Positions 1-64,000 of a stretch of DNA of 64,000 nt are shown piece by piece. How positions within the stretch are numbered: position 1 is the stretch's first letter; every line of letters begins with the position of its first letter. The notes below the pieces were generated by a model. That model was not told the DNA's origin. It did not search any database and was given only the letters and a program-made list of their open reading frames with translations. Source of the DNA: Lingula anatina (lineage: Eukaryota > Animalia > Brachiopoda); assembly GCA_051362555.1 (NCBI GenBank), contig CM120640.1, positions 12,462,001 to 12,526,000 of the forward strand, read 5' to 3'. The position numbers were made by a program, and so were the translations under genes.

Positions 1-484
1 AACCAGTTTATTGTTGCTGTCTTTTTTCTTAAAACTGCATACCAGGAGGTATTATGAATGAAAAAAGGTTTTTATCCTTTAGAAATTATGAGTTTATTTG
101 TCATGAATTCTGGCATGAAGTATTAATTTTCAGCACATTAAGCAATTATGATGCAGTTATGATATCCAAATGCATGATGAACTGCCATAACATTATTGTC
201 AGGCTTGTGTAACTTGCAGTGTCATGAGTGACGCTGGTGGTAATCACTGATACTTGATCCATACATGATGTATAAATTGATGCACTGTGACTCCAAATTA
301 TGACAGAATCAGGTTTACCTCTATCAGTTTTGCTTGATCCACATAAGTAATTTAGACTTAAAAAACAACCATGAATATTGATTCAAAAAAAAAAAAAAAA
401 AAAAAAAGAAAGAAATAGACAGAAGGTATGCTACAGGTGCTATTTTAAAAAGGAAAACTGTGAGAAATAGATGGGTTGTTTTAT

Positions 485-528
485 ATCAGTAATTAGATTT
501 GTTTGAATCAGTAATTAGATTTGTTTGA
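485..528. repeat. 22-bp perfect tandem duplication (ATCAGTAATTAGATTTGTTTGA x2)
   Basis: Copies read directly at 485-506 and 507-528. Confidence 0.9.
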
Positions 529-3500
529 ACATACATTGACATATACTGTTTCATCCCAGTTAATTATCCATATCCAGTACAGGTTGATGATGACCTCTTG
601 TGATACATGTATATGTGAGGTAGCCCATGTTGCTAAATCTAGCATAAATACATTAATACTTGCATACTGGTACATACATTGCATTGATTAAATTTCTCTT
701 GTTCAGTACAAAAGATAACATCCATGATGGTACATCTATGTACTTCATGTTAATTTCCCTGTTCCATCATGGTACAAGTCTGGTCAACTTAATGAAATGA
801 AATTAGAGCATTCAATCTTTGCTGTGGTTTATACATAATTGCCAGGATATGATAATTTGGTCACCTCAGTGTGCATGTTTGGCCTGATTTGGTCTTTGAA
901 CTATAGAGTTAAGGCTGCTTATTTACTGGTAGATTATGACTAAGCTGTGACAGTTTTACACTTATTGATGTTTCATCTCTTCATCAACTGATGATGGTTT
1001 TGTAACATTCACAGGAAAACTTTTTGATGAGGATGAGGAATTTTTAAAATTAGTTTTGATGATCAATACTGTTTCATTTTACATCTGATTTGTTTTATTT
1101 TTCATAAATAATTTTTCAGTAATAACACTTACTTCAGTTAAATATTGAATTCTACTTTTTTTTTTTGCAAGAATTCGTTGTTTTATTAATATCACACAGG
1201 AGCAGATTGATGAGATAAACACATATCTTACATATCTTTATATGTGCTCACTTATTGTTAAAAATGTTCATTTATGTACTGGGAGGTGCCAGATTGAAGA
1301 ATCCTGAATGGCCATCAGACCTTGTATCAGACATTGTAACTATGGGTTATTTAAATGTCTCTGAAGTTTATTACTGACTCTGGATGTCACTTTCCATCAC
1401 CTGTATAAAAGGTCTTATTTCCCTAGAACAGGTGAAGGTGGCTCTTGGCCTATTACTGTCACTCACTCCCCCAGGGTTACCTCATCAACATGATCACTGG
1501 TTATGCAATGTTCACATACAGGTGAATGGGTTCATACTCATCAGGAATATCTCTGCGTTTGTTAGGTAAAAAACTGTGTGTGAGTTTCTGTGGTATCGAA
1601 GAGACAGAATGAAGGTTGGTGCTTGAAAACTAATACAGAATTCTTGTTTTCATCTGTTTGAAAACTGTCATTTAAAGATTCCCTTTACCTGCTTGCTTAA
1701 GTTCAGTTAAGATATATCAAAATTATATGAAAGACTTCTTGTTCAATAATATGGAGATTGATATGTGCATTAAAAAAGAAATATTTAAAGCTAAAAGTGT
1801 CCATATGTATAAGACTTTTGGTTCCTACAAAAAGTATGCTTCATCAAAAACTCTTAAAATTTTATTTTGGCACATTTCCTTTTTAAATCTATTAAAACAG
1901 TGTGACTTTCAACATTAGAAAATTAATGACAGATAAGGATTTTGCTTAAAAGCATACAGTTTAATTTTTTTCTGTATCCCTTATCCTCTTGTAGTTCCTC
2001 ATTTTAATTATGCAATGATTCTTTTTGTGGCTCATGTGGATTTTTTTTACATTGCCAATGTTTGCATGAAAATGAGTAACAACTTACGGACATAAATGAT
2101 AGTTTACCATGAGTGAACAACCCAAATTTTTTTCAAAGAATGAGAAGATTATTGCATTACAATGATCCTCAGAAACTTGTCTCAGAGGTCAAAGAGGACA
2201 TAGTGTGCAGTATTCAGCCCCAGCCCACAACCACATTAGTCACATTTCCCAGTGACACACACATACCCCTTACCCAACAAGCAGGCAGGGCAGAAGATTG
2301 ATTTCTATTCTTTCCCACAAAACTTGAAGTTTTCAATTGTCATTGAATAACTGTCTAATAGCCCTTAATACCATGTTTTCTATATCACCTTCTTAAGTAG
2401 GGTTAAATGCAGGGATTGTACAACCTTTAACAATTGCCTTACTATTGTAGACAGGGGGCTGGAGTTTATGACTGCTGTGTATTTAGGACAATAATTACAG
2501 TAGTGACAGTGATTACAGTCTTCTCACCTAGTGGTGATGTAGTCAAGCTGGATCGGACAATGGTCAGTGATTATTGGTCAAAGGTAATGGTCATTCTTAG
2601 TATCTGCTTAATGATATAGTTTACTGTTGCTAACAGTGTTTTTGTGTTTAGGGCAATAATTTACCTCCAAGGTACTGAAGTTTCTTAAAAGGAATTTTGT
2701 TGATGAAAATGCACTCTGTGATACTTGGTACTTGTTCACTATGGACATTACTATTCTGTGCATGTGTATGCATGGTGCACCTGTGCACTCACATGCACGT
2801 GCATGTGCACACACACACACTCTTAACATAAAAAGGAGTACAAAGCATATTTAACTATAGTTTTACTAATATTTTTTTAACTGCTTCGACCCCATTTTTG
2901 TTTAAATGTATGTCAGGTGAAAGGTAAAAGTAATCCCAATCTTTTAGTTTTAATTTCTCAAAGATAGTTTATTATTATCAAACAGTGAAAATCCAAATAA
3001 TACACCTTCATGATATGATATAAATGTTTTAACTTTCATTACAGTTTAGTGGCATTAAATTAAAACAAATATAGTCCAATGAGCAGTGCCAAAATGGAGC
3101 TATTTATAATCTCTTGGAAGATGGCCTTCTCCCATACTGCCACGCACTCTATCCTGTTATTGATCTTCTATCAGTATAAGACAACTTACCGTATAGGTCC
3201 ATATTAGAATAGTCTAAACAAGCCTAAATAATCCAGGTTGGAATTAGAACACCACATTGTTAATCCAGAGTAACAACTTCAGGGCCTGTTAAGATGAGAA
3301 AATGCATGATGTTTGTATTGTCACTGACGGCAAATAAAATGACAACATTTCAGTAGTGTAGGTGAATTTATCTGCAGTAGATGTTAAAGTATAAATTATG
3401 ATTGATAAAAGACTGAGAGCAGCCTGGGTATGGAGAGGAAGACCCATTGGTCACCTTTTTCAAGAGATTACATGCAAAACTCCTTTGTACCTCTTTCAGG

Positions 3501-6500
3501 CATTGTATTCTTGGACTATGATTTCTATTTGGTCACCACATGGCTATTAAAAAAAACTTTGGGATAAAGTGAAATTTATTGAGTTATCATGAATGATTTT
3601 TGAGTTATCAAAGTCTAAATGTCATGACAATATGACTTGACTTTTTCCATGATAAATAGATATATGCTGTGTGAGCTGATCTTTCCAAATTGTGTAGAAA
3701 CACAACATATTTAAAAAAAGTTGTTATGTATCTAGGACGAGCATAATTGGCCTTTGGGACAAACAGTAAAGAAAACAGAAAGTAGCATATTACAAAAATG
3801 AGTCCCCATTACAAACCTCTCCTAGCTGAAATAAAGCACTTTTAATCTCTACACTTTTAACCAGATTTTATAGTATAACTTCCACTTGTAGCACAGAAAT
3901 GGCAAAAAAAAAAAAAAATCGAGATGAAAAACAAGAAGCTTCTATTTTATTTAAACAAAGAAAAGCCTATCATATAATATCTATTTTTTCAACTGATTTT
4001 TGTGCCTTGGTATTCATGAGAAAATGGAGGAAGTTTCAAGGAAAATTCATTTTCATGCTATATAACTGTCTGAATTGGTAAAAGCTGCTTCAGTGGTTTT
4101 TCCATTATCATAATGACATGAAACATACCTTAAAGGAAAATATATGTAGAACATTAGCTGTGATACATCCCCCACAACCCACCAAAATATGTCATAGGAA
4201 GCAAAATGTTTCCAATAAATATTTGAAGTTTTGTGATCATTTCTCTTCCAGATTGTCAAGGTCCAGTCACAGAACAGGAATTTAGCAAATTACATGTTCT
4301 GTGATATCATATTGACACTTCAACTAGTCCCTAATTCAGCAATGTTGTTTGAATTAGACAGGAAGTAGTTAGGCGAGTCAGATTTTTTTCAAGGCAAAAC
4401 TGTTACATTGAAAGGTTTGATTTATAAATTATAGCTAGTTAGTTGAGTCAATGCATCCTGCACGAATGTGGATCTTTTTGTTCGTGTTTTGCCTCATTTC
4501 TTGAGCTGTGTCAGGTTACGTCTTTATCAGCCCCTCGCACCTGCAAAGTGGAAATCTCTACGCCATGGGTAATTTCTGCTGAACAAAGCTGGGGTGATGG
4601 CAAAAAGGTTTGCAATTCAGAGTCTCCCTCACCTTCTCTACAAAATAACAGCTATCAGATTCTTAAGTGGCATATTAATTTTGTTCCATCGTAGTTGATG
4701 GCATGTTTAAATGATAGCATTTGTCATAGGGGACATTTTGATGGTGACACAAGTGGTCTGGGGTCATAGAAAATTTTGTCTGAAAACGGATATGGCTCAT
4801 TATTTGCAGGCAAATCTATATCATATGGTGGATCAAATTTAGGTAAATATCCTATCTTTTTAGAAAATAATCTGAAAGGAGACTGAAATTTAATCCAAAC
4901 AAAATGTCATTATTTATCGACTACGGTTGTAACACAAATCAGAGTTTAGAATTGATTGTGGGTGGAGGGGTTTCCATTTCATTGTATTCTGTGAAAATTA
5001 TAGTAAAAAATAAATGTGCATTGAAGAATATTTCAGTTTATTTTTCAAGTGAATTTTTTGCCAGTTTTCCCAATACTGTAACCCAATAATTGTAACTCCA
5101 AAGAAGTGGTGCATTGTGTTTTGGTTTAGAATGTGACCACTAGATGGCAGATCAGCTGTACTTGTGTTTGGAAAAAGCATTTTCACTTCAGAGTCATCTG
5201 CACTATATGCTTTTTCAATTTATACACACTATTGACTCCTTATTAACATAAAAAATTACAGAAATGCTTGATGAACTTTATATAAGTTTGATTTACATTT
5301 TAAAAAGTCTGCAAGGTGTAATTTAAAGAAGTATTGAAAACAGTTCAGTTTGCCACACCCATGTTGGCACAACTTGCTCAAGATATTCTTCTACCACCTC
5401 AATGGTGCATGTATGTGATGGGCGGCATATTTTAGGAAGATATAATTATTATGTGCAAAAAGTCTGCCATAGTCAGGACGGAGGCCATCACTGAAGAGAC
5501 TAAAAACTGCCAAAATTTTTAGCATAGCAATCTCAGACTTTTTTGCATGTAGCTGATATTAATAATAAAGCCATTAAGTACTAACTTTTACTTTCCAAAA
5601 CCAATATTGAGGAGTAATAAGCAGTAAAATAATATTATTATATTGCATTTAAAAGTATTTGAGAAATTGTTATTGGAAGCGTTGGACATTTTAAAAATCT
5701 GCTTTATAAAATTAACAAATCATTTTAATGGTATCTTGTTTTTTTCTTTTTCTTGAGGAATTGAAACTAATAGGACTAATTATAAATGTTATTGACTCTA
5801 TGGTGTTAATTTTTTTAAAAAACGCTACGCAGGCAATATGCACTGGTTCTTCAGAGTAAATTTTCATTTCATTTTTTTTTTCCTGAGAAATGGGGGATTC
5901 ACACAGCTTGTTTCCCTTGTATATTGAACAGCAGAGGACATGTCTAAAACTTACATAACAACTTTGTATAACAACAAGCATCTTGCTAATTTTCATTGTA
6001 GCAGCCATGATAGCAATATTTCAGTGCTAAAAGGTCTTTGTCCCATCTCTGTCTCCAGCATATGTTGGCCGCTACTTTGACAAAAACAACTGTCCCCTTG
6101 TTTTGAATGATTAATGATACTGAAGGAACGGGGCTGGTAACAAGATCTCATAACTGCATTCTGAAGTGATTAATATGGAATTAAACATCCTGCATTAGAA
6201 AAAAATAGAGAGGCGCACATTGTATGAGCAGAAAGGCAGAAGCAGATGCAGTGTCGCAGTGTGTTTTGTGGGCTGTTCAAAATGATCACTGTAACTAACA
6301 CTGATGATCTTGTAAGAAACAAGGTGTGCCTTTAGACAAAGGAGTTACAAATGATCCGCATGTCAGAGCCTTGTTAATTGATTGCCTAAAAGATTGTTAT
6401 GATTGTCCATTTGTTACATGGACATATGTGACTTTACTGGTAACTGTCATGTATCCATCAAACTCCCCATTACGTGAGTCTTGTTTCAAGGTCTTTGTGA

Positions 6501-9500
6501 AGTAAAGGGAACATTAGTCCAGATTTGTAATGTATTAGATCTTTCCGTGTATTAATGTTGGATAAACAGCTAAAAATAATTTTAATTTTAAGAAAAACAG
6601 GTTTCTTTTGACGTATTGTGTAAGTTATATTACCAGTCCTTTTTTTCTTGCTGTCATATGAAAATGTTTAAGCTATTTTTATTTGTAAGCCAGGGGTTTT
6701 ATTCTTATGTTAATGGTATTTTAGGTGTAGGTTTGCAGGTGTAACGAGGATAGGATAAGGTGAATTAAGCATGGACTTAATGATATTTTTCATATTATGT
6801 TTCAGCAAAATTCTTTACTTATGATCTCACATTTCAGTAAGATATCAAAGTTGATGGTTGTTTTGGAAATACCAGGTGCGTGTTTATAAACGTATTATCA
6901 GTAATCAACTTTTAGAATTTTTTAAAAGATAGAATAGGGTCAAGACTGATGTGTGCAAATGATCTTCATGTCTGTGGAGATGATGTCAAAATTGTGTCAA
7001 ATTCATCGTACGGTTGAAATTTGTTTCCTATGTTTTTTAATTGCATCATTCATTTATATCTCTCTAATAACTCAGTTCACTATCATTTTAAATGCAATGC
7101 ACTATTTTTGTTTTTGATTTTGGTCAGTTTATGAATGGGGTGATTTTACAGTAGTAATTTGCATGGTCTGAATGTCAACCAAAAATGTTCAATGGATGAA
7201 TACTGGTAACAAGTGTAGATTAACTTAGATCAAGAATCCATTGATTATATGGGGTTTTACATGATTTCATCTTGTCAATCCAACAGGATGAGGCCTTATG
7301 TAACAACTTCTCTCTTTATTTCGATAGTCTCCACCACTGATATATTAAATTGGTAGTTTCTAGCCAATGAATAACACACCCCCTTTGTTGCCTGGATGAC
7401 AACAGGTCTGGGGTGATTTTTAAAATGACCTTTTGAACATTACCCAGTGATATGATTCAAATAGGTACTTGGTGGGTTATTAATGGTATTCTACTTATCA
7501 CATATATGGTAGAGAGTTTCAGACTGTCACTTAAAATGGCCCCTGTTAAAGTCCCATTTCTCTACTTATTGATGCTAAATAACCACCTTTATTTCTTTCA
7601 AGTTGATGATGAAAAATGGAATTTGTCAAGAAAAGCAAGGCGATGTGATAATTTTAAGTCATTATTATGGAATCATGTTCCTAAAGTCATGTATACTGGG
7701 GATGGTATGGAGATCACCCACATTGATGTTTTATTAAAGAAAACATATACAAAATAAGAAACAAGAGAAGCCATTTTCAAGGGTATTGAGGTAGAACAGA
7801 AAGAGCTGCGGTCTTGGGCGCAGATTTCTGTGGGCAAGCCTACAGCTATGGTGGAGTTGCAGGGGTACGATTGAAATCATTCGTGCCCTATAGGTGTGAA
7901 TAAAGTACTTGCCCTGCCTTCCAGCTCTTGATGCAATTGTTCGAAATGCTTCTGGTTGTTTGACTTTCTATCCAAAATACCCAATCTCATTTCTAATTTC
8001 AAATAAATACAGTGTAACCAAATGCTGTGTGCTGTGTAAATTTTGGACATTCAACTTAGCATTGTTCATGTAGAAAAACGTGAGGTTGAATCGGTCGACC
8101 CTTGATGTATCTCAATTAAAATTATATACTCGGCTCATATGACAATTCCAAGCACGAGAACGCCCAAACAGTTAGCTCACTCAGGCATGAGTGTAAAGAG
8201 ATTTCTCGCCAAAGTCCTTTGTACATGATGTTATTAGGACTACTATTGGCTTTTAGCAGCACAGGCCTCATTGTACCTTTTGGTATTACAAGGCTTTTAA
8301 TCATTTGCAGGGTGTACCATTACATTATTGTTCAACAAACCTTAGCCATAATTTTGTAAATATTATTTTAATATTTTTTGATTCATTTTTCCTCTGGAAT
8401 GGGAAGGCATTCTATTAAGTCGATGTTTTTGATATCTTTCGACTAATTTGACCCTCTTGTGTGGTGTGTGTAATTTAAGCATATTATTTTCTTTCATGGG
8501 GGTAGGGGTATTAACATTTTGACTGGTGTGTTTGAAAAGATGATGTTGTGATTAACACCTCAGTGTACTTGCGCAAATAATTCCTGCATGCGCGACATTG
8601 CAAGCATCAATAGATACTTTAACCATATAACAATAGCATTAAAGCCGACACCGAATCCTTAAATATTGTAAACAAACGATCAAACATGGTCTGTTAAAAT
8701 ATACCTTTAACCTCCACTCTAAGCTCTTGTTAGGATCAAGTGTGCACCTTGGTAAGAAGGGGTCTGCAGTTAAATGAAAATGATCGAAACAAAATAAAAA
8801 CTGTATGAAAGATCATTAAAGGCGAGGACAATAGGAATGAAATCACAAAAATTGTTATTGAGTCCAGCATGTTTATCTAAACAGTCCCCCACATTTTGAG
8901 CAAATATTAAAGGGCAATATTGATGCCCGAATCACCTTTATGACTTTATTAATAGGAATAAAAACCAGAAACTCTAGTGGCAACCTGATCATAAATTGAA
9001 AGGTTGCACAAGTCTTGTGCGTGGCCATTTTGTAATGTCAGAACAGCAGTCAACAACAACTGACATTAGCTACAAATTTGTGCCTTTGATACTTAATTAA
9101 TTGTTATAATTTTTGATACAATTTTGGGAATTCCTTCTACCAGATATCAAATCACGAGTAGTTTTGCTTTTGTTGACAAGTAGAAATTTTATTGGGAATT
9201 CAGTTGGTTGTGGTTTTCATTCCTTAAAAAGAAATTTCAACTTAATTATGGTTTCAGGCTGATCTTTTTCTTTGTAACTTTGTGATTAAGTGAAAAAACA
9301 AAGTATCCTACCAACCCACTTGTGTTAATACAAAAAAGGCATGGTCTGACTCAGAAAGTTTCTTATTGATGAGACATTCTCCAAAAATATGGTAGAGTGC
9401 TTCAAAAATCATTTAACCTATTCATTTCATGCCTGTGCAGGCATATCATCTTTATCACTGATCTTATTCTTCTATATGAATTGATTTTCACTTTCTTTGG

Positions 9501-11227
9501 GCCCAGGATAATGTAATGAGATTGGGTAGTAATTGTTGAAAACCTTTGAACACACTGATAGTTTGTCAAAGTGACCTGTAGGAAGTGTTATGGATCAGAA
9601 TAGTGATATCTTGAATGAAAACGAAGATTTTGACACGTCATTAAGGTGGCATATTGACTTAATCAGATGAAAAATCTAATAGTTTCCTTTTCTTAGGTTA
9701 CCATGTTTTGTGACCAGCTGTAGCACTACAAGATTAATGTCTATTCTGTAAATTAAAATGATGGATTGTTTATGTGGATTGGTGTGCTATTATCATTATA
9801 TTTTTCCCAAAGAGAATTTGAAAAAAAGTGCTTTAGAAATTACATTTTAAAAAGGTGCTTTAATTGCAGTATTAGGAGAACAGTGGTACCTTGTATTAAT
9901 ACTGACTACTTGACATGTGTCATGGTATAGCAGATAAATATCTACCTCACTCGTATCCCTTTTACTTTATAAGTTCTTACATAGATTACATGTTTCACTT
10001 ATTGAAACAATACAAAACTTTACACCTCTGATATTAAATTTCTACAAGCAGCTGGTATTACTTTTTTCCCATTTAAACATTAAAGAGAGAACAACACAAG
10101 GTTCTTTTTCAATCCAAACTAAGCTGTGGGCCTTGGTATGAAAGTGTAGCATATCCTTCTCCATACCAAACTTGGTAGTCCTATTACCAATCTGAATGTG
10201 ATCAATATACAGTGATTAATGGCACTGTTAACAATTAAGTGCTTGTACCTCCCCCATGTGATCATTGAAGGTCCTCCATCAAGAGGTGGCAGGACCAAAA
10301 TGATAGGCGGCAACTATGGATAAAATTTCTTTATAATATTTGTCTGTTCAGCGATCTGATGATTCGGGTGCTATCTTTATAAAAGAAAAACTGACATAGC
10401 CATGGCAAGGAGAGACTAATCATTTGTAGGGGCAGGGCTGATCAGAGTAAATTTGAAAAAGATTGAGATGGCTTATTTAAGGAAGCCCTCTCATGCGGTG
10501 TACATTAATGGATGGATGAACAGCTTCAGTGGCAGAAAAATTGCCTCTTTTTGTCCGCGGAGTGTAATTACAGATAAAGGTGATGGTTTGTGGAGTGGAA
10601 GAGATAGTCCACAGTCATTGATAGCTGGTGGGGATCACTTACAAGACTGGGGGAACCTGCTTGTATTTAAGAAACTTTCTCAACCCGAGAGACATCACAT
10701 GCCACACATATTTTTGTATTCAGAAAAATTATCCATTGATCGATTCATCATAAAATAAATTTAATATGAGATGGTGATGTTATCATATACTTAGGGGAAT
10801 AGTGAAGAAAACAATATTATCGTCTGTAGGTGCAAAAATGTTTGTGAGGTCAAAAATCTAGGGTCAGGGGTTGAAGAATGAGCCCCGCCATAAATAAATA
10901 TGATTTCAATGACATGTGAAAGGTTGTAGTAATCAACACTTAACAGAAAAGATTTGATCCAAAGAAACCTCTCAGATGATGAGATAACAGCACAGCTGGG
11001 CACTGATTGTAACCATTTGAAACTGAGAATTAATGTCAAAAATTATACTGATTTAGATTATTTCATTAGATTCATAGTTTGCCTGTTGCTCTTACCTTTC
11101 ATTTTTAGCATAAATACTGTGCATGAAAAGCATGTTTTGTGCTTGTCATAGAAAATTACTGAAAGGACAGAATTAATGTTTACTGTATTTTCTTATGTGT
11201 ATTTATTTTATTTATTTATTTTTTTAG

Positions 11228-11305
11228 ATTTCAACAAAAGATCTTGAAGCCAAACTTCAAGAAGCTACCTCTGAGCCAGTGGTGTACTATAACAAAGGAC
11301 TGTGA
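11228..11305 (+). CDS. SFXN5: Sideroflexin (SFXN5-like), terminal coding exon; upstream exons appear to lie outside the window
   Basis: T-rich tract and TTTTTAG acceptor, then ISTKDLEAKLQEATSEPVVYYNKGL*. This matches the sideroflexin C-terminal Y/FNKGL signature and best resembles the SFXN5 end as I recall it ([25 protein letters not shown]). It is too short for the ORF track. Confidence 0.85.
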   Translation: MSTKDLEAKLQEATSEPVVYYNKGL

Positions 11306-14300
11306 TTTGATCCTCTCAGCAAGCTTGTTTTTTCATGAACCAGGTGGAAAAGACCAGCATTACACAAGTGAATATAATGAAATATTTAAGAATCATAAAT
11401 GTGTATACAAAGTTGATAGAAAGACTAATTATGATGTTCAAAATTTCCAAGAAATGAGAATTGACATTATTAGATTTTTTTAAATATTAAAATGATTTTT
11501 TAATAACAGTAACACCACTGCTTATTAGCTTTGAAAATTTATAGGCAAATTATTTTGATATGTTGATTTAAATTGACTGTATATCTGTGCACTTCGGTAC
11601 ATACAGTATATTTATGTAACAATTTTGTATTGAAATTTACTATTGAATGATGTATAAGATATTGACATACCTTGTTATATTTATGCAGTTTATAGTATGC
11701 CAGATCACTTACATATCCCCACAGCTGTCATAAATGTAAAATGTGTACTGTGCTGTTAAATATTCTGTCAGCTACATATATTATACAACACTATTGACAG
11801 CATTTACCACAGCACTTACAACAATTTTATAAAAGAAGGATTTCTAAGAACATCCAAATGCAGTATTTAATGTTGTTTTTACCTTCTCAGAAATATGTTG
11901 AAAATATAAAGTTATCGCTTAATTCTGTTTACTTTGTATTCAATCCTACAAAAAGTGTATTTCAACCTCACACTTTATTTCCTTGATAAAGATAGCCCGG
12001 CAGATAACTGCATATCATTTCAGCATATTTAACGGACTTACATCCAAATAGCTATTCAATGATAACACAATTTGACAATTTCAGTAGAATATATACCCAA
12101 TGGATACTATTTCAATTAACCTCCCGCAGTTTCCATGGTTTACATTCCATAGCAATGTAAAGTTGTGCAAGCGGTATTAGATTGCTGTTTCCTAAGCAAT
12201 AACGCCGTGTGTCCTTTGCAAGGTGTGTCAATTAACATACTGATCTCCTCTCATTACTACCTGTCAACGTGGCTGCAAGAATTTCTGGCATGAGCTCCTG
12301 TCCTTAAGCGGGGAGTATGTCGCTATAAAATAGTTATGGTTTCCATTGCTCACCCCGGATTTCGCCGTTTTACAATGGGTATATCATTTTTCTTTTCAGA
12401 AATGTAGCATGGTATGCAACAGTAGCAATGATGTTCGCGGCTCCTGTTGAACTTGCAAATGCAGGGTGCCGTAGATATATTTTCCTGCTACGTTTTTTCT
12501 CCGTAATGACGATTTCATGACCTACTGATATATTTCTACGGTGCTGAAAACACAATGACATATCAGGAAATTATGATTTTCCATTGTCAGTTAAAAAGCA
12601 CCTTCAGTGAATTTTACTCTTGCCAACTAAAATATTACTTTTCAAAAGATGTGATAACTGCGAAAGTTTTAAAAACTACATGAGTTTTCAGCGTTGCATT
12701 TCTGTTTAAATTTCTGTTTAATGTGGCGATTTGCATCATGCTGAGCTGGTCACTATTTTCATAGTTTTCATGGGCCAGCATTTTACTTTCAAATAATTTT
12801 ACAAGGGAACTGCTTGTGTCACACGCATATAGCAAACGCCTACAAGCAAGAAATAATTTGGTGTGTGTTTCTCCAATAAAATTTTATTTTTGACCATAAT
12901 TATGCCTCGTGGCTGTAAGTAAGATGTTTTTAATATTGTTCTCATGTCAGACTTTCTATTGAGACTTTGACTAATCGATCTCACTTAAGGTGATAAAGAT
13001 AGGAGGTGAAAGGAAGGTTAGATACCATTAGTGAGACACCTTGGGGGATTTCCCTCTCTGCCCTCCCGGTTACAGCAGAAAGAAAAAAATTCTTTCACTT
13101 ATCTTGAAAAGCTGTCAAGCTATTATGAGCATTAGAATACCATAAAATCTCCTGCAAGCCATTTGGTTTCATTTTTTTCTTCTTAATTTTCATTTTTTCC
13201 TTATTTTTTAACTTGAAAGGTAAACTTGTGTAGTTAGACTGAAAGGATACTGGAAAAGGAGAAGCCTGCTGTAGGAAGTTTTTATGGTGTGTTAATTACA
13301 AAGTTGTTTGTTTAAGAACCACGCTTGTTGTTTTGTGTTTTGTTTGAGACTTTAGAAAAAGGAGGCGTAAATATTTATTGAGCCGGTAGAAAATAAATTC
13401 GGTTCTTTTTCTGCAATTATGAGGAAAAGTGTCAATATTATTATGAACAACACGCGTCTTGTAGGTGGCCATTGTTTATTTGTGAGTATCATTGCTGTGT
13501 ATGTAAGTGTGAGAGACCGCCAGTTAACTGTGCAAACAAGCTTATGGCGAGTTCTAGCGTCTAAAAAAAAATATTCCCAAGAGAAAGGCGGTAAATAAGC
13601 GTGACAGTAAAAATTGTGTCATGTGCATATTTAGAATTATGTTATGAAAAAAGAAAAACGTTTCTAAAAATGATAACGAAAACACGAGCATAATTTGGGG
13701 TAAATGTATCCTTGCTCTTTTTCTTTAGTTTATAAAACTGATTGAGTAACAAAGATCATGAAATTTACGTCAAATCTTTTGGTTTAGATATTTCTTTAAA
13801 GTACATCTATAATTCCCTTAAATGTTATGGTAATTATAATCTCTTAAGTTAATTGTTGTCAGTTTCAGAATGCATCACTTTAGTCACGCTATCAGCCTTC
13901 TATATTAAACACTGATCATCAAATCCGTAGGCTCCGTGTTTTGGACCCTACAAATGTCTTTGCTTACACAAACACCCATGTTTAACGTAAACTAATCACA
14001 AGGTAGTTTGAAAAATGACTGTAAATTTGGTAAAAAGGTGTAACTTTTTTGCTTCATAAGAATTATTGTTATGGCCATTCGACTCGCTTCCATCGTTTCA
14101 AAAATGCAGCAGAATAATTACATCGGGTCACTGAGAGGCTAAAATAAGATCGGCACTTCATTAACAGCATCTTCTGCTTGCAGCAGCGTCTCAGCTTGGC
14201 GTTAATGACTGCGGTTAATTGTTCATTATCTCTCTTTTGTTGTTCAACATACTATCCAACATCAAAATGAGCGAAGAAGGTGGCAGAAGAAGCCTGCGCG

Positions 14301-14784
14301 TTGTACCACAAGGACACGGATTGTTAATGTTTCTCAGTAATGAATGTCATTAGCATCGTGTCAACAGATGGAACCTGCGCCGGCTGGCCGGGAATCGGGA
14401 AGAAATATGATTAACACTCCTCTTTTTCTCTTTTTTTTAAAGTTTATTAATTACCCCATAATAACCTAGCCTTTCTTCTGACCCATACTCTTTTGTAGAG
14501 GTTAAGCGCAAAATGTACATAGGCGCTCTTTCTTACGTCCTGCGTTGAATATGTTTCCCTAAGGATGGACACGGTATTCGTTGGTTTGTGTGTATAAACA
14601 AAATGTATCTAAGAGTATAACATACTCATCGATAAAAAGTTTTCACGACGCACTGGTCAGTAGGTTTGATGAAAAAAGTCCATTTTTAATTCTAAATTCG
14701 ATTCTCAACTTGTGTATAAGCGTTACGATTTTTTTCTTGGCGATTTAAGCATGTTCTATACATTTATTTTGTCATCAGGAATTA

Positions 14785-14787
<3 letters not shown>

Positions 14788-14823
<36 letters not shown>
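14788..14823. repeat. (CA)n microsatellite
   Basis: Uninterrupted CA run of about 18 units. Confidence 0.95.
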
Positions 14824-14827
<4 letters not shown>

Positions 14828-17800
14828 AACCCAGCGTAACTTAATGTACGAATGGTGAACAGCTGCCGGTATATAACATTTGGGTGTACATTGTTAAACA
14901 CTGATGTGTGTATTTTACTCTACTCGTGGTAGCTAATATTCTTCTCCTTCCTTTACCAATAGCCACGCTGATGCTTTAAAAAATACCTGACTAATAAATG
15001 CTTTGTAACTTTAAGAATTAGACTTAGAAAGATAAAGTTGAAAAAATTCAAACAGAAAATTTCAAATTTCAACGGATTTTGATTTAAAGAAACAGTCCTG
15101 GGGAAATAATGCAGCAGCATTTTTATTAAAATATTATCTGCACCTGTATGAAAGCTTTTTAAGAGATCAAATTACCTTTGACGTAAAATATACAAATTTT
15201 TACGAAAAGAAAATTTTAATGAACGGAAAAGAAGAAAATTCTGTTTTGTATCTAAGGGATTGTAATCATTGTATAAATAAAGTGAACACAGTGCATTATA
15301 CTTGTATAAGTATAAGATAATTTTCAGTTTTCACACTCCCATACACATAACGGGTAACTACATTATTGGACTAAATATATTTTATCGTCCATTTCTTCAC
15401 AGCTGTCACCGTTACTGATACTGAAGCGGTATTAAATTATATTGGGATGGCCAAAATAATTACTAATGTCTAATCGTTCATTACTGTCAGTTATTTTAAG
15501 AAGTGTACCGAAGTAACAGGCTGACGGGTACAAAATCGTCTGTCCGATAGATAGTTGGTTGCCAACCTGTGGAAAACTGACCACATGACAATTCCAAATG
15601 ATTTTGAAAGTTGTCATTTCAGGGGAGTATCATTTTTAACCACAAAAAGTCTAATTAATTGCATTATGTTACTTATTGCTACCTGACTTGTCTTTTGATA
15701 TGTTACTTGAATCAATTATATACATATGTATTTTGAAATTGAATTTATTGTATTCCTTGGTTTTATTCGTTTTAAAAATTTGTTTGGAGCTTTTATGTGT
15801 CAGAAACTACGTCGAGAATCGCTACATGTACCAGCGCCAAAAGAAAATGGATTGTTTTTTAAATTAAAACTGTTGAATCAATATAATAACTTTTTTTCAC
15901 AGTGACACGGAAAAAAGAGAACAACTCATTTGTAAGCAGTTAACTTAGTAATGATATCCGACCATAAATATGAATTTCAAGCAAGTTATAGATGTTTCGC
16001 TTAATGCTCTTTTAACGCTCGGAGCATTAACAACATCAAACGCGCGCATAGTTTAGGGGCTATTTCGGCACCTATCTCTAGTTGCGCGTGCAAGCTCCAG
16101 GACGAGGCGGCATTCTTTGCAACTTCGGCCCCACAGCAAAAGAACGCTTCCAGACACACATTATAAAACATTTCAGTTTGAAGGTCGAGCTACTTAGGCC
16201 AATTGTACCTGTTTTGAAACAGCTAATTGTGTGTTGAAAACCACCGTGGGTAAAAAAGGATATTTCATATAGCCATATCATATTTCCAAGTTGAGATTTA
16301 TAATGCGCGGAAGTTGTGTGATCGAAGTCAAGCAGACGATTTTTGAGATACATCATTAGGACACTGGTTAAGAGAAAATAATTTGTTTCGAAAATATTAT
16401 TCACGAAAGCAAAGATATAGGAAAAAATGAAATGCTAATTTGTCCTAAGTACAAAAAAGAAAAAAAAGGCTCTTGACCTGAACCGATTGTATAAACGCCT
16501 TCACTTTGCTTCGAGATCCGAGCCTGCTCGACGTGGTGTTCCTATTACACGCCAGTTTGTGTTTTATTGAACAACTTGAGTTTGACTTCTGTTTCAAGGG
16601 TGAAAGAAAAACCTTCATAGATATCCCCAATTTTCATTCCCACGACGTGCTCTATTGAAAAAGTTGGATGCTTTACCTGATTGTTTTTGAAGTCGGGGGC
16701 AAGTTTTTAGCGCAGAAATGATGCGGGGCGCAATGGCATTACCAGAGAGTCATAAGTTGCGGAGTATATGAAAGGTGCGATACGTGTCAAGAACCGAGGT
16801 AAACTGAGGCGGCACTTCTGGTAACGCTTCTCCTATCGGCCGTGGTAGACTGCCAAGCCTGCTGACTGGTCCTCTCCAGATCTCAGTGATGTTTGTATTG
16901 TTTACGCTATAGATTTTGCTGCCACGGACGCGAAAAACAATTAATGTTAATTACATTTAAATCAACGCTAAGTATGAGAGCGAGCGTTTTCTGTCTGTGA
17001 GAGCTGCCTGCCACCATGAGTTTTTATCGAAGATTTTGCTTTTTGTCGAGCTCCTTAATTTCACGGTGTGCTTTTGCTTGCCAGTCTTTTTCGCCACCCG
17101 GCTGACAAGAGGAAAATGAGTTTTTGAAAATGTCTGGCGCCCACCCACGAGGTAAAATATATCGATTCCTGGCTCTTTAGCGCCAATTCTTGGGAAGATT
17201 AGCCACCTCTTTATATGTTTCAAGCTAAAATGTCTTTCAGAATACCCAGTCCACCTCTTTGTGTTTTTTTTTCTTTATAAAAAATTATTTTAAAATAATT
17301 CAATTAATCTTTTTGAGAGTAGCATCTTTCATTCAGATTACATAGATGAAAATGATTGCATTTGTATGAATAATGAGCAGGCTTTTCAATTTTTGACTCT
17401 CTCGATAGCATTTTGCCAGCCGTCTCTACAACAAAAAGGCCAAAAGTTATAATAAATACTTATCGTATTTTAGAATCAGTCAAGTACCCAGCGTTATGGG
17501 GGGTTATTGAAAGAAGTTATCTAAGTTTGTTTATTAACAATGTGGACTCACCTGCTGGCGAGTTAAAGAACGTATCGAAGCCGCTAATACGGTTACGGGC
17601 AAAAGGCAGAGGTCGCGACGCAGAACTAAAGCATCATAAACACCCGGCTCATTCAAGAAAATGTTACATCATTATTATTGCGGACCCCAAGATATGATGT
17701 CAGATACACGTTTATTATTGTCTTCCGTTCGTTCTTGTGATGCTGGGTGATCATAATCTCTCGTTTTCGTCAATTAACAACAAGCGCGCTTTTACGTATT

Positions 17801-20465
17801 TCAAGATTGAATCGGTGTGCAAAACTTTATTTTTTCATGCTGCGACTCCTACGCTATCTTTTACGAGCCGTGAAATTCGGTTAGGCGTAAATTCAATCTG
17901 GCGATTGATAGTTGGGCCTCTCTTTAGCTAAAAGGGCATAAATCCAATTTTCTTCCTTTCAAGTAAGGTGTCGGAGTGCTAACAAAAATCCCATTTCACG
18001 CCGCATATAAGCCTGGGGACCCGCGCACGGAGCACAATAAAGTCAAAACGGAGATCAAGTAACGTATTAACAAATTATCACAATGGAAAGTGTATTTAGG
18101 ATAACATAACACCGGCCTTTGCTTCAGAGAGAGATGTAAGCGCAGATATTTGATGTTTTCCTAAGGGATGGTTTTGAATAAGAACTCACCAAGCTTGAAC
18201 GTGGCACTGGCTCTGGTATACGGAAATGCGTATGTTAAGAAAGCAGTGGGACAAGATCATATGGTGTCGCTATCAAAAAGTCATGTTTAAAGACGATCCG
18301 TGCACTTTTTACATGCCAAACTGTTATTTTACCTGTTATTATACCTGTGTAAAAATAAATGTCTATCTTCGACAAGATAGAAATGGTTCATGTGCATTTT
18401 CACCCAAACACTATCCCCTTATTAAGTGGTGACCAAATGTATTTGACTCAGAAATTAGTTTTTAAAAAATGAAACGTGCATAAAATTAATTGAGACAAGA
18501 ATGATAAACACAACCATAAATTTTCTTCGGTTAAAAAATAACTTACTCTAGCTTAATTCTTTTTCGATGTAGCTGATGACTTAAAATAGAAGACCGGACA
18601 GTCTTATGCCTAAAGTTGTTGGTAGGCAAGACACGGTCTGTGACATACAGGCGAATCAAAGAAGCCCAACACCTGCAGTTCAATAGGCTAACGACGGAAG
18701 CAATAACAACAAGCACTCAAGAAGCGCAACTTGCAGCCGAGCAATTAACCGCCTTCTAGTCGTGCTTCCCAAGACTTCCTTCTCGGTGGCAGTGTCACAG
18801 CGTTCCTTTGATGCGAGTCAAGGTGTCATACCATCACATCCACAGTGTGCACACCTGCATCGCTCCAAGACACATCACCACCGCATCCCGCCCTCGGCAA
18901 ACCTAAGCCACAAAAAGAAGGCCCTCTTTACTTAATTCCCTTAATTACCACGCATATTACTAACCGCTTAGCAATACCCACTAACAACTCCTTAGGCTAA
19001 GGCTGGTGTTGTGTTTAAAAAAGACGACCCTTTCTGTCGAGTTTGTCATGGAGAGGATTTGATAAATTACCGTAAATTACTCGTGGCCTGTGACACTTTT
19101 CAGAATTAACCTTCCCAGCGGGGGACTTGTTTTCTTGACTGCCTGGCCGGGGTCAAGGAGTTTTGACATTATCTTTACGTTGCATTAGATAAACGCCACT
19201 ATATGTCTTTTTCCTGTCTTTCTTTTTCGCGTGAAAGTGAAGTTCTTAACCGATTACACACTGGATGTGTCATTTTCTATAGAGCGAGTAAAAAAGACAT
19301 TGAGTTGCCATTTGCCTTTTTTACAACTATCTTTGACAGAGATGTTTTGAGGTGCAGTTTACGACTATCTGCGGCGTGGAGAAGAGTTACTCATAGAAAT
19401 AAGGGTAGGGCACTGCTGACGGAGACTGTTTTTAATTTCTTTCTGTATGTTGTTTTAAAGAACCCCACGAGCTTCATTAAGTCCATTATTATATTAATTT
19501 TCCTTTTTTTTATTCTTGTGATATTGGTGCAATGTTTTTGTTTTCCTTTTATTCCCCACTGTTCTGGGCGCAAGTCCTATATTCAAGCATTTTTTACTGT
19601 AGCTTTATATTATACCTGATGGCGAAATAGATGCGGATAATTATAATATTCCAATGATGATGATGACGATTATGATCGTGCTAATTATTTCTCCTGTGGT
19701 TTTATCGAATATATTATAAGTCAAAACTATGTAAAATGTTTTATTCTATCATAAATGTTTACACCATCTACCAGTTTTATTGAGACGAAAAATTCTTTGT
19801 CAGAAACAGTGGTTAGACCAGCAAGTTATGCCCGGGTCAGGCATTACATTGAAAGTCTGTGCCTTTTGTACATGTTTCCTTTTAAACAGTGAGACACAGG
19901 TAACGTTTCACTTAATTTCAGGTGTTTCCGGTGTGGTGCGAGACGTACTCTTAGCCTTTTGACAAAAAAGGTCCACGCAATCTGGTCCGGCAGAACAGAT
20001 GGGCGGACGAGACAGAGGAGAACGTTTGTTCATTGCGCAATAACATTGTATGGTTTTGAAAGCGGTTGGTGATATGGGCTAGACGAAATTTGTACTTATT
20101 ATATACCTTGAATTGTTCCCCACGTCACTAATATACTTTGTTTCATAATGTGTGTGCACCTTCTTCAACACGGCTGACCTTGCAGGTGTGGTTGTGGTTA
20201 CTTGAACAATGCTAGACTTAATATAAAATATATAAAATTTAATATTAAAATAAAAAAACGGTTGAAACGTATTTTGCAGATGCTTCATGTACATGTGTAA
20301 TGGCGAACGGCGAGCATATGTTTGCCCTCGCATAAGTACATTTTAAACTTTGGCAACTACACCTTGATTACAAATGAGAAAAAGCACACGTTATATGTTT
20401 GAGAAACCAAAATTAAATAACTTTTCTTTTGTGATTTCTAGTTTGGTATTTGAAGATCGAAGCAT

Positions 20466-20509
<44 letters not shown>

Positions 20510-23500
20510 TAAACAAGTGTCACTTGTTACCTGACCATTGTTTTTACACTAGTAAACGATGTGGAATAACCTTTATTCAAATACCTTACACATTAAAGAA
20601 CATTTTTGTTAGTTTTTTTGTTGACAGATTTTTTTACCAGTGAATTCATATGGTAAGTTGTAAGACGTATTGAACATCTAGAAAAAAATGTTTACAGTAA
20701 TTATCAGATAAATCTTCAATTCACCGGTTGTTGTAGTGCGGCATTTAGGGCATAATAAAATGTACAGCAGTTAAATTTTATACTTTCAGTGGCTCCTTGT
20801 CATAGTACGAAAACTCAAAAAGCCTCTTTCAAACTACTGGTAATGAGTTTCCTTATCAAAAGTGCAAAATCAAGTGTTTAACACGTCTGCTCCCCGGTGC
20901 CCGCGTCGGCCGTTCCCTTCCTATCGCCGCGATCTAACTCCGAGGCCGCCCAATAGTTGATCCACGCAGCTTGAACTCTCCTAGTTATTGGAGAGAGTGG
21001 ATACAGTTGCGATTTTAAAAAAAATCTAGATTATTTTATTTTATCTGCCCCTTTTTTCTAGTATTTAATTCCATATTAAGTTTTCTTTACTAGAAGGGTT
21101 ATGACGAGGTACGAAGGCTTTTGTAAGAAGACGTCTTGTCACAAGGCGCTGTCGCCTTGACAACAGTGTGACAACTGCGACCCATCCCAATTTGACAGGT
21201 AAAAAATTGCATGCGATGTGAAAAGCGATCTGCCTTCGATCTGAGAGCATGCTGTGCTTACTACCAGATGTATTTCCGAAATTCGTCTCGGCCCGGTCTA
21301 AATTGATCCTCCATTCTTCTGTAAACAGAGAGGCGATTCATTTGATACTTAAATGATAGTCATCACTCTACAGAGTCATTCACTTCCCAACAGGCGGGTT
21401 GCGTGAGAGGAGCAGATCGCTTACAACCACAACAATAACCACTGTACGGAAAGCCTGGAAAATTGCCTCTAATCACTGTAAGAATTAGCAAGTTGTAAAT
21501 CATTAAATGCTTATCGCCCTGGCTCAAATATCGATAATACACTGTTTTCAAACAGTAATGACGAGGAAATTAAAACGACAGGGGACGCGTACTATGGCTT
21601 GCCATTCAGGTGTCATATCAAGAGCGTGATGGGATAAGATAGGATAGGGAAAAGATGTCCTTCAACTACTGAATATCTGCTACAGGAACGATTTCTTGGA
21701 CCAAAAATGAAATGATTAGCAAAAATATATATATATAAATATGTATATTTTTTCTTTTCGCTGATAAAAACGATTTTCTTGTCTGACTTTCAGAATAAAT
21801 GAATAAACAAAATCTACGCTTTGAAAGTTCTGTTTGTTTGAGGAAATTTTGTAACAAATATTCCTGTAACAAATAAATTCATTTACATAAAATAGTATTT
21901 TGGAATTGATTATTTATTTTTAACGAGAACTTCAATTTAGGAGCTTTGTCTGTCGGGCATTTTTCTTATGTCATTTTTTCAAATGCCACATATACTCATA
22001 ACCTGTCAAATGTTCAGATAACCCGGTTAAATTCACCGTTGTCATCTTTTTTTTTTTTTTTTTTTGGGGGGGGGGGGGGAGTTGCGGTGAGTAGAGAAAG
22101 GACATTTCGCCAAGACGTTTATTTCATGTGTCTTGAGAAATCACAGGCCTGTAAGCCACACCTGTGAAAGTTGACCCTTCCTTCCGATTGTTCCTGGTTT
22201 TGTTGTACCTGCTGTAGGTAGAGAGCGACAGAACGGCAACTTGTAATTTCACTTTCTTCTCTAAACATTTGTAAACTTGCGTATTGATTTCGCCCTAATG
22301 TGTTTAATTCAATGGTCGGTCATTCTGCGGTCCTTGTGCTTTATCGGTCAGGATTGTTCGCCCATTTTCCTCGCCTGACTGGTTTTGTAATGTTCCTCAA
22401 TCAGTTTGGGCCAGACTATTTAATTTACCGATCAATGATCATAAAATAATTGCTCGGCGGTTGGGTAAAGAAACATGGTGTCCACTTTCTCAACAGTCCC
22501 CTTTAAACCTGAGTTAAATTGTTCAGCACCTCTATTAATACGACTTGTATTTATATTTTCCCGTCAAAAGATCGATCTTTTAACCAGTATTAACAGTGTC
22601 AGAATAAATCTAATTTTCCAGGCCAATTGAGGCATTGAGAGCTATTTGAAAAGAATTCTTTTGTCCTGAATAGAGAAATTAATGGAAACCGCTCGCGTTA
22701 GGCCCCCACCATTAGAGAAAGTTTGTGTATTAGGAAGCGATGTGGATACTGTTTCCTTTTACGCCGAACACCTTGGAATAACATTTTTGTGATACCGGCA
22801 AAAATCAAATAGTAAAAGTTTATTTTACCTTTCTCTCTTGTTTAAGTAAATATTGTCCCGTATTTACAGAAATATTAGAAACGATGCCGCCCCTCGAATT
22901 GTTACTTGACCCGCACGCGTCCCCCTTGCACTTGTTAAAAGGCGTGATGATGAATAGGGGGTTTTGAAGCGTCGGTGCATACTTCATTCGTTTATATTTG
23001 CAGAAATTATATAACATATTATCGTTATGAGATTAGGTATTTTCCGAACAATAGGATGTGTTCCAAAGACACCTTGATTGGAAATAACTTTAAGGAAAGT
23101 TATTGCTTTCAGATAAGAGATGTAGTTTTTTTTATGTAAAAATTAGATTATTGTCTTATAAATATGGAGTATTTAAAAAAAACTGTTAAAAGTTTAGAGG
23201 ATTCCATTGTGTCTGTTATCCCCCTACTGCATCCTTGAACTCCTCTTTCGTGTTTAAAACAAAATCAGAAATCCGACAAAACAGCTTTGCGAAGCACTTA
23301 TCAGTCTTTCCACTTAGTATCAATATCAGCATTAATGTATTACCACGGGATCTGATACATTACTGTTACAAGTAGAGAGAGCAGACGGGTAACGGTGGTC
23401 GTTATCAGATTATCATCTCATTAACCAATTAAGCAGTCAGCCACCCATATTGCACCGCAGACACTATCGCTTTATTGTCCACTCGGGTTGTATTTACAGC

Positions 23501-26500
23501 CTGTTTAGATGAAGCGATGATAAAACCCAGACCATACCGCACCACTTTGGCGGCTTGTTTGCGCTTTGAAAAAAAAGGAAGAAAAAAATATGATAATAAG
23601 CTTTGATATCGCACAAAATGGTATGCGTTATGTTGAGGCTTACTTGAAAGTGAGGGCTTGATTTTTGTTCAATTATGCTAACATTCACAAATATTGTTTC
23701 TCCATTTTCTTTTATGCCACGCTGCATTCGCTTTCATGTAGATATAAAACCCAACCCGCTTTAACTTTATATCAACTAATATAGAAAAAACAACGAATTG
23801 GTTTAGTTGACTTCCCTTCTCCTTTGAGGTTTCATATATTTAGGTTTAAAAGCTCTATTTTACATAGCAAACATCTCGAAGAGTCTGATTACTTTAATAT
23901 ATCAATAAGACCAAACTATTAATCACAACCTAATAAAAATAAGAATGTAGGCTAAAAATAGTATGAATAAATGTATCCAAATATACATATTCAAAACTGT
24001 TAGAAGCTAGGTTTAATGAAATGTGGCTTTATCATTATTTTTTTATTTTGTGATAAAAGCTTTGGGGTCAACACAGGGTATTCAAGTTTCCATAGGGTGA
24101 AAACGATTTGAAAAATCGTTAATAACGAAACTGCATTTTATGAAATATTCATTCTTAAATGCATCTTACCGCTATCATATTTCATAACCCACCCATTAAA
24201 CAGGAGCAGGTAACTCACTGTCAAAAAACAAGAGCGTGCCTCAGAGGAAGCAGAGGCAGTAATAAATCACAATCTTCCACCATCCTTCCCTCGTCGCTTT
24301 ATCGACCTCTTTATCATCTCCATTAAGCGTTAATGACTATCTTTTCTAAATTAAAAAGCTTCTTTTAAAGGCATCAGACTCTATCAATCGCTCATCATTA
24401 TTTTACGCTTGTTTAGCGGACCCTGGAGGCGCATAAGAATTGATTAAAACTCCATCTTGTATCCCGTGAGATCGTGTCCATTAATTAAGGTTTAATAGCT
24501 GTGTGATTACAAGTGTTTGCAAGACAAACAATGCCACGCAGCGGTAATTGACTTCGAATTATGCAAAGCAGAGGGGAAATTTGTAAAGTGACGTTAGCTT
24601 GCGAAGAGCTCAATGTGGACGGCGTGAGCTCGATTTGGATCGTTGCTGTATTATTCTGGTGCTCTTTTTCGTCCGGAACATTGTTGATGGGGTTTTGAGG
24701 TTATGAGACCCTTAACACATACTTGTCCTGTAATAGCAGCATTGATCTTTAAAAAAAATTGCGTCTGTAACAAACCCTGATACGGCAATGCAAATAACGT
24801 GTATTGACTTAAACATGACAAATGAATTAAGTTAGAAGAAAGAAAAAGCGTTGTAACTATTAGCAGTAAACCTCGTTAATTAAAACAAATGTTCTTAAAA
24901 TCCATACCACTGTTTATTGGTTCGACTTGTCTTTTAAAATACGGGTGCTGTATTACTAATTTAACAGACACTGTTACAGAATCATCAATTCATCCATGAT
25001 ATTAAAGTCACAAAAATAATAACCCAATGTGGACTTCGTTATTTTTAATCACAAAAAAATCTAAGTCTATCAGCGTCTGTTGCGGAGGTTCTCTTTAGTT
25101 CCTGTATCATAAGGTCCTCAATATGTTTTCCTAGTCAGATTGCTAATGAGCGCTAATTATACGTTAGCAATGCAGCACCCTTGAGCACGGCACGAAACGC
25201 GCACTGCCACAAGGTACTTTTGTGCGCATATTTCTGTATGGACTCCGTTCGACAGGCTAGTCGTATGAGGATGAGACACCAACAAAAAATTCGCCAGGTC
25301 AACATAAATGTTCAGAAGCAGTCTTTGCCCGAGAGTGCTTTATGTTTCAGGTTTTGATGGCCTCCCCATCGCTCTCATTTGTATCGTATGTTATGTTTTA
25401 TACATAATGACTATTCCATGATACTGGGATTATATGTAAAACTGGTATTTTAAATGCTATCTTAAATGATTAATGGTTTTTGGGACTAAGTTCGAAAATT
25501 ACTTTCCAGGGAATGCACTCTTCTTTTGCTGTCTGCCCCATTTCAAATTGGCTTTTATCAACATTGCACCCCAACCGCTATTTAGTTTTCCCGTTTCTTT
25601 CTTTCTTTCTTTCTTTCACAACGCCTTTCTTTAATACGTTCTCTTCATTTTATTTCATCTTTGATTTAGTGGACACAATGGCACCTAGAGAAAATATGCG
25701 ATCAAAATGGACAGCAGTGTTGTGCACTGACTATTCCCCACTTGGTCAAGAGTTAATAGGTTACCCAAACAGTTATAAGTACCTTAAGAAGTTGTATCCA
25801 TTTCCCGTACACAAACACGCACATATTAACGCGTATAGATCAGTAAATTGTGTATCAACCGACCATTTTCTCACACATAATTACACTTTCTATCTCCCGT
25901 AATTAAGTGTGTAATTTCAGATTTTTGTCCTTACTTCAATAGCCCGAAACTTCATTTCCGCTGGTTAACTATCCCCAGCGTTTAACTCGGTGAGTCTGTA
26001 CTCCGTCACCGCGGTAAATGAATCTGTCCGAAATGACTGTCGTCTTGACACCTGACAAACTTGAGCGCAGGTCTGTTTAACTCGAAGACTGATGGAGCAT
26101 AATTACCCCTGATTTTTAACAAAAGATAATGATAAGGTGATCACTGTGGTTTGCTAAACTTCTTTGTGTCAAGTGTCTCGGCTTGGCTTGTTGAGCCTTC
26201 ATTACGACCAGCAATAGATCATTGTCAACCTCGTCAGTTTCATAATGGCATTGGATTCAGCTCCTCCCGCCATTTTAGTCCCCCCTCCTAAACACCCGTT
26301 TTATCAGTCACGGCTATTTTCTCCATTATCTCACCGTTAATAATATCACATAGCTATCAGTGGTTAGCAAAGGGAAGCCGGGATTCAAGAGTGAAGCGGG
26401 GCGTAGCAAGTTGTTGTTATTCTATTCAACTTGTATCCATCTAAGTTGGCTAACCCCATTGATATCGTCCCATTCGTGCGGATTAAGTTGCTTTCTTGCT

Positions 26501-27026
26501 TCACACCGTTTTGTAAGAGCGTTTCTGTTGTATTAAGAAGTGTTGTGTTCGTAAGCCACTTCATACGACACCCTTTTACTGATCAGGAAAATAAATCATC
26601 CTAAATAAACAGTGCCTTTAATCGAATTTGTATTGAAAGGCACTGCAACTAAATGCAATTCTGTTCAACTGTCCGTGAAGATTGACGTTACTTTTACTCT
26701 TTTTCATGTCAACTTTCGATGATGTTGCCTGAGCAATTAGCCACCTTAATTATCTTGCCATTTACTTTAATTACCACTGCCTATTGTTTTATTCACGCCC
26801 GATAAACAGTCATCATATTCGCAGACATGATTTATCCATTAATTGAGCTACACCGGTGATTAAACAAAGTCAAGTTAGTGATGAAAAATCTGTTGCCATT
26901 TATTGCTTCTTTCGAAAAACAGCGGCCATCAATAATTGAACAAATGTGTATGTATGAAACATTAACTACATCTTCGAACATACTTTTTCCAGCAACACGA
27001 CTATCCTGAGGCGAAAGATCAAATTT

Positions 27027-27080
27027 CCGACCAATCAGCTTCTAGCTTTAATGACCCCGAGGTCGACGCCGACCAATCAT
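27027..27080 (+). promoter_or_regulatory. Tandem CCAAT boxes (NF-Y-type) in the Emx proximal promoter
   Basis: CCGACCAATCA occurs twice (CCAAT at 27031 and 27073, 42 bp apart), about 275-320 bp upstream of the Emx ATG. Confidence 0.6.
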
Positions 27081-27347
27081 GGCACAGAAGAGGTGTAAGT
27101 AAACATACTGTTCAATGATAGTGTAATAATTTAGGTAATTAGCCTATCACACGGCGTTAACAGCACAAATAGACCTCACGGCCTGCGATCATTGCCACAG
27201 TCCTAGAGACCTAGGGAGTTAGAGACCCGATGGAGAGTCAGTGACGGAGTGAAAAAAAGAGCCTGAGATTTATTACGGATTTTTACCCGAGTAGGACTCT
27301 ACTCCTGGTGTTTATAAAGATTCATAGCCTATTTGGAAACAGTGACG

Positions 27348-27783
27348 ATGCATCCAGTTGTACCTCAAGCAAAGAGACCCAATGGTTTTAGCATAGACTC
27401 CTTGATGGGAAAGGAGGCGAGAGCCGCACACACGCCTACATCGTCCAGCGAGGCCGTCCTGTCAAACAGAGACGGCCTAGGACTCGGCAGCAGCTTTCAT
27501 CCCGTAACGTCATCCAGCACTTTACTCGGAATGAAAGGATTGTATGATCCCCAGGCCTTCCTCGCAGAGGCAGGGTTTGGATTAGGACATTTTGGAATGG
27601 CTAGCCACCCGGCGTTCGCGGGGGCTCTTCACCACGCGGCAGTGGCTGCAGCTGCCCTCCCCGCACACGCCTCTCCGGCCCCGCTTCACCCAATGCTCCT
27701 TGGCAATCCACAGCGAGAACCGTTCCCTTTCTATCCTTGGCTGATGTCTAGGCATGGCGGATATCTGGCACACAGATTTGCAG
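27348..27783 (+). CDS. Emx: Emx (empty spiracles) homeobox protein, exon 1
   Basis: MHPVVPQAKRPNGFSIDSLM (eh1 motif), Ala/His-rich stretch, FYPWL hexapeptide-like motif, HRF; phase-1 donor GCAG|GTGGGT. Confidence 0.92.
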
Positions 27784-30187
27784 GTGGGTTGGCTGGAAGG
27801 GATCCGGGCTCGAAAATTACCACAGTAATGTCGAATCACAATAGCTGTCCAGTTTCGTCAAAATTTTAATGTCTATATGATGACCAAAAATTGACTCTCT
27901 CGCCCGAAGATTAAAACAAATTATCAGCTAATAATCGGACGTGTTCTGTTTGAAAGCACGGGGTGAAATGTGAGTCAGTGCTGGTCAGGGCTTCCTAATG
28001 ATTAAAATATTCATACATCACCAAAGCAAAATGGGTTAACAAGTGAATGCTTAGTGTACACTTAGAAAAATTACGGGGAAAAAAGGCTGTCTCGATTATG
28101 ACTGTCACACTTAAGTCACTAATTGCCTTCGATCGACGGAGTATTATGCAGTTAATAGTCGCTTTTAGGCGCGGAATTGATGATAAAACAACTAAAATAA
28201 AATTTTATTACTGTCGAGATAAACCTCAGGCTGAGCTATGATCGCCACTTGGTGTTTGCCCCGGGCGCCAGCAGCACTGGTTGTAAAAATAAAATACAAA
28301 GGAAAACGAATGAGCCTTTTACTGCTTTGACAGACTGTTAAAAGACATTTTTACATCGCACAATTTTCATCGTCCACATAAAAAGCAAATATATTTTTGT
28401 GATTTGAGGTTTTTATCTAGATATTGAGACCCTCTTTGGTGACAATAAATTTTTGCTTCCTTTTGCCTTTTATATTAGAAGTCAAACCAAAAACTCTCCC
28501 AATTATTCGCGATTTTACTCTTGTTTACTAATTTGCCACTTTTTTCGAATCACGTCTCATATTCCTCATAGAATTATTTGAGCGCGAAGCCTCGATAGAA
28601 AGCAAAATGGTGCAATTAATATATCAAAAGAATAATGTTTATGAACAATTCTTTTGAATGTCTCCTGGTAATAAACGTATATTATTTTCATATGCTGCTG
28701 CATGTATTACCCAGTACCGCCTAGCCTTTTTTTCTAAAATTAAAGTCAATTTTACGTCACAAATGTCTTCTGGCACAGTGCAAACTGCGTTAAAAAATAA
28801 GATTTGTCACGTGAATAAGATGGTAATTTACTACAATTAACAGTGCAAGTGTAGTGACTAAAAGGGCATCAGATGGAAGCTTTAGTTCATGACTTTCAGT
28901 CATCGCAAGTAATTTACAAGAAACAGTCTGCCAGATTTGTTTCTCTTCTGCACATTATTAATATGAACTCGGAATTTGCACACTCTTATGACGATTTATA
29001 CGTAAGAGACGAAACCAGCAGAATATTTTACAAAATTCAAAATATTTAAAATAAGATAAAAAAAGGAATGGAATTGAACAAATGAAATAAAATAATGAAT
29101 AAAAGATGAAATCATACGCAAATTAGTTGCTGTCAAGCTTCATCTCAGCTTTCGTGCTGTTTATTAGTTTGTTATATTGTTTTGTTAAATAATTGCGAGG
29201 TGTCCCACAAGAAAATGAATATATTTTCCTTTGGAGATCTTTGAAAAAGGCGTCAATAATTTTCTTAAAATTCAATCATAATTTACGTAATGGTGATGCA
29301 ACAAAGACTGGGGAGGCACTGGGGAACTTGTATAACAGCGGGTAGATCCTAAGAACTAAGTTAATACAGTTTTATGCGCTGCTCACAAAAACGAGAGTCT
29401 TGAAGTCTTTATGCAATTGATTTCCAGCTTAGACTCGCTGACTTAGGAAAATCAGCGCTGACAATGCAGCTAGGCGCGTGTAAATATACCACAATTATTT
29501 ACGAACGTAATTGGATTACCATATTCCCACTAACTTGTTTATAGACAAACAAATCTAATAGCATTTGATAAATTAAATACACGCGTATTTCACTACTTGA
29601 ACAATACTTAAAGACTTTATTGACCACAATAGGAGTTGAAGAGTCTGTTGTTCTTCGATCTTCCCGCCTCTGAAGAAGATCATATTCATGGCCGAAAGCT
29701 GTCGAGTATACTCAGTGCCTCGATGCGGAAGTCAGTAATTTCAAAACGATAAATATATTAAATGCAATCAAGGCAGATTTCCTAATTTAATCAATTTTTG
29801 TTTGAGTACCTAAATTGAAGTAGCTGCTGAAAATGATCATCACCATAACAACAGAGTGTTATTTTTCTTTCTCCCTTTTTAAGTTCTATCCTCATAAAAT
29901 GTAGCCTTTTTATGCAAAAATTTTAATTTTACTCATGCTTAGTTAATGTAAGATAAGTATGTTTATTTCAGAATAAAAATATCACAAACATAAACAAGAT
30001 TCCATGTTAGGAAGAAATGCATGATGTATATCATTGAAATAAACTTAATTTTTCATAGTTGAAATATTCAGTATAAAAACACAAATACAAGAAGTGAATA
30101 TATAACTTTATCACGCACAAAACAACTCATTATACATCCCATTGTATTTAACTTCATTTTTATGGACAGATTTCCTGTACATTTTAG

Positions 30188-30357
30188 GTCCCGAGACAAG
30201 TTTACTACTTCAGCCCTTCCGCAAACCAAAGCGAATCCGGACAGCGTTTTCCCCGTCACAGCTTCTGCGACTTGAGCATGCTTTTGAAAAGAACCATTAC
30301 GTGGTGGGACAGGAGAGGAAAGAGCTGGCAGCTAGCCTAAATCTATCAGAAACACAG
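30188..30357 (+). CDS. Emx: Emx exon 2 (homeodomain helices 1-2)
   Basis: TTTTAG acceptor in phase 1; [48 protein letters not shown] is diagnostic of Emx; donor CAG|GTAAGT in phase 0. Confidence 0.97.
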
Positions 30358-33300
30358 GTAAGTACTAGTTTGTGTTTTTTACATGAAATAATAATAAAAT
30401 AAAAACATAAAGATGAAAAACAGCAGGCACATACTGTGGACAAAATTGACCGAGTTTTCTTTTTTAAATCCAATCCCCCATTTGACAACAAACGGATCTA
30501 AGTGAAAATAAAATAGGATATTTGTTTTGCTTTTAGATAAAAGTTTTAGTAGTTTTCAAAATGAATACTGAAAATAAACTGACTGACAGACACGAGTAAA
30601 ATTTAGACCGCATGAGGTCACCACTGTACGGCAATGGCTTGTCAGGGGTGCATATTTGGAGCTGTGTTTTCAGTAATTCAGCTAAACGTTTTTCGTAAGA
30701 AAACCTTAATATTAATATTGATAAAGATCCCACCCTTATGGGAAATACTTAATTTTAAAAAAATGCACAAAAAGTAACAAAGCACGAAATTAAAAACTTA
30801 TATGAATAATAACCCGCAAATGTGTCGGAATATGCTGTTCTTTAAGCTCTATCAGCCATGTTATTTGACGGCTATTGTTCAATTGCTAGCGGCAGGTGTT
30901 AAATGCTTCTTTGAAATTAACTTGCGCAGCTCTTTAATTTATCCATTAAAATCTTTTTAAACACAAACTACACTCAGTAGATTGGTTTATGGTCCACAAT
31001 AGACAACGTTAACTTTTCACAGCGCAGTAGTACATAGAGTAACTGAAACTAAAAAACGAAACACTGCGTAGATATAAACAGAAATGTTTTTCTCTATTTC
31101 ACCTTGGTTTTTATGTTAACTGGATTTTTAATGACATTTTACTTCAAGGTGTGGACAAACATTACCAAGGACCTTAAAATTTCAATCCAAGACATAAAAT
31201 TATCACGTAAACTACTAGATGAGTTAACTTTATCGAATATTTATTTCAATTTGGCAAAGATTATGCAGAGTTAAGATTATTCTGACAATAAACATTTTTA
31301 TCGCTGTATATTTTATAGTATCACAAAACATTATATAACCTCATACCATAACTAAGTTTATTCCAAATATTATAAAATCAAGAATGCACTTTTCAGTAAG
31401 CCGAAACGAGGAGGAAAATCAATAACTAAAATACAAAGCAAGGCTAATCAGCACTTAGAGTTGTGTGATAAAAGCGCTACTAATATTTTGATGACTACAA
31501 TCAGTGACACTGGGGTTTAATTCTCAGCTTTTATATTCTATTTGAGGGTGGCATGATCTAGGTTATTAACGTGTAATCACGCATCTATCAGAGAGCTCAC
31601 TGGTACTGTCAAGAACCTCTCCAGACTGGGTAATAGAGATAACACACCACTTTACGGATCCGCGCCGATTTATGGATATGCTGTTATGGATACATCGATA
31701 CAAAAGGCTGATCAAAAGCAACTTAGAGTAGAGAATTGACGATGATGTTATAGTAGCGCATCTTTTGTGTTGTTAGAGGGGCGTTTTTTTTTTTTTTTTT
31801 TTTTTTTTTTGAAAAACTCAATAAACCATATGCTATGAACCTAATGGTGTTCATTTCAGTTTGAGTTTTTTCATCATTTCTTTTCAATTGTACTACCCAT
31901 AAAATACATAATTGTTTGGATCTTTTGAAAACACTGCATTAGAATAATGATGGCAGCTTTCAATAAAATAAAGAGCCACTATTTTGATGTCAGTGGAGGA
32001 AAAATAATGCTTTTAACTAACGCTAATGTAGCCCGTAGAAATAATGATCAACTAAATAGTTGCCTGTACCGTTTGTTTTGTATAGCGAGGGTACAATATA
32101 AAACGATTGAGATAATTTAACGTTGAAACAAGGTATTTTTTGTGTGTTATTTTTTGTGATTTTTCTAATCAAGCATAAGCTTCAAGTTGGATTATTTCTT
32201 CTATTATAGAATTTCCAAAATTTAACTACTGATGTTTTCCAAATACTCATCTACCAAATATACCATTCATTAAATTATTATCATTTTATTACTATTCAAT
32301 TTGGGGAAATGTCGCCGGAAAGACGACATCTTGTCTCCAATCAAATCAGTTCTGTACTAGAGTAAAAAGAACAGAAACTGAAATATAGATGGGTGACCCG
32401 GACTAGAATTACCATGCAATTATTAGTTTTAATGAGATATGTGATTGTAAATTATGTAATATTATGTCGTATGCCGGCCCTAAACAGCTGTAGCTTTCGC
32501 AACAGCTGGATTTTTTTCCTGATGATGATGATTTAGCACGCAAAAATAGATTCTCATCTTAAGTGGAAGTCATGGGTACATTTGTCTCTTATTTTCCACA
32601 TTCAGTTTTGTGTCGTTGACTATTCAAATGGAGAACGGTTTAGCTTTGACTTACGGTTTCACTTTCGCAATTTGAATTTTTAAATAAAATCAGCCGACGT
32701 GTTATTTTGTTAAATACCTACTTCTTTTTCATTAGTCGATGTTTTTACTACTCTGTGAAATATGGTCATTATTTACTTGTTTTTTATCGCTGTATTTATT
32801 TCCCTATTCTCAAGAGTACTGGTAGAGCTCTTGATAGGCTTTCACCGCGAACAGCTCGTGAACATATTGCAGTCATCAACTATATTTGGTTTTAGTTTTC
32901 AAACAATGTATATTGTTATTTAGAAATCATTTAGCTTCTAGTGCGATGACAGTTGTCTGTATTCAATAGCGTTCTCACGATGGATGAACTCTATTTGGTT
33001 TCAAACTGTTTCAAGATACGAAGGGTAGCCTATACATGCAACGGCGTAATAACTCATCGGAATAAAAAGGACTGTTGTCATTAAAACATCACTGTTTTAA
33101 CGCGATAAAAGAGACGAATAAGCACGAAAGACAGGCCAAATACCCGCATCGCATGGTGTCGCCTATTTAACTATTCAATTCACTGTTGGTCTCTTCGTGT
33201 AATTGCAGCTGTTAGAATGTAGATTATATTTAAATACCGCTAAACAGACGACTTTCGAAATAAAGTGAGTGAATTGAAACGTTCATTTGCAAGTCCGAAC

Positions 33301-34634
33301 GTCTCCCATTAGCGTGTTGCGGCAGGAGTGTCGGTTACTTGCATTGACCGAATGACTTTTGTTTCAATCAACGGCAGATATTGAGATGACTTTGTTGATT
33401 CAATAACTGACAGACTGAGAAAAAAATGCAATGAACCACACGAACAACAAATTTATTCTGTACAAATCGGGACGTTTGAATTTTACGACAAACGGGTAAA
33501 TAAAACTCACATCAAAGTGATTTTATTTTTTTTCTTGGCATCAAAGGCAATTATTGCCGTTATATGAAGCTTAATAATACATATAGCAAACATACAGTGA
33601 GGGTACGACAAAATGTGTCCTAATTACTGAATAAAAAAGTGGTATTTAGCTGGCTCAGCAAGCCTGCATGCGTGCTGTTGCAACTGAATATTAGAAAACA
33701 TTCTACCGAACAGCATGGAATACGACAAATTAAAGCCACTGTTTTCAATCTTTTAAATTAAGATCTTACATTAAATATTTTAGTATAGTTTTCATTTTAA
33801 CCTGCCTTCCATTAAATGTTTCCGTTAAACGAAATCTTTTTGAATGAAAAATTAAAATAATGATGAGGCCTTACCTTTGCTATTGCCGTGTATTCAGTCT
33901 GCAAAGTCATGGTTTGGTATTTGCTGGGAAAGGAACGAAAAAAGGCAGAAATAAAAAAAGTTTTTTACCCATGATATGAAAACACAACCAAAAAACAAGC
34001 ATGGTGCATGTATTTGCGTTGAAATAGGGTTTGCTTTTTTTTTCTCACAGTAAGGAGACCGAATAAAACAAAGTGCCGCACGGTACATAGCCGCAGAGGC
34101 TTCACACGCCATTAGACTCGTCATTATGCAACTTCAAAAGAGAAACTCCGAATATTCCTCTTTCATCTGCTCCTTCATTACACCGTAATTTCAGTTTTAT
34201 GTCAATTAATACGCACCTGACATCTACTACTGAGGCTTGAGGCCAGGTAGTTTGATACCTTTAGTTATTTGGGACAACTTCCGAAGTTGTCTTGAATTCC
34301 TGTCCATTGTTTTTTAGCTTGTAATTGTCTTTCAGTGGAGTTGAACAATTCATTAATAGCCTGCGATCGAGATGAAGGGCATAGAGTTTTCAAAACTATT
34401 ATAGGCAATTAACCACGCGCCATTCTTGTTGTAAATCCTTACATTACATTTTTCTTTTTCATGATCCTGTCAGAATATTTAAATGTTTGAAATAAAAAAT
34501 GTGATATTTCTTATCTTATCTTTATTGTTAGGCTAGTCGTTAGTGTACATTATTTTACGAACAAACAAAGTTTGGGATAAATAATGATAGTTATTTGAAC
34601 TTGTATTAAGAGGGCCATTATTTTTTTCCTCTAG

Positions 34635-35012
34635 GTCAAAGTGTGGTTCCAGAACAGGCGCACAAAGTACAAACGTATGAAGGCGGAAGAAGGTGACACC
34701 GCCCCGTCTCCAGGCAAACCCCCTGGTGCTTCGGACGACGAAGATGAAGAGGAGGAAGAAGAGGAGGAGGAAGAGGACGGTGATGAGGAACATATTCTCC
34801 ATCAACAACAATTACAACAGCTACAGCAGCACCAGCAACGCACACTGGAACACAAAGCTAAAGCTAACCATGACACTCATAAAGACTTTAATGCCAAAAG
34901 ACCGAGCACAGACGACGATCGGCCGTCATCTCCCACCAAAAAACAAAAGATTTCACATGAACACCATCTGAATAAATGGAAAGCTGAGACGAATCAACTG
35001 AAAACTGTATGA
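34635..35012 (+). CDS. Emx: Emx exon 3 (helix 3 and C-terminus)
   Basis: TTTTTTTCCTCTAG acceptor; VKVWFQNRRTKYKR, acidic run, poly-Q/H, HHLNKWK motif, TGA. The joined CDS is 984 nt (327 aa). Confidence 0.96.
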   Translation, partial: VKVWFQNRRTKYKRMKAEEGDTAPSPGKPPGASDDEDEEEEEEEEEEDGDEEHILHQQQLQQLQQHQQRTLEHKAKANHDTHKDFNAKRPSTDDDRPSSPTKKQKISHEHHLNKWKAETNQLKTV

Positions 35013-38000
35013 AGACAATAAGGAAAATCCCCCGAAATTGAAAATATCATTTGGAGATCCCCACTCGCAGATCTGTTCGCGTGTTCTCCAGTGGGTTTGC
35101 CAAGACGCCAGCACTCGGGTCCTTCCCGAAATTTTGCACGCACGTGTGCTCGTGCTCTAGCACGCTCTCCTATGCCAATGCCAAAATCACCTTTAGTTCA
35201 CTGAGAGTGGCACAAATTCTTTGTTCTTTTTTTTCTGTATTACAAGGTGCACTCAAAACTGTCAATAAAGCTGCGCCCAGAATATGCCAAAAACTTATCA
35301 CAAAATAACAACAATAAAGATAAGAAAAGGAAAAAATGCACACTACAGGGGAAAACTTTGTTTGCCACTGATCATTCACATGCCAAGTTAAAGACCAAAA
35401 ATGAAACGACATTCGGCGGCAAGCTTATGCGGGCGTCGCGAACTGCTGGGAAAGGAAAATGTGCGACGGCGCTAATAGCGTCAAGGGAGCGGAACATAAG
35501 TAAAGGAAATTAAGAAATCTGCCGGCGATGAAATCTACAATGCACCATTACCACTGTAAGGGAGCACACAGCGTTGTTGATTACCCGTCATTTGTTCGAC
35601 ATTATTCCACAGCCAGCATATTCGAACAGGAAGCGTTGGATTGAAGGCGAGTCGTCCGCCGCTATAAAAACTCTATTAATTTCAGCTAAAGTTACACGGC
35701 AATCATCAGAATTCATTTCAGCCGCTCTTCACATCGCTGCGAACGCTTTGTTTCCCCAGAAACCGATCCCGCACCATCAACGTCCATTAGAGTGTATTTG
35801 ATAGTATATGATGCGTTTTGGTGTAATTTATTCATAGAAGCGAGTCAGTCATCGCGTAATTAGCGAGGGGAAGCCCACATAGACTTGCTGTATTTCTATT
35901 GTATGATTTTGTTTGAGATTGGTGATCAAATTTCCTTAAGTTGTTATAACGGATGCGGTTTATTTCGTAGGATTTAGTCAATGGTGATATCGAACCTTGT
36001 GTTAATGTATTGTACAAAATGACGGTTTACAGCGTGCAATATATTATGACTAGATTGCGTTCCAAATTACTTGGATGTATTGATGAAATTGTTTTCGCGC
36101 TGATTTGTGTCTGTTACAGTTGATCTTGTTTAGCGGCAGAGAATTGTACAATCAATACTCGTGGTGAAATATTACACTTAATGTACTTGGAATTTAACTT
36201 GATACTACTTGTGCCTCGCGAAACATTCCCACCAAAGTGATTTTTTATTATCAATGTGTAAATAAATTGATATGATTACACCATACATGTGAAAGGCTGC
36301 TTTCGTGTTCAGTTATGAAGGAAAACACAAACGACCTTAATTGGTTGCTGTTGATTGATGTGTAATATTCTTAATGGGAATTTATTGTTTATGGTGCCTT
36401 TTTCGCACATGTGTAACTCGCATTTTTAAACGGAACAAAAAAGTTTTGCTGGTGAATCATCCTTTTTGCACTTTTGATATTTCCTATTATTCATACGCTC
36501 CATTTCATGACAAAAAATGTTAAACGTTGGCATTTCTAGAAATACACAAAAATACTTTTCTTTCATATATAAAAACTTTTATTATCAGACTCCTTTCTTT
36601 TATTATAAAAATCAATGTTTATTCGTGTTTCAATGAAAAGACTTTACAAGATAAATATATAGGTATCAAAATGGGGGCACTCACGTCAAATTACCGGATG
36701 CAGGGACTGCATCCTGTCAGTCTTCGGATCAACTTGAGAGTATTCAGATTTCCAAGAGTGTTTCCTGGTTTCGGTCAGGCTGAGCACGTTCCCATTCTGA
36801 GATTCTGCTTATGTTGCCGCATGGATTTTGATTTTTGTATTGGGAGGAATTGTAACTATTTGTGTCGCAGGCTCTTCCGTCATCGAGATTTTAATGGTGT
36901 GTGTTTTGGTTAATTAATTTCCCTTTCACTTTGGCTAGCGTTGTCTTTAATGTTTGATCTAGATCGGCCTCGGTCTATTAACTATTCACGCGACGTCATT
37001 GGTGCCTCTCTGCCAATTAGCCGGCGACACTCAATTGAATGCCAAATGAATCTCGTGTACAGTTGTTTTGTAATAAAAACAATCACTTCAACATTACGGT
37101 CACAGTTTTGTTAAAGTCATTCTGCTTTTTCCGCACATTTCGTGAGACGAAGCGCAATGAGCAAATATACTCATCTAAAATTAGCACAATACAAGAATTG
37201 ACAAAGTCGGGGTTTAATGCAGACACTTTACTGAAAATGACGGGAAATTTAGGTTGCAGTATTGATAAATTAACTGTTTTAATTAACACGAGTCCAAATG
37301 GAGTATCGAACACCTCACTAAGGAAAAGTCGATGTCGTCGCATAAACAGCGGAAGTCAAATTCCGGAAGGCTGCAATTAGTGGACTGGCAACCGGAGATG
37401 GAACAAGAAAACTAGAATCGAAATTTACGTACGCACCAATCATGCATGATTGAGGCGACTGTGAAGCCTTGATAAAATTCTTCCTACTGTGCACGGAATC
37501 AATAGTAGTGTCTCTGTATACTTTAAATTAATGTTAGTAATTTTCTTTAAGAAATATACAGTTAAATTGTCGCAAACAAATGAAATATGCGTATCAACAC
37601 TAAACCAAGGAGGTACATCAGATGCACCGTCTCCTTGACCTAACCTACCCCAGTTTAAATTGATAACTATATGTTTGTCAATTTAACTCTTTGTTTTTAT
37701 CTACCATCTTTTCAAAAGCAGTTCTTATTCTTAGAAGTTGGAAATAATCCTACACGCATTTTGGTTTGATTTTTTATGGTGCAGACTTTTTATCAGTCAA
37801 TGTTAGGACTGCTGAGTATTTTCTTTTGAAACTGCATGTTTGCATTCTCTTTACGATTGCCCTTAAATTAAAACAATAAGATTTTTTAGTTGTTTTCCTC
37901 GTCATTTATAATATATCCTGACTAATAGTAATTTGGCAGTACGGCACAACATGTGAGGCTTGATTTGCAAGCCCAGGGTTCAACAAGTATTGGTAGTACA

Positions 38001-41000
38001 CCGAGAACGATTAGTCACTCTATATTTTCCCTGCATTATCGATATGAGGGTTCACTGCAAGAGAACTGGCAATTGCTAGGGCTAAAAGCCGGGAATGGAA
38101 ATATATTAAACACCTGCATATTCGGGGAAAGCGGAGAGAGCAATCACATCTTTCTAAAATGTTACAGACAATATTTCGATACCAAGTAAGATTTTTAGAA
38201 ACACAGCAAACTATGCACCTTTCATTCCCCTTTCAAGCCTACCAACGCCCCCCCCCCTCCACCTCTTTCACTTTGTTTACGTTAGTTTTACTGAAGGCGT
38301 CTTTAAAATCGACCAAAGTTTGCCTCACAGGCAGTCAATTAGCACGCTATTAAAGCTACCTTCAGTTACAACTGAAAGACAATTGTTTTTCCTGCAAGCA
38401 ACGGATCACCGCATAATGGAATAGGTTTTGATTGCAAAAAAAGAGAGTAATCAATTTCAGCAACACTCTTTTTAGACAAGTCAGTCAAACAATTTCACCC
38501 GAGGACTGCCATCGGTGAACGAAAGGTCTTGCCAAAGTGTAAACGTACCTGGGAATCGAGAGCGTATTACTCTGCTTTCTGATGAACGAAAGATATTTTC
38601 AAGACATTTTTAAGGAAGATTATCGGCGACGAATTATAAACTTAGGCGAGAATAAAAATACCACAGTGTCATCAAGAATTTAACGCAAATTGGCAGTCTT
38701 GCTGAAATCTTGGTGTTTTCCATTACACTGCCTTGTGTGTAATGCGTATAAGTAGCAATAGTGTCAATATTTATATAATGTAACGCATTTATTAATTTCC
38801 CCTTTATCATTTGTTTGTGCATATATATATTAATTTACTCTAAATTAACTTCATGCTAAATTCGCTTCACCCTCTGTTCGCATATTCTACAGAATTCAGC
38901 AAACAAACGCATCATACTTAGATTATGAATGCGGGCAGTTTTCTAACAAACAAACGCTTAGAACCACAGCGATCACACATTAACCGTGTTTTTTATCGTC
39001 TCAGGGCATGATATACAGTAGCGTGTAGATGTGCTCTCAGTTGAATATCAAGGTTTTCTAACTTAAAAGAAGAGAACTGATAAACTACCATTCTGAGATT
39101 TGAGGTAACATGATTTTCTTGTGTACATCTGAATATTGATGATATTAATACAAGATCACAATATAATATAATATAATTAATCTTACGAAATGCAATTTTA
39201 CATTGAATATCTGGTAAACATGACCTAAGCCAGAATACGAGGTAAGGTATCAACAATCTTTCAACGATGTCATAACAAGAACCCCAACAAAAATCACCTT
39301 AGTCGAAACTGCAAAGAGACCACACAATTTTCCTAATTCTATGCAGAGCCTGGTGCCAGGGCACGTGCTCGCACTCAAGGGGAGGTGAGACAGGTAGATC
39401 ATTGTCGAGTTAAAAAAGACCACCTCAGCTTCGTTTTTTTCTCCAGTGACCGGCCAAGAATGTTCATTACTATTCCAGAATATAACGCGTTGCCGCTTTT
39501 GCAGGGGTTTGTTCTACACAGTATTATTTAAGACGGAAGATAAGTGGTTCTATTTATTTTACTGCTTTGAAATGTATATTTTCAAATCAGTGTATTTCAA
39601 TAGTTTTGTCGGTTGATCACGTATTTTTAAATTTAAAAGAATCTAAAACTATGTGGTTTTACCTGTGTTTTTTAACAATACGATGCAATCAAATTTGATT
39701 TCAAAGATAATCTGACCGAATGCTTAAGTCCATACGATGTATTTTTAAAATTGCAAATCCAATCTTTCAATAAAAAGAAAACATCAGATTATGCTTAAAT
39801 GGTTGACAAACTGTGAAAAGAAATTATTGGGTTAGTTTGTAATGACGACAAAAACTATTCCTGCAGTACAGCACATGAGGGTTGATCAAGTGATGAAAAA
39901 GTAGAGCTTCATAAATTGCGTCACCTGTAAAATTTCGTAACCTATAAAACAATGTACTGTCTTTATAAGTAATTACTATCCTCTGACAATGTACAGGTTA
40001 GATTACTCAGGACTCAAGTTTAAATGTTGATTCATCATATTCTTATGTACATTGGGCAAATACAATGTATATAAACGTCCAACGCAATACTTAAAAATTT
40101 ATTAGCATAAGTTATCTATATATATAGGCCTATATAAAATCATACAAAGTGAATTTTGTTGTTCGTTGTGCTACTTAGGGCCTACATTAACATATTTTTG
40201 CTCGGTGTATTTTCAGGGGCAGGTGTATAAGATAAAATATATTGGCTTAGCAAAAGAAAAAGAAAAAAACTGGTAAAGAAAAAATCCGCAAGGAATATTT
40301 GTTCAAAAACAACGGGTCTTTTATTTAAAACTTTCCAAAATTTTTTTCATGTTTTATAGAGTAACTTGCGTGCCACAGTTTGGATAGATTATCTTGTATA
40401 AAACGTACATATTCAAAAAGACAAATGTAACGTTATATTTTGAAGGTTTTTTCCAACCAATTAGCGCCCTTAACCTTAGAAATACATTACAATTGGTAAA
40501 ACTTAAAATAATAAACATTCACCGTCGACTTGCAAGCCGGTCACGCAAAAATAGTAATTCTTATCCTCTTTTAAATTAATAATGTATGGAGTTACTAAGA
40601 AGATTAGATCAAAGGCAAAAAACAAAAGTTCATGTTCCTTAAAATGCCTAGGTTGTGTGAACTACATTGTACTGATATCATGTCTAATGGATAAAAAGAG
40701 CACTTAGATCATTTTAAAACGCGTTGATAGTAATTATAAAAATAACTTGCACTAAACTCTGTTCCCGTTCTTTTGATTGTAGGCCTACTTTTGCCTGTGT
40801 AAAGAGGGTAGAGAGCATGCCAGTCCACTCTCACTAACTAGTATTCTCAGCACAAATCTCGACCTCCCCCCATGCGGGGAGCTAACACGTCCTAATGGCA
40901 AATTAAAACAATTAATAGAGCAAATTTATTGACGCCTTCCCAAGTTGTTTGGTTAGGCTTGATCAGTAATTATAAATTAGCGTGGTGAGTTAATTAACTG

Positions 41001-43088
41001 ACGGGTAAATTTGGCAGGAGAGAGAGAGAGAAAGAGAGTGAGAGTGGGAGGACAACGAAGAAAAACAAACAAAATAACGGGTGCATAATATTGAGAGGTC
41101 ACTAAAAGCCGTATAGAATAATCAAAACGTTTTATCATTATTGAACAACTTAATGGGGCGTTTATAATTTGCAAAACCTCTTCCGCGCTCATTATTTTTT
41201 CTTTGTGTGGTGTGCCTCTTGTATAAATGGATTGTTCCATCAGTTCCCTATCAGTTCCCCCTCACTAGCTCTCCATATCTTCCCGCACACATGTGGCAGC
41301 ACAACCCGCCAAGTCACGCGAGAGCGAGACATGCACTGAATTAATAACACAAACAATACCTAAACGCACTTAAACACTGATCCACTAAAAGGATGAATGT
41401 TGCCATCACGCCATCAATTAGTCACATCAATTTCCATTCACAGATTCCAGTTCTTTGCTTAGTGATCTATCCCAAGCTCTTCTCATCCATCATCTTGAAG
41501 GCTGGCTCAATTACCGATTAACCTAGCCTAGATATTTGCTATTATCGTTTCCATATTTTAAAGAAAATCCAACTAATATCCTCTATACACACGGTTAATA
41601 AAAGACATAATTACATTAAAAAGAACAAACGGTGCATTATTCCCTGCCCCTAAAATTGTATTACATTTTATAGATGCACTTTTTATCCAATTAAACCCAC
41701 GTTAGTCTCTATTTGTTCTGATGGTGTCTGGAAATTTTATATCTAATGTAATTAACTTTGTGTCCCTGTAATAAATTTTCATTAGTCACTTGTATAGATA
41801 TGATTTTCGTGATTTTCATAACAACACGTCAGATTTCACTAGGGGGCTTAATAGCTTTTAAATCTGGAAAATTGCGAAATTATCTTGTAAAGTTTGGAGT
41901 CGAGGGAGTTGCTTAAAAGGCTGTATGTAATGAAATAATTTACTGTATGTTCAGCGATGGGAGAAAAGCGAGCTATTGTCATCAGCAAGAAACACATTCA
42001 GCAACATAGTCTCACCTAGCACAGCCAGTCAATGAAAAAAAGTTTCGTAACTGACATATGCATGTTGCTTGCGAAATAAGTCCCACGACGTTTTTGATAA
42101 AATATCGTTGGGTTTTAGAACGGGGGGAAAAGCTGCAACTTTTGACATCGATGATTTTTCTTGTGTTTGAATTTGCCGACAATGAGTGTTCGACTTTTAT
42201 ATACTGGAAACGTTTTATTTTCCTGAAAATTTCAACTCTTTTACCTTAACTTTCAAGCCATTCGCGTCATGGAGATAGAGACTGGCGAAATACAAGCGAC
42301 AGTAAAAAGAGAAATTTAGAACGTGTGGCCGGTATTTTTCTCAACGGAATTAAAAAAGAGAAAGTTGTTAAATTTTCAGAATTTTTTTATATTTGCAAAT
42401 AGGTACATGTAAGTTCCGTATACAGTATACAGTAGTTCACTGCATTTCTTGTATTTTCAAATGCAAAGGTAAAATGCAAGGTTGCTTCTAAAGCAGAAGT
42501 ACGTACAATTAATATTGTTAAAAAGAGAAGATTTAAGATTAAAAACCTTTGACTTTGATTCACTTTTAATAACTAATTAAAGATTTATTAAGTTTATTTA
42601 GGTACATGTATATATTGTATGTACATCCTTTCTATGTTGAAGCGGCACACGGGTCTTGTATACAATGCACGGGTTATGTTCACTACTTTCAATTAATACA
42701 AACAAGAAAATGTACAGTTTTCGTTATGGTATTGAGCAGGTATCGTTAGATTATCAAGCCGAAATAAAACCTGAGATCTAACTTAATATACGTGTATAAG
42801 AATTTCGTAGTAATACAGTAGCCAAGAGAGGCATATAGTGTGGTTGAATAACATATACAAGTGAAATTAATGCTTTATAATTTGTCAAACTTGGAATGTT
42901 TTTTCAAACTGATGCTTAAAAGCATCAGTAGACAGAAAGAGAGATTGAAAAAATGACATGAAATAAAATAATACTGATCCACATATCAATCCTTTACGCA
43001 ACTGTCATTGTCTTACATTATCAACATCAAAACTTATTTGATTCACGCTGATCTTTAAAATGGTCAATGTAACACATCACGGTGAGTC

Positions 43089-44015
43089 TTAAAATTGACT
43101 TTCAAATCTTTCTATCCTTTCCATCATCTCTAGAGCACGCACACGCTGATTCAACTTTTCCACAACTTCGCCCATCGTTGGACGCTCGCGAGGGACCGCT
43201 GCCAGACAACCTTCCATCAGGTTGGTGACACCGAGAAGCTTTCCCAGCTTAGCACATTTCAGGATGAACCCGAAACTGTAAACGTCTGACTTGGTAGAAA
43301 ACTTCTGTCCCTCCCATATTTCTGGACCGTGTTGCGGAAATCGACGCTTGTACAGTTGCCTCAGACGGGGAATTACATAATACCTGTAAGCATGTTGGGA
43401 GTTAGAAAAGCTCACTTTTCCAACGTCCACAAGATACACATCTGGATCTTGCTGAATTGCACCGGTGAGAACTATGTTCTTAAGATGCAAATCATTGAAG
43501 CACAGTCCCAGTTTGTGCAGTTTAGCTAATTTAACTGCTAGTTTTTGCATCAATCTGGCCCAGTGGAGCATGTTGCGCACGTTCACAGGTTGTCTTCGTG
43601 AAGCTGTGATAGCGGAATAGAGAGTGATGGTTCTCTGCTTCATTGTGTCCCCTACAAACTGAACCACCGCACCTACATTCAGGTGTCCTCTCATCCATCC
43701 AAACCTTACATTGCTTAAGTCCACGAGCCCAAAGAATTTCGGCACTATTCCAGTTTCACTGAGAGCTGCCAGTATGCGTGTCTCCCTTACGGCGCATTCG
43801 AACTCTGTTGCCTTCTTGAATACCTTTATCGCCACAAGTGAACCGGATGTGTTTTCTTTTCCCAGAAACACCTTCCCAAACCTGCCTTCCCCCAGCAGGA
43901 GGCGCGTCGAGAAGAAGCCCCGTCGTAAAAAGTCGAGGCATGTCAACGGAAGAAACTTTGGAACATCTTCCACAACAAGACTGCGAGAGTCTCTTTCGTC
44001 TTTGATGGGAATGCT
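43089..44015 (-). CDS. Divergent Ser/Thr-type protein kinase, kinase-domain exon
   Basis: LGEGRFGKV glycine loop, VAIK, FNDLHLKN catalytic loop, DVG, GPE, SDVYSFG, ERP. No in-frame ATG precedes the domain, so it must be spliced. Acceptor ATACAG| at 44016 (phase 0), with an alternative TTACAG| at 44036 (phase 1). Confidence 0.85.
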   Translation of the reverse strand, partial: SIPIKDERDSRSLVVEDVPKFLPLTCLDFLRRGFFSTRLLLGEGRFGKVFLGKENTSGSLVAIKVFKKATEFECAVRETRILAALSETGIVPKFFGLVDLSNVRFGWMRGHLNVGAVVQFVGDTMKQRTITLYSAITASRRQPVNVRNMLHWARLMQKLAVKLAKLHKLGLCFNDLHLKNIVLTGAIQQDPDVYLVDVGKVSFSNSQHAYRYYVIPRLRQLYKRRFPQHGPEIWEGQKFSTKSDVYSFGFILKCAKLGKLLGVTNLMEGCLAAVPRERPTMGEVVEKLNQRVRALEMMERIERFESQF

Positions 44016-44306
44016 CTGTATTTGAGACACCAAATCTGTAATCACAATGCATACTTATCAGTAAAGGCGCAACATTACCACAAAACCTAGTAAATGTTTG
44101 TTGTGTTTGCGCGTTTGGGAGGTTGGGGGGGGGGTAAATTTGGTCCCTCTTTTTCCAACTTAAATCGTTTCATATTTCCATAAGCTTGTTGACAGATGAG
44201 TATTTGTACTTGAGAAATACTGCGTTTTTCATATATGTGCATGCGTTCGTGCGTGTATTTTATATAACACATATATGGTCTTAACTATAAGCTTGTTTCA
44301 ACTTAC

Positions 44307-44378
44307 AGTACCTTCATTGGTTTTAGCGTTTACTTCTTTATCACCATCTCTTATGCGTTGTTCAGAGGAATGAAGAGA
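44307..44378 (-). CDS. Kinase gene, predicted coding exon 2
   Basis: Strong polypyrimidine tract and TTTAG acceptor; 72-nt open exon SLHSSEQRIRDGDKEVNAKTNEGT; GTAAGT donor; phases fit both neighbours. Confidence 0.6.
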
Positions 44379-44553
44379 CTAAATTGTACAAAGGAAAGAA
44401 AAAATGAAAATAATAAAAATAATTTTAAACAGAATTACAGATGTGAAATCTATAAAATAGAAGATTGCATGATGCAATACAAATTACCAAAAAGTTATTC
44501 AAGATGAAAAAAGGGAGGGAAAAAAGTTGTAATAACTGACAGTCAGCTCTTAC

Positions 44554-44637
44554 CTTATCTTCATAGTTCTTCCTTCTCTCCCTTCGGGATTTAGTTCTGA
44601 TAGAATCACTTGTCTTTACTGAAAAAGCCACAGACAT
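44554..44637 (-). CDS. Kinase gene, predicted first coding exon
   Basis: AAACAATG start; MSVAFSVKTSDSIRTKSRRERRKNYEDK; donor AAG|GTAAGA in phase 0. Confidence 0.55.
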
Positions 44638-44832
44638 TGTTTCAACACAATCCTTAATTTTTTCCTGGCTATAAAATCAAATTCTTTTTAATTCCTCCCT
44701 ATTCCTAAATGTTCTTCACTGTCTTCTGTGCCTTGGGTCTTAAAGCTGCAAACTCGAATCTAATGCAGTATGTTTCCTGACAGGAAACTTTTTGGACATC
44801 TCTGTCGATTAACACTTATACCCTACGTATTT

Positions 44833-45120
44833 TAAGGGGGTAAACGGAAGTAACCTTATTAGTAGGTTTGCTTTGTCATTTTCTGTTTATTTATTATCAT
44901 TATTTTGCATGTTTTGCAAGTAAAGACAAGAGTCACACTCAAAATAATATGTGGAATCAGGACTACTTATCTAGGCTTTATTCGTGTCAAAAGTGCCCAT
45001 TGGATATGACACAAGTGCTGAGATATTGAATGCCTTGATTTTATTTTACATCCTAAGGATCACTAAATGTCACTAAAATCAAGGTTTCTAACATCTCACG
45101 GTACTTCCGTTTAACACCCT
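44833..45120. mobile_element. Putative MITE (~290 bp) with imperfect terminal inverted repeats
   Basis: Left end AGGGGGTAAACGGAAGTAACC versus reverse complement of right end AGGGTGTTAAACGGAAGTACC. Non-coding interior; TTAA at the left flank only. Confidence 0.55.
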
Positions 45121-45614
45121 CGAATTTAATATCAATTTCCACAATTTCTAGGTGTAAATTATGAATTCTTAATAATGCATATTGAAAAGTGAAATGTTCA
45201 ACTTACCACTTCCACACACGAACAGGTGAGTGAATATAGTGAGTGCATTTCTAACTCTCTGCCAAACAGAGGGGGGTCTGTTTCTAGACTTCTGCAAAAC
45301 AGATTGACTTTGATTTTAGACAAAGCAAAATGATATTTCTTTAAGTTCAGAAAGTAGAAGAGATAGCCATTAAACGCATACATGTAGACCATCCCTAGAT
45401 TTAGCTATACGGCTGATATACATGTTTATTATTTTCTGTTTCAAAGACTACGTGTACATGTATTTGTCACCTACCGTTGACGGCATGATGGCGTGAATGT
45501 TCTTAATCTATTTCATATAAGTTAAAAGATTTCTGAATCTGATTCCACTGATATTTACTGGATATATACTGGTAACAGCACAACAGTTGTCATAGATACT
45601 AGGTTTTTTTGTCT

Positions 45615-45626
45615 TGTGACGTCACA
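45615..45626. promoter_or_regulatory. CRE/ATF palindrome TGTGACGTCACA
   Basis: Perfect 12-bp palindrome about 1 kb upstream of the predicted kinase ATG. Confidence 0.35.
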
Positions 45627-47798
45627 CACACCTTTCACTTGACGAATACAACAATATCACATTGGTTTCAACAATAAGAAAGGTGTTATTGAAGACAGTG
45701 GTCTTTTTTTTCCAACTGATAGATGAGATTCAAAGTAGTGCGGCCCATTACCATAAGAATATCGTCTAAGGTGCAAAAGGGTGTTAACGAAATGTTAAAA
45801 CTAAGGAATCAGATTTTTCTAGACGAAACATATAAAATTCAATAAATTAAAGGGTAATCTATTAATTGGTTAATTGTCCAAAAACGAAAAACCAAAAAAA
45901 AAAAAACTTATCTTCTATCAAACTACATAAAAATCAACAGCGTTTAAAATTATGGATTTCTTAAAAATTAAAAGCAAGGAAAATGCATTTAGAAACCAGT
46001 ACATGCTTACAAAGTAGACTAAAGGAAATTGCCTAAAAATTTAACCCTAGTCCTCAGAGAGGAGCAGAAAAGACAGAGGTTTACCTCTGTTGTTGCCACA
46101 ACATGATATTTTAGTCTGCTTTGGCCCAGGAGACACTTTTTACCCTGTAGAGCCAACTGGGAATGAGTTAGAGCAATAAAAACGGGTTTAAAGCAAGCTC
46201 CATGAACTTATATTACCTACATATGCAACGTCATTATTTTGCAAATATAATGCCAGACGGCCCACAATTTGACAAAAAACGCATCTGACGTGAGGGGCAA
46301 GTTGGCAGACTAAAATTAAATGCAATTAGTATCCCATGTAAACCCCATGAAATACATTTTCACACATTTTTTTTTTTGTTAAATTGATTTTTAAAGTCTT
46401 TGCTGAATAAGTAGTTCAAAGGCAAATATATTAAGGTTTCTGTACGTTACATACATATGTGTTGCAAGAACCCAAATATCTGTGCATCATATTTTTATTT
46501 AAGAATAATTTAATAATGGTATAAAGTAGGCTTATAATGAATGATAAAGAATAATAAACTTCCATTAAAAACTGACAGTTTCAATCCTCAACTGATATTA
46601 CTTAAAATAAACCAATGACTTTGCGTTAACAACGGTCTATAGCTGTGTTGCGCGCAAAGGATTGTGGTCTATATGAGGGTCCAATTTGCTCCGAGTTAAA
46701 GGGGCCAACTAGCCCCAGGTGCACATTTTTATTTTAAAGGGTTGCAGCCATTTTTGGTGCTAGAATGAACTACGATGATGCATTTCTGTGAAACTTTAGT
46801 TTGATGCTCTGTACATATACTATATTCGATCACAACCTTATTTAAAAATCTATTTCATAAATTTACTTTTAGATGCAGAAATCTTTCATTTGGATTCACC
46901 GATAAAACCTTTATATGACCGACACTTTCTGAGCATTATTGGATACGATCCCTTTACAAAATGTGATCATTTTTTACCTCGTACATGCAGTTACCTTTTC
47001 GTTGAGAGGCCAACTTACCCCGGGGTCCAAATATAGCCCAGGTTTCCCAACATCTACCTGAGAACCTATGGAATTTAGTTTAGTTTTATTCTCTTATTGT
47101 GACGCAATTTTTACTGTATTCAGGTACTTCTTAGGACATTCTGAGAACGGTGCATCTCATTTTTTGAACCGTCAGTTTATACTTAGTTTTTTTTTGCGGG
47201 TGAACTGACACAGCTACTGGCTTCTCTACTCATATTGTGGGATAAAGGATATAAGATATTGGATTATAAGATTTTTCGGTAATTTCTAGACGTCGCTCTC
47301 TCACCTAGATAATCCCAATTAACGCAGGATTTCGTAGAATCGTATTAATCAAGCAAGTCATCGACTGCATGCTTTATTATCACATCTGCCAATAATGTAA
47401 ATGTTATTTCCTTTAATTGGAAATCACGTAACAGACCCCTTTGAGACACTGTTTAAAGTTGATAGATAAGATGGTTTTAACTACAGCAATTCCACAAGTC
47501 CTGTCTTTAAAATGTGATTCCATATCTGGACACTTCTTGTCCTTAGTCGAAAATCTACAAACAATCACCTACTCATGTTGGTCCTCTATTAACACAAATT
47601 GAGAGAAACGCATTACCACATCCTATTCATTGGTTTATTCACATGTGCCCTGAAGAAGAATATTTTACAAGATATGCCAGACAAGTGCAGAACATCAGAT
47701 AACTTTTGTTGTTTGCACACATCTAACTTATTTTTGCTACATTACATTCTCTCTCACACACACATACACGCGCGCACGCGCGTGCGCCAACACACATA

Positions 47799-47857
<59 letters not shown>
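47799..47857. repeat. (AAT)n microsatellite
   Basis: About 19-20 AAT units. Confidence 0.95.
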
Positions 47858-47859
<2 letters not shown>

Positions 47860-48064
47860 TAAGGACGTGAGCCTACGCACATACGGCCAATAGTGAAAAC
47901 TTAAAGCAAAATTGTTTCATTATCGATTTACCTCAGATGTCATGGCTTTGCTTATCCATATAATCGTAAATATCCATAGAATCTATAAACTGCTTTGGTT
48001 TACTATATATCTGTTTTGTTGAAAAACGAAATTTTCGGTTTCCAGACTACGGTCGTCGTGCAGA

Positions 48065-48080
48065 TTTGTGACGTCACAAA
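48065..48080. promoter_or_regulatory. CRE/ATF 16-bp palindrome TTTGTGACGTCACAAA
   Basis: Perfect palindrome in the CpG-containing region upstream of the TF-like gene. Confidence 0.4.
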
Positions 48081-50107
48081 CTTCGTGAGACATGCACAAC
48101 AGTCTAACGTAACGTCAATAAGAGAATAAATAACGATTGAATTATGAAAGGACGACTAAGAAAAGATGCATATTTCCATAAATCAAATAAAAAGGTGTAA
48201 GAAGAATTCTACAATACCTCATGATTTTCAAGCAATGCTTTTCAAGAGTCATTATTAGATAGCTTGTTTAAATCATATAATCATTTTCAATCACAAATCT
48301 CTTTTTGTTTTGACGCAAAAAAAATTAATCAGTCTCATGATTAGAGGAAGCTGATTTTGCACAAATATTTTGCCCGAGAGCTTTCATTAAAAATTTAACC
48401 ATGATCAGGTCTGTAACACAATGCCTATATTTCATTTACAACGCTCACTGAGTACACCTACATGTAGTTACAGTTGGGACGGATGGCCCGGCCGGGGAGA
48501 CGTCAATCCTGGACCTATATTCGAGAAAATCGTCATTTTTTCAATTATGGGTTATTTAGAAATAATAATTATTATTATTATGTTTTGATCAATGTTGGTA
48601 ATAATTTTATGATTTGCTAGTAAGTCATTCCATTTTGAACTTTTCTGATTTAAGTATAAATTGCATATTTGATTATTTTTGAATAGTTTTAAAAACTTCA
48701 TGTTACGACAGGCCTATTGTTCAGTTTTCCTTTTCAACATTAAGAAGTGCTACAGTCATTTCTGGTCCTTATTTCCCCAGTTCTAAGTACTTTTAATTGA
48801 ATGTGCTTCTTTCTAAAGAACAACAACTTATGCAGGAAGTGGCTCTACAACAACTTGGAAAATCAACTCGTGTTGTTTAGGTGGCTTGTCTTGGTTCTTT
48901 GTTTAGCATCGAAAGCTAGTATTTTGGTTGGTGTCCTACAGCTTTCGTATATTTTCCAAATTCCTTTGTTCTCTCTTAGCTTTTATATGGTTTAAGTGCA
49001 GCATTCACCAGTAATATAAAACGTCATTTTACAGGTAAGAGTTTCTTTTTCATTATGCACTGGAAGACGAGTGCTGAGTCTGTTTGTTTGTGAATTTTCT
49101 GGCATGTATCCTGTCCGCATTTAAAAATGTCCCCAAGTCGTACAGTATTTTCTGTGTCTATACATATCCCCCGAAGCTACTTATCATTCCCAATTTAGAC
49201 CTTTTAAAACGCAGAAACCCCTCAAATGAAAATACCCAATGTCGATATTTTGGTATTTCTGCACCCTATAAGTCTTTGATTTTCAATTTCAGTGTTTCTA
49301 ATTTCTAAATTACTCTGTATATTCTGTGGTGAATTAGAGCAATGTCTCCGCCATTTAAATAAAATAGTTTCGCAATTCATATACTAATTTTTTCAAAAAG
49401 CTTTTGTCAAAAACTTCATGCCCATTCAAATATTATGAGAGCTTCTAAAGGCTATTGCAAGGATGAATATTTGCTGTAATCCCATTATTCAGATAGCACT
49501 AAACGTTATTGTAAAAATATCAGAAAATTAGTAAGCATATTCTTATATTAATTCCAGTATTATGGGAATTATTTGCAAATAAATTTTTAATTAAAATGGT
49601 AGAAAACATGAAAATCCATGTGCAAGAACAAGTCAAGTACTGAATTGTGAAAAGGATAATTTTTTGTTTGTTTGTTTGTTAGGGGAAAGTTCAATTTTGC
49701 AAAAAAATCCAGAACATATACCTTTGATGTATACATTTATGAACAGTAGGGCAGTTTCTTAAAGTAAACAGTATTTTCCTCAGCTCTGTGCTACTAATAA
49801 TTTGGAAATATTGAAAAGTCCTTTGTCCACACTCTGCCATCACTTCAGGGACTGATTTCTGGATTGCTTGCATTTCAAAACTGTATCAAGATGGTTGACA
49901 GATGGCAAGCTTTGTCAGATGGTGAAAAATGAGATTGTTTTTGGCAACATAAATTTATGTCATTTAGAAATTAAAAATGATAAAAAAGTATTACCAAGAA
50001 TGAGTCCCTTATCTCTTATGCTTTAACCTCTTACCAGTTGCTTTCATAGCACATGCCCAAACTACAATACACATTTTTATTTAAGATTGGGAAAGAGTGG
50101 CATCAGA

Positions 50108-50216
50108 ATGTTGAAGATCTCTAGATTTGATCTAAAGTTGCCTGCAGAGCTTGTCCAGACTTGTGCTGCTCTGCGAGAAAGAGAGCTTGCCAAGTTTATA
50201 GCAACCAATAATGAAG
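50108..50216 (+). CDS. Multi-isoform TF-like gene, shared coding exon 1
   Basis: MLKISRFDLKLPAELVQTCAALRERELAKFIATNNE; donor AAG|GTAAAT in phase 1, matching the next exon. A probable 5'UTR donor CAG|GTAAGA lies at 49034/49035. Confidence 0.75.
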
Positions 50217-50572
50217 GTAAATAATTTAGTAAGCTTATTTTTATTTTTATTATTATTCCAAACTACTTCTACTAAAAACCTTTGCAGTTATCAATTTTTG
50301 TAAATGCTTTTAAGTTCAAGGATGTCTTTTATTACTGAAAAAATTTCATTATAAGTAGTTTAACGCCAAACAAAGTTTTTTTAATGGACCATAGGTTAAT
50401 TGGTTGAAAATTTTGACATCATTGCCTGTTGAAACTGTTCCTCTTCTTTCTTTTCTCTTTGGAGTATCTGGACAAAATTTCATACAAGAATGAAGTTTTT
50501 GTGTAATGACATTTCTTCATAATAAGTTGTTTTTTATAATGCTTATATCAAGCTATGATAATGTTGTTTCAG

Positions 50573-51297
50573 GTGAATTCCAGCATACCATAGAAGTGAA
50601 GAGTGAAAAGGAGCACTTTGTTAACTTTGAACTATCCAATTTGGAGATAACATTTAAAGATGGCAGATTTGTGGCCCAGATTGCCCAGGTTCTTAAAGTC
50701 TTTCAGGCGCCAGAACAGGAATCTCAGCAGCAACAGCCTGCACCATCACAACAACAGCCGAGTAATGTTGGAACAGTAACCTCACGTGGTAGTTTTGAAA
50801 AACAATCGCCAAATGTCACTCATTCAAATGAGAGACTTGTGACTCCAACATCTGGTCCAGATGCCGTGAACTTGTTCAGAAACACACAGTATAGAAATTC
50901 AAAGGAAATCTCAGCATCTCAAAATGTTTCTCAGACTACCAGCGTGCAACCAAGACAGCTGCCAAATACAGGTGTCAACTCAAACACAGCTGAAGAAGAG
51001 GATGATGACATAATTGTAGTGAAAGATGAAGATATGATATCAAGGAGGTCGAAAAATGTAGCTGAAGTCACAATTGAGCCCTCTGTTGCAGGAGAGCCCA
51101 GCTCCTCTCAGCCTTCGCAGATATACCCTTATAGCTTATCACAAGTGCATTTGAATGCACCATCCACCATCACAAGTATGTCAAACACAGAACAGTTAGT
51201 TCAACCTTCAACTTCTCAAGTGGGTTCTAACGTGCCACCTCCCCCAACCACACCAGGGCAAATGTTTCTTCACAGAAAGATGGCAAGGATGCAGCAG
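50573..51297 (+). CDS. Multi-isoform TF-like gene, shared coding exon 2 (end of N-terminal domain plus Q/S/P-rich linker)
   Basis: TTTCAG acceptor in phase 1; long open frame (ORF 50506-51333); strong phase-0 donor CAG|GTAAGA. Confidence 0.85.
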
Positions 51298-51332
51298 GTA
51301 AGAGTTATCATTTGTATTTTAGTTATATTTTG

Positions 51333-51358
51333 ACAGGGTTCGACATAAAACTTTTGAT
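51333..51358 (+). promoter_or_regulatory. Stem I, 5' arm (long-range intronic RNA pairing with 52961-52987)
   Basis: ACAGGGTTCGACATAAAACTTTTGAT pairs at all 26 positions (3 G:U, one bulge on the partner) with GTCAAAAGTTTTGATGTCGAGCCTTGT. Confidence 0.75.
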
Positions 51359-52033
51359 TGTTCATTGAGTGAGAATATATTTCATAATAGTAAATGATGA
51401 TATTTCAGGAATATTTGAAGTTATAAAGGAATAATGTGGTAAATGGAAAAGGTGTACATGAACGAGTTGGCCTTTCTTCCACACTATAAGGTGCCAAGTT
51501 AGTCATTCAAACCTGTTACTGTGTAGTTGTAATTTAATTATACAAACAAATTGTTATCCACTACAAGAGCTTGGTAGTGACTCTTTTAAGAGAGATTGAC
51601 TGCTTAAGGTAGAAGATTTTGTCACTGGGGTTTGTTCTTAGCATCCTTTAATGCTGACAATATATGGGCCTAGGCCATAGTTCAGCTCAAGACAAAATCT
51701 TTTTATGAGAGAGTCTCACAGAAATCATCCCCCTTGTGCCTTGCTTCTCCCCGGGCTTTGGATTATGATATTTGACAGTTGTTTCTTCAGAGATAAGACA
51801 TGCTTGAAGTTCTACAGAATTATTCTGAAGCTAGAAATAATAAGTACATATTTACTAGTATATGGCCAACATTTTATTTTTAAAATGGTGTCATTAAAAA
51901 AAAGAAATTTTAAATCTGGCAAAATTAGGATATTAACTGTTGATATACATAACACTAAGATTGTTAACTTAAATGAAAGATCAAAAACTCAGCTCTCATT
52001 ATGAGTAAATTTGCCACTTCACTTCTTTAACAG

Positions 52034-52531
52034 GTACATCATAGTCCTGTCAGGCCTTTAGATTATGCACGAGCAGAGAAGGTTAAGCAGTTGAAAGCCA
52101 AGATTTTAGAAAAGAAAGTCAAACATCATTCAGATATGATGCTAGGTCAGAAGTTCGCCCCCAGGACACTGCAGGGTAGTTCAGCTGGAAGCCCAAGACC
52201 TCTGGTCAATCCTCTTGACCATCTCACTACCAAACACAAGCGCAATTTGAGGTCTTTGTTAACTTATGGGTTACAAGAGCTTAGCGCCTCTTGTGTGGCA
52301 CAGAGACATCTTATGCCACCTATGCAAACACCTGGCTGCAAAAACAAGTACAAGACTGAGTCGGCAGTTGAATATCTGATGAAGGTGTCTGAGCTGGGAT
52401 TTGGTACTGTAGAGACGAGAGGGCGGGTCAAAGTTTTCAAGAAACGTCCCTTTGATGAGCTTAGTCAAAGCAGCAAAGAACTACTTGCTAGAATATTTGT
52501 GGAAGAATCTGCCTATAAGAAAACAAATTGA
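52034..52531 (+). CDS. Alternative terminal exon A: non-zinc-finger module, putative winged-helix-like domain
   Basis: TTTAACAG acceptor in phase 0, open to TGA. The segment ESAVEYLMKVSELGFGTVETRGRVKVFKK has a helix-G-x-G-hairpin pattern; the fold assignment is inference. Confidence 0.75.
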   Translation, partial: VHHSPVRPLDYARAEKVKQLKAKILEKKVKHHSDMMLGQKFAPRTLQGSSAGSPRPLVNPLDHLTTKHKRNLRSLLTYGLQELSASCVAQRHLMPPMQTPGCKNKYKTESAVEYLMKVSELGFGTVETRGRVKVFKKRPFDELSQSSKELLARIFVEESAYKKTN

Positions 52532-52960
52532 CTGATATGAAGGGAAGGGCTTTCTTCTGTATAGTGTTAAGCACATTATAGAATAGGCTAGACACTTTTT
52601 TTAGTGGGATTTATCTCATTTATTGGAAAGACTGAATACCTTTAATTTTAAAAAAAACTTTATATTTTTTAAATAATGATTTTTAAAACTAAATGTTAAA
52701 ACATATTATTTTTTGTTTTTCCCATAAAGTTTTATATTTCTATTTGCTTTTTTAGTAAAAATTGAGCAATGGTTAGGGGTATACGCATACAACTGAATGT
52801 TAAATAATGATTTTATATTCAAGTAATTCATTTCTTGTTGAGCAAAAGAAGACATCCAAAATGAAATTGCTGTTCAGATACTTTTGGGAGACAAAAAGAA
52901 AAAGGTGGACAAAGTAAAACAGTGTAAAAATTTTGTCATTGCCATCTGTAAAAACTGACT

Positions 52961-52987
52961 GTCAAAAGTTTTGATGTCGAGCCTTGT
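52961..52987 (+). promoter_or_regulatory. Stem I, 3' arm
   Basis: Complementary to 51333-51358; lies downstream of terminal exon A. Confidence 0.75.
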
Positions 52988-53470
52988 ATTAGTATGCTTA
53001 TAGTATAGTAAGGTATACAACATTGTTAATTTGTTAAATGTTAGTCTTGTTGTACATCACATAAAGGGATAGCAACTGTTCATTTTGGCCAATTTTCCCA
53101 TGCTTACCAATGGTTAATGAATCCATTTCTACATTCAAAGTTAGTCAATGTTTTTTTTTTCTAAAAAGTTTGTTTTTTTAGCCATCTATGGAGGTCAAGT
53201 GGTCAGATGGCAAGCACAGATTTCAGGTTTATTGCTAAAACTGCCATTTTTGTGGTAAAATAGAATATGTTATATTTCTATGAGTTGTTTACGATGTGTT
53301 TATTTTGAAATATAGATTTCATACGAGGAGTTGTTATCCCTTTATGTTAATATACTAGTATCTCAAGGGGGACAATTTTATTAAATTATTATTTTTTAGT
53401 ATATTACCACTAATATACTTACAACTGTATTATATAATGTTTAATATATATTCTATAGTCAGTTCCTTTG

Positions 53471-53497
53471 TTTGCTTTCTTATTCTCACCAGTGTTG
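53471..53497 (+). promoter_or_regulatory. Putative RNA docking site TTTGCTTTCTTATTCTCACCAGTGTTG
   Basis: Its reverse complement CAACACTGGTGAGAATAAGAAAGCAAA is closely matched once upstream of each of ZF modules 2, 3, 4 and 5. Confidence 0.8.
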
Positions 53498-53695
53498 AGT
53501 CCTCCAAAATTTTTGACTGAAAAATGAAAACAGCCTTTCACAGACTGGCCAAGAAGGAAATCCATAGTATTGTGCATACATACATATTTATGACAAAAAA
53601 TGACATGCTTGTGGTAAAAATGGTTTAAGCCTGCATATTTTGTATGGGGGCAAATCTGTTATGACATAGAGCCTTTTCTGTTTTATTTTTTAAAG

Positions 53696-54238
53696 AAAGG
53701 AAGAAACTTAGTTATTTCACCAAGGAGAGTGACAAATACATTGTCAAAACTACAGCGTGTGACGCCAAGTGTTGCAGCAGAGAAAGGAAGGAGTAAATAC
53801 CAGTGTGGCACGTGTGGTAGAACATTTCTACACAGTTTGTCTCTGACAGCTCACCAAAAAGAACATTTGTGTGACAAGGGTAGTTCCAGGCAAGTCCAGT
53901 GCAAGGTGTGCAATCAAAGTTTTACATCTGGAAAAGGACTGACTAAACACTTGAACTTGTACCACAAGGATAGTTTATGCTGTAATGCTTGCAATGCCAC
54001 CTTTACCACACAGGTTAGCTTGCAACGGCATATGCGAGTTGCTCATAAATCTAAAATGTATTCGTGTGAGATCTGCAACAAGAGCTTTGGCTACAAGATT
54101 TCGTTACATAGGCATTTTGAGGCAAAGCATAATTCAAATCCGGCATACATGTGCTCCTTTTGCAACAAATCATTTGCCTCTCCATACATGGTTAAAGCTC
54201 ATATCAAAAGTTTACACAAACTGGATCAGCAGACTTAA
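53696..54238 (+). CDS. Alternative terminal exon ZF1 (5 C2H2 fingers)
   Basis: Polypyrimidine tract and TTTAAAG acceptor in phase 0 (KGRNLVISPRR...); five CxxC...HxxxH/HxxxxH motifs; own stop codon. Confidence 0.88.
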   Translation, partial: KGRNLVISPRRVTNTLSKLQRVTPSVAAEKGRSKYQCGTCGRTFLHSLSLTAHQKEHLCDKGSSRQVQCKVCNQSFTSGKGLTKHLNLYHKDSLCCNACNATFTTQVSLQRHMRVAHKSKMYSCEICNKSFGYKISLHRHFEAKHNSNPAYMCSFCNKSFASPYMVKAHIKSLHKLDQQT

Positions 54239-54414
54239 AATGTGTATCTGGAAAAAGGAGGAACACTGATCATTAATGAAAATATTTATCCATGTAATTA
54301 ATCTGTACACGGTTATTTAACATTCCATTTTATGTTAGGTTTTATAACTCGACAAGATTTGCAAAGAGTTCAATGAAAAAATGAGGGGAGTTTTTCTACA
54401 GGTTAGTGTTCTGG

Positions 54415-54443
54415 CAACCACTCGTGAGAATAAGCAAGGAAAT
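54415..54443 (+). promoter_or_regulatory. Selector 2 (complementary to the docking site)
   Basis: CAACCACTCGTGAGAATAAGCAAGGAAAT, with an exact GTGAGAATAAG core, about 230 nt before the ZF2 acceptor. Confidence 0.7.
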
Positions 54444-54674
54444 GGAGCAAAGCAGTTAACTGAGAAAATTTTAAAACACCTTAAAGAGAGGTGAATGACA
54501 ATGAAACACATCCCTTACTAAAGGAAATATATTTTCATAACATTTTATTTTGTTATATGGGATACTAATGACAAACATGGCATGACATCAGGAACCCGAT
54601 GGGGCAGCTGAATGTGAAGGTTTAAGTCAAGTTGTGAATATTTTGACAAGCACTTTTGCTTTCTTTTCTTCAAG

Positions 54675-55073
54675 AGAACTGTCAGTCACCCCCTGATGAG
54701 GTCCAGGAAGAAACATCTACAGAGAGAAACAAAATCTTCCTGTCAGTACTGTGATATGTCATTTTCAAGTAGTTTTGCACTGAGGGCACACTTACGAGTT
54801 CATAAAGGGAATTTATATGAGTGTCTCCTGTGTAACAAACAGTTTGTGTATAAACAGTCCTTGCTTAGGCATGTAGAACGCAATCACCAAAGCAACCAGG
54901 AATGTGTTTGTTGTATCTGTGGGAATGTGCTGTCTTCTCCAGATGTGATAAAGGATCACATAGAAACAGTCCACAGAAAAGAGGCTGTCAGATGTAATGT
55001 CTGCCAAGTATACTTCACCAGATCAACTTTGAGGATTCATATGGCCATGCAGCACAAAGAATTTTCATCATGA
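54675..55073 (+). CDS. Alternative terminal exon ZF2 (4 C2H2 fingers)
   Basis: TTTTCTTCAAG acceptor in phase 0 (RTVSHPLMRSRKKH...); four fingers; stop codon; ATTAAA at 55080. Confidence 0.88.
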   Translation, partial: RTVSHPLMRSRKKHLQRETKSSCQYCDMSFSSSFALRAHLRVHKGNLYECLLCNKQFVYKQSLLRHVERNHQSNQECVCCICGNVLSSPDVIKDHIETVHRKEAVRCNVCQVYFTRSTLRIHMAMQHKEFSS

Positions 55074-55475
55074 TTTCACATTAAATGCTTAAATGTAAAT
55101 GGTGCATGAGGGTTGAGGTACCAACATGGAACCTTCGAAAATCATGGCCCTATATTTCTTGCTGCTATTTTCTAATGATAGTTGATGTTGTTGACAGTAT
55201 ATTGCAGTATGTACCTGAAACAAAAATATATTTACATATTACAAGGTAAGACTTAGAAAAGACATATTACAAGATATCTACTGCTACATTTTGGCAGTGA
55301 GGAACTTAATGTGGTGGAGTGGGCAGCATACAAAGATTTAGTAACTTTTATCTACAGTTTTTTAAGCGTAACTTTGTAATGTAAATAGCTATCAGTGTAG
55401 ATGAACTTTTATCAGCCTGTAGAAAAATTTATATATGTGTTAAAAAAATTCCTCCATGTGGCAAGGTTTCCAAAT

Positions 55476-55503
55476 GACACTGGTGAGAAGATGAAAGAAA
55501 ACA
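55476..55503 (+). promoter_or_regulatory. Selector 3
   Basis: GACACTGGTGAGAAGATGAAAGAAAACA is 24/28 identical to the reverse complement of 53469-53496, about 250 nt before the ZF3 acceptor. Confidence 0.78.
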
Positions 55504-55749
55504 GTAAATTAATTTATACAAAATCTTTAAATGAAAAGAAAGTTGTATAGTTTGTGTGTATTAGTTAGCTATATAAAAAAACTGGAAAAGTAATTATCAT
55601 TTCTGAACCAGAAAAATTATTTAAATATATCAAAATGCTCTGGATAGCCAGTTTATAAAATTTGTATAATTATACTCAATGCGGAATCTCCATTATTTTG
55701 CTGGTAGCTTTCTAACACATGAAGACATATTTATTATTCCCTTAACAAG

Positions 55750-56307
55750 GGCAAACATACCCACCCAAAGTTGAGAAGCCCATGGCCTGGAGATTCGCCA
55801 GCACGCATGAGACTTCATGGGATGCACTTTTGTCTGGTGTGTGGAAAGGGGTTCCAAAGTGACATCTTGTTACAGCGTCACAAGAAGATACACAGTGCTG
55901 GAAAGGATTTTGTCTGCACCATCTGCAACAAGGCATTTGTGTACAAGCTATCACTGCAAAGACACACTGACGCCTGTCATAACAGTAACCCTGCGTACAC
56001 ATGCACCATATGCAAAGCTGTCAAATACAGCAAGTGCAACATGCGCCGTCACATTGAAGGAGTCCATAAAATGAAGGCTATCCAATGCCAAGGTTGTCAT
56101 GGCTATTTCACTGAAGATGGATTGAGGGATCATAAATGTAGTGGTGATAAAAATGATAGAAAAAGTTTAACAGGAAACTTGATGGCAGAGAGAGCTGATC
56201 ATTTGACAGGTGAAGGCTTAGTGACTCCAGACGTGATTCATGGCCCTATTATTGTAGACATATCACAGGCCCCTGTGAATGAAAATGTAGATTTACCAAG
56301 TCCTTAG
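55750..56307 (+). CDS. Alternative terminal exon ZF3 (3 C2H2 fingers plus 1 C2HC-like finger)
   Basis: TTCCCTTAACAAG acceptor in phase 0 (GKHTHPKLRSP...); fingers are paralogous to those of ZF1/2/4; own stop codon. Confidence 0.88.
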   Translation, partial: GKHTHPKLRSPWPGDSPARMRLHGMHFCLVCGKGFQSDILLQRHKKIHSAGKDFVCTICNKAFVYKLSLQRHTDACHNSNPAYTCTICKAVKYSKCNMRRHIEGVHKMKAIQCQGCHGYFTEDGLRDHKCSGDKNDRKSLTGNLMAERADHLTGEGLVTPDVIHGPIIVDISQAPVNENVDLPSP

Positions 56308-56723
56308 ACAGAAGAGTCACTTGCTCAACCAATTACTAGATTTGGAGGAATATTGGTAGGCCATAATATAACTGTTCTTTGGGCATTCTCACTTCCTGCC
56401 ATTTTGACAAGAAATAACCCTTTGTGACTAAACATGATAGCTATAAATACAAGTTTAATTAATAACATGCATAGGCCACTTGCCTTCGAATAACTAAATT
56501 TCATGTTAGGGGAGAAAAAATAATTACCTTGAGCTTCAGATTCTCACAATCTTGTCACATGAAAGAGAATTGGCCTGCTTGGAATTTAGACCAGCCCTTT
56601 TTCCTGTATGACAAGAATTTCAGAACAAGGGTTTGTAAAACTGCCTCCAACAATTGAAACCTTGAATTTTTCTAATTTTGTATGTTTTTCTGATAATAAT
56701 TGCAATTGGCAAAGTGATGCATT

Positions 56724-56750
56724 AACACTGGTGAGAATGAATGCAGAAAA
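56724..56750 (+). promoter_or_regulatory. Selector 4
   Basis: AACACTGGTGAGAAT is a 15/15 complement of the docking site, followed by GAATGCAGAAAA; about 125 nt before the ZF4 acceptor. Confidence 0.78.
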
Positions 56751-56873
56751 AAAATCAATTTTCTTTTAAAAGCATGTTTACTTCATATTTTATTACATTA
56801 AAAATAAAAAAGATAAATATTTGTGGAATGGAGCCTTTTTTCTTTCAATCAATTTTCTACATTATTTCATAAG

Positions 56874-57293
56874 GAAAAGAAGAAATTCGCCTTACAGAAA
56901 TATCCTACTGGCAAGAAAACCAGTTTTACCATGTCTTATCTTGGCATGCAATACTCGTGCAAATCCTGTGGAAAGATCTTCCAAAAGCACACTTCTCTGC
57001 TAGAACATATGAAAATACACAAAGGCAAACTACCCACTTGTGACATTTGTAACAAATCTTTTGTGTATAAACAGTCCTTGGAGAGACACATACAAGCATA
57101 CCACAAGAGCAATCCTGCCTATCTGTGCTCCATTTGTGGCACTCTGAAGTTCAGTAAAACTTCTAATCTACGGAGACACATTGAGGCTGTCCATAAGATA
57201 ACACCTATACGATGTGATATCTGTCATGGATACTATACTGAAAGTAGCAAGGTGGAACATGATCTGATACACCTGAAGTTGTTGCAACAGTGA
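56874..57293 (+). CDS. Alternative terminal exon ZF4 (4 C2H2 fingers)
   Basis: TTATTTCATAAG acceptor in phase 0 (EKKKFALQKYP...); four fingers; own stop codon. Confidence 0.88.
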   Translation, partial: EKKKFALQKYPTGKKTSFTMSYLGMQYSCKSCGKIFQKHTSLLEHMKIHKGKLPTCDICNKSFVYKQSLERHIQAYHKSNPAYLCSICGTLKFSKTSNLRRHIEAVHKITPIRCDICHGYYTESSKVEHDLIHLKLLQQ

Positions 57294-57756
57294 AAAAGTG
57301 GATTGCAATTATTGGATATATTAAATGTTGTTTGTTATGTAAATTATATTTATTTACTAGTTTCATCAATAAGGAATTTCATGTCATCCTCCGCCCCCTG
57401 TCCCTACCCAAACCTGTCATGGAGTTATGTTTGTGGGTCTGCTCATGTTAGAAAATTTATATTGTAGTTTTATGGCATCACCATATCTTACAGTTCTGCT
57501 TAGGCTTGGTTAATTCTTATATATTTTGTAGCAAAGAAACATAAATATAAAAGTTCACCAAAACACTTACATGGAATACTTGAAATAAAAGTAAATCTTG
57601 TGTAATATAATAAAAGCATGGACAACATGATACAAGCATGTACAGCAGCTGTTTCTGGTGTGCACAATACTGAACATGGGGAAACATCAGTCTTCGCATG
57701 CTATTTATGTAGAACAAAATTCCATAAGAATGATCAAATTTAAGTTTTATTGAAAT

Positions 57757-57784
57757 ACATTAGGTGAGAATGTGAAAGCAAATA
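57757..57784 (+). promoter_or_regulatory. Selector 5
   Basis: ACATTAGGTGAGAATGTGAAAGCAAATA pairs with the docking site using G:U wobbles, one bulge and one mismatch; about 480 nt before the ZF5a acceptor. Confidence 0.75.
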
Positions 57785-58265
57785 CCTCAATATTTTATCA
57801 TGTATTATGTAGATAGTAGGTTGGTAGATTTTTACACTCTATTTAGATTGTGTATACAGCTCTTACAATGATTATTATAGAAATAAAAATACAATATAAT
57901 CTGAAATTAGACATGTTTTGATTTGCAAACTAAATATCTTGTCACATTATTGGTCTCAAACAAATATTTTCCTTTTGTTTCACAGCTATTCATATATTAA
58001 CAGCTTAAAGCTTTTTACAGGCTCTCATTTTGTTTGATTAGTTTATTCTAAATAGACTTCAACAAAAGTATCCTCTATTTATGATAAATTGCTTATTTTG
58101 ACAGGCCTAAAATATGATTGTCTCTAACAGCTCCATCTGCCAGTTAATCTTTTATTAGAATTGAGGGAAGAAAAGGCATTACTTTCACACGGTAATGCTT
58201 TTTTGTCTGAAATATAATACGTTTGAGAGAAATTTGAAATTTATGTTGTGTAATATTTCCTAAAG

Positions 58266-58321
58266 GGACATCGAGGCCAGCCAACCCAGTTATGGCGTTC
58301 ACAGACTTCAGGCAATGGAAT
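58266..58321 (+). CDS. Alternative terminal module ZF5, exon a (56 nt)
   Basis: TTTCCTAAAG acceptor in phase 0; GHRGQPTQLWRSQTSGNG; GTAAGT donor in phase 2, exactly matching the phase of exon b. Confidence 0.72.
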
Positions 58322-58503
58322 GTAAGTACTCAAAATTGCATAAAGATGACAAAAACAGCTTTAGAAATTAGTTCATGACTTAAGCATTGGCAGTTTATTA
58401 CTTGTTTTAACTGACATTTGGTTAGCTTGATTAGCAGATTCTGTTGTTGTAAAAATCAAAATACAGTCTACAAAATGGTTTGAATTTGACTTGTCATGTT
58501 TAG

Positions 58504-59134
58504 GACCTCTGGGACCAGGAGATATATTGCTGAAAAACATGCATTGCCAAATGTCTCCAATGTTGCTGCTGTAAAGGAAAGCAGAGGATTGCCTTACAAA
58601 ATGGGTCAAAAACCTGTTACCGAGAATACTCTGTCAGGGGTCAATAGGAGTCAGTTTTTGTGCACCAAATGTGGTCAAAGTTACAAGACGGTGAAAGATC
58701 TACAGCAACACCAAGCGCAGTGCACACAGTTGTGGTCCCCGAGTTCAAAGAAAAATTTCAACTGCAATGTTTGTGGGAAACAATTTCCAGGAATGCAGAA
58801 CTTGAGACAACATCTTTTGAAGCATAAAACTCCCAAGTGTATTTGTCAGCTGTGTGGCAGGGCTTTCAAATGGAAAGGGTCACTTAAAAGACATATGCAC
58901 ACATGTCAAAGAGCACAAAAAGTGCCAGGATTTGTCCCAGTTATTAGAACATTTTCACTATCAGACCCTTCAAACACGACTGTTTCTGGATTGGAAACTT
59001 CAAATGTAACACTTTCAAGGCCCACACCTTTGGGATTACCAAGACCAGGGGTTAAAAGTTCAGATCTGACTGAAGAGAAGTCTGCCAACACTGCAGACCA
59101 CTCAGTCAATCCTAATCCTTGTTATTTAACATGA
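58504..59134 (+). CDS. Alternative terminal module ZF5, exon b (3 fingers: C2HC, C2H2, C2HC)
   Basis: GTTTAG acceptor in phase 2; FLCTKC..HQAQC, FNCNVC..HLLKH, CQLC..HMHTC; S/T-rich tail; stop codon. Confidence 0.85.
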
Positions 59135-60163
59135 ATTGACCCAACTTACCCTTACCAAATGGATATTGCAGAAAAAAATCTCGAAAGATTACTTTGTGGC
59201 TCTAAAATTGAGCCAATAGCCTTGAAGAATTTTTGAATTAATGTTTGTGAATAGAAACTAGTCCTTGTATTTGTTGTGGCATGGATGGGATGCCTCTCTG
59301 TATTGTAAAGATGAATTTCCATTTGTTTTCTCCAAATATTCTATCAACTCTCCAGTGATCATCCCATTTTATCTAAAATGTTAATTTATTTTTCTTATTA
59401 TTATAAGTTTAATTTCATCATACAATTTTACACATTTATACTAGCATGCATTTCTTAATGGCTTAAGTGATGTATATTATAGCTACAACAAAACAACACT
59501 AATGAAAGATATACAAAATAATTTTTATTGACATTTTGTAAACTTTGTATTCAGTTTACAGAATTTGCTCCAGCGTTTAAACTCCTTAATAAGAAGTTAT
59601 TATGTGAAATTATACAATACAACAAAAGTACATATCATTTGTTAAAGCTTGGATATTGCTGAATTTCATAAGCTTTTCAATCTAGAAAAATAAAACAAAA
59701 CACTTGATTTTGCCATTAAGAATTACATTTAGAAAAGCATCTCATTGTCAATTTATAGACAGTTTAAGTATACTCATAAAGATGGAGAAATGAATGTTTA
59801 GTATCATTGTTTCCAATTATGCTACCTTGCATACAATACCAGAAATGTCTGGAAACACTAGCCAATTTGTTCAACATCGACATTTTCCAAAATCATCACA
59901 GTGGCTGTGTGTAACACACAGATCCATTCTCTGTATATTCACAGCAGGGAGGCCAAACCATGTACTTCACATGTTCTAAGCATTCTTGACAATCAACTTC
60001 CTGGTTTTGGGAGCATTTCTATTGTGAATGATAGAAAAACCATAATATTTGTTGATTTTGCTTTAACCCTGGTAATACAATCACTATTGTTGTTTCCCAG
60101 TTCTCTGATCTCTGTTTACAATTTAAATAGTTTCATTTTCCATAGATATTATGAACAATAGAT

Positions 60164-60308
60164 TTAACATTGTAGTCTTTCTAGTTTTGCCTGGACCCCT
60201 TTGAATTCTGCAATAAGAGTCCTCACTGTGGTGTCTCCCCCAACAATGGACTGTAACTCAACCAGGTAGGCCGCCACATTGTCCAGGCAGGTGGTGGTGA
60301 AGGCACGC
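60164..60308 (-). CDS. NUP155: Nucleoporin Nup155, last exon
   Basis: RAFTTTCLDNVAAYLVELQSIVGGDTTVRTLIAEFKGVQAKLERLQC* matches the Nup155 C-terminus. Confidence 0.9.
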
Positions 60309-60630
60309 CTGAAGAAATAAAAATGAATAAAAACTACAACAGAATGTCTTATTATTCAACAAAGAACAAAACATACCTACCTTGAAAACTGCCCTTTTCA
60401 TCTAACTATGACTCAATGATTTTTGCTTGATCAGATTAAAATTCACCTCGTGTGCAATATTTTAGCCATGTTTGTGAATGTGGATGGAATCTGAAAATAT
60501 TACTACACGTGACTGAAAAATGTCACCTGAATGGACTGAAAGTTTGTATTTACAGAAATTTGTAGTCTATATTTTGTCTCAAGTGCAATGCACAGTCCAG
60601 GGTGGAGGAAAACATCCACGCTTCTCTTAC

Positions 60631-60737
60631 CTCTCATATGCTGGCACAGTGTTTGGTGCATCTGTATAGCTTTCCACCAGGCATCGTAGCACAGTCAACA
60701 GATGCAGTGGTTTCCTCATGGCCTGCCAGTAGGGGTC
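60631..60737 (-). CDS. NUP155: Nup155 exon
   Basis: DPYWQAMRKPLHLLTVLRCLVESYTDAPNTVPAYER; GT-AG boundaries with consistent phases. Confidence 0.9.
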
Positions 60738-61010
60738 CTTAAAAGGTCAATGAAATTAATTTCTGTATCAAAGCTCTATCTCTAGAGGAAGTCATATAAC
60801 AAGAAGAATTCCAGAAACTTAAAGGATTAGTATATATAAGATTTGATCATATGAAAAACATCATTTACCTCACAATAACACATGAAGTTTGTAAGATTTG
60901 AATGCATTTCATAAATCAAATGCTAACCTGGTAATATATATATATACATAATATCTCAATAACTGCAGCATTTTACAGAGTACAGTGTGGAAATCTGTTT
61001 TATATCTTAC

Positions 61011-61147
61011 TTTTGACTTGAAGAGTCGGTCATAAACCTCTTGCAGCTTTGGCATGGACACACCTATCTGCTGTAAGGTGGTAAACACCCACTTGGAGTC
61101 AAAGCTATACTCGCAGCTCTTCTTCTCCAAATATTTCACCAGGAAAG
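61011..61147 (-). CDS. NUP155: Nup155 exon
   Basis: FLVKYLEKKSCEYSFDSKWVFTTLQQIGVSMPKLQEVYDRLFKSK; canonical splice sites. Confidence 0.9.
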
Positions 61148-61342
61148 CTGTACAAAAAAACAATTACAGAAAAAGTTTACTGCCACTTTCAAAAGGAGGA
61201 TTCTTCAAAAATGTCTTAATTTTATTACACTGCTTCGTCAATTTAATTATTATTATTATTATTATTATTAAACCACAATCAAAATGTCAAAATAAACATT
61301 GTGGACATGAATATAGCAGCAATATGTTATAAACAGCCATAC

Positions 61343-61453
61343 CTAATGGAAAGTATCTTTCTGTTGCACCATACAACTTTCCAAGTATCACCAATTTCTT
61401 GCTTATAGTGGCCATGCGTGTCTGAGGCGCAGACGCCAGACTGTGTTCAAATT
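61343..61453 (-). CDS. NUP155: Nup155 exon
   Basis: ...ISKKLVILGKLYGATERYFPL; canonical splice sites. Confidence 0.88.
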
Positions 61454-61633
61454 CTGAAAAAAAAAAAAAAAGTATATGAATGTAGGTAACTCTAATACCA
61501 AATCAGGTTTCTTAATATTTTTCACTATCTCACAATTTCTCGATTAAAAAAGAAAATGGACTTGACATAACATTCAACACACCCACTTCAATTTAATTAA
61601 GGAGATACGTCCTGTCCTATTGTATAACTCTAC

Positions 61634-61754
61634 CTTTATCCACAATGTCCTGCCACAGGGACTCCACCAGTGTTGGGTCATAATGTCCAGCACAATGGAC
61701 AATGGCTAGCTTACACTCAGCCAGACCATATGGCTCTGCAAACTCTCCATAAAG
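61634..61754 (-). CDS. NUP155: Nup155 exon
   Basis: [40 protein letters not shown], a highly conserved Nup155 segment. Confidence 0.93.
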
Positions 61755-61951
61755 CTGGAATAGAAAACAACAGTATTGTTATTGGCTGGGGTTAAAAGGA
61801 ATTAAATATTTTTAATTTGTCAATGAAAAAAAAATGAATCACTACTTTTTGTAAATGGCATCAGACCAAGTTAGAAAAACCCCACTAAAGAAAACAGTAA
61901 CTGTATTGGGCTAGAAGTTATATGCTGCACATATCTGGAGACCATACTCAC

Positions 61952-62189
61952 TGTTGTAATGTCCATGAGTTCAGAGTTCAGCCTGGAGACGCTGTCCTCA
62001 GTGTGATGTGATGGCAACTTGGAAACCATCTCCAACACCTGCAGTTGTATCCTGGCCACCTCCATCTTCTCTTCAAGCTCATGCAAAAACTCGCCCTCAT
62101 TTGCAGAGCTGGTGCGCATGCTGGAGCTCTTAGCACACATGATTGCACGTGACAAGTATTCCAGTCTCTGTGGGAGAGGAATGTCCGTC
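61952..62189 (-). CDS. NUP155: Nup155 exon (gene continues beyond the window end)
   Basis: [15 protein letters not shown]...[19 protein letters not shown]...LNSELMDIT is diagnostic of Nup155. Confidence 0.93.
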
Positions 62190-62310
62190 CTGCAATATAA
62201 AAATGGTGGTTTACGTATAATGGATTTTGTTTTGGTTCTGCTGCTTCAATTTAGTCCAAGAAATTGGTGCAGAAAAAAGGGTGAATTGTGCGTTTTTTAT
62301 CTACAAGCAT

Positions 62311-62872
62311 GAAATTTGCCACAGTTGTAGATAATGAAATTCTAAGCTTTTTTGGATATATGGGCATGTCTGAATATTCCAGTATGTCCTCCAAATCCAA
62401 TATGGCCGCCACAAATACTCTTTTAAATTAAAACATCTAATATATAGTCCTAAAATGGTTTAAAATATCATTTTATAGCTGGAAAATATCATGCTATGAA
62501 TGAATTATCAATATCCGCTTCTACAGGTGTATAGAATTCCAAAATGGCCTCCAAAAGTAAAATAAGCAGTTTAATTACGCAAAATATGCAGCAGTTTTGT
62601 AAAATCATCAAGCACTTACAATTACAAGCATAAAAATTGGCACAGTTATGTAGAACATGATTCTAAGCAACGTTGGATATAGGGGCATGTCTGAAAATTC
62701 CAATATGGCAGCCAATTTCAATATTGCCCCCAAAATACCCTTTCAAGGTGAAAGTTATTTGTATAGTCTTTTATAAAAATATCATTTAATGGTTAGAAAA
62801 TACCATTGTATGTATGAAGTATCAGTATCTGCCACTTAAGGTTTTAAAATTCCAAAATGGCCTCCAAAAGTC
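62311..62872. repeat. Two degenerate ~250-bp copies spaced ~320 bp apart, probably transposon/satellite-derived, in a Nup155 intron
   Basis: Shared blocks TTCTAAGC..TTGGATATA.GGGCATGTCTGAA.ATTCCA, AAAATATCATTT and AATTCCAAAATGGCCTCCAAAAGT occur in both 62311-62560 and 62631-62872. Confidence 0.7.
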
Positions 62873-64000
62873 AGCAGACCACAACTATTGAATTGTAATC
62901 ACTCGTGAATAGGCATGTGGGCTTTGCAAACTACCTGTATAATCAGCATATTCCTACCTGTGCAGGAGCTATTCTACAGAGTTTTTAAAAAACCATCAAG
63001 CATGATACATTTATTATGTACTGAAAACAGTCCTTCTTTTGATAAACCAACATAAGTAGTTTGACTCTTTGCTCTGGATTCTCATTTAGATCAATTCCCA
63101 ATCTTCTTATATGGCACTCATGAGTGACTCCCCCTTTCTAAGAAAAAAAGTATCGTGCAAAATCCATAAAATATGAAAGAAACACCAGAATTACTTAGCC
63201 TTAAAGAGGCAAATATAAAAAACTTCGGGTGTACCAATTTTGTCTGTTGGTTATGATTCTTCAGCTAGATCAGTGCATGGCGCTTCATCAAATGCTCATA
63301 AATATAACAAAAATGACAGCTAATCAAACATACAGGTCTCACAATTTGGTGTTTTTCATTGGTAAAGTACTAAAAAGCGGGGCACATTTGCACTCGATAA
63401 TGTTATGATGTTATCGTGTGCTTCAAAAGTAAATTAGAAAAGCTTCTTATATAAAAAATTGGCTTTAGTACATTCGCAGTAATGGCTACCGAGAATTTAG
63501 TGGAAATTTATGAGCAAAGAAATACCTGTACCCCGTACCCCAAACAGAGGGCAGGTGTTGATACGTGTTGTATCCAAGAGTTGCATTGCAGGCTTCACAC
63601 TTCGTGCACTAAAAAAGAAGCACTGATAGGCGCCAAACTTTGGTTTTCATTTGATCATTTGGCAACTTGTTTAGTTACAAACCTATACTTTCAAAAAACT
63701 GAACATGAAAATAAAAGAATTAAAATCCTCCAGACTGTTAATACATACAAAACTTCAAAAAACGGTGTATTCTGAGCATTACACCAAGAAATTAGTGCAA
63801 TATGGACTTTGAAAGGTAAAAATTCATGAGATTTCCAGCATCATTGTCTCTGTGGGACAATCCAGAATGAAGCCATGAGGAGTATTCACTTACCCAGCTA
63901 ACAAAATCTACCAGGTAGCTCCTACCACATCTGTTTGTAGTTATGTGTGCAGTTGCTATGAGGGGAGTCAGAAGCATTGGAAGAATGGTCCTATAAGGGT

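What the first reader, a model, noticed from the sequence alone, without database searches (positions are those of the whole stretch)
50108..59134. One gene, six interchangeable C-termini: a lola/mod(mdg4)-like modular transcription factor with a non-BTB N-terminus
Seen in sequence: the five zinc-finger ORFs lack convincing own starts. Each module begins after a polypyrimidine tract plus AG (53696, 54675, 55750, 56874, 58266), as does exon A (52034). All six entry points are phase 0, matching the single donor at 51297, and each module ends in its own stop, so they cannot be chained. ZF5 enters through a 56-nt phase-0/2 exon that fixes its frame. Established: Drosophila lola, fruitless, broad and mod(mdg4) join a constant BTB N-terminus to mutually exclusive zinc-finger 3' exons. 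Inference: this is an independent version of that design, with a different constant domain, and automated annotation would probably split it into several small ZNF genes.
Basis: partly seen in the sequence, partly recalled or inferred. Interest (0 to 1): 0.92.

Follow-up and report, generated by a model that had tools for sequence, protein, structure and literature searches.

The report
Brachiopod gene with RNA-switched DNA-binding ends
A lamp-shell (Lingula) gene joins one shared front half to alternative final exons (four of six joins seen in RNA reads, the other two in database gene models), five of them zinc-finger modules that likely bind DNA, and its introns carry complementary stretches predicted to base-pair and pick which ending is used, a design known from insects but built here on an unrelated protein domain.

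Summary
The gene is from Lingula anatina. RNA reads join donor 51297 to acceptors 52034, 53696, 54675 and 56874 (4 of 6). RefSeq already models the locus as one gene; 5 isoforms were retrieved, including the two joins not seen in reads.

New beyond the finding:
(1) The 83-residue non-BTB head defines a family of about five Lingula genes, all with swappable tails. One has isoforms numbered to X36. No named homologue was found outside Lingula.
(2) Exon A is a domain 58% identical to the tail of DUF3987 proteins.
(3) There are candidate RNA switches. An intronic docking site (53466-53498) has its four best partners in the 64-kb window one before each of ZF2-ZF5. A second 29-bp helix loops out exon A.

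Likely logic: no pairing gives A, helix I gives ZF1, helix I plus selector n gives ZFn. This is untested by mutation or conservation, and the head domain's fold is unresolved. Verdict: new variant of known designs (lola/mod(mdg4) layout, PGRP-LC/Pip pairing).

The parts
48971..49034 (+). 5' non-coding exon (3' end exact; start not mapped, taken from a depth bin)
   Evidence: joint 49034>50086, 14 and 15 reads; in-frame stop upstream of ATG 50108
50086..50216 (+). constant exon 2, ATG at 50108; first 36 aa of the head domain
50573..51297 (+). constant exon 3: rest of the 83-aa head domain plus low-complexity linker; common donor at 51297
   Evidence: RefSeq isoforms share a 278-aa prefix
51333..51362 (+). 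candidate docking site I, 36 nt after the common donor
   Evidence: 29-bp duplex with 52957-52987, -38.0 kcal/mol, best of 7984 windows, next -25.1
52034..52531 (+). terminal exon A (165 aa; isoform 443 aa); aa 70-163 resemble the C-terminal domain of DUF3987 proteins
   Evidence: 13 junction reads; 58% identity over 95 aa
52957..52987 (+). candidate selector I, downstream of exon A's stop; pairing with dock I would loop out exon A
53466..53498 (+). candidate docking site II, about 200 nt before the ZF1 acceptor
53696..54238 (+). terminal exon ZF1 (180 aa, 5 finger motifs; isoform 458 aa = RefSeq X3)
   Evidence: 21 junction reads
54414..54448 (+). candidate selector S2 (core 251 nt before the ZF2 acceptor)
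   Evidence: -32.0 kcal/mol with dock II; 1 of 100 shuffles reach it
54675..55073 (+). terminal exon ZF2 (132 aa, 4 finger motifs; isoform 410 aa = X6)
   Evidence: 4 junction reads
55475..55505 (+). candidate selector S3 (core 267 nt before ZF3)
   Evidence: -34.4 kcal/mol; 0 of 100 shuffles
55750..56307 (+). terminal exon ZF3 (185 aa, 3 finger motifs; isoform 463 aa = X2)
   Evidence: RefSeq model; read depth but no listed junction
56721..56752 (+). candidate selector S4 (core 143 nt before ZF4)
   Evidence: -33.6 kcal/mol; 0 of 100 shuffles
56874..57293 (+). terminal exon ZF4 (139 aa, 4 finger motifs; isoform 417 aa = X5)
   Evidence: 9 junction reads in 3 runs
57756..57785 (+). candidate selector S5 (core 502 nt before the ZF5 entry exon)
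   Evidence: -33.1 kcal/mol; 0 of 100 shuffles
58266..58321 (+). 56-nt entry exon of the ZF5 module
   Evidence: matches RefSeq X1; no listed junction reads
58504..59134 (+). terminal exon ZF5 (3 finger motifs; isoform 506 aa = X1)
50436..50483 (+). intron-2 stretch complementary to 52861-52911 (exon A 3' UTR); not explained by the model
   Evidence: -44.9 kcal/mol, 44 bp; 0 of 300 shuffles

Best explanation
This Lingula gene splices one constant front (an 83-aa non-BTB head plus a linker) to alternative terminal exons, four joins seen in reads and two in RefSeq models, giving six proteins that likely act as transcription factors with different DNA targets, and the choice of ending is predicted to be steered by two tiers of competing RNA base-pairing. 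SHOWN: exon structure, phases, stops, four junctions, C2H2 content, the paralogue family, and complementarity far above chance. INFERRED: with no pairing the nearest acceptor (exon A) is used. Helix I (51333-51362 with 52957-52987) loops out exon A and brings the donor near ZF1. Docking site II then pairs with one of four mutually exclusive selectors, loops out ZF1 and the modules between, and delivers the donor to ZF2, 3, 4 or 5. Each selector lies behind the previous module's stop, so it would be transcribed before cleavage there. Also inferred, by analogy with BTB: the head is a protein-interaction or oligomerisation module that gives all isoforms the same partners. ZF1-ZF4 probably arose by tandem exon duplication, and exon A by capture of a DUF3987 C-terminal domain.
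For: Junction reads and stranded depth on the + strand. RefSeq isoforms match. Dock II: its top four partners among 12,775 windows of the whole window are S3, S4, S5 and S2, one per inter-exon interval. An unbiased scan of 237 upstream 35-mers ranks it first (worst-of-four -30.6, against best -24.3 and mean -15.4 of the other 230). Shuffles reach the observed energy in 1, 0, 0 and 0 of 100, while the control intervals before exon A and after ZF5 show nothing (26 and 93 of 100). The pattern search gives 5 matches against 0.11 expected, one of them unrelated at 34030. Selector cores are 50-73% alike while their 50-nt flanks are 26-48%. 19 dock positions pair with all four selectors, three of them through a G-U variant. 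Partition function: dock II-S2 25.4 expected bp; once S3 is present, S3 takes it (24.2 against 0.0); helix I 27.7 of 29 bp. Helix I: 0 of 13 energy shuffles and 0 of 300 alignment shuffles. ZF1-ZF4 are 39-57% identical. Precedent: PMC6191721.
Against: No orthologous DNA was available, so there is no conservation or covariation test, and no mutation data. In the longer piece 51298-53700 the minimum-energy fold does not contain helix I; forcing it costs 6.3 kcal/mol. In the all-pairs test of 36 interval pairs, strong complementarity also appears where the model needs none: intron 2 with the exon A 3' UTR (0 of 300), pre-ZF4 with pre-ZF5 (5 of 300), and for pre-ZF1 with pre-ZF2 the best match is 52969-53014 with 54542-54593, not dock II-S2. 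Dock II reads like a 3' splice site (pyrimidine tract plus CAG) and the selectors like 5' splice sites (GTGAG), so part of the complementarity could come from those signals. A fifth partner at 55304-55336 (-30.5) has no place in the model. The dock II controls were run after the site was picked. Two of six joints were not seen in reads. The head has no family match, and its function rests on analogy only. DNA binding was not tested.
Confidence: 0.68

Rival explanations
1. Same modular gene, but the ending is chosen by ordinary competition among splice sites and poly(A) sites. The complementary stretches are by-products: an inverted copy of a duplicated motif, or pseudo splice signals that bind U1 or proteins.
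For: PMC6191721 section 17 says scanning and splice-site strength can explain 3' exon choice without pairing. Selectors contain GTGAG and dock II ends in pyrimidines plus CAG. Some strong duplexes have no role in the model.
Against: One dock has four partners, each placed 143-502 nt before a different acceptor, with the core retained against diverged flanks and G-U-tolerant changes. ZF5 is only 30-39% like the other fingers yet has a selector.
Confidence: 0.2
2. As in Drosophila mod(mdg4) and lola, the joins are made in trans between a constant-exon RNA and separately transcribed 3' exon RNAs, with the pairings acting between molecules.
For: Precedent in PMC4387717 (passages). Short reads cannot tell cis from trans.
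Against: All modules are collinear on one strand within 8 kb. No strong pseudo-donor (GGTAAG, GTAAGT, GGTGAGT) lies in the last common intron. No pile-up of 5' ends at the ZF exons was listed, though coverage is low.
Confidence: 0.08
3. Only one or two isoforms matter; the other endings are splicing noise on decaying duplicates.
For: Junction counts are low (4-21 reads), and two joints were not listed.
Against: All six frames are intact, and the five that could be compared are intact in the RefSeq allele too, with 0-3 changes per tail. The same layout recurs in about five paralogues, one with 22 retrieved isoforms.
Confidence: 0.04

Closest known systems
Drosophila lola and mod(mdg4) (Tramtrack-group BTB genes; PMC11426971 passages, PMC4387717 passages)
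   Same: Constant N-terminal exons joined to one of many terminal exons that encode DNA-binding modules; a gene family sharing one head; 20 to 30 or more isoforms at the largest loci (here a paralogue numbered to X36).
   Different: No BTB domain; the host is a brachiopod, whereas TTK-type BTB is arthropod-specific per that paper; trans-splicing is not shown here.
Competing RNA pairings at 3' variable regions of Drosophila PGRP-LC, CG42235 and Pip (PMC6191721: abstract, passages, sections 12 and 17)
   Same: One docking site complementary to selectors upstream of alternative 3' cassettes.
   Different: Those were validated by compensatory mutation; this is computation only. Here there appear to be two tiers in series, in a transcription-factor gene outside arthropods.
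RefSeq models XP_013406008.1, XP_013406010.1, XP_013406011.1, XP_013406013.1, XP_013406014.1 (Lingula anatina)
   Same: Same gene and same joins.
   Different: Automatic, mutually inconsistent names (ZNF652-B, ZBTB49, XlCGF48.2, Cf2). No note of the shared head family or of RNA elements in the names shown. X4, expected to be exon A, was not retrieved.
C-terminal domain of DUF3987 proteins (Lineus longissimus LOC135503395 and an unnamed ENA protein)
   Same: 56-58% identity over about 95 aa with exon A.
   Different: Exon A lacks the DUF3987 domain itself. The domain's function is unknown; a winged-helix reading is my recall and was not confirmed.

Membership tests
lola/mod(mdg4) Tramtrack-group BTB genes | N-terminal BTB domain | tested here: not met
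   No Pfam family at E up to 10 for 9 head sequences; only zinc-finger hits on full isoforms; 83 aa predicted mostly beta strand, in low-confidence models
lola/mod(mdg4) Tramtrack-group BTB genes | constant 5' exons joined to mutually exclusive terminal exons | tested here: met
   4 of 6 joints in reads; 5 RefSeq isoforms
lola/mod(mdg4) Tramtrack-group BTB genes | variable exons encode different DNA-binding-type domains | tested here: met
   zf-C2H2 above cut-off in ZF1-ZF5; paralogue tails include Myb/SANT, zf-C17orf113 and an HTH below cut-off. By sequence only.
lola/mod(mdg4) Tramtrack-group BTB genes | trans-splicing of the variable exons | not testable with these tools
   needs allele-phased long reads
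lola/mod(mdg4) Tramtrack-group BTB genes | head domain forms homo- and hetero-multimers | not testable with these tools
   needs biochemistry on the purified domain
docking-site/selector 3' variable regions (PGRP-LC, CG42235, Pip) | one docking site complementary to a selector upstream of each cassette | tested here: met
   for ZF2-ZF5; exon A and ZF1 have no dock II selector
docking-site/selector 3' variable regions (PGRP-LC, CG42235, Pip) | pairings are mutually exclusive | tested here: met
   19 dock positions are used by all four selectors; S3 displaces S2 in the ensemble. Predicted only.
docking-site/selector 3' variable regions (PGRP-LC, CG42235, Pip) | conservation or covariation across species | not testable with these tools
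   no genome held; the only related locus returned was a bacterial chance hit
docking-site/selector 3' variable regions (PGRP-LC, CG42235, Pip) | disruptive and compensatory mutations change and restore exon choice | not testable with these tools
   bench test
Sm/LSm fold (head domain) | sequence or structural match to Sm proteins | tested here: inconclusive
   all 6 PDB sequence hits are SmD3 but weak (E 0.14-0.49, 29 positions); models have pLDDT about 48

The most novel reading that the evidence does not exclude
Brachiopods independently built a lola/mod(mdg4)-scale transcription-factor system: an unnamed head domain (possibly an Sm-like oligomer) shared by about five genes, each drawing on a cassette of C2H2, Myb/SANT, HTH and captured DUF3987-type tails. 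At this locus the cassette is addressed by a hierarchical two-tier RNA switchboard, in which a first helix skips the non-finger exon and a second dock chooses among the finger exons. My literature searches found no such system described outside arthropods.
Probability: 0.4. Interest if true: 0.85.

Novelty: new variant of a known kind. Interest (0 to 1): 0.68.

Why it matters
If true, the layout of one head with many DNA-binding tails, and its control by docking-site RNA pairing, are not insect peculiarities: they arose again from unrelated parts in a lophotrochozoan. The locus is compact (8 kb, six endings, seven short elements), so one minigene could test how a nascent RNA skips several acceptors and poly(A) sites to reach a distal last exon. 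It also defines an unnamed zinc-finger-associated head domain, comparable in role to BTB, ZAD, SCAN or KRAB (names recalled). Gene-count surveys of brachiopod transcription factors would miss this diversity. Tempering this: the isoforms are already in RefSeq, both designs are known in Drosophila, and unchecked notes of this scan report similar BTB-less arrays in other genomes.

Tried and rejected
No whole genome is held, so paralogous loci could not be read at DNA level. The run search listed no indexed RNA holder; the 9 runs came by species label, and 8 of 9 were laid.

Head-domain fold: two AlphaFold2 models had mean pLDDT 47.8 and 48.6. VIA searches gave best Z 4.2 and 4.1, none at 5 or more. 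Foldseek gave no match at E 0.001. The Atlas gave no usable hit for the head or for exon A. NCBIfam gave two single-member hits at E 0.02-0.04, taken as chance. A phage tblastn of exon 2 found no match. The two-copy complex job returned no answer, score 0.00, alignment not used; it is not used as evidence. The Sm-like idea remains a lead only.

Four profile hits outside the family (P0048-P0051): three were viewed and are long repeat proteins, and the fourth was not viewed; all four were set aside. Locus L001 is a bacterial contig whose match lies antisense to another ORF; rejected. Exon A against the similar-looking tails of the LOC106157998 pair: probability 3.6%, not supported. No PDB sequence match for either. 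A BEN reading of the P0016 tail is recall, with no Pfam hit. Rfam found nothing at 47000-61000.

Dock arms as dispersed repeats: no strong further copies in the window for dock I, selector I or the intron-2 arm; the rest of the genome is untested. The heavy read pile at 53059-53347 comes from a repeat and is not expression. The partition function for 51298-53700 did not finish. Look-ups of earlier findings by sequence and by place returned nothing.
Full report
OBSERVATION. The constant coding part is 50108-50216 plus 50573-51297, 834 nt, phase 0. Acceptors 52034, 53696, 54675, 55750 and 56874 open 165, 180, 132, 185 and 139 aa in phase 0 only. 58266-58321 plus 58504-59134 gives the sixth module. 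ZF1-ZF5 carry C2H2 fingers above the Pfam cut-off; exon A and the constant exons have no Pfam match. Finger motifs by regular expression: 5, 4, 3, 4, 3.

RNA. Nine runs were listed by species label and eight were laid, each read in part (6-30%). One search lists GT-AG joints 49034>50086 (14 reads), 50216>50573 (13), 51297>52034 (13), 51297>53696 (8) and 51297>56874 (9), with one row hidden. One search lists 49034>50086 (15), 50216>50573 (30), 51297>53696 (13) and 51297>54675 (4). Joints to 55750 and 58266 were not listed. Stranded libraries place the RNA on the + strand across all modules. No listed joint links one module's coding exon to the next. One 2-read entry (56348>56873, six letters between) fits a cryptic donor at 56355 in the ZF3 3' UTR spliced to ZF4; this is my inference.

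IDENTITY. The best protein hits are Lingula anatina RefSeq isoforms of one locus. My joins reproduce X1 (506 aa), X2 (463), X3 (458), X5 (417) and X6 (410) in length, with 4-7 substitutions, so the window is another allele. X4 was not retrieved; the exon A isoform would be 443 aa, which fits between X3 and X5. RefSeq models are predictions, and I could not see their support.

FAMILY. The first 83 aa are 57-64% identical among paralogues. Forty-eight fetched proteins begin with this head, in six groups: this locus (5); LOC106170880 (22 retrieved, with tails after a 368-aa common prefix and isoform numbers up to X36); LOC106150702 (3) and LOC106157998 (6), near-identical and probably alleles; LOC106156073 (9, plus one partial); and the P0043/P0044 locus (2). 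That makes about five genes, all with alternative tails. Tails include C2H2, Myb/SANT, zf-C17orf113 and an HTH below cut-off. Linkers share a short [LM][FY][RKQ]N motif in all six groups and often a hydrophobic-K-x-E motif; reading the latter as a SUMO site is recall. A profile search of 1.84 billion representatives gave 15 hits: six named Lingula proteins, five unnamed family sequences and four set aside as unrelated. No named homologue lies outside Lingula, but a 5-sequence profile can miss remote relatives. The head is not BTB. Its fold is unresolved; the only lead is a weak SmD3 match (E 0.14). Exon A aa 70-163 is 58% identical to the C-terminal part of a DUF3987 protein of the nemertean Lineus, which suggests domain capture. 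ZF1-ZF4 are 39-57% alike, and ZF5 30-39%.

MECHANISM. A repeat scan showed one intronic arm complementary to several downstream stretches. Against 12,775 windows of the + strand, dock II (53465-53499 as queried) pairs best with 55466, 56716, 57746 and 54411 (-34.4 to -32.0 kcal/mol), one in each interval before ZF3, ZF4, ZF5 and ZF2. Next come 55301 (-30.5) and then -26.9. Scanning 237 upstream 35-mers without bias ranked the two windows on this site first. Shuffles reach the observed values in 1, 0, 0 and 0 of 100; two control intervals show nothing. The cores share GTGAGAA, and the flanks are mostly near background. Nineteen dock positions pair with all four selectors. The same scan found helix I: 51333-51362, just after the common donor, with 52957-52987, behind exon A. 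It has 29 bp and -38.0 kcal/mol against a next best of -25.1 among 7984 windows, and is reached by 0 of 13 and 0 of 300 shuffles. In ensembles of nascent-length pieces, helix I holds 27.7 of 29 bp and dock II-S2 25.4 bp; with S3 present, S3 wins. The geometry gives a simple inferred logic: none gives A; I gives ZF1; I plus II-Sn gives ZFn. Candidate poly(A) hexamers lie downstream of selector I, S4 and S5; none was found after S2 or S3.

AGAINST. There is no cross-species or mutational test. The minimum-energy fold of 51298-53700 omits helix I by 6.3 kcal/mol. Among 36 interval pairs, the five involving the model's intervals scored 0, 4, 0, 4 and 13 of 300, but the pre-ZF2 hit is a different duplex, and two pairs outside the model scored 0 and 5 of 300. 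The strongest of these, intron 2 (50436-50483) with 52861-52911 (-44.9 kcal/mol), crosses helix I and is unexplained. Dock II resembles a 3' splice site and the selectors resemble donors.

KNOWN SYSTEMS. It works like lola and mod(mdg4), with 20 and at least 30 isoforms (PMC11426971, passages). It is not a member, since BTB is absent. Their trans-splicing (PMC4387717, passages) is untested here. The pairing resembles PGRP-LC, CG42235 and Pip (PMC6191721: abstract, passages, sections 12 and 17). Ten literature searches (listings only, at most 20 rows each) showed no paper on this locus, head or family. The library lacks most subscription journals and I opened no supplements, where such a family could be listed. 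Unchecked notes of this scan describe BTB-less arrays in probable annelids and dock/selector sites in lola-like genes. I did not test them, and look-ups by sequence found no look-alike of this head. They lower the uniqueness of the design and are not used as support.

VERDICT. Gene architecture about 0.95; RNA-pairing control about 0.7; head as an oligomerisation module about 0.5, by analogy only. New variant of a known kind; interest 0.68.

Noticed in passing
window 50436-50483 with 52861-52911: A 44-bp predicted duplex between intron 2 and the exon A 3' UTR (-44.9 kcal/mol) crosses helix I. It could compete with helix I; no matching exon-skipping joint was listed.
   Followed up: partly
window 53059-53347: A repeat with 19-nt terminal inverted repeats (MITE-like, my label) sits between selector I and dock II. 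It draws many reads from other copies, which carry a roughly 32-nt near-palindromic insert at 53179.
   Followed up: partly
window 56349-56365: Possible cryptic donor in the ZF3 3' UTR spliced to the ZF4 acceptor in 2 reads of one run.
   Followed up: partly
window 43089-44054 (-): An uninterrupted 321-aa protein-kinase-like ORF, GC-richer than its surroundings. Possibly retro- or virus-derived; not examined.
   Followed up: no
window 27318-35012 (+): A three-exon homeobox gene (Pfam Homeodomain) that reads like Emx/empty spiracles (name recalled).
   Followed up: no
window about 59600-64000 (-): Exons of a nucleoporin (Pfam Nucleoporin_C; Nup155-like by recall). Its transcript converges on this gene's 3' end, with opposite-strand reads from about 59400-59600 onward.
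   Followed up: no
proteins P0012-P0014, P0032, P0033, P0036-P0038: LOC106150702 and LOC106157998 are near-identical and both contigs carry a thioredoxin-domain protein 15 model, so they are probably uncollapsed alleles. Several of their tails share an unnamed domain of about 90 aa.
   Followed up: partly
   Followed up: partly

Follow-up and report, generated by a model that had tools for sequence, protein, structure and literature searches.

In lola- and mod(mdg4)-type genes, a common N-terminus is spliced to many alternative DNA-binding tails. In Drosophila Nmnat, two complementary intronic boxes (box 1 and box 2) lie on either side of the proximal acceptor, the stronger one, of an alternative terminal exon; when the stem between them is broken, distal use is sharply cut and proximal use rises about 1.5-fold, and a compensatory change rescues the effect (PMC2724269). 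The Nmnat loop is about 350 nt long with one distal acceptor, and the boxes are conserved, with no stated transposon origin (PMC2724269). In Drosophila PGRP-LC, CG42235 and Pip, one docking site and several selectors serve alternative 3' cassettes (PMC6191721). The LCR of Dscam1 exon 6 is a multi-subunit structure with an effective distance of less than 200 nt, and the exons concerned are internal (PMC3535345; cf. PMC12962786). In ape TBXT, an inverted AluY and AluSx1 pair with each other in the pre-mRNA and the enclosed exon is skipped, and in mouse Tbxt arbitrary inverted pairs of about 220-300 bp act likewise (PMC10901737). Tandem duplication explains extra selectors, yet it presupposes an existing stem (PMC6071210). 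For long-range splicing helices, a one-step origin would be given if both ends of an element form the helix around the very exon that it delivered.

The DNA analysed here, referred to as the window, is a stretch of 64,000 nt of Lingula anatina (Brachiopoda), positions 12,462,001-12,526,000 of the forward strand of contig CM120640.1 (GCA_051362555.1). It holds a gene in which a single common donor serves six alternative last exons, exon A and ZF1-ZF5 (Table 1). As in Nmnat, complementary intronic boxes, here called the arms of stem I, flank the proximal acceptor of an alternative terminal exon. Unlike in Nmnat, the Lingula loop is 1.6 kb long, a dock/selector array of five exons follows it, and both arms match the terminus of a transposon family; the effect on splicing is predicted only. 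The docking site with four comparable partners, one for each of ZF2-ZF5, resembles that of PGRP-LC, CG42235 and Pip; in contrast, the stem I arms do not compete, and no separate, non-competing stem removing a first, unrelated cassette is described in the available part of the work on those genes (PMC6191721). Like the Dscam1 LCR, stem I lies between the constitutive donor and the docking site and would shorten the path to the chosen exon. However, it is one long-range helix (plus a MITE hairpin) enclosing a coding last exon, with donor-to-ZF acceptor paths of 357-716 nt when folded (2398-6968 nt unfolded); by subunit structure and by distance, it is not a Dscam-type LCR. The TBXT Alu pair is the nearest transposon precedent. 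In both cases inverted sequences, probably transposon-derived in Lingula as they are in TBXT, lie around an exon, and they are predicted to pair in Lingula RNA. TBXT involves two separate 300-nt retroelements around a host exon; in the Lingula locus, the exon would be a passenger of the element, probably a single DNA transposon, whose two 26-nt ends enclose it. What is new here is the recognition that the stem I arms match a transposon terminal inverted repeat with 5-bp target duplications. In addition, the locus places a Dscam-style dock/selector array, together with a lola-like family without BTB, in a brachiopod. A literature search at title and abstract level returned nothing on DNA-transposon ends causing exon skipping, and one at the level of search results, which covered few subscription journals, returned nothing on dock/selector-type pairing in Lingula or other lophotrochozoans, or on the gene family described below.

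Six alternative endings behind one donor

Splicing was followed in raw RNA reads from four sequencing runs, the analysis covering 6-25% of every run. The common exon matches Lingula anatina RefSeq proteins at 98%. The five RefSeq isoforms have 278 aa in common and differ in their C2H2 zinc-finger tails, which map to the acceptors of ZF1-ZF5 (Table 1). Among the joints listed, the junction into exon A (51297>52034) is carried by 10, 2, 1 and 0 reads across the four runs, and the junction into ZF1 (51297>53696) by 8, 0, 0 and 0. Proximal and distal acceptors are therefore both used, with 13 junction reads in three of four runs for exon A, 8 reads in one of four runs for ZF1, and five ZF isoforms in RefSeq. 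No regulation of ending choice was evident among the four RNA runs, read counts being low. A further junction, seen in two runs with 9 and 5 reads, lies upstream (49034 to 50086) and joins an apparently non-coding exon to the first coding one. An Rfam search over 48000-60000 gave no matches.

Table 1. Features of the locus, in positions of the 64,000-nt window
Feature	Position	Strand	Basis and remarks
First coding exon part, ATG to donor	50108..50216	+	RNA joints, joined to 50573; RefSeq XP_013406008/10/11
Last common exon	50573..51297	+	Common donor GT at 51298; RNA joints, RefSeq isoforms
Stem I left arm	51333..51358	+	26/26 pairing with right arm; from 51334 matches transposon terminal inverted repeat
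Putative old non-autonomous DNA transposon, 1653 bp, carrying exon A	51334..52986		Flanking 5-mers match 3/5
Exon A, coding part, alternative last exon	52034..52531	+	CAG acceptor; junction reads; DUF3987-like
Stem I right arm	52961..52987	+	On minus strand from 52986 matches same terminal repeat, 12/13
Multicopy MITE	53064..53342		14-bp inverted ends, TA on both sides; strong local hairpin; unrelated to stem I
Docking site	53466..53498	+	Top four partners within 48000-59700 each precede a different one of ZF2-ZF5
ZF1 last exon, C2H2	53696..54238	+	AAG acceptor, without selector; junction 8 reads in one run; RefSeq X3; Pfam
Selector 2	54415..54448	+	Pairs with docking site
ZF2 last exon	54675..55073	+	AAG acceptor; RefSeq X6 (P0049)
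Selector 3	55476..55504	+	Pairs with docking site
ZF3 last exon	55750..56307	+	AAG acceptor; RefSeq X2 (P0002)
Selector 4	56719..56751	+	Pairs with docking site
ZF4 last exon	56874..57293	+	AAG acceptor; RefSeq X5 (P0048)
Selector 5	57757..57784	+	Pairs with docking site
ZF5 ending	58266..59134	+	56-nt exon 58266-58321 (AAG acceptor) plus 58504-59134; RefSeq X1 (P0003)

Exon A stands apart from the other endings. It is the first in order, lies upstream of the dock, lacks a selector and has the only CAG acceptor; the acceptors of all five ZF exons read AAG, as does that of one constitutive intron of the gene, in a comparison made by letters alone. In run X12, exon A contributes about 23% of the summed last-exon depth (7.9/33.8, from depth bins and subject to 3' bias), suggesting that splicing mostly passes over the acceptor that comes first and looks best. 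Neither AATAAA nor ATTAAA occurs between the exon A stop and 53380. Residues ~57-165 of exon A are similar to the C-terminal part of DUF3987 proteins from animals (42 hits at 53-59% identity, with E values down to 1e-27), and PF13148 is present in 10 of the 14 hits scanned, the long ones; exon A is probably a captured DUF3987-family tail. The exon A form was absent from the protein collection searched. Its 443-aa product would sit between X3 (458) and X5 (417), and may occupy the place of RefSeq X4, the single number missing among the isoforms retrieved, if RefSeq numbering follows its usual habit. Paralog tails that resembled exon A by eye gave no real match (best E 0.1).

The first 85 residues define a family whose 21 proteins come from five loci; among the 136 candidates compared, its members occurred in Lingula alone. 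Alternative tails occur at each of the five loci, and their types include C2H2, zf-C17orf113 and Myb/SANT-like. Besides the present gene there are four further Lingula loci with the 85-aa N-terminal domain (LOC106156073, LOC106170880, LOC106150702 and LOC106157998; P0050-P0065), whose tails are C2H2, zf-C17orf113, Myb/SANT-like and unnamed. With a common N-terminus and many alternative tails, the gene and these four loci are like lola and mod(mdg4); unlike them, the family has no BTB domain, and the N-terminal domain gave no Pfam BTB match, the RefSeq name notwithstanding. The 85-aa domain had no match in Pfam, PDB sequences, Atlas or Foldseek, and its fold model is poor (pLDDT 53).

The four dock/selector pairs have energies of -31.7 to -34.4, all within 3 kcal/mol, and the next partner reaches -27.1. 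Read depth suggests that selector 2 falls inside the 3' UTR of ZF1. Between stem I and the dock lies the MITE, at which read depth runs to hundreds to thousands on both strands, with loose ends at 53344. RNA reads from other MITE copies are heavy, and many copies hold a palindromic segment that is missing here at 53179. A hairpin of 53060-53081 with 53325-53346, considered as a second designed helix, was rejected, as it consists of the inverted ends of this multicopy MITE.

Stem I, the helix around exon A

The pairing of 51333-51358 with 52961-52987 was given by a preliminary description of this DNA, and the coordinates, the 26 of 26 paired positions and the single bulge are correct; the duplex energy is -34.0 kcal/mol, against -25.0 kcal/mol for the arms on the opposite strand. 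The donor GT places the start of the left arm at intron base 36, as had been stated, and the loop does hold exon A with its CAG acceptor, spliced as described above. Three G:U pairs with a bulged G (G52973) make up one valid register of the helix, but not the only one, as ViennaRNA bulges the next A instead and gives four G:U pairs.

Against dinucleotide shuffles, the best helix between the flanks of exon A was reached in none of 300 shuffles under either of two scoring schemes. Stem I is also the best helix in 50000-60100, with none of 40 shuffles reaching it in each scheme; the margin over this 10-kb null is 59 against a maximum of 52 in one scheme and a narrow 48 against 47 in the strict one. 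When 30-nt windows are ranked by raw duplex energy, stem I comes third, after looser exonic matches. Paired with the right arm, the extended left arm gives -44.8, whereas no other window does better than -35.1 (6394 windows on both strands, its own complement excluded). The next-best partners of the two arms reach -16.5 and -22.5, compared with -34.9 and -34.5 for stem I, and each arm has one clear partner in the gene. After the opening of local structure, the net interaction is -21 to -24 kcal/mol for stem I and -16 to -21 for the dock/selector pairs; in net strength, stem I equals the dock/selector pairs. Stem I is almost certainly a non-chance helix. An outer extension toward the donor was not significant (P 0.045-0.2 over 12 tests), nor was an inner extension. 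In addition, an interrupted 44-pair helix (50436-50483 with 52861-52911) connects the intron preceding the last common exon with sequence shortly upstream of the right arm; it crosses stem I and is borderline against shuffles.

The folding of the region that the preliminary description had proposed came out in two ways. All 26 stem I pairs are present in the minimum-energy folds of three of three nascent-length transcripts, and again in that of the full region if the dock is constrained as occupied; however, stem I is missing from all four unconstrained full-length folds, and forcing it costs 6.3 kcal/mol. In the full-region fold the left arm pairs elsewhere, 51304-51346 with 53492-53531, at probabilities above 0.8. 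Equilibrium folds of a 2.4-kb RNA are unreliable; therefore more weight was given to the nascent folds, though the full-length absence counts against stem I. The unfolded distance from the donor to exon A is 736 nt, and the right arm is transcribed 953 nt after the exon A acceptor. The donor-to-dock path measures 2168 nt unfolded and, with stem I formed, 234 nt with the MITE folded or 513 nt with it unfolded.

The arms of stem I and a transposon terminus

Read from outside, both stem I arms start with the same 13-mer, and hAT ends begin like it. A motif built from the two arms was used to scan metagenome contigs, giving 65 loci, of which about 40 are estimated as chance, and 53 after duplicate removal. 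An inverted partner of the motif was found 376-1675 bp away at 8 of 24 low-GC loci and at none of 29 high-GC loci, and a looser partner rule adds one element, making nine paired elements. Among these nine, four have perfect 5-bp target duplications and two have 4/5, while the others have 3/5, 1/5 and 0/5 (the chance of 5/5 being ~0.003). In 18 family-like loci picked by hand from the 65, ten positions outside the motif agree in at most 9 of 18, and positions inside and beyond it in up to 18 of 18; conservation begins at the first C and continues past the motif searched. The partners, the duplications and the sharp edge of conservation together indicate that the arm motif is a real transposon terminus. 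The nine elements (L002, L009, L014, L015, L018, L020, L034, L044 and L062) are non-autonomous, 376-1675 bp long, on low-GC metagenome contigs, with ends of 16-17 bp and mostly 5-bp duplications.

In the window, the terminus faces inward at both arms and lies a single pair in from the outer limit of stem I; the left arm end agrees with it at 13 of 13 bases (to a family variant) and the right at 12 of 13. Over the whole 64 kb, the arm ends score highest against the terminus profile (24.7 and 19.6 bits), the next match reaching 10.2; since the motif was built from the arms, this ranking shows only the absence of a third copy in the window, and no other copies of the arms were found there. Because the arms match a terminal inverted repeat, 51334-52986 probably represents an old non-autonomous element with which exon A was brought in, and a transposon origin of the arms is regarded as likely. 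The likeness does not extend throughout. The flanking 5-mers are identical at three of five positions (chance of at least three, 0.155), and an 8-bp target duplication (5/8) was dropped as the family shows 5-bp duplications. Similarity of the window arms to the family beyond the searched motif was not significant (P 0.46 and 0.15), and the family repeat is 16-17 bp long with unlike inner ends, whereas in the window both ends are alike and pair over 25 bp.

The preliminary description had read every substitution in the helix as the mark of selection on RNA and had set this against decay of a DNA inverted repeat or terminal repeats of a multicopy transposon with target duplications. The latter opposition did not survive, as the arms do match a transposon terminal inverted repeat, even though the duplication is incomplete and the window holds no further copy. 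The wobble argument also fails. Only two G:U pairs are internal, both from C-to-T transitions, and neutral decay of an inverted repeat puts C-to-T on the transcribed strand half the time, so that two G:U pairs are expected by chance about once in four. Moreover, intact family ends pair at -31 to -33 kcal/mol in five of the nine elements. An insertion of this kind therefore brings its helix along, and since a fresh transposon yields an equally strong helix without selection, the strength of stem I is no proof of function.

The class of the element can be compared with described transposons. Some hAT ends start with CAGGG (Table 1 of PMC4298943) and hAT5-type DNA transposons make 5-bp target duplications, while the CMCT group has CA..TG ends and 2-5-bp duplications (PMC12730594). 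The arm ends also start with CAGGG and the metagenome family has 5-bp duplications, as in hAT5; unlike hAT5, the window copy has no intact duplication and no transposase was seen in the element or the paired loci. Specifically, no transposase-length frame occurs in either, and the three long frames scanned are not transposases. No DUF3987 piece was found in the 65 metagenome loci, no relative of the gene was found when metagenome contigs were scanned with the common exon, and literature searches for the terminus motif, or for DUF3987 with transposons, gave nothing relevant.

RNA depth at 51546-51939, inside the element, is zero in all four runs. The CpG observed/expected ratio of the element interior is 0.12, compared with 0.22 in introns of the gene, and both arms retain CpG. 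Exon A is covered, and spliced in one read, in X18, a diverged run in which reads over the 3' region of ZF3 show differences at as many as 13 positions. The decayed flanks, the CpG-poor interior beside the retained arm CpGs, and the presence of exon A in X18 may be modest signs of age plus upkeep.

A possible history and its alternatives

Our best reading, by analogy, is that stem I is an Nmnat-type loop-out stem built from exapted transposon ends and predicted to restore the proximity of donor and dock. In the ancestral gene the donor would have lain ~200-230 nt from the docking site. The element would have landed 36 nt into the donor-dock intron, with a DUF3987-family tail and a donor-capturing CAG acceptor, and its ends would pair as soon as transcription has passed the right arm. 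Commitment to exon A at an earlier point, in very roughly a quarter of transcripts, would give the exon A form; the remaining transcripts would fold, and their donor-to-dock path would drop from 2168 nt to about 230-510 nt. Dock/selector pairing would then choose among ZF2-ZF5, with ZF1 as the unpaired default. The position of exon A upstream of the dock and its lack of a selector would fit a later insertion into the donor-dock intron, and it is from position only that the order of ZF array first and exon A later is suggested. Because the right arm appears late and no AATAAA or ATTAAA precedes 53380, a race between commitment and helix formation would set the exon A share. With no rival partner for either arm and the G:U argument weak, stem I looks like a kinetic bypass that sets this share, not a two-partner switch. 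The two-tier choice of the preliminary description, exon A or a ZF exon and then which ZF exon, therefore holds in its topology, as stem I and the dock/selector helices are sequential and mutually compatible and both kinds of exon are used, but not as a switch.

Transposon origin and splicing function are compatible, and the origin does not settle the function. From the sequence, a real splicing effect of stem I is predicted with fair confidence, and for the fuller proposal, that the transposon-end arms pair in RNA, loop out exon A and so let the donor reach the dock and the ZF endings, our confidence is evenly balanced. A more general idea can only be offered tentatively, namely that of a self-skipping exon cassette, in which a transposon with a captured tail inserts between donor and dock and its own terminal repeats form the helix that keeps the older endings usable. 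If true, transposon ends would be a ready-made source of long-range splicing helices, and there would be a route for adding new tails in a brachiopod-specific, non-BTB, lola-like family.

The arms could instead be the neutral leftover ends of the insertion that brought exon A, without any effect on splicing, and the ZF exons could be reached through weak 3'-end processing of exon A and dock/selector pairing. The match to the transposon terminus, the equally good pairing of intact family elements, the loss of stem I from full-length folds and the weak wobble bias all agree with such a relic, and the lack of AATAAA and ATTAAA after the exon A stop means that read-through may be easy anyway. Yet the arms can still pair along all 26 bp and have lost neither CpG, next to flanks and an interior of aged appearance, and some effect would be expected from a helix of this net strength that encloses an exon and is the first to form in the nascent transcript (cf. 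Nmnat and mouse Tbxt); we regard the relic as unlikely, though to be taken seriously. If, on the other hand, stem I had evolved from ordinary intron sequence as a regulated first tier, its likeness to transposon ends would be chance. Stem I is beyond chance as a helix, its paired length exceeds the family repeat, and an intact target duplication, a further copy in the window and similarity past the motif are all missing, as this would predict. What makes it improbable is that both arms open, inward-facing, with the precise end sequence of a transposon family, no more than one pair from where the helix ends on the outside; in addition, there is no rival partner to switch with and, at low counts, no regulation evident in the four runs.

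The full-region fold raises the question of whether the left arm is a first-tier dock with two partners, either the right arm, which would free the dock, or 53492-53531, which overlaps the 3' end of the dock and would be the missing selector of ZF1; the interrupted helix noted above may then clamp the last common exon. The fold itself supports this pairing, an occupied dock flips it to stem I, and ZF1 without a selector would be accounted for. However, 53492-53531 scores -27.9, which makes it only the fifth plus-strand peak of the window, behind chance peaks at -31.1 and -30.4, and it nets only -3.4 to -5.6 kcal/mol. The clamp, whose score none of 300 shuffles reaches in one scheme, is matched by 42 of 300 under strict scoring, and its 51 does not exceed the maximum of the 10-kb null, which is 52. 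The two-partner arrangement is thus quite improbable. The layout of the gene also recalls fly mod(mdg4) and lola, the endings of which are joined by trans-splicing or come from separate transcription units, and the helix would be incidental if the Lingula endings were chosen mainly in that way. Six endings in order on one strand, together with an existing cis dock/selector set, make this extremely improbable.

The neighbourhood of the locus holds several other genes. The 3' part of a Nup155-like gene lies on the minus strand at 60200-63900; the low read depth in the opposite orientation at 57850-59800 may be a Nup155-like 3' UTR overlapping ZF5, and two diverged direct copies of a ~320-bp unit occupy 62302-62871 in an intron of the same gene. 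Upstream, a single open frame of 321 aa on the minus strand (43089-44054) encodes a protein-kinase domain, and 27318-35012 on the plus strand is a homeobox gene (PF00046) which we take to be Emx-like.

Follow-up and report, generated by a model that had tools for sequence, protein, structure and literature searches.

Complementarity points to an RNA-pairing architecture at five alternative zinc-finger ends with a shared AAG acceptor in a Lingula anatina gene

In the lola gene, a common N-terminal domain and linker are spliced to many alternative DNA-binding 3' exons. A similar layout characterizes mod(mdg4), in which a common N-terminal domain and linker are followed by one of numerous 3' exons whose ends bind DNA, and which is trans-spliced without need for complementarity (PMC13490949, in excerpt). 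Docking-site control of 3' variable exons has already been demonstrated in flies, where Drosophila PGRP-LC, CG42235 and pip join 5' exons that all transcripts share to one of several 3' cassettes in tandem, with one docking site complementary to selectors ahead of the cassettes (PMC6191721, in excerpt). The PGRP-LC docking site is found at the boundary of the common exon, the first cassette has a selector, the arrangement was tested by mutation, and 3' site strength contributes in part, being described as 'partial, rather than determining' (PMC6191721, in excerpt). In Dscam1 exon 6, the docking site lies upstream, every variant has its selector and weak splice sites, and the first exon outside the loop is activated by proximity; the first variant wins upon loss of the docking site. 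The 48 variants are internal, being followed by a common exon, and the effective distance is under 200 nt (PMC3535345 and PMC8791459, in excerpt). According to the published model, these weak sites depend on pairing, and once strengthened they lose their dependence on both the control region and the pairing (PMC3535345, in excerpt). A review called the breadth of docking-site control an open question (PMC9013439, in excerpt).

The gene described here lies in the window, a 64,000-nucleotide stretch of Lingula anatina DNA, and consists of a shared front part that can be followed by any of six alternative last exons, five of which are zinc-finger (ZF) arrays. The gene's exons and candidate pairing elements given below are on the + strand. 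Common exon 2 (50086..50216, ATG at 50108, AAG acceptor) was joined to the preceding exon by 14 reads (49034 to 50086), and common exon 3 (50573..51297, CAG acceptor) extends to the donor that all ends share; together they encode 278 aa, comprising an unnamed 82-aa domain and a low-complexity linker. Five RefSeq isoforms, the annotation models X1, X2, X3, X5, and X6, have these 278 aa in common and differ thereafter, each module being closed by its own stop. Junction reads, given as listed joints, came from 4 of nine same-species RNA runs. Donor 51297 was joined to the alternative last exon A in 13 reads from three runs and to ZF1 in 8 reads with 5 different starts, all from RNA run X1, which also had the deepest coverage of the common exon; these two mutually exclusive ends use one splice site. 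The modules ZF1 (53693..54238, 180 aa, a C2H2 array by Pfam, isoform X3), ZF2 (54672..55073, 132 aa, Pfam match, isoform X6), ZF3 (55747..56307, 185 aa, Pfam match, isoform X2), and ZF4 (56871..57293, 139 aa, isoform X5), given here with their AAG acceptors, are paralogous last exons, the others having 34-39% identity to ZF1. ZF5 shows 19% identity and a different exon structure, with a 56-nt mini-exon, ZF5a (58263..58321 with its AAG acceptor), and a C2H2 array by Pfam in ZF5b (58501..59134 with its TAG acceptor), both in isoform X1. The predicted joins coincided exactly with those of the RefSeq isoforms in all five cases. No joint from donor 51297 to ZF2, ZF3, ZF4, or ZF5 was among those listed for the four runs, and these joins are shown by annotation only; the ZF4 acceptor was joined in 2 reads (run X7) to a donor in the ZF3 3' UTR.

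Judged by complementarity, the cluster appears to have an RNA-pairing architecture, which is the stronger result of this analysis. A candidate docking site of 27 nt (53469..53495) lies 201 nt before the ZF1 acceptor and 2.2 kb from the donor. Across the + strand of the 64-kb window, its four best partners (-34.5 to -33.1 kcal/mol) fall one before each of ZF2, ZF3, ZF4, and ZF5; the fifth (-32.0) is also located before ZF3, and the best beyond the cluster reach -28.0 to -28.7. Among the 27 docking positions, the putative ZF2 selector (54419..54442) would pair with 21 by Watson-Crick and 2 by GU bonds, the ZF3 selector (55477..55503) with 24 by Watson-Crick bonds, the ZF4 selector (56725..56750) with 19 and 2, and the ZF5 selector (57757..57784) with 19 and 3. 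The selectors have the core GTGAGAA in common and differ in their remaining sequence, and their overlap on one docking site implies mutually exclusive pairing; the distance from selector to acceptor varies from 124 to 482 nt. In a hub test covering all candidate docks in 51298-53695, the observed value was 21.1 against a null maximum of 14.3 (0/200 shuffles), and the gene region contained 11 strong duplexes compared with at most 6 in 86 shuffles. ZF1 has no selector, its best duplex reaching -14.9 kcal/mol versus -33 to -35 for the others, so that selectors accompany four of the five zinc-finger modules rather than every variant; none was found for exon A. A metagenome scan with the docking sequence returned 0 matches, and one with the family alignment returned 87 pattern matches, 0 of them confirmed. 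Among the literature matches listed, none dealt with this gene, its family, or such pairing in either Lingula or other lophotrochozoans, or with a docking arrangement in any brachiopod.

AAG accounts for near 5-6% of human acceptors. The order of acceptor efficiency is CAG > TAG > AAG > GAG (PMC11802449 and PMC2018619, in excerpt). A sequence-only reading of this locus had claimed an AAG acceptor for all five zinc-finger modules, and the sequence, all five RefSeq joins, and the ZF1 reads bear this out, the acceptors being TAAAG before 53696, TCAAG before 54675, ACAAG before 55750, ATAAG before 56874, and TAAAG before 58266 (first exon bases). As that reading had also stated, the acceptors of exon A and ZF5b are CAG (before 52034) and TAG (before 58504), the divergent ZF5 carries AAG as well (58266, the join of RefSeq X1), and so does a Nup155 exon at 60737. 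The Nup155 exon lies on the minus strand and is supported by 22 reads. What the reading had overlooked is that exon 2, a constitutive exon of the gene itself, uses TTAAG (before 50086); AAG is not peculiar to the zinc-finger cluster, because exon 2 and Nup155 use it too. Reads covered the junction of ZF1 and, with another donor, the acceptor of ZF4, while those of ZF2, ZF3, and ZF5 are given by RefSeq. Each AAG site is in frame with donor 51297, and at ZF1-4 its pyrimidine tract is the richest among nearby AGs. In-frame YAGs occur downstream near every module, yet it is the AAG that both the joins in RefSeq and the reads of ZF1 take.

The contrast between 5/5 zinc-finger acceptors and 2/12 other acceptors in the window gave a Fisher p of 0.003 for a pattern that was spotted post hoc, and counting ZF1-4 once (2/2 versus 2/12) gave p=0.066. 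AAG was present at 2/6 read-supported acceptors outside the zinc-finger set, and the 95% interval of its local rate was 2-48%. An A precedes AG in 32-38% of cases, which for an unselected -3 position corresponds to about 0.3-1% for five. The description of these acceptors as uniformly weak was not upheld, as their tracts contain 11-16 pyrimidines of 17 versus 10-16 at other acceptors; any weakness would lie in the A at -3, present in 5/5, the tracts being equal to those elsewhere. Nor did the proposal that each acceptor is silent unless activated by pairing agree with the data: two exons that appear to be constitutive are spliced at AAG, ZF1 is well used without a selector, and the ZF4 site accepted a nearby UTR donor in 2 reads. 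The inference of RNA pairing itself is retained to the extent that the candidate docking site and four selectors exist, and is given up as regards uniform weakness and silence without pairing. It had been cautioned that AAG might be inherited among ZF1-4; the paralogy is real, but recent inheritance is a poor explanation because the sequences on either side of the acceptors can no longer be aligned from one module to another (1/10 upstream pairs above z 3).

The product of exon A (coding part 52034..52531, 165 aa) resembles, as a relative, the C-terminal part of two proteins with Pfam PF13148. Comparison gave no support for homology to the P0015/P0027 end, and we do not claim a winged helix, the predicted fold having a mean pLDDT of 46.9 and no structural match. 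The canonical AATAAA is absent after exon A, ZF1, and ZF2. A candidate stem bridging exon A has its 5' arm at 51324..51363, 27 nt past the shared donor, and its 3' arm at 52956..52995; the duplex is predicted at -39.5 kcal/mol, and its arms are reciprocal best partners in the 64 kb. It was matched by 12/1000 shuffles (4/86 in the region-wide test) and is absent from a global 2.4-kb fold, where the 3' arm pairs with 51753-51784. On this suggestive evidence, the stem bracketing exon A is a weaker candidate than the docking pairing. Another putative long-range stem would have one arm at 50435..50484, pairing with 52860-52912 at -44.9 kcal/mol; this arm may be a repeat remnant. For an unstranded MITE-like repeat with terminal inverted repeats (53059..53347), to which foreign reads map, the predicted structure is a separate hairpin with a 22-bp helix (P 0.99).

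The docking complementarity, together with the Dscam1 and PGRP-LC precedents, makes competing pairing the best model, and we consider it probable that docking-selector competition chooses among the five zinc-finger ends, with the shared AAG acting as a modest, selected weakening rather than a switch. Under this model, exon A, with its CAG and its position nearest the donor, would be the default end, and in transcripts that read past it, looping-out by the stem that begins shortly behind the donor may remove it. With the docking site unpaired, ZF1 would win by proximity as the nearest acceptor; pairing with a given selector would loop out the earlier modules and place the corresponding module at the former position of ZF1. 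The effective donor-acceptor distance would thereby lie within 337-460 nt at ZF1-4 and reach 695 nt at ZF5, compared with 2.4-7.0 kb along the linear transcript, and the suboptimal -3 base could keep acceptors from winning merely through earlier transcription. The gene would thus likely yield several transcription factors that share their N-terminal domain and vary in their DNA-binding ends, comparable to insect lola and mod(mdg4). Against this model stand the 2.2-kb gap between docking site and donor, which differs from both Dscam1 exon 6 and PGRP-LC, the missing ZF1 selector, the spread of selector-to-acceptor distances, and, for the AAG part, its use at exon 2 and Nup155 and the ordinary tracts; the gap would be closed by the bridging stem, for which the evidence is only suggestive. 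In further contrast to PGRP-LC, the Lingula docking site lies past a first, unrelated last exon, the first zinc-finger module lacks a selector, DNA-binding domains are the cargo, and the pairing is predicted from sequence. Compared with Dscam1 exon 6, the variants are last exons, five in number, and the distances are 337-695 nt; the uniform -3 base of the zinc-finger ends is not described for Dscam1 in the excerpts of PMC3535345 and PMC8791459. A more far-reaching reading, which we regard as doubtful, would be a two-tier RNA switch in which the stem removes exon A and the docking site picks the zinc-finger end, with AAG marking pairing-gated acceptors family-wide, possibly in trans, in a brachiopod lola/mod(mdg4)-like family that evolved independently on a non-BTB domain.

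The acceptor data bear on the possibility that the pairing is real and the AAG incidental, a founder-module trait tolerated behind a good tract with an unselected A at -3. The presence of AAG at other acceptors of the window, including read-supported ones, the paralogy of ZF1-4 with its loss of significance when they are counted once, and the strong tracts of ZF1 and ZF2 all fit this explanation, which we hold to be possible, though on balance unlikely. Because the acceptor flanks have diverged beyond alignment, drift would be expected at position -3 as well in the absence of selection. Random AGs show A there just 32-38% of the time, and the divergent, differently structured ZF5 has AAG too. 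The clean split between CAG at exon A and AAG at all five zinc-finger ends could also suggest a positive code, through which a dedicated factor or U2AF35 variant switches the gene from A to the zinc-finger set, and the ZF1 joint was found in run X1 alone whereas that of A appeared in three runs. However, the counts are tiny, run X1 is also deepest on the common exon, and constitutive exon 2 carries AAG, which leaves such a code extremely doubtful.

The complementarity, in turn, could be a harmless leftover of tandem duplication of an old hairpin arm, with competition between splicing and polyadenylation picking the end, as copying one arm of a stem automatically yields competing partners (PMC9013439, in excerpt). 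The retention of 19-24 Watson-Crick pairs of 27 by selectors in otherwise unalignable surroundings, and the presence of a selector before the divergent ZF5, render this improbable. Trans-splicing would invoke a separate transcript starting past exon A, with arms at 52860-52995 pairing with the introns that flank common exon 3; past exon A there are indeed two neighboring arms whose complements lie in intron 2 and intron 3, in crossing order. Variable exons of the mod(mdg4) type have their own promoters, some on the opposite strand, and RNA pairing reportedly aids trans-splicing of sDscam. All mod(mdg4) isoforms are made in trans, but complementarity is not the driver there (PMC13490949, in excerpt). 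Cis splicing suffices in Lingula because all modules lie on the + strand in order; the short reads, which have little power to reveal internal starts and are masked by a repeat in this area, showed no such start, and both stems are individually weak in statistics; we therefore consider a trans origin quite improbable.

Compared with the fly cases, competing pairing at this five-module brachiopod gene would extend the candidate set to spiralians and points to a convergent design in which a common head receives swappable DNA-binding tails on a different N-terminal domain. This architecture carries most of the weight, and the AAG alone is of modest interest; its uniformity offers a single-base test of selected acceptor weakness, for which paralogous Lingula loci, among them LOC106156073, LOC106150702, LOC106157998, and those encoding XP_013402758 and XP_013406330, are natural replicates. 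As in lola and mod(mdg4), common exons are spliced to many alternative last exons that, judging from family matches, probably bind DNA; lola and mod(mdg4) carry a BTB domain, whereas no Pfam family, BTB included, matched the common exons or the common part of 14 paralog isoforms. A BTB identity, suggested by RefSeq names containing 'BTB', was rejected for lack of any BTB domain match. The 82-aa domain, folded with the sequence of paralog P0019, was modeled as one helix and four strands at low confidence (mean pLDDT 43.7); the model had no PDB structure match and the domain no Atlas match, and in a PDB sequence search the best 60 of 171 matches were all to zinc fingers. The alignments were made without rows P0025 and P0026 (unrelated cluster members) and P0016 (a repeat match). 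The domain was found in Lingula records and three further records, and further Lingula genes combine it with exchangeable ends of DNA-binding type, the paralog ends being C2H2, Myb/SANT, and HTH-like and those at this locus C2H2 arrays.

The alternative last exons of the zinc-finger gene, exon A and the zinc-finger modules ZF1 to ZF5, are served by a single donor at 51297 on the forward strand, and AAG precedes all five zinc-finger modules (5/5 in the sequence). This feature, first described in the sequence-only reading, is real, as are the CAG acceptor of exon A, the TAG acceptor of the internal exon ZF5b, and, on the minus strand, a single AAG beside five CAG acceptors at what we take to be the Nup155 3' end. 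The proposed junctions held up as well: five RefSeq Lingula anatina isoforms, retrieved as proteins identical across the 70 residues searched, join MQQ to KGRN, RTVS, GKHT, EKKK, and GHRG, exactly the frames defined by AAG, although these gene models fix the junction position but not the -3 base (the A of AAG) in that assembly. Because 4 of the 278 common residues differ from those in the window, the isoforms derive from another haplotype or assembly.

Junction reads came from 4 of the 9 listed same-species runs, with 6-25% of each run sampled. Reads supported at least the forward-strand joints 49034-50086 (14 reads at the exon 2 acceptor), 50216-50573, 51297-52034 into exon A (13 reads), and 51297-53696 into ZF1 (8 reads with 5 starts, RNA run X1). 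AAG is also the acceptor (50083-50086) of this gene's constitutive exon 2, which had previously been overlooked. Stranded X1 depth covered all six ends, at about 1-8 across coding bins. The ZF4 acceptor (56874) was reached by two reads of another RNA run, X7, from a donor in the ZF3 3' UTR at 56355, 48 nt past the stop, a reading that presumes three substitutions within the six letters preceding the donor; such splicing would yield a ZF3 mRNA in which the ZF4 exon serves as UTR.

AAG occurred in 2 of 12 other acceptors in the window (95% interval of this background share, 2-48%), comprising exon 2 (AAG), exon 3 (CAG), exon A, ZF5b, two TAG acceptors of a presumably Emx-like homeobox gene, and the six Nup155 sites; six of these 12 were supported by reads, one by RefSeq, and five by sequence. 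The difference from 5/5 was significant (Fisher p = 0.003), and weakened to p = 0.066 when ZF1-4 were taken as a single event. Against plain inheritance of AAG among paralogs, the acceptor flanks could not be aligned between modules (100 nt upstream, one of 10 pairs at z 3.6; 60 nt downstream, none above 2.2), and protein identity to ZF1 was 34-39% for ZF2-4 and 19% for ZF5. Drift is an unlikely source of 5/5 AAG, because the share of random AGs with A at -3 is 32-38% (first 48 kb of the window), though there are only five sites and the pattern was noticed post hoc. The pattern is probably non-random, and we lean slightly toward AAG having been selected as an acceptor feature. The further claim that these acceptors are uniformly weak did not hold, because pyrimidine counts at -20 to -4 (14, 16, 13, 13, and 11 for ZF1-5) fell within the 10-16 of other acceptors.

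A repeat search revealed that a candidate docking site at 53469-53495 is complementary to sequence before ZF2, ZF3, and ZF5, and in a duplex scan of the whole forward strand of the window its four top-ranked partners lay one each before ZF2, ZF3, ZF4, and ZF5. These putative selectors form 19-24 Watson-Crick pairs across 27 positions, share the core GTGAGAA, and precede their acceptors by 124-482 nt. With any docking window within 51298-53695 allowed, the hub test gave 21.1, whereas 200 dinucleotide shuffles reached at most 14.3. No selector was found for ZF1, located 201 nt past the docking site. The docking-selector helices would form and steer the choice of last exon, and we consider it likely that this pairing is functional. 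Past the ZF1 stop, X1 sense depth at 54214-54664, a region including the ZF2 selector, was 10 versus 3 on ZF1 coding sequence, consistent with either 3' UTR sequence or an independent transcript.

The idea that weak acceptors depend on RNA pairing corresponds, in general form, to a published model. In Dscam1, activation is limited to the exon nearest outside the loop, and strengthening weak sites abolishes dependence (PMC3535345); deleting the docking site lets the first variant dominate (PMC8791459). For PGRP-LC, site strength acts jointly with pairing and position and contributes only partly (PMC6191721). The uniform -3 base is a local twist of the Lingula cluster on this model; AAG by itself is not a silencing switch; it belongs to a credible candidate competing-pairing cluster. 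Among the papers listed by literature searches, none reported such a cluster for the brachiopod lineage or for this gene family.

A stem around exon A, pairing 51324-51363 (just past the donor) with 52956-52995, was predicted at -39.5 kcal/mol, with the arms being reciprocal best partners in 64 kb (next-best, -26 and -28 kcal/mol); it was matched in 12 of 1000 shuffles, and 4 of 86 region-wide shuffles contained a best duplex as strong. The stem was missing from the global 2.4-kb fold, in which its 3' arm pairs with 51753-51784, likewise upstream of exon A. Support for a possible first tier of choice is moderate. Between the 3' arm and the docking site, a MITE-like multicopy element (53059-53347) is predicted to fold out; it has terminal inverted repeats of 19-22 nt, and many reads from other copies map there. 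If the helices form, modeled donor-acceptor distances for ZF1-5 would be 440, 446, 460, 337, and 695 nt, set against the 736 nt of exon A and linear module distances of 2.4-7.0 kb. Trans-splicing is a possible reading, because a third candidate stem (50435-50484 with 52860-52912) crosses the first. Beside this inverted similarity, 50407-50484 and 52860-52957 share 71% direct-repeat similarity, suggesting repeat remnants common to intron 2 and the region after exon A.

A HMMER query with common exon 3 yielded 10 representatives. Besides this gene, they comprised five further proteins from Lingula, three unnamed records, and one match to a repeat. These Lingula proteins correspond to five annotated loci, and a sixth, partial locus turned up within the clusters; haplotype duplication may account for some of the loci. 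The first 82 residues, an unnamed N-terminal domain (50108-50216 and 50573-50710, forward strand) seen in proteins P0011-P0024 and P0027, are 59-85% identical between loci, several of which have isoforms with differing ends (C2H2, Myb/SANT, HTH-like, or basic without a Pfam match). The domain defines a gene family in Lingula whose members have alternative C-termini. The design, a common head with variable ends, resembles that of lola and mod(mdg4), but the shared domain matched neither BTB nor any other Pfam family, and by the BTB test the Lingula genes fall outside that group. In one paralog (P0020-P0023), isoform pairs show a two-residue difference (VK) where the common and variable parts meet, which suggests a pair of donors spaced by 6 nt. 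The exon A domain (52034-52531) shares 56-58% identity across about 95 residues with the C-terminal region of two longer PF13148 proteins, one from Lineus longissimus. Elsewhere in the window, the Emx-like gene (27318-35009) has three exons, the last with acidic and glutamine runs, and an intronless minus-strand frame of 321 codons (43092-44054) with putative protein-kinase-like motifs lies divergent from the zinc-finger gene.
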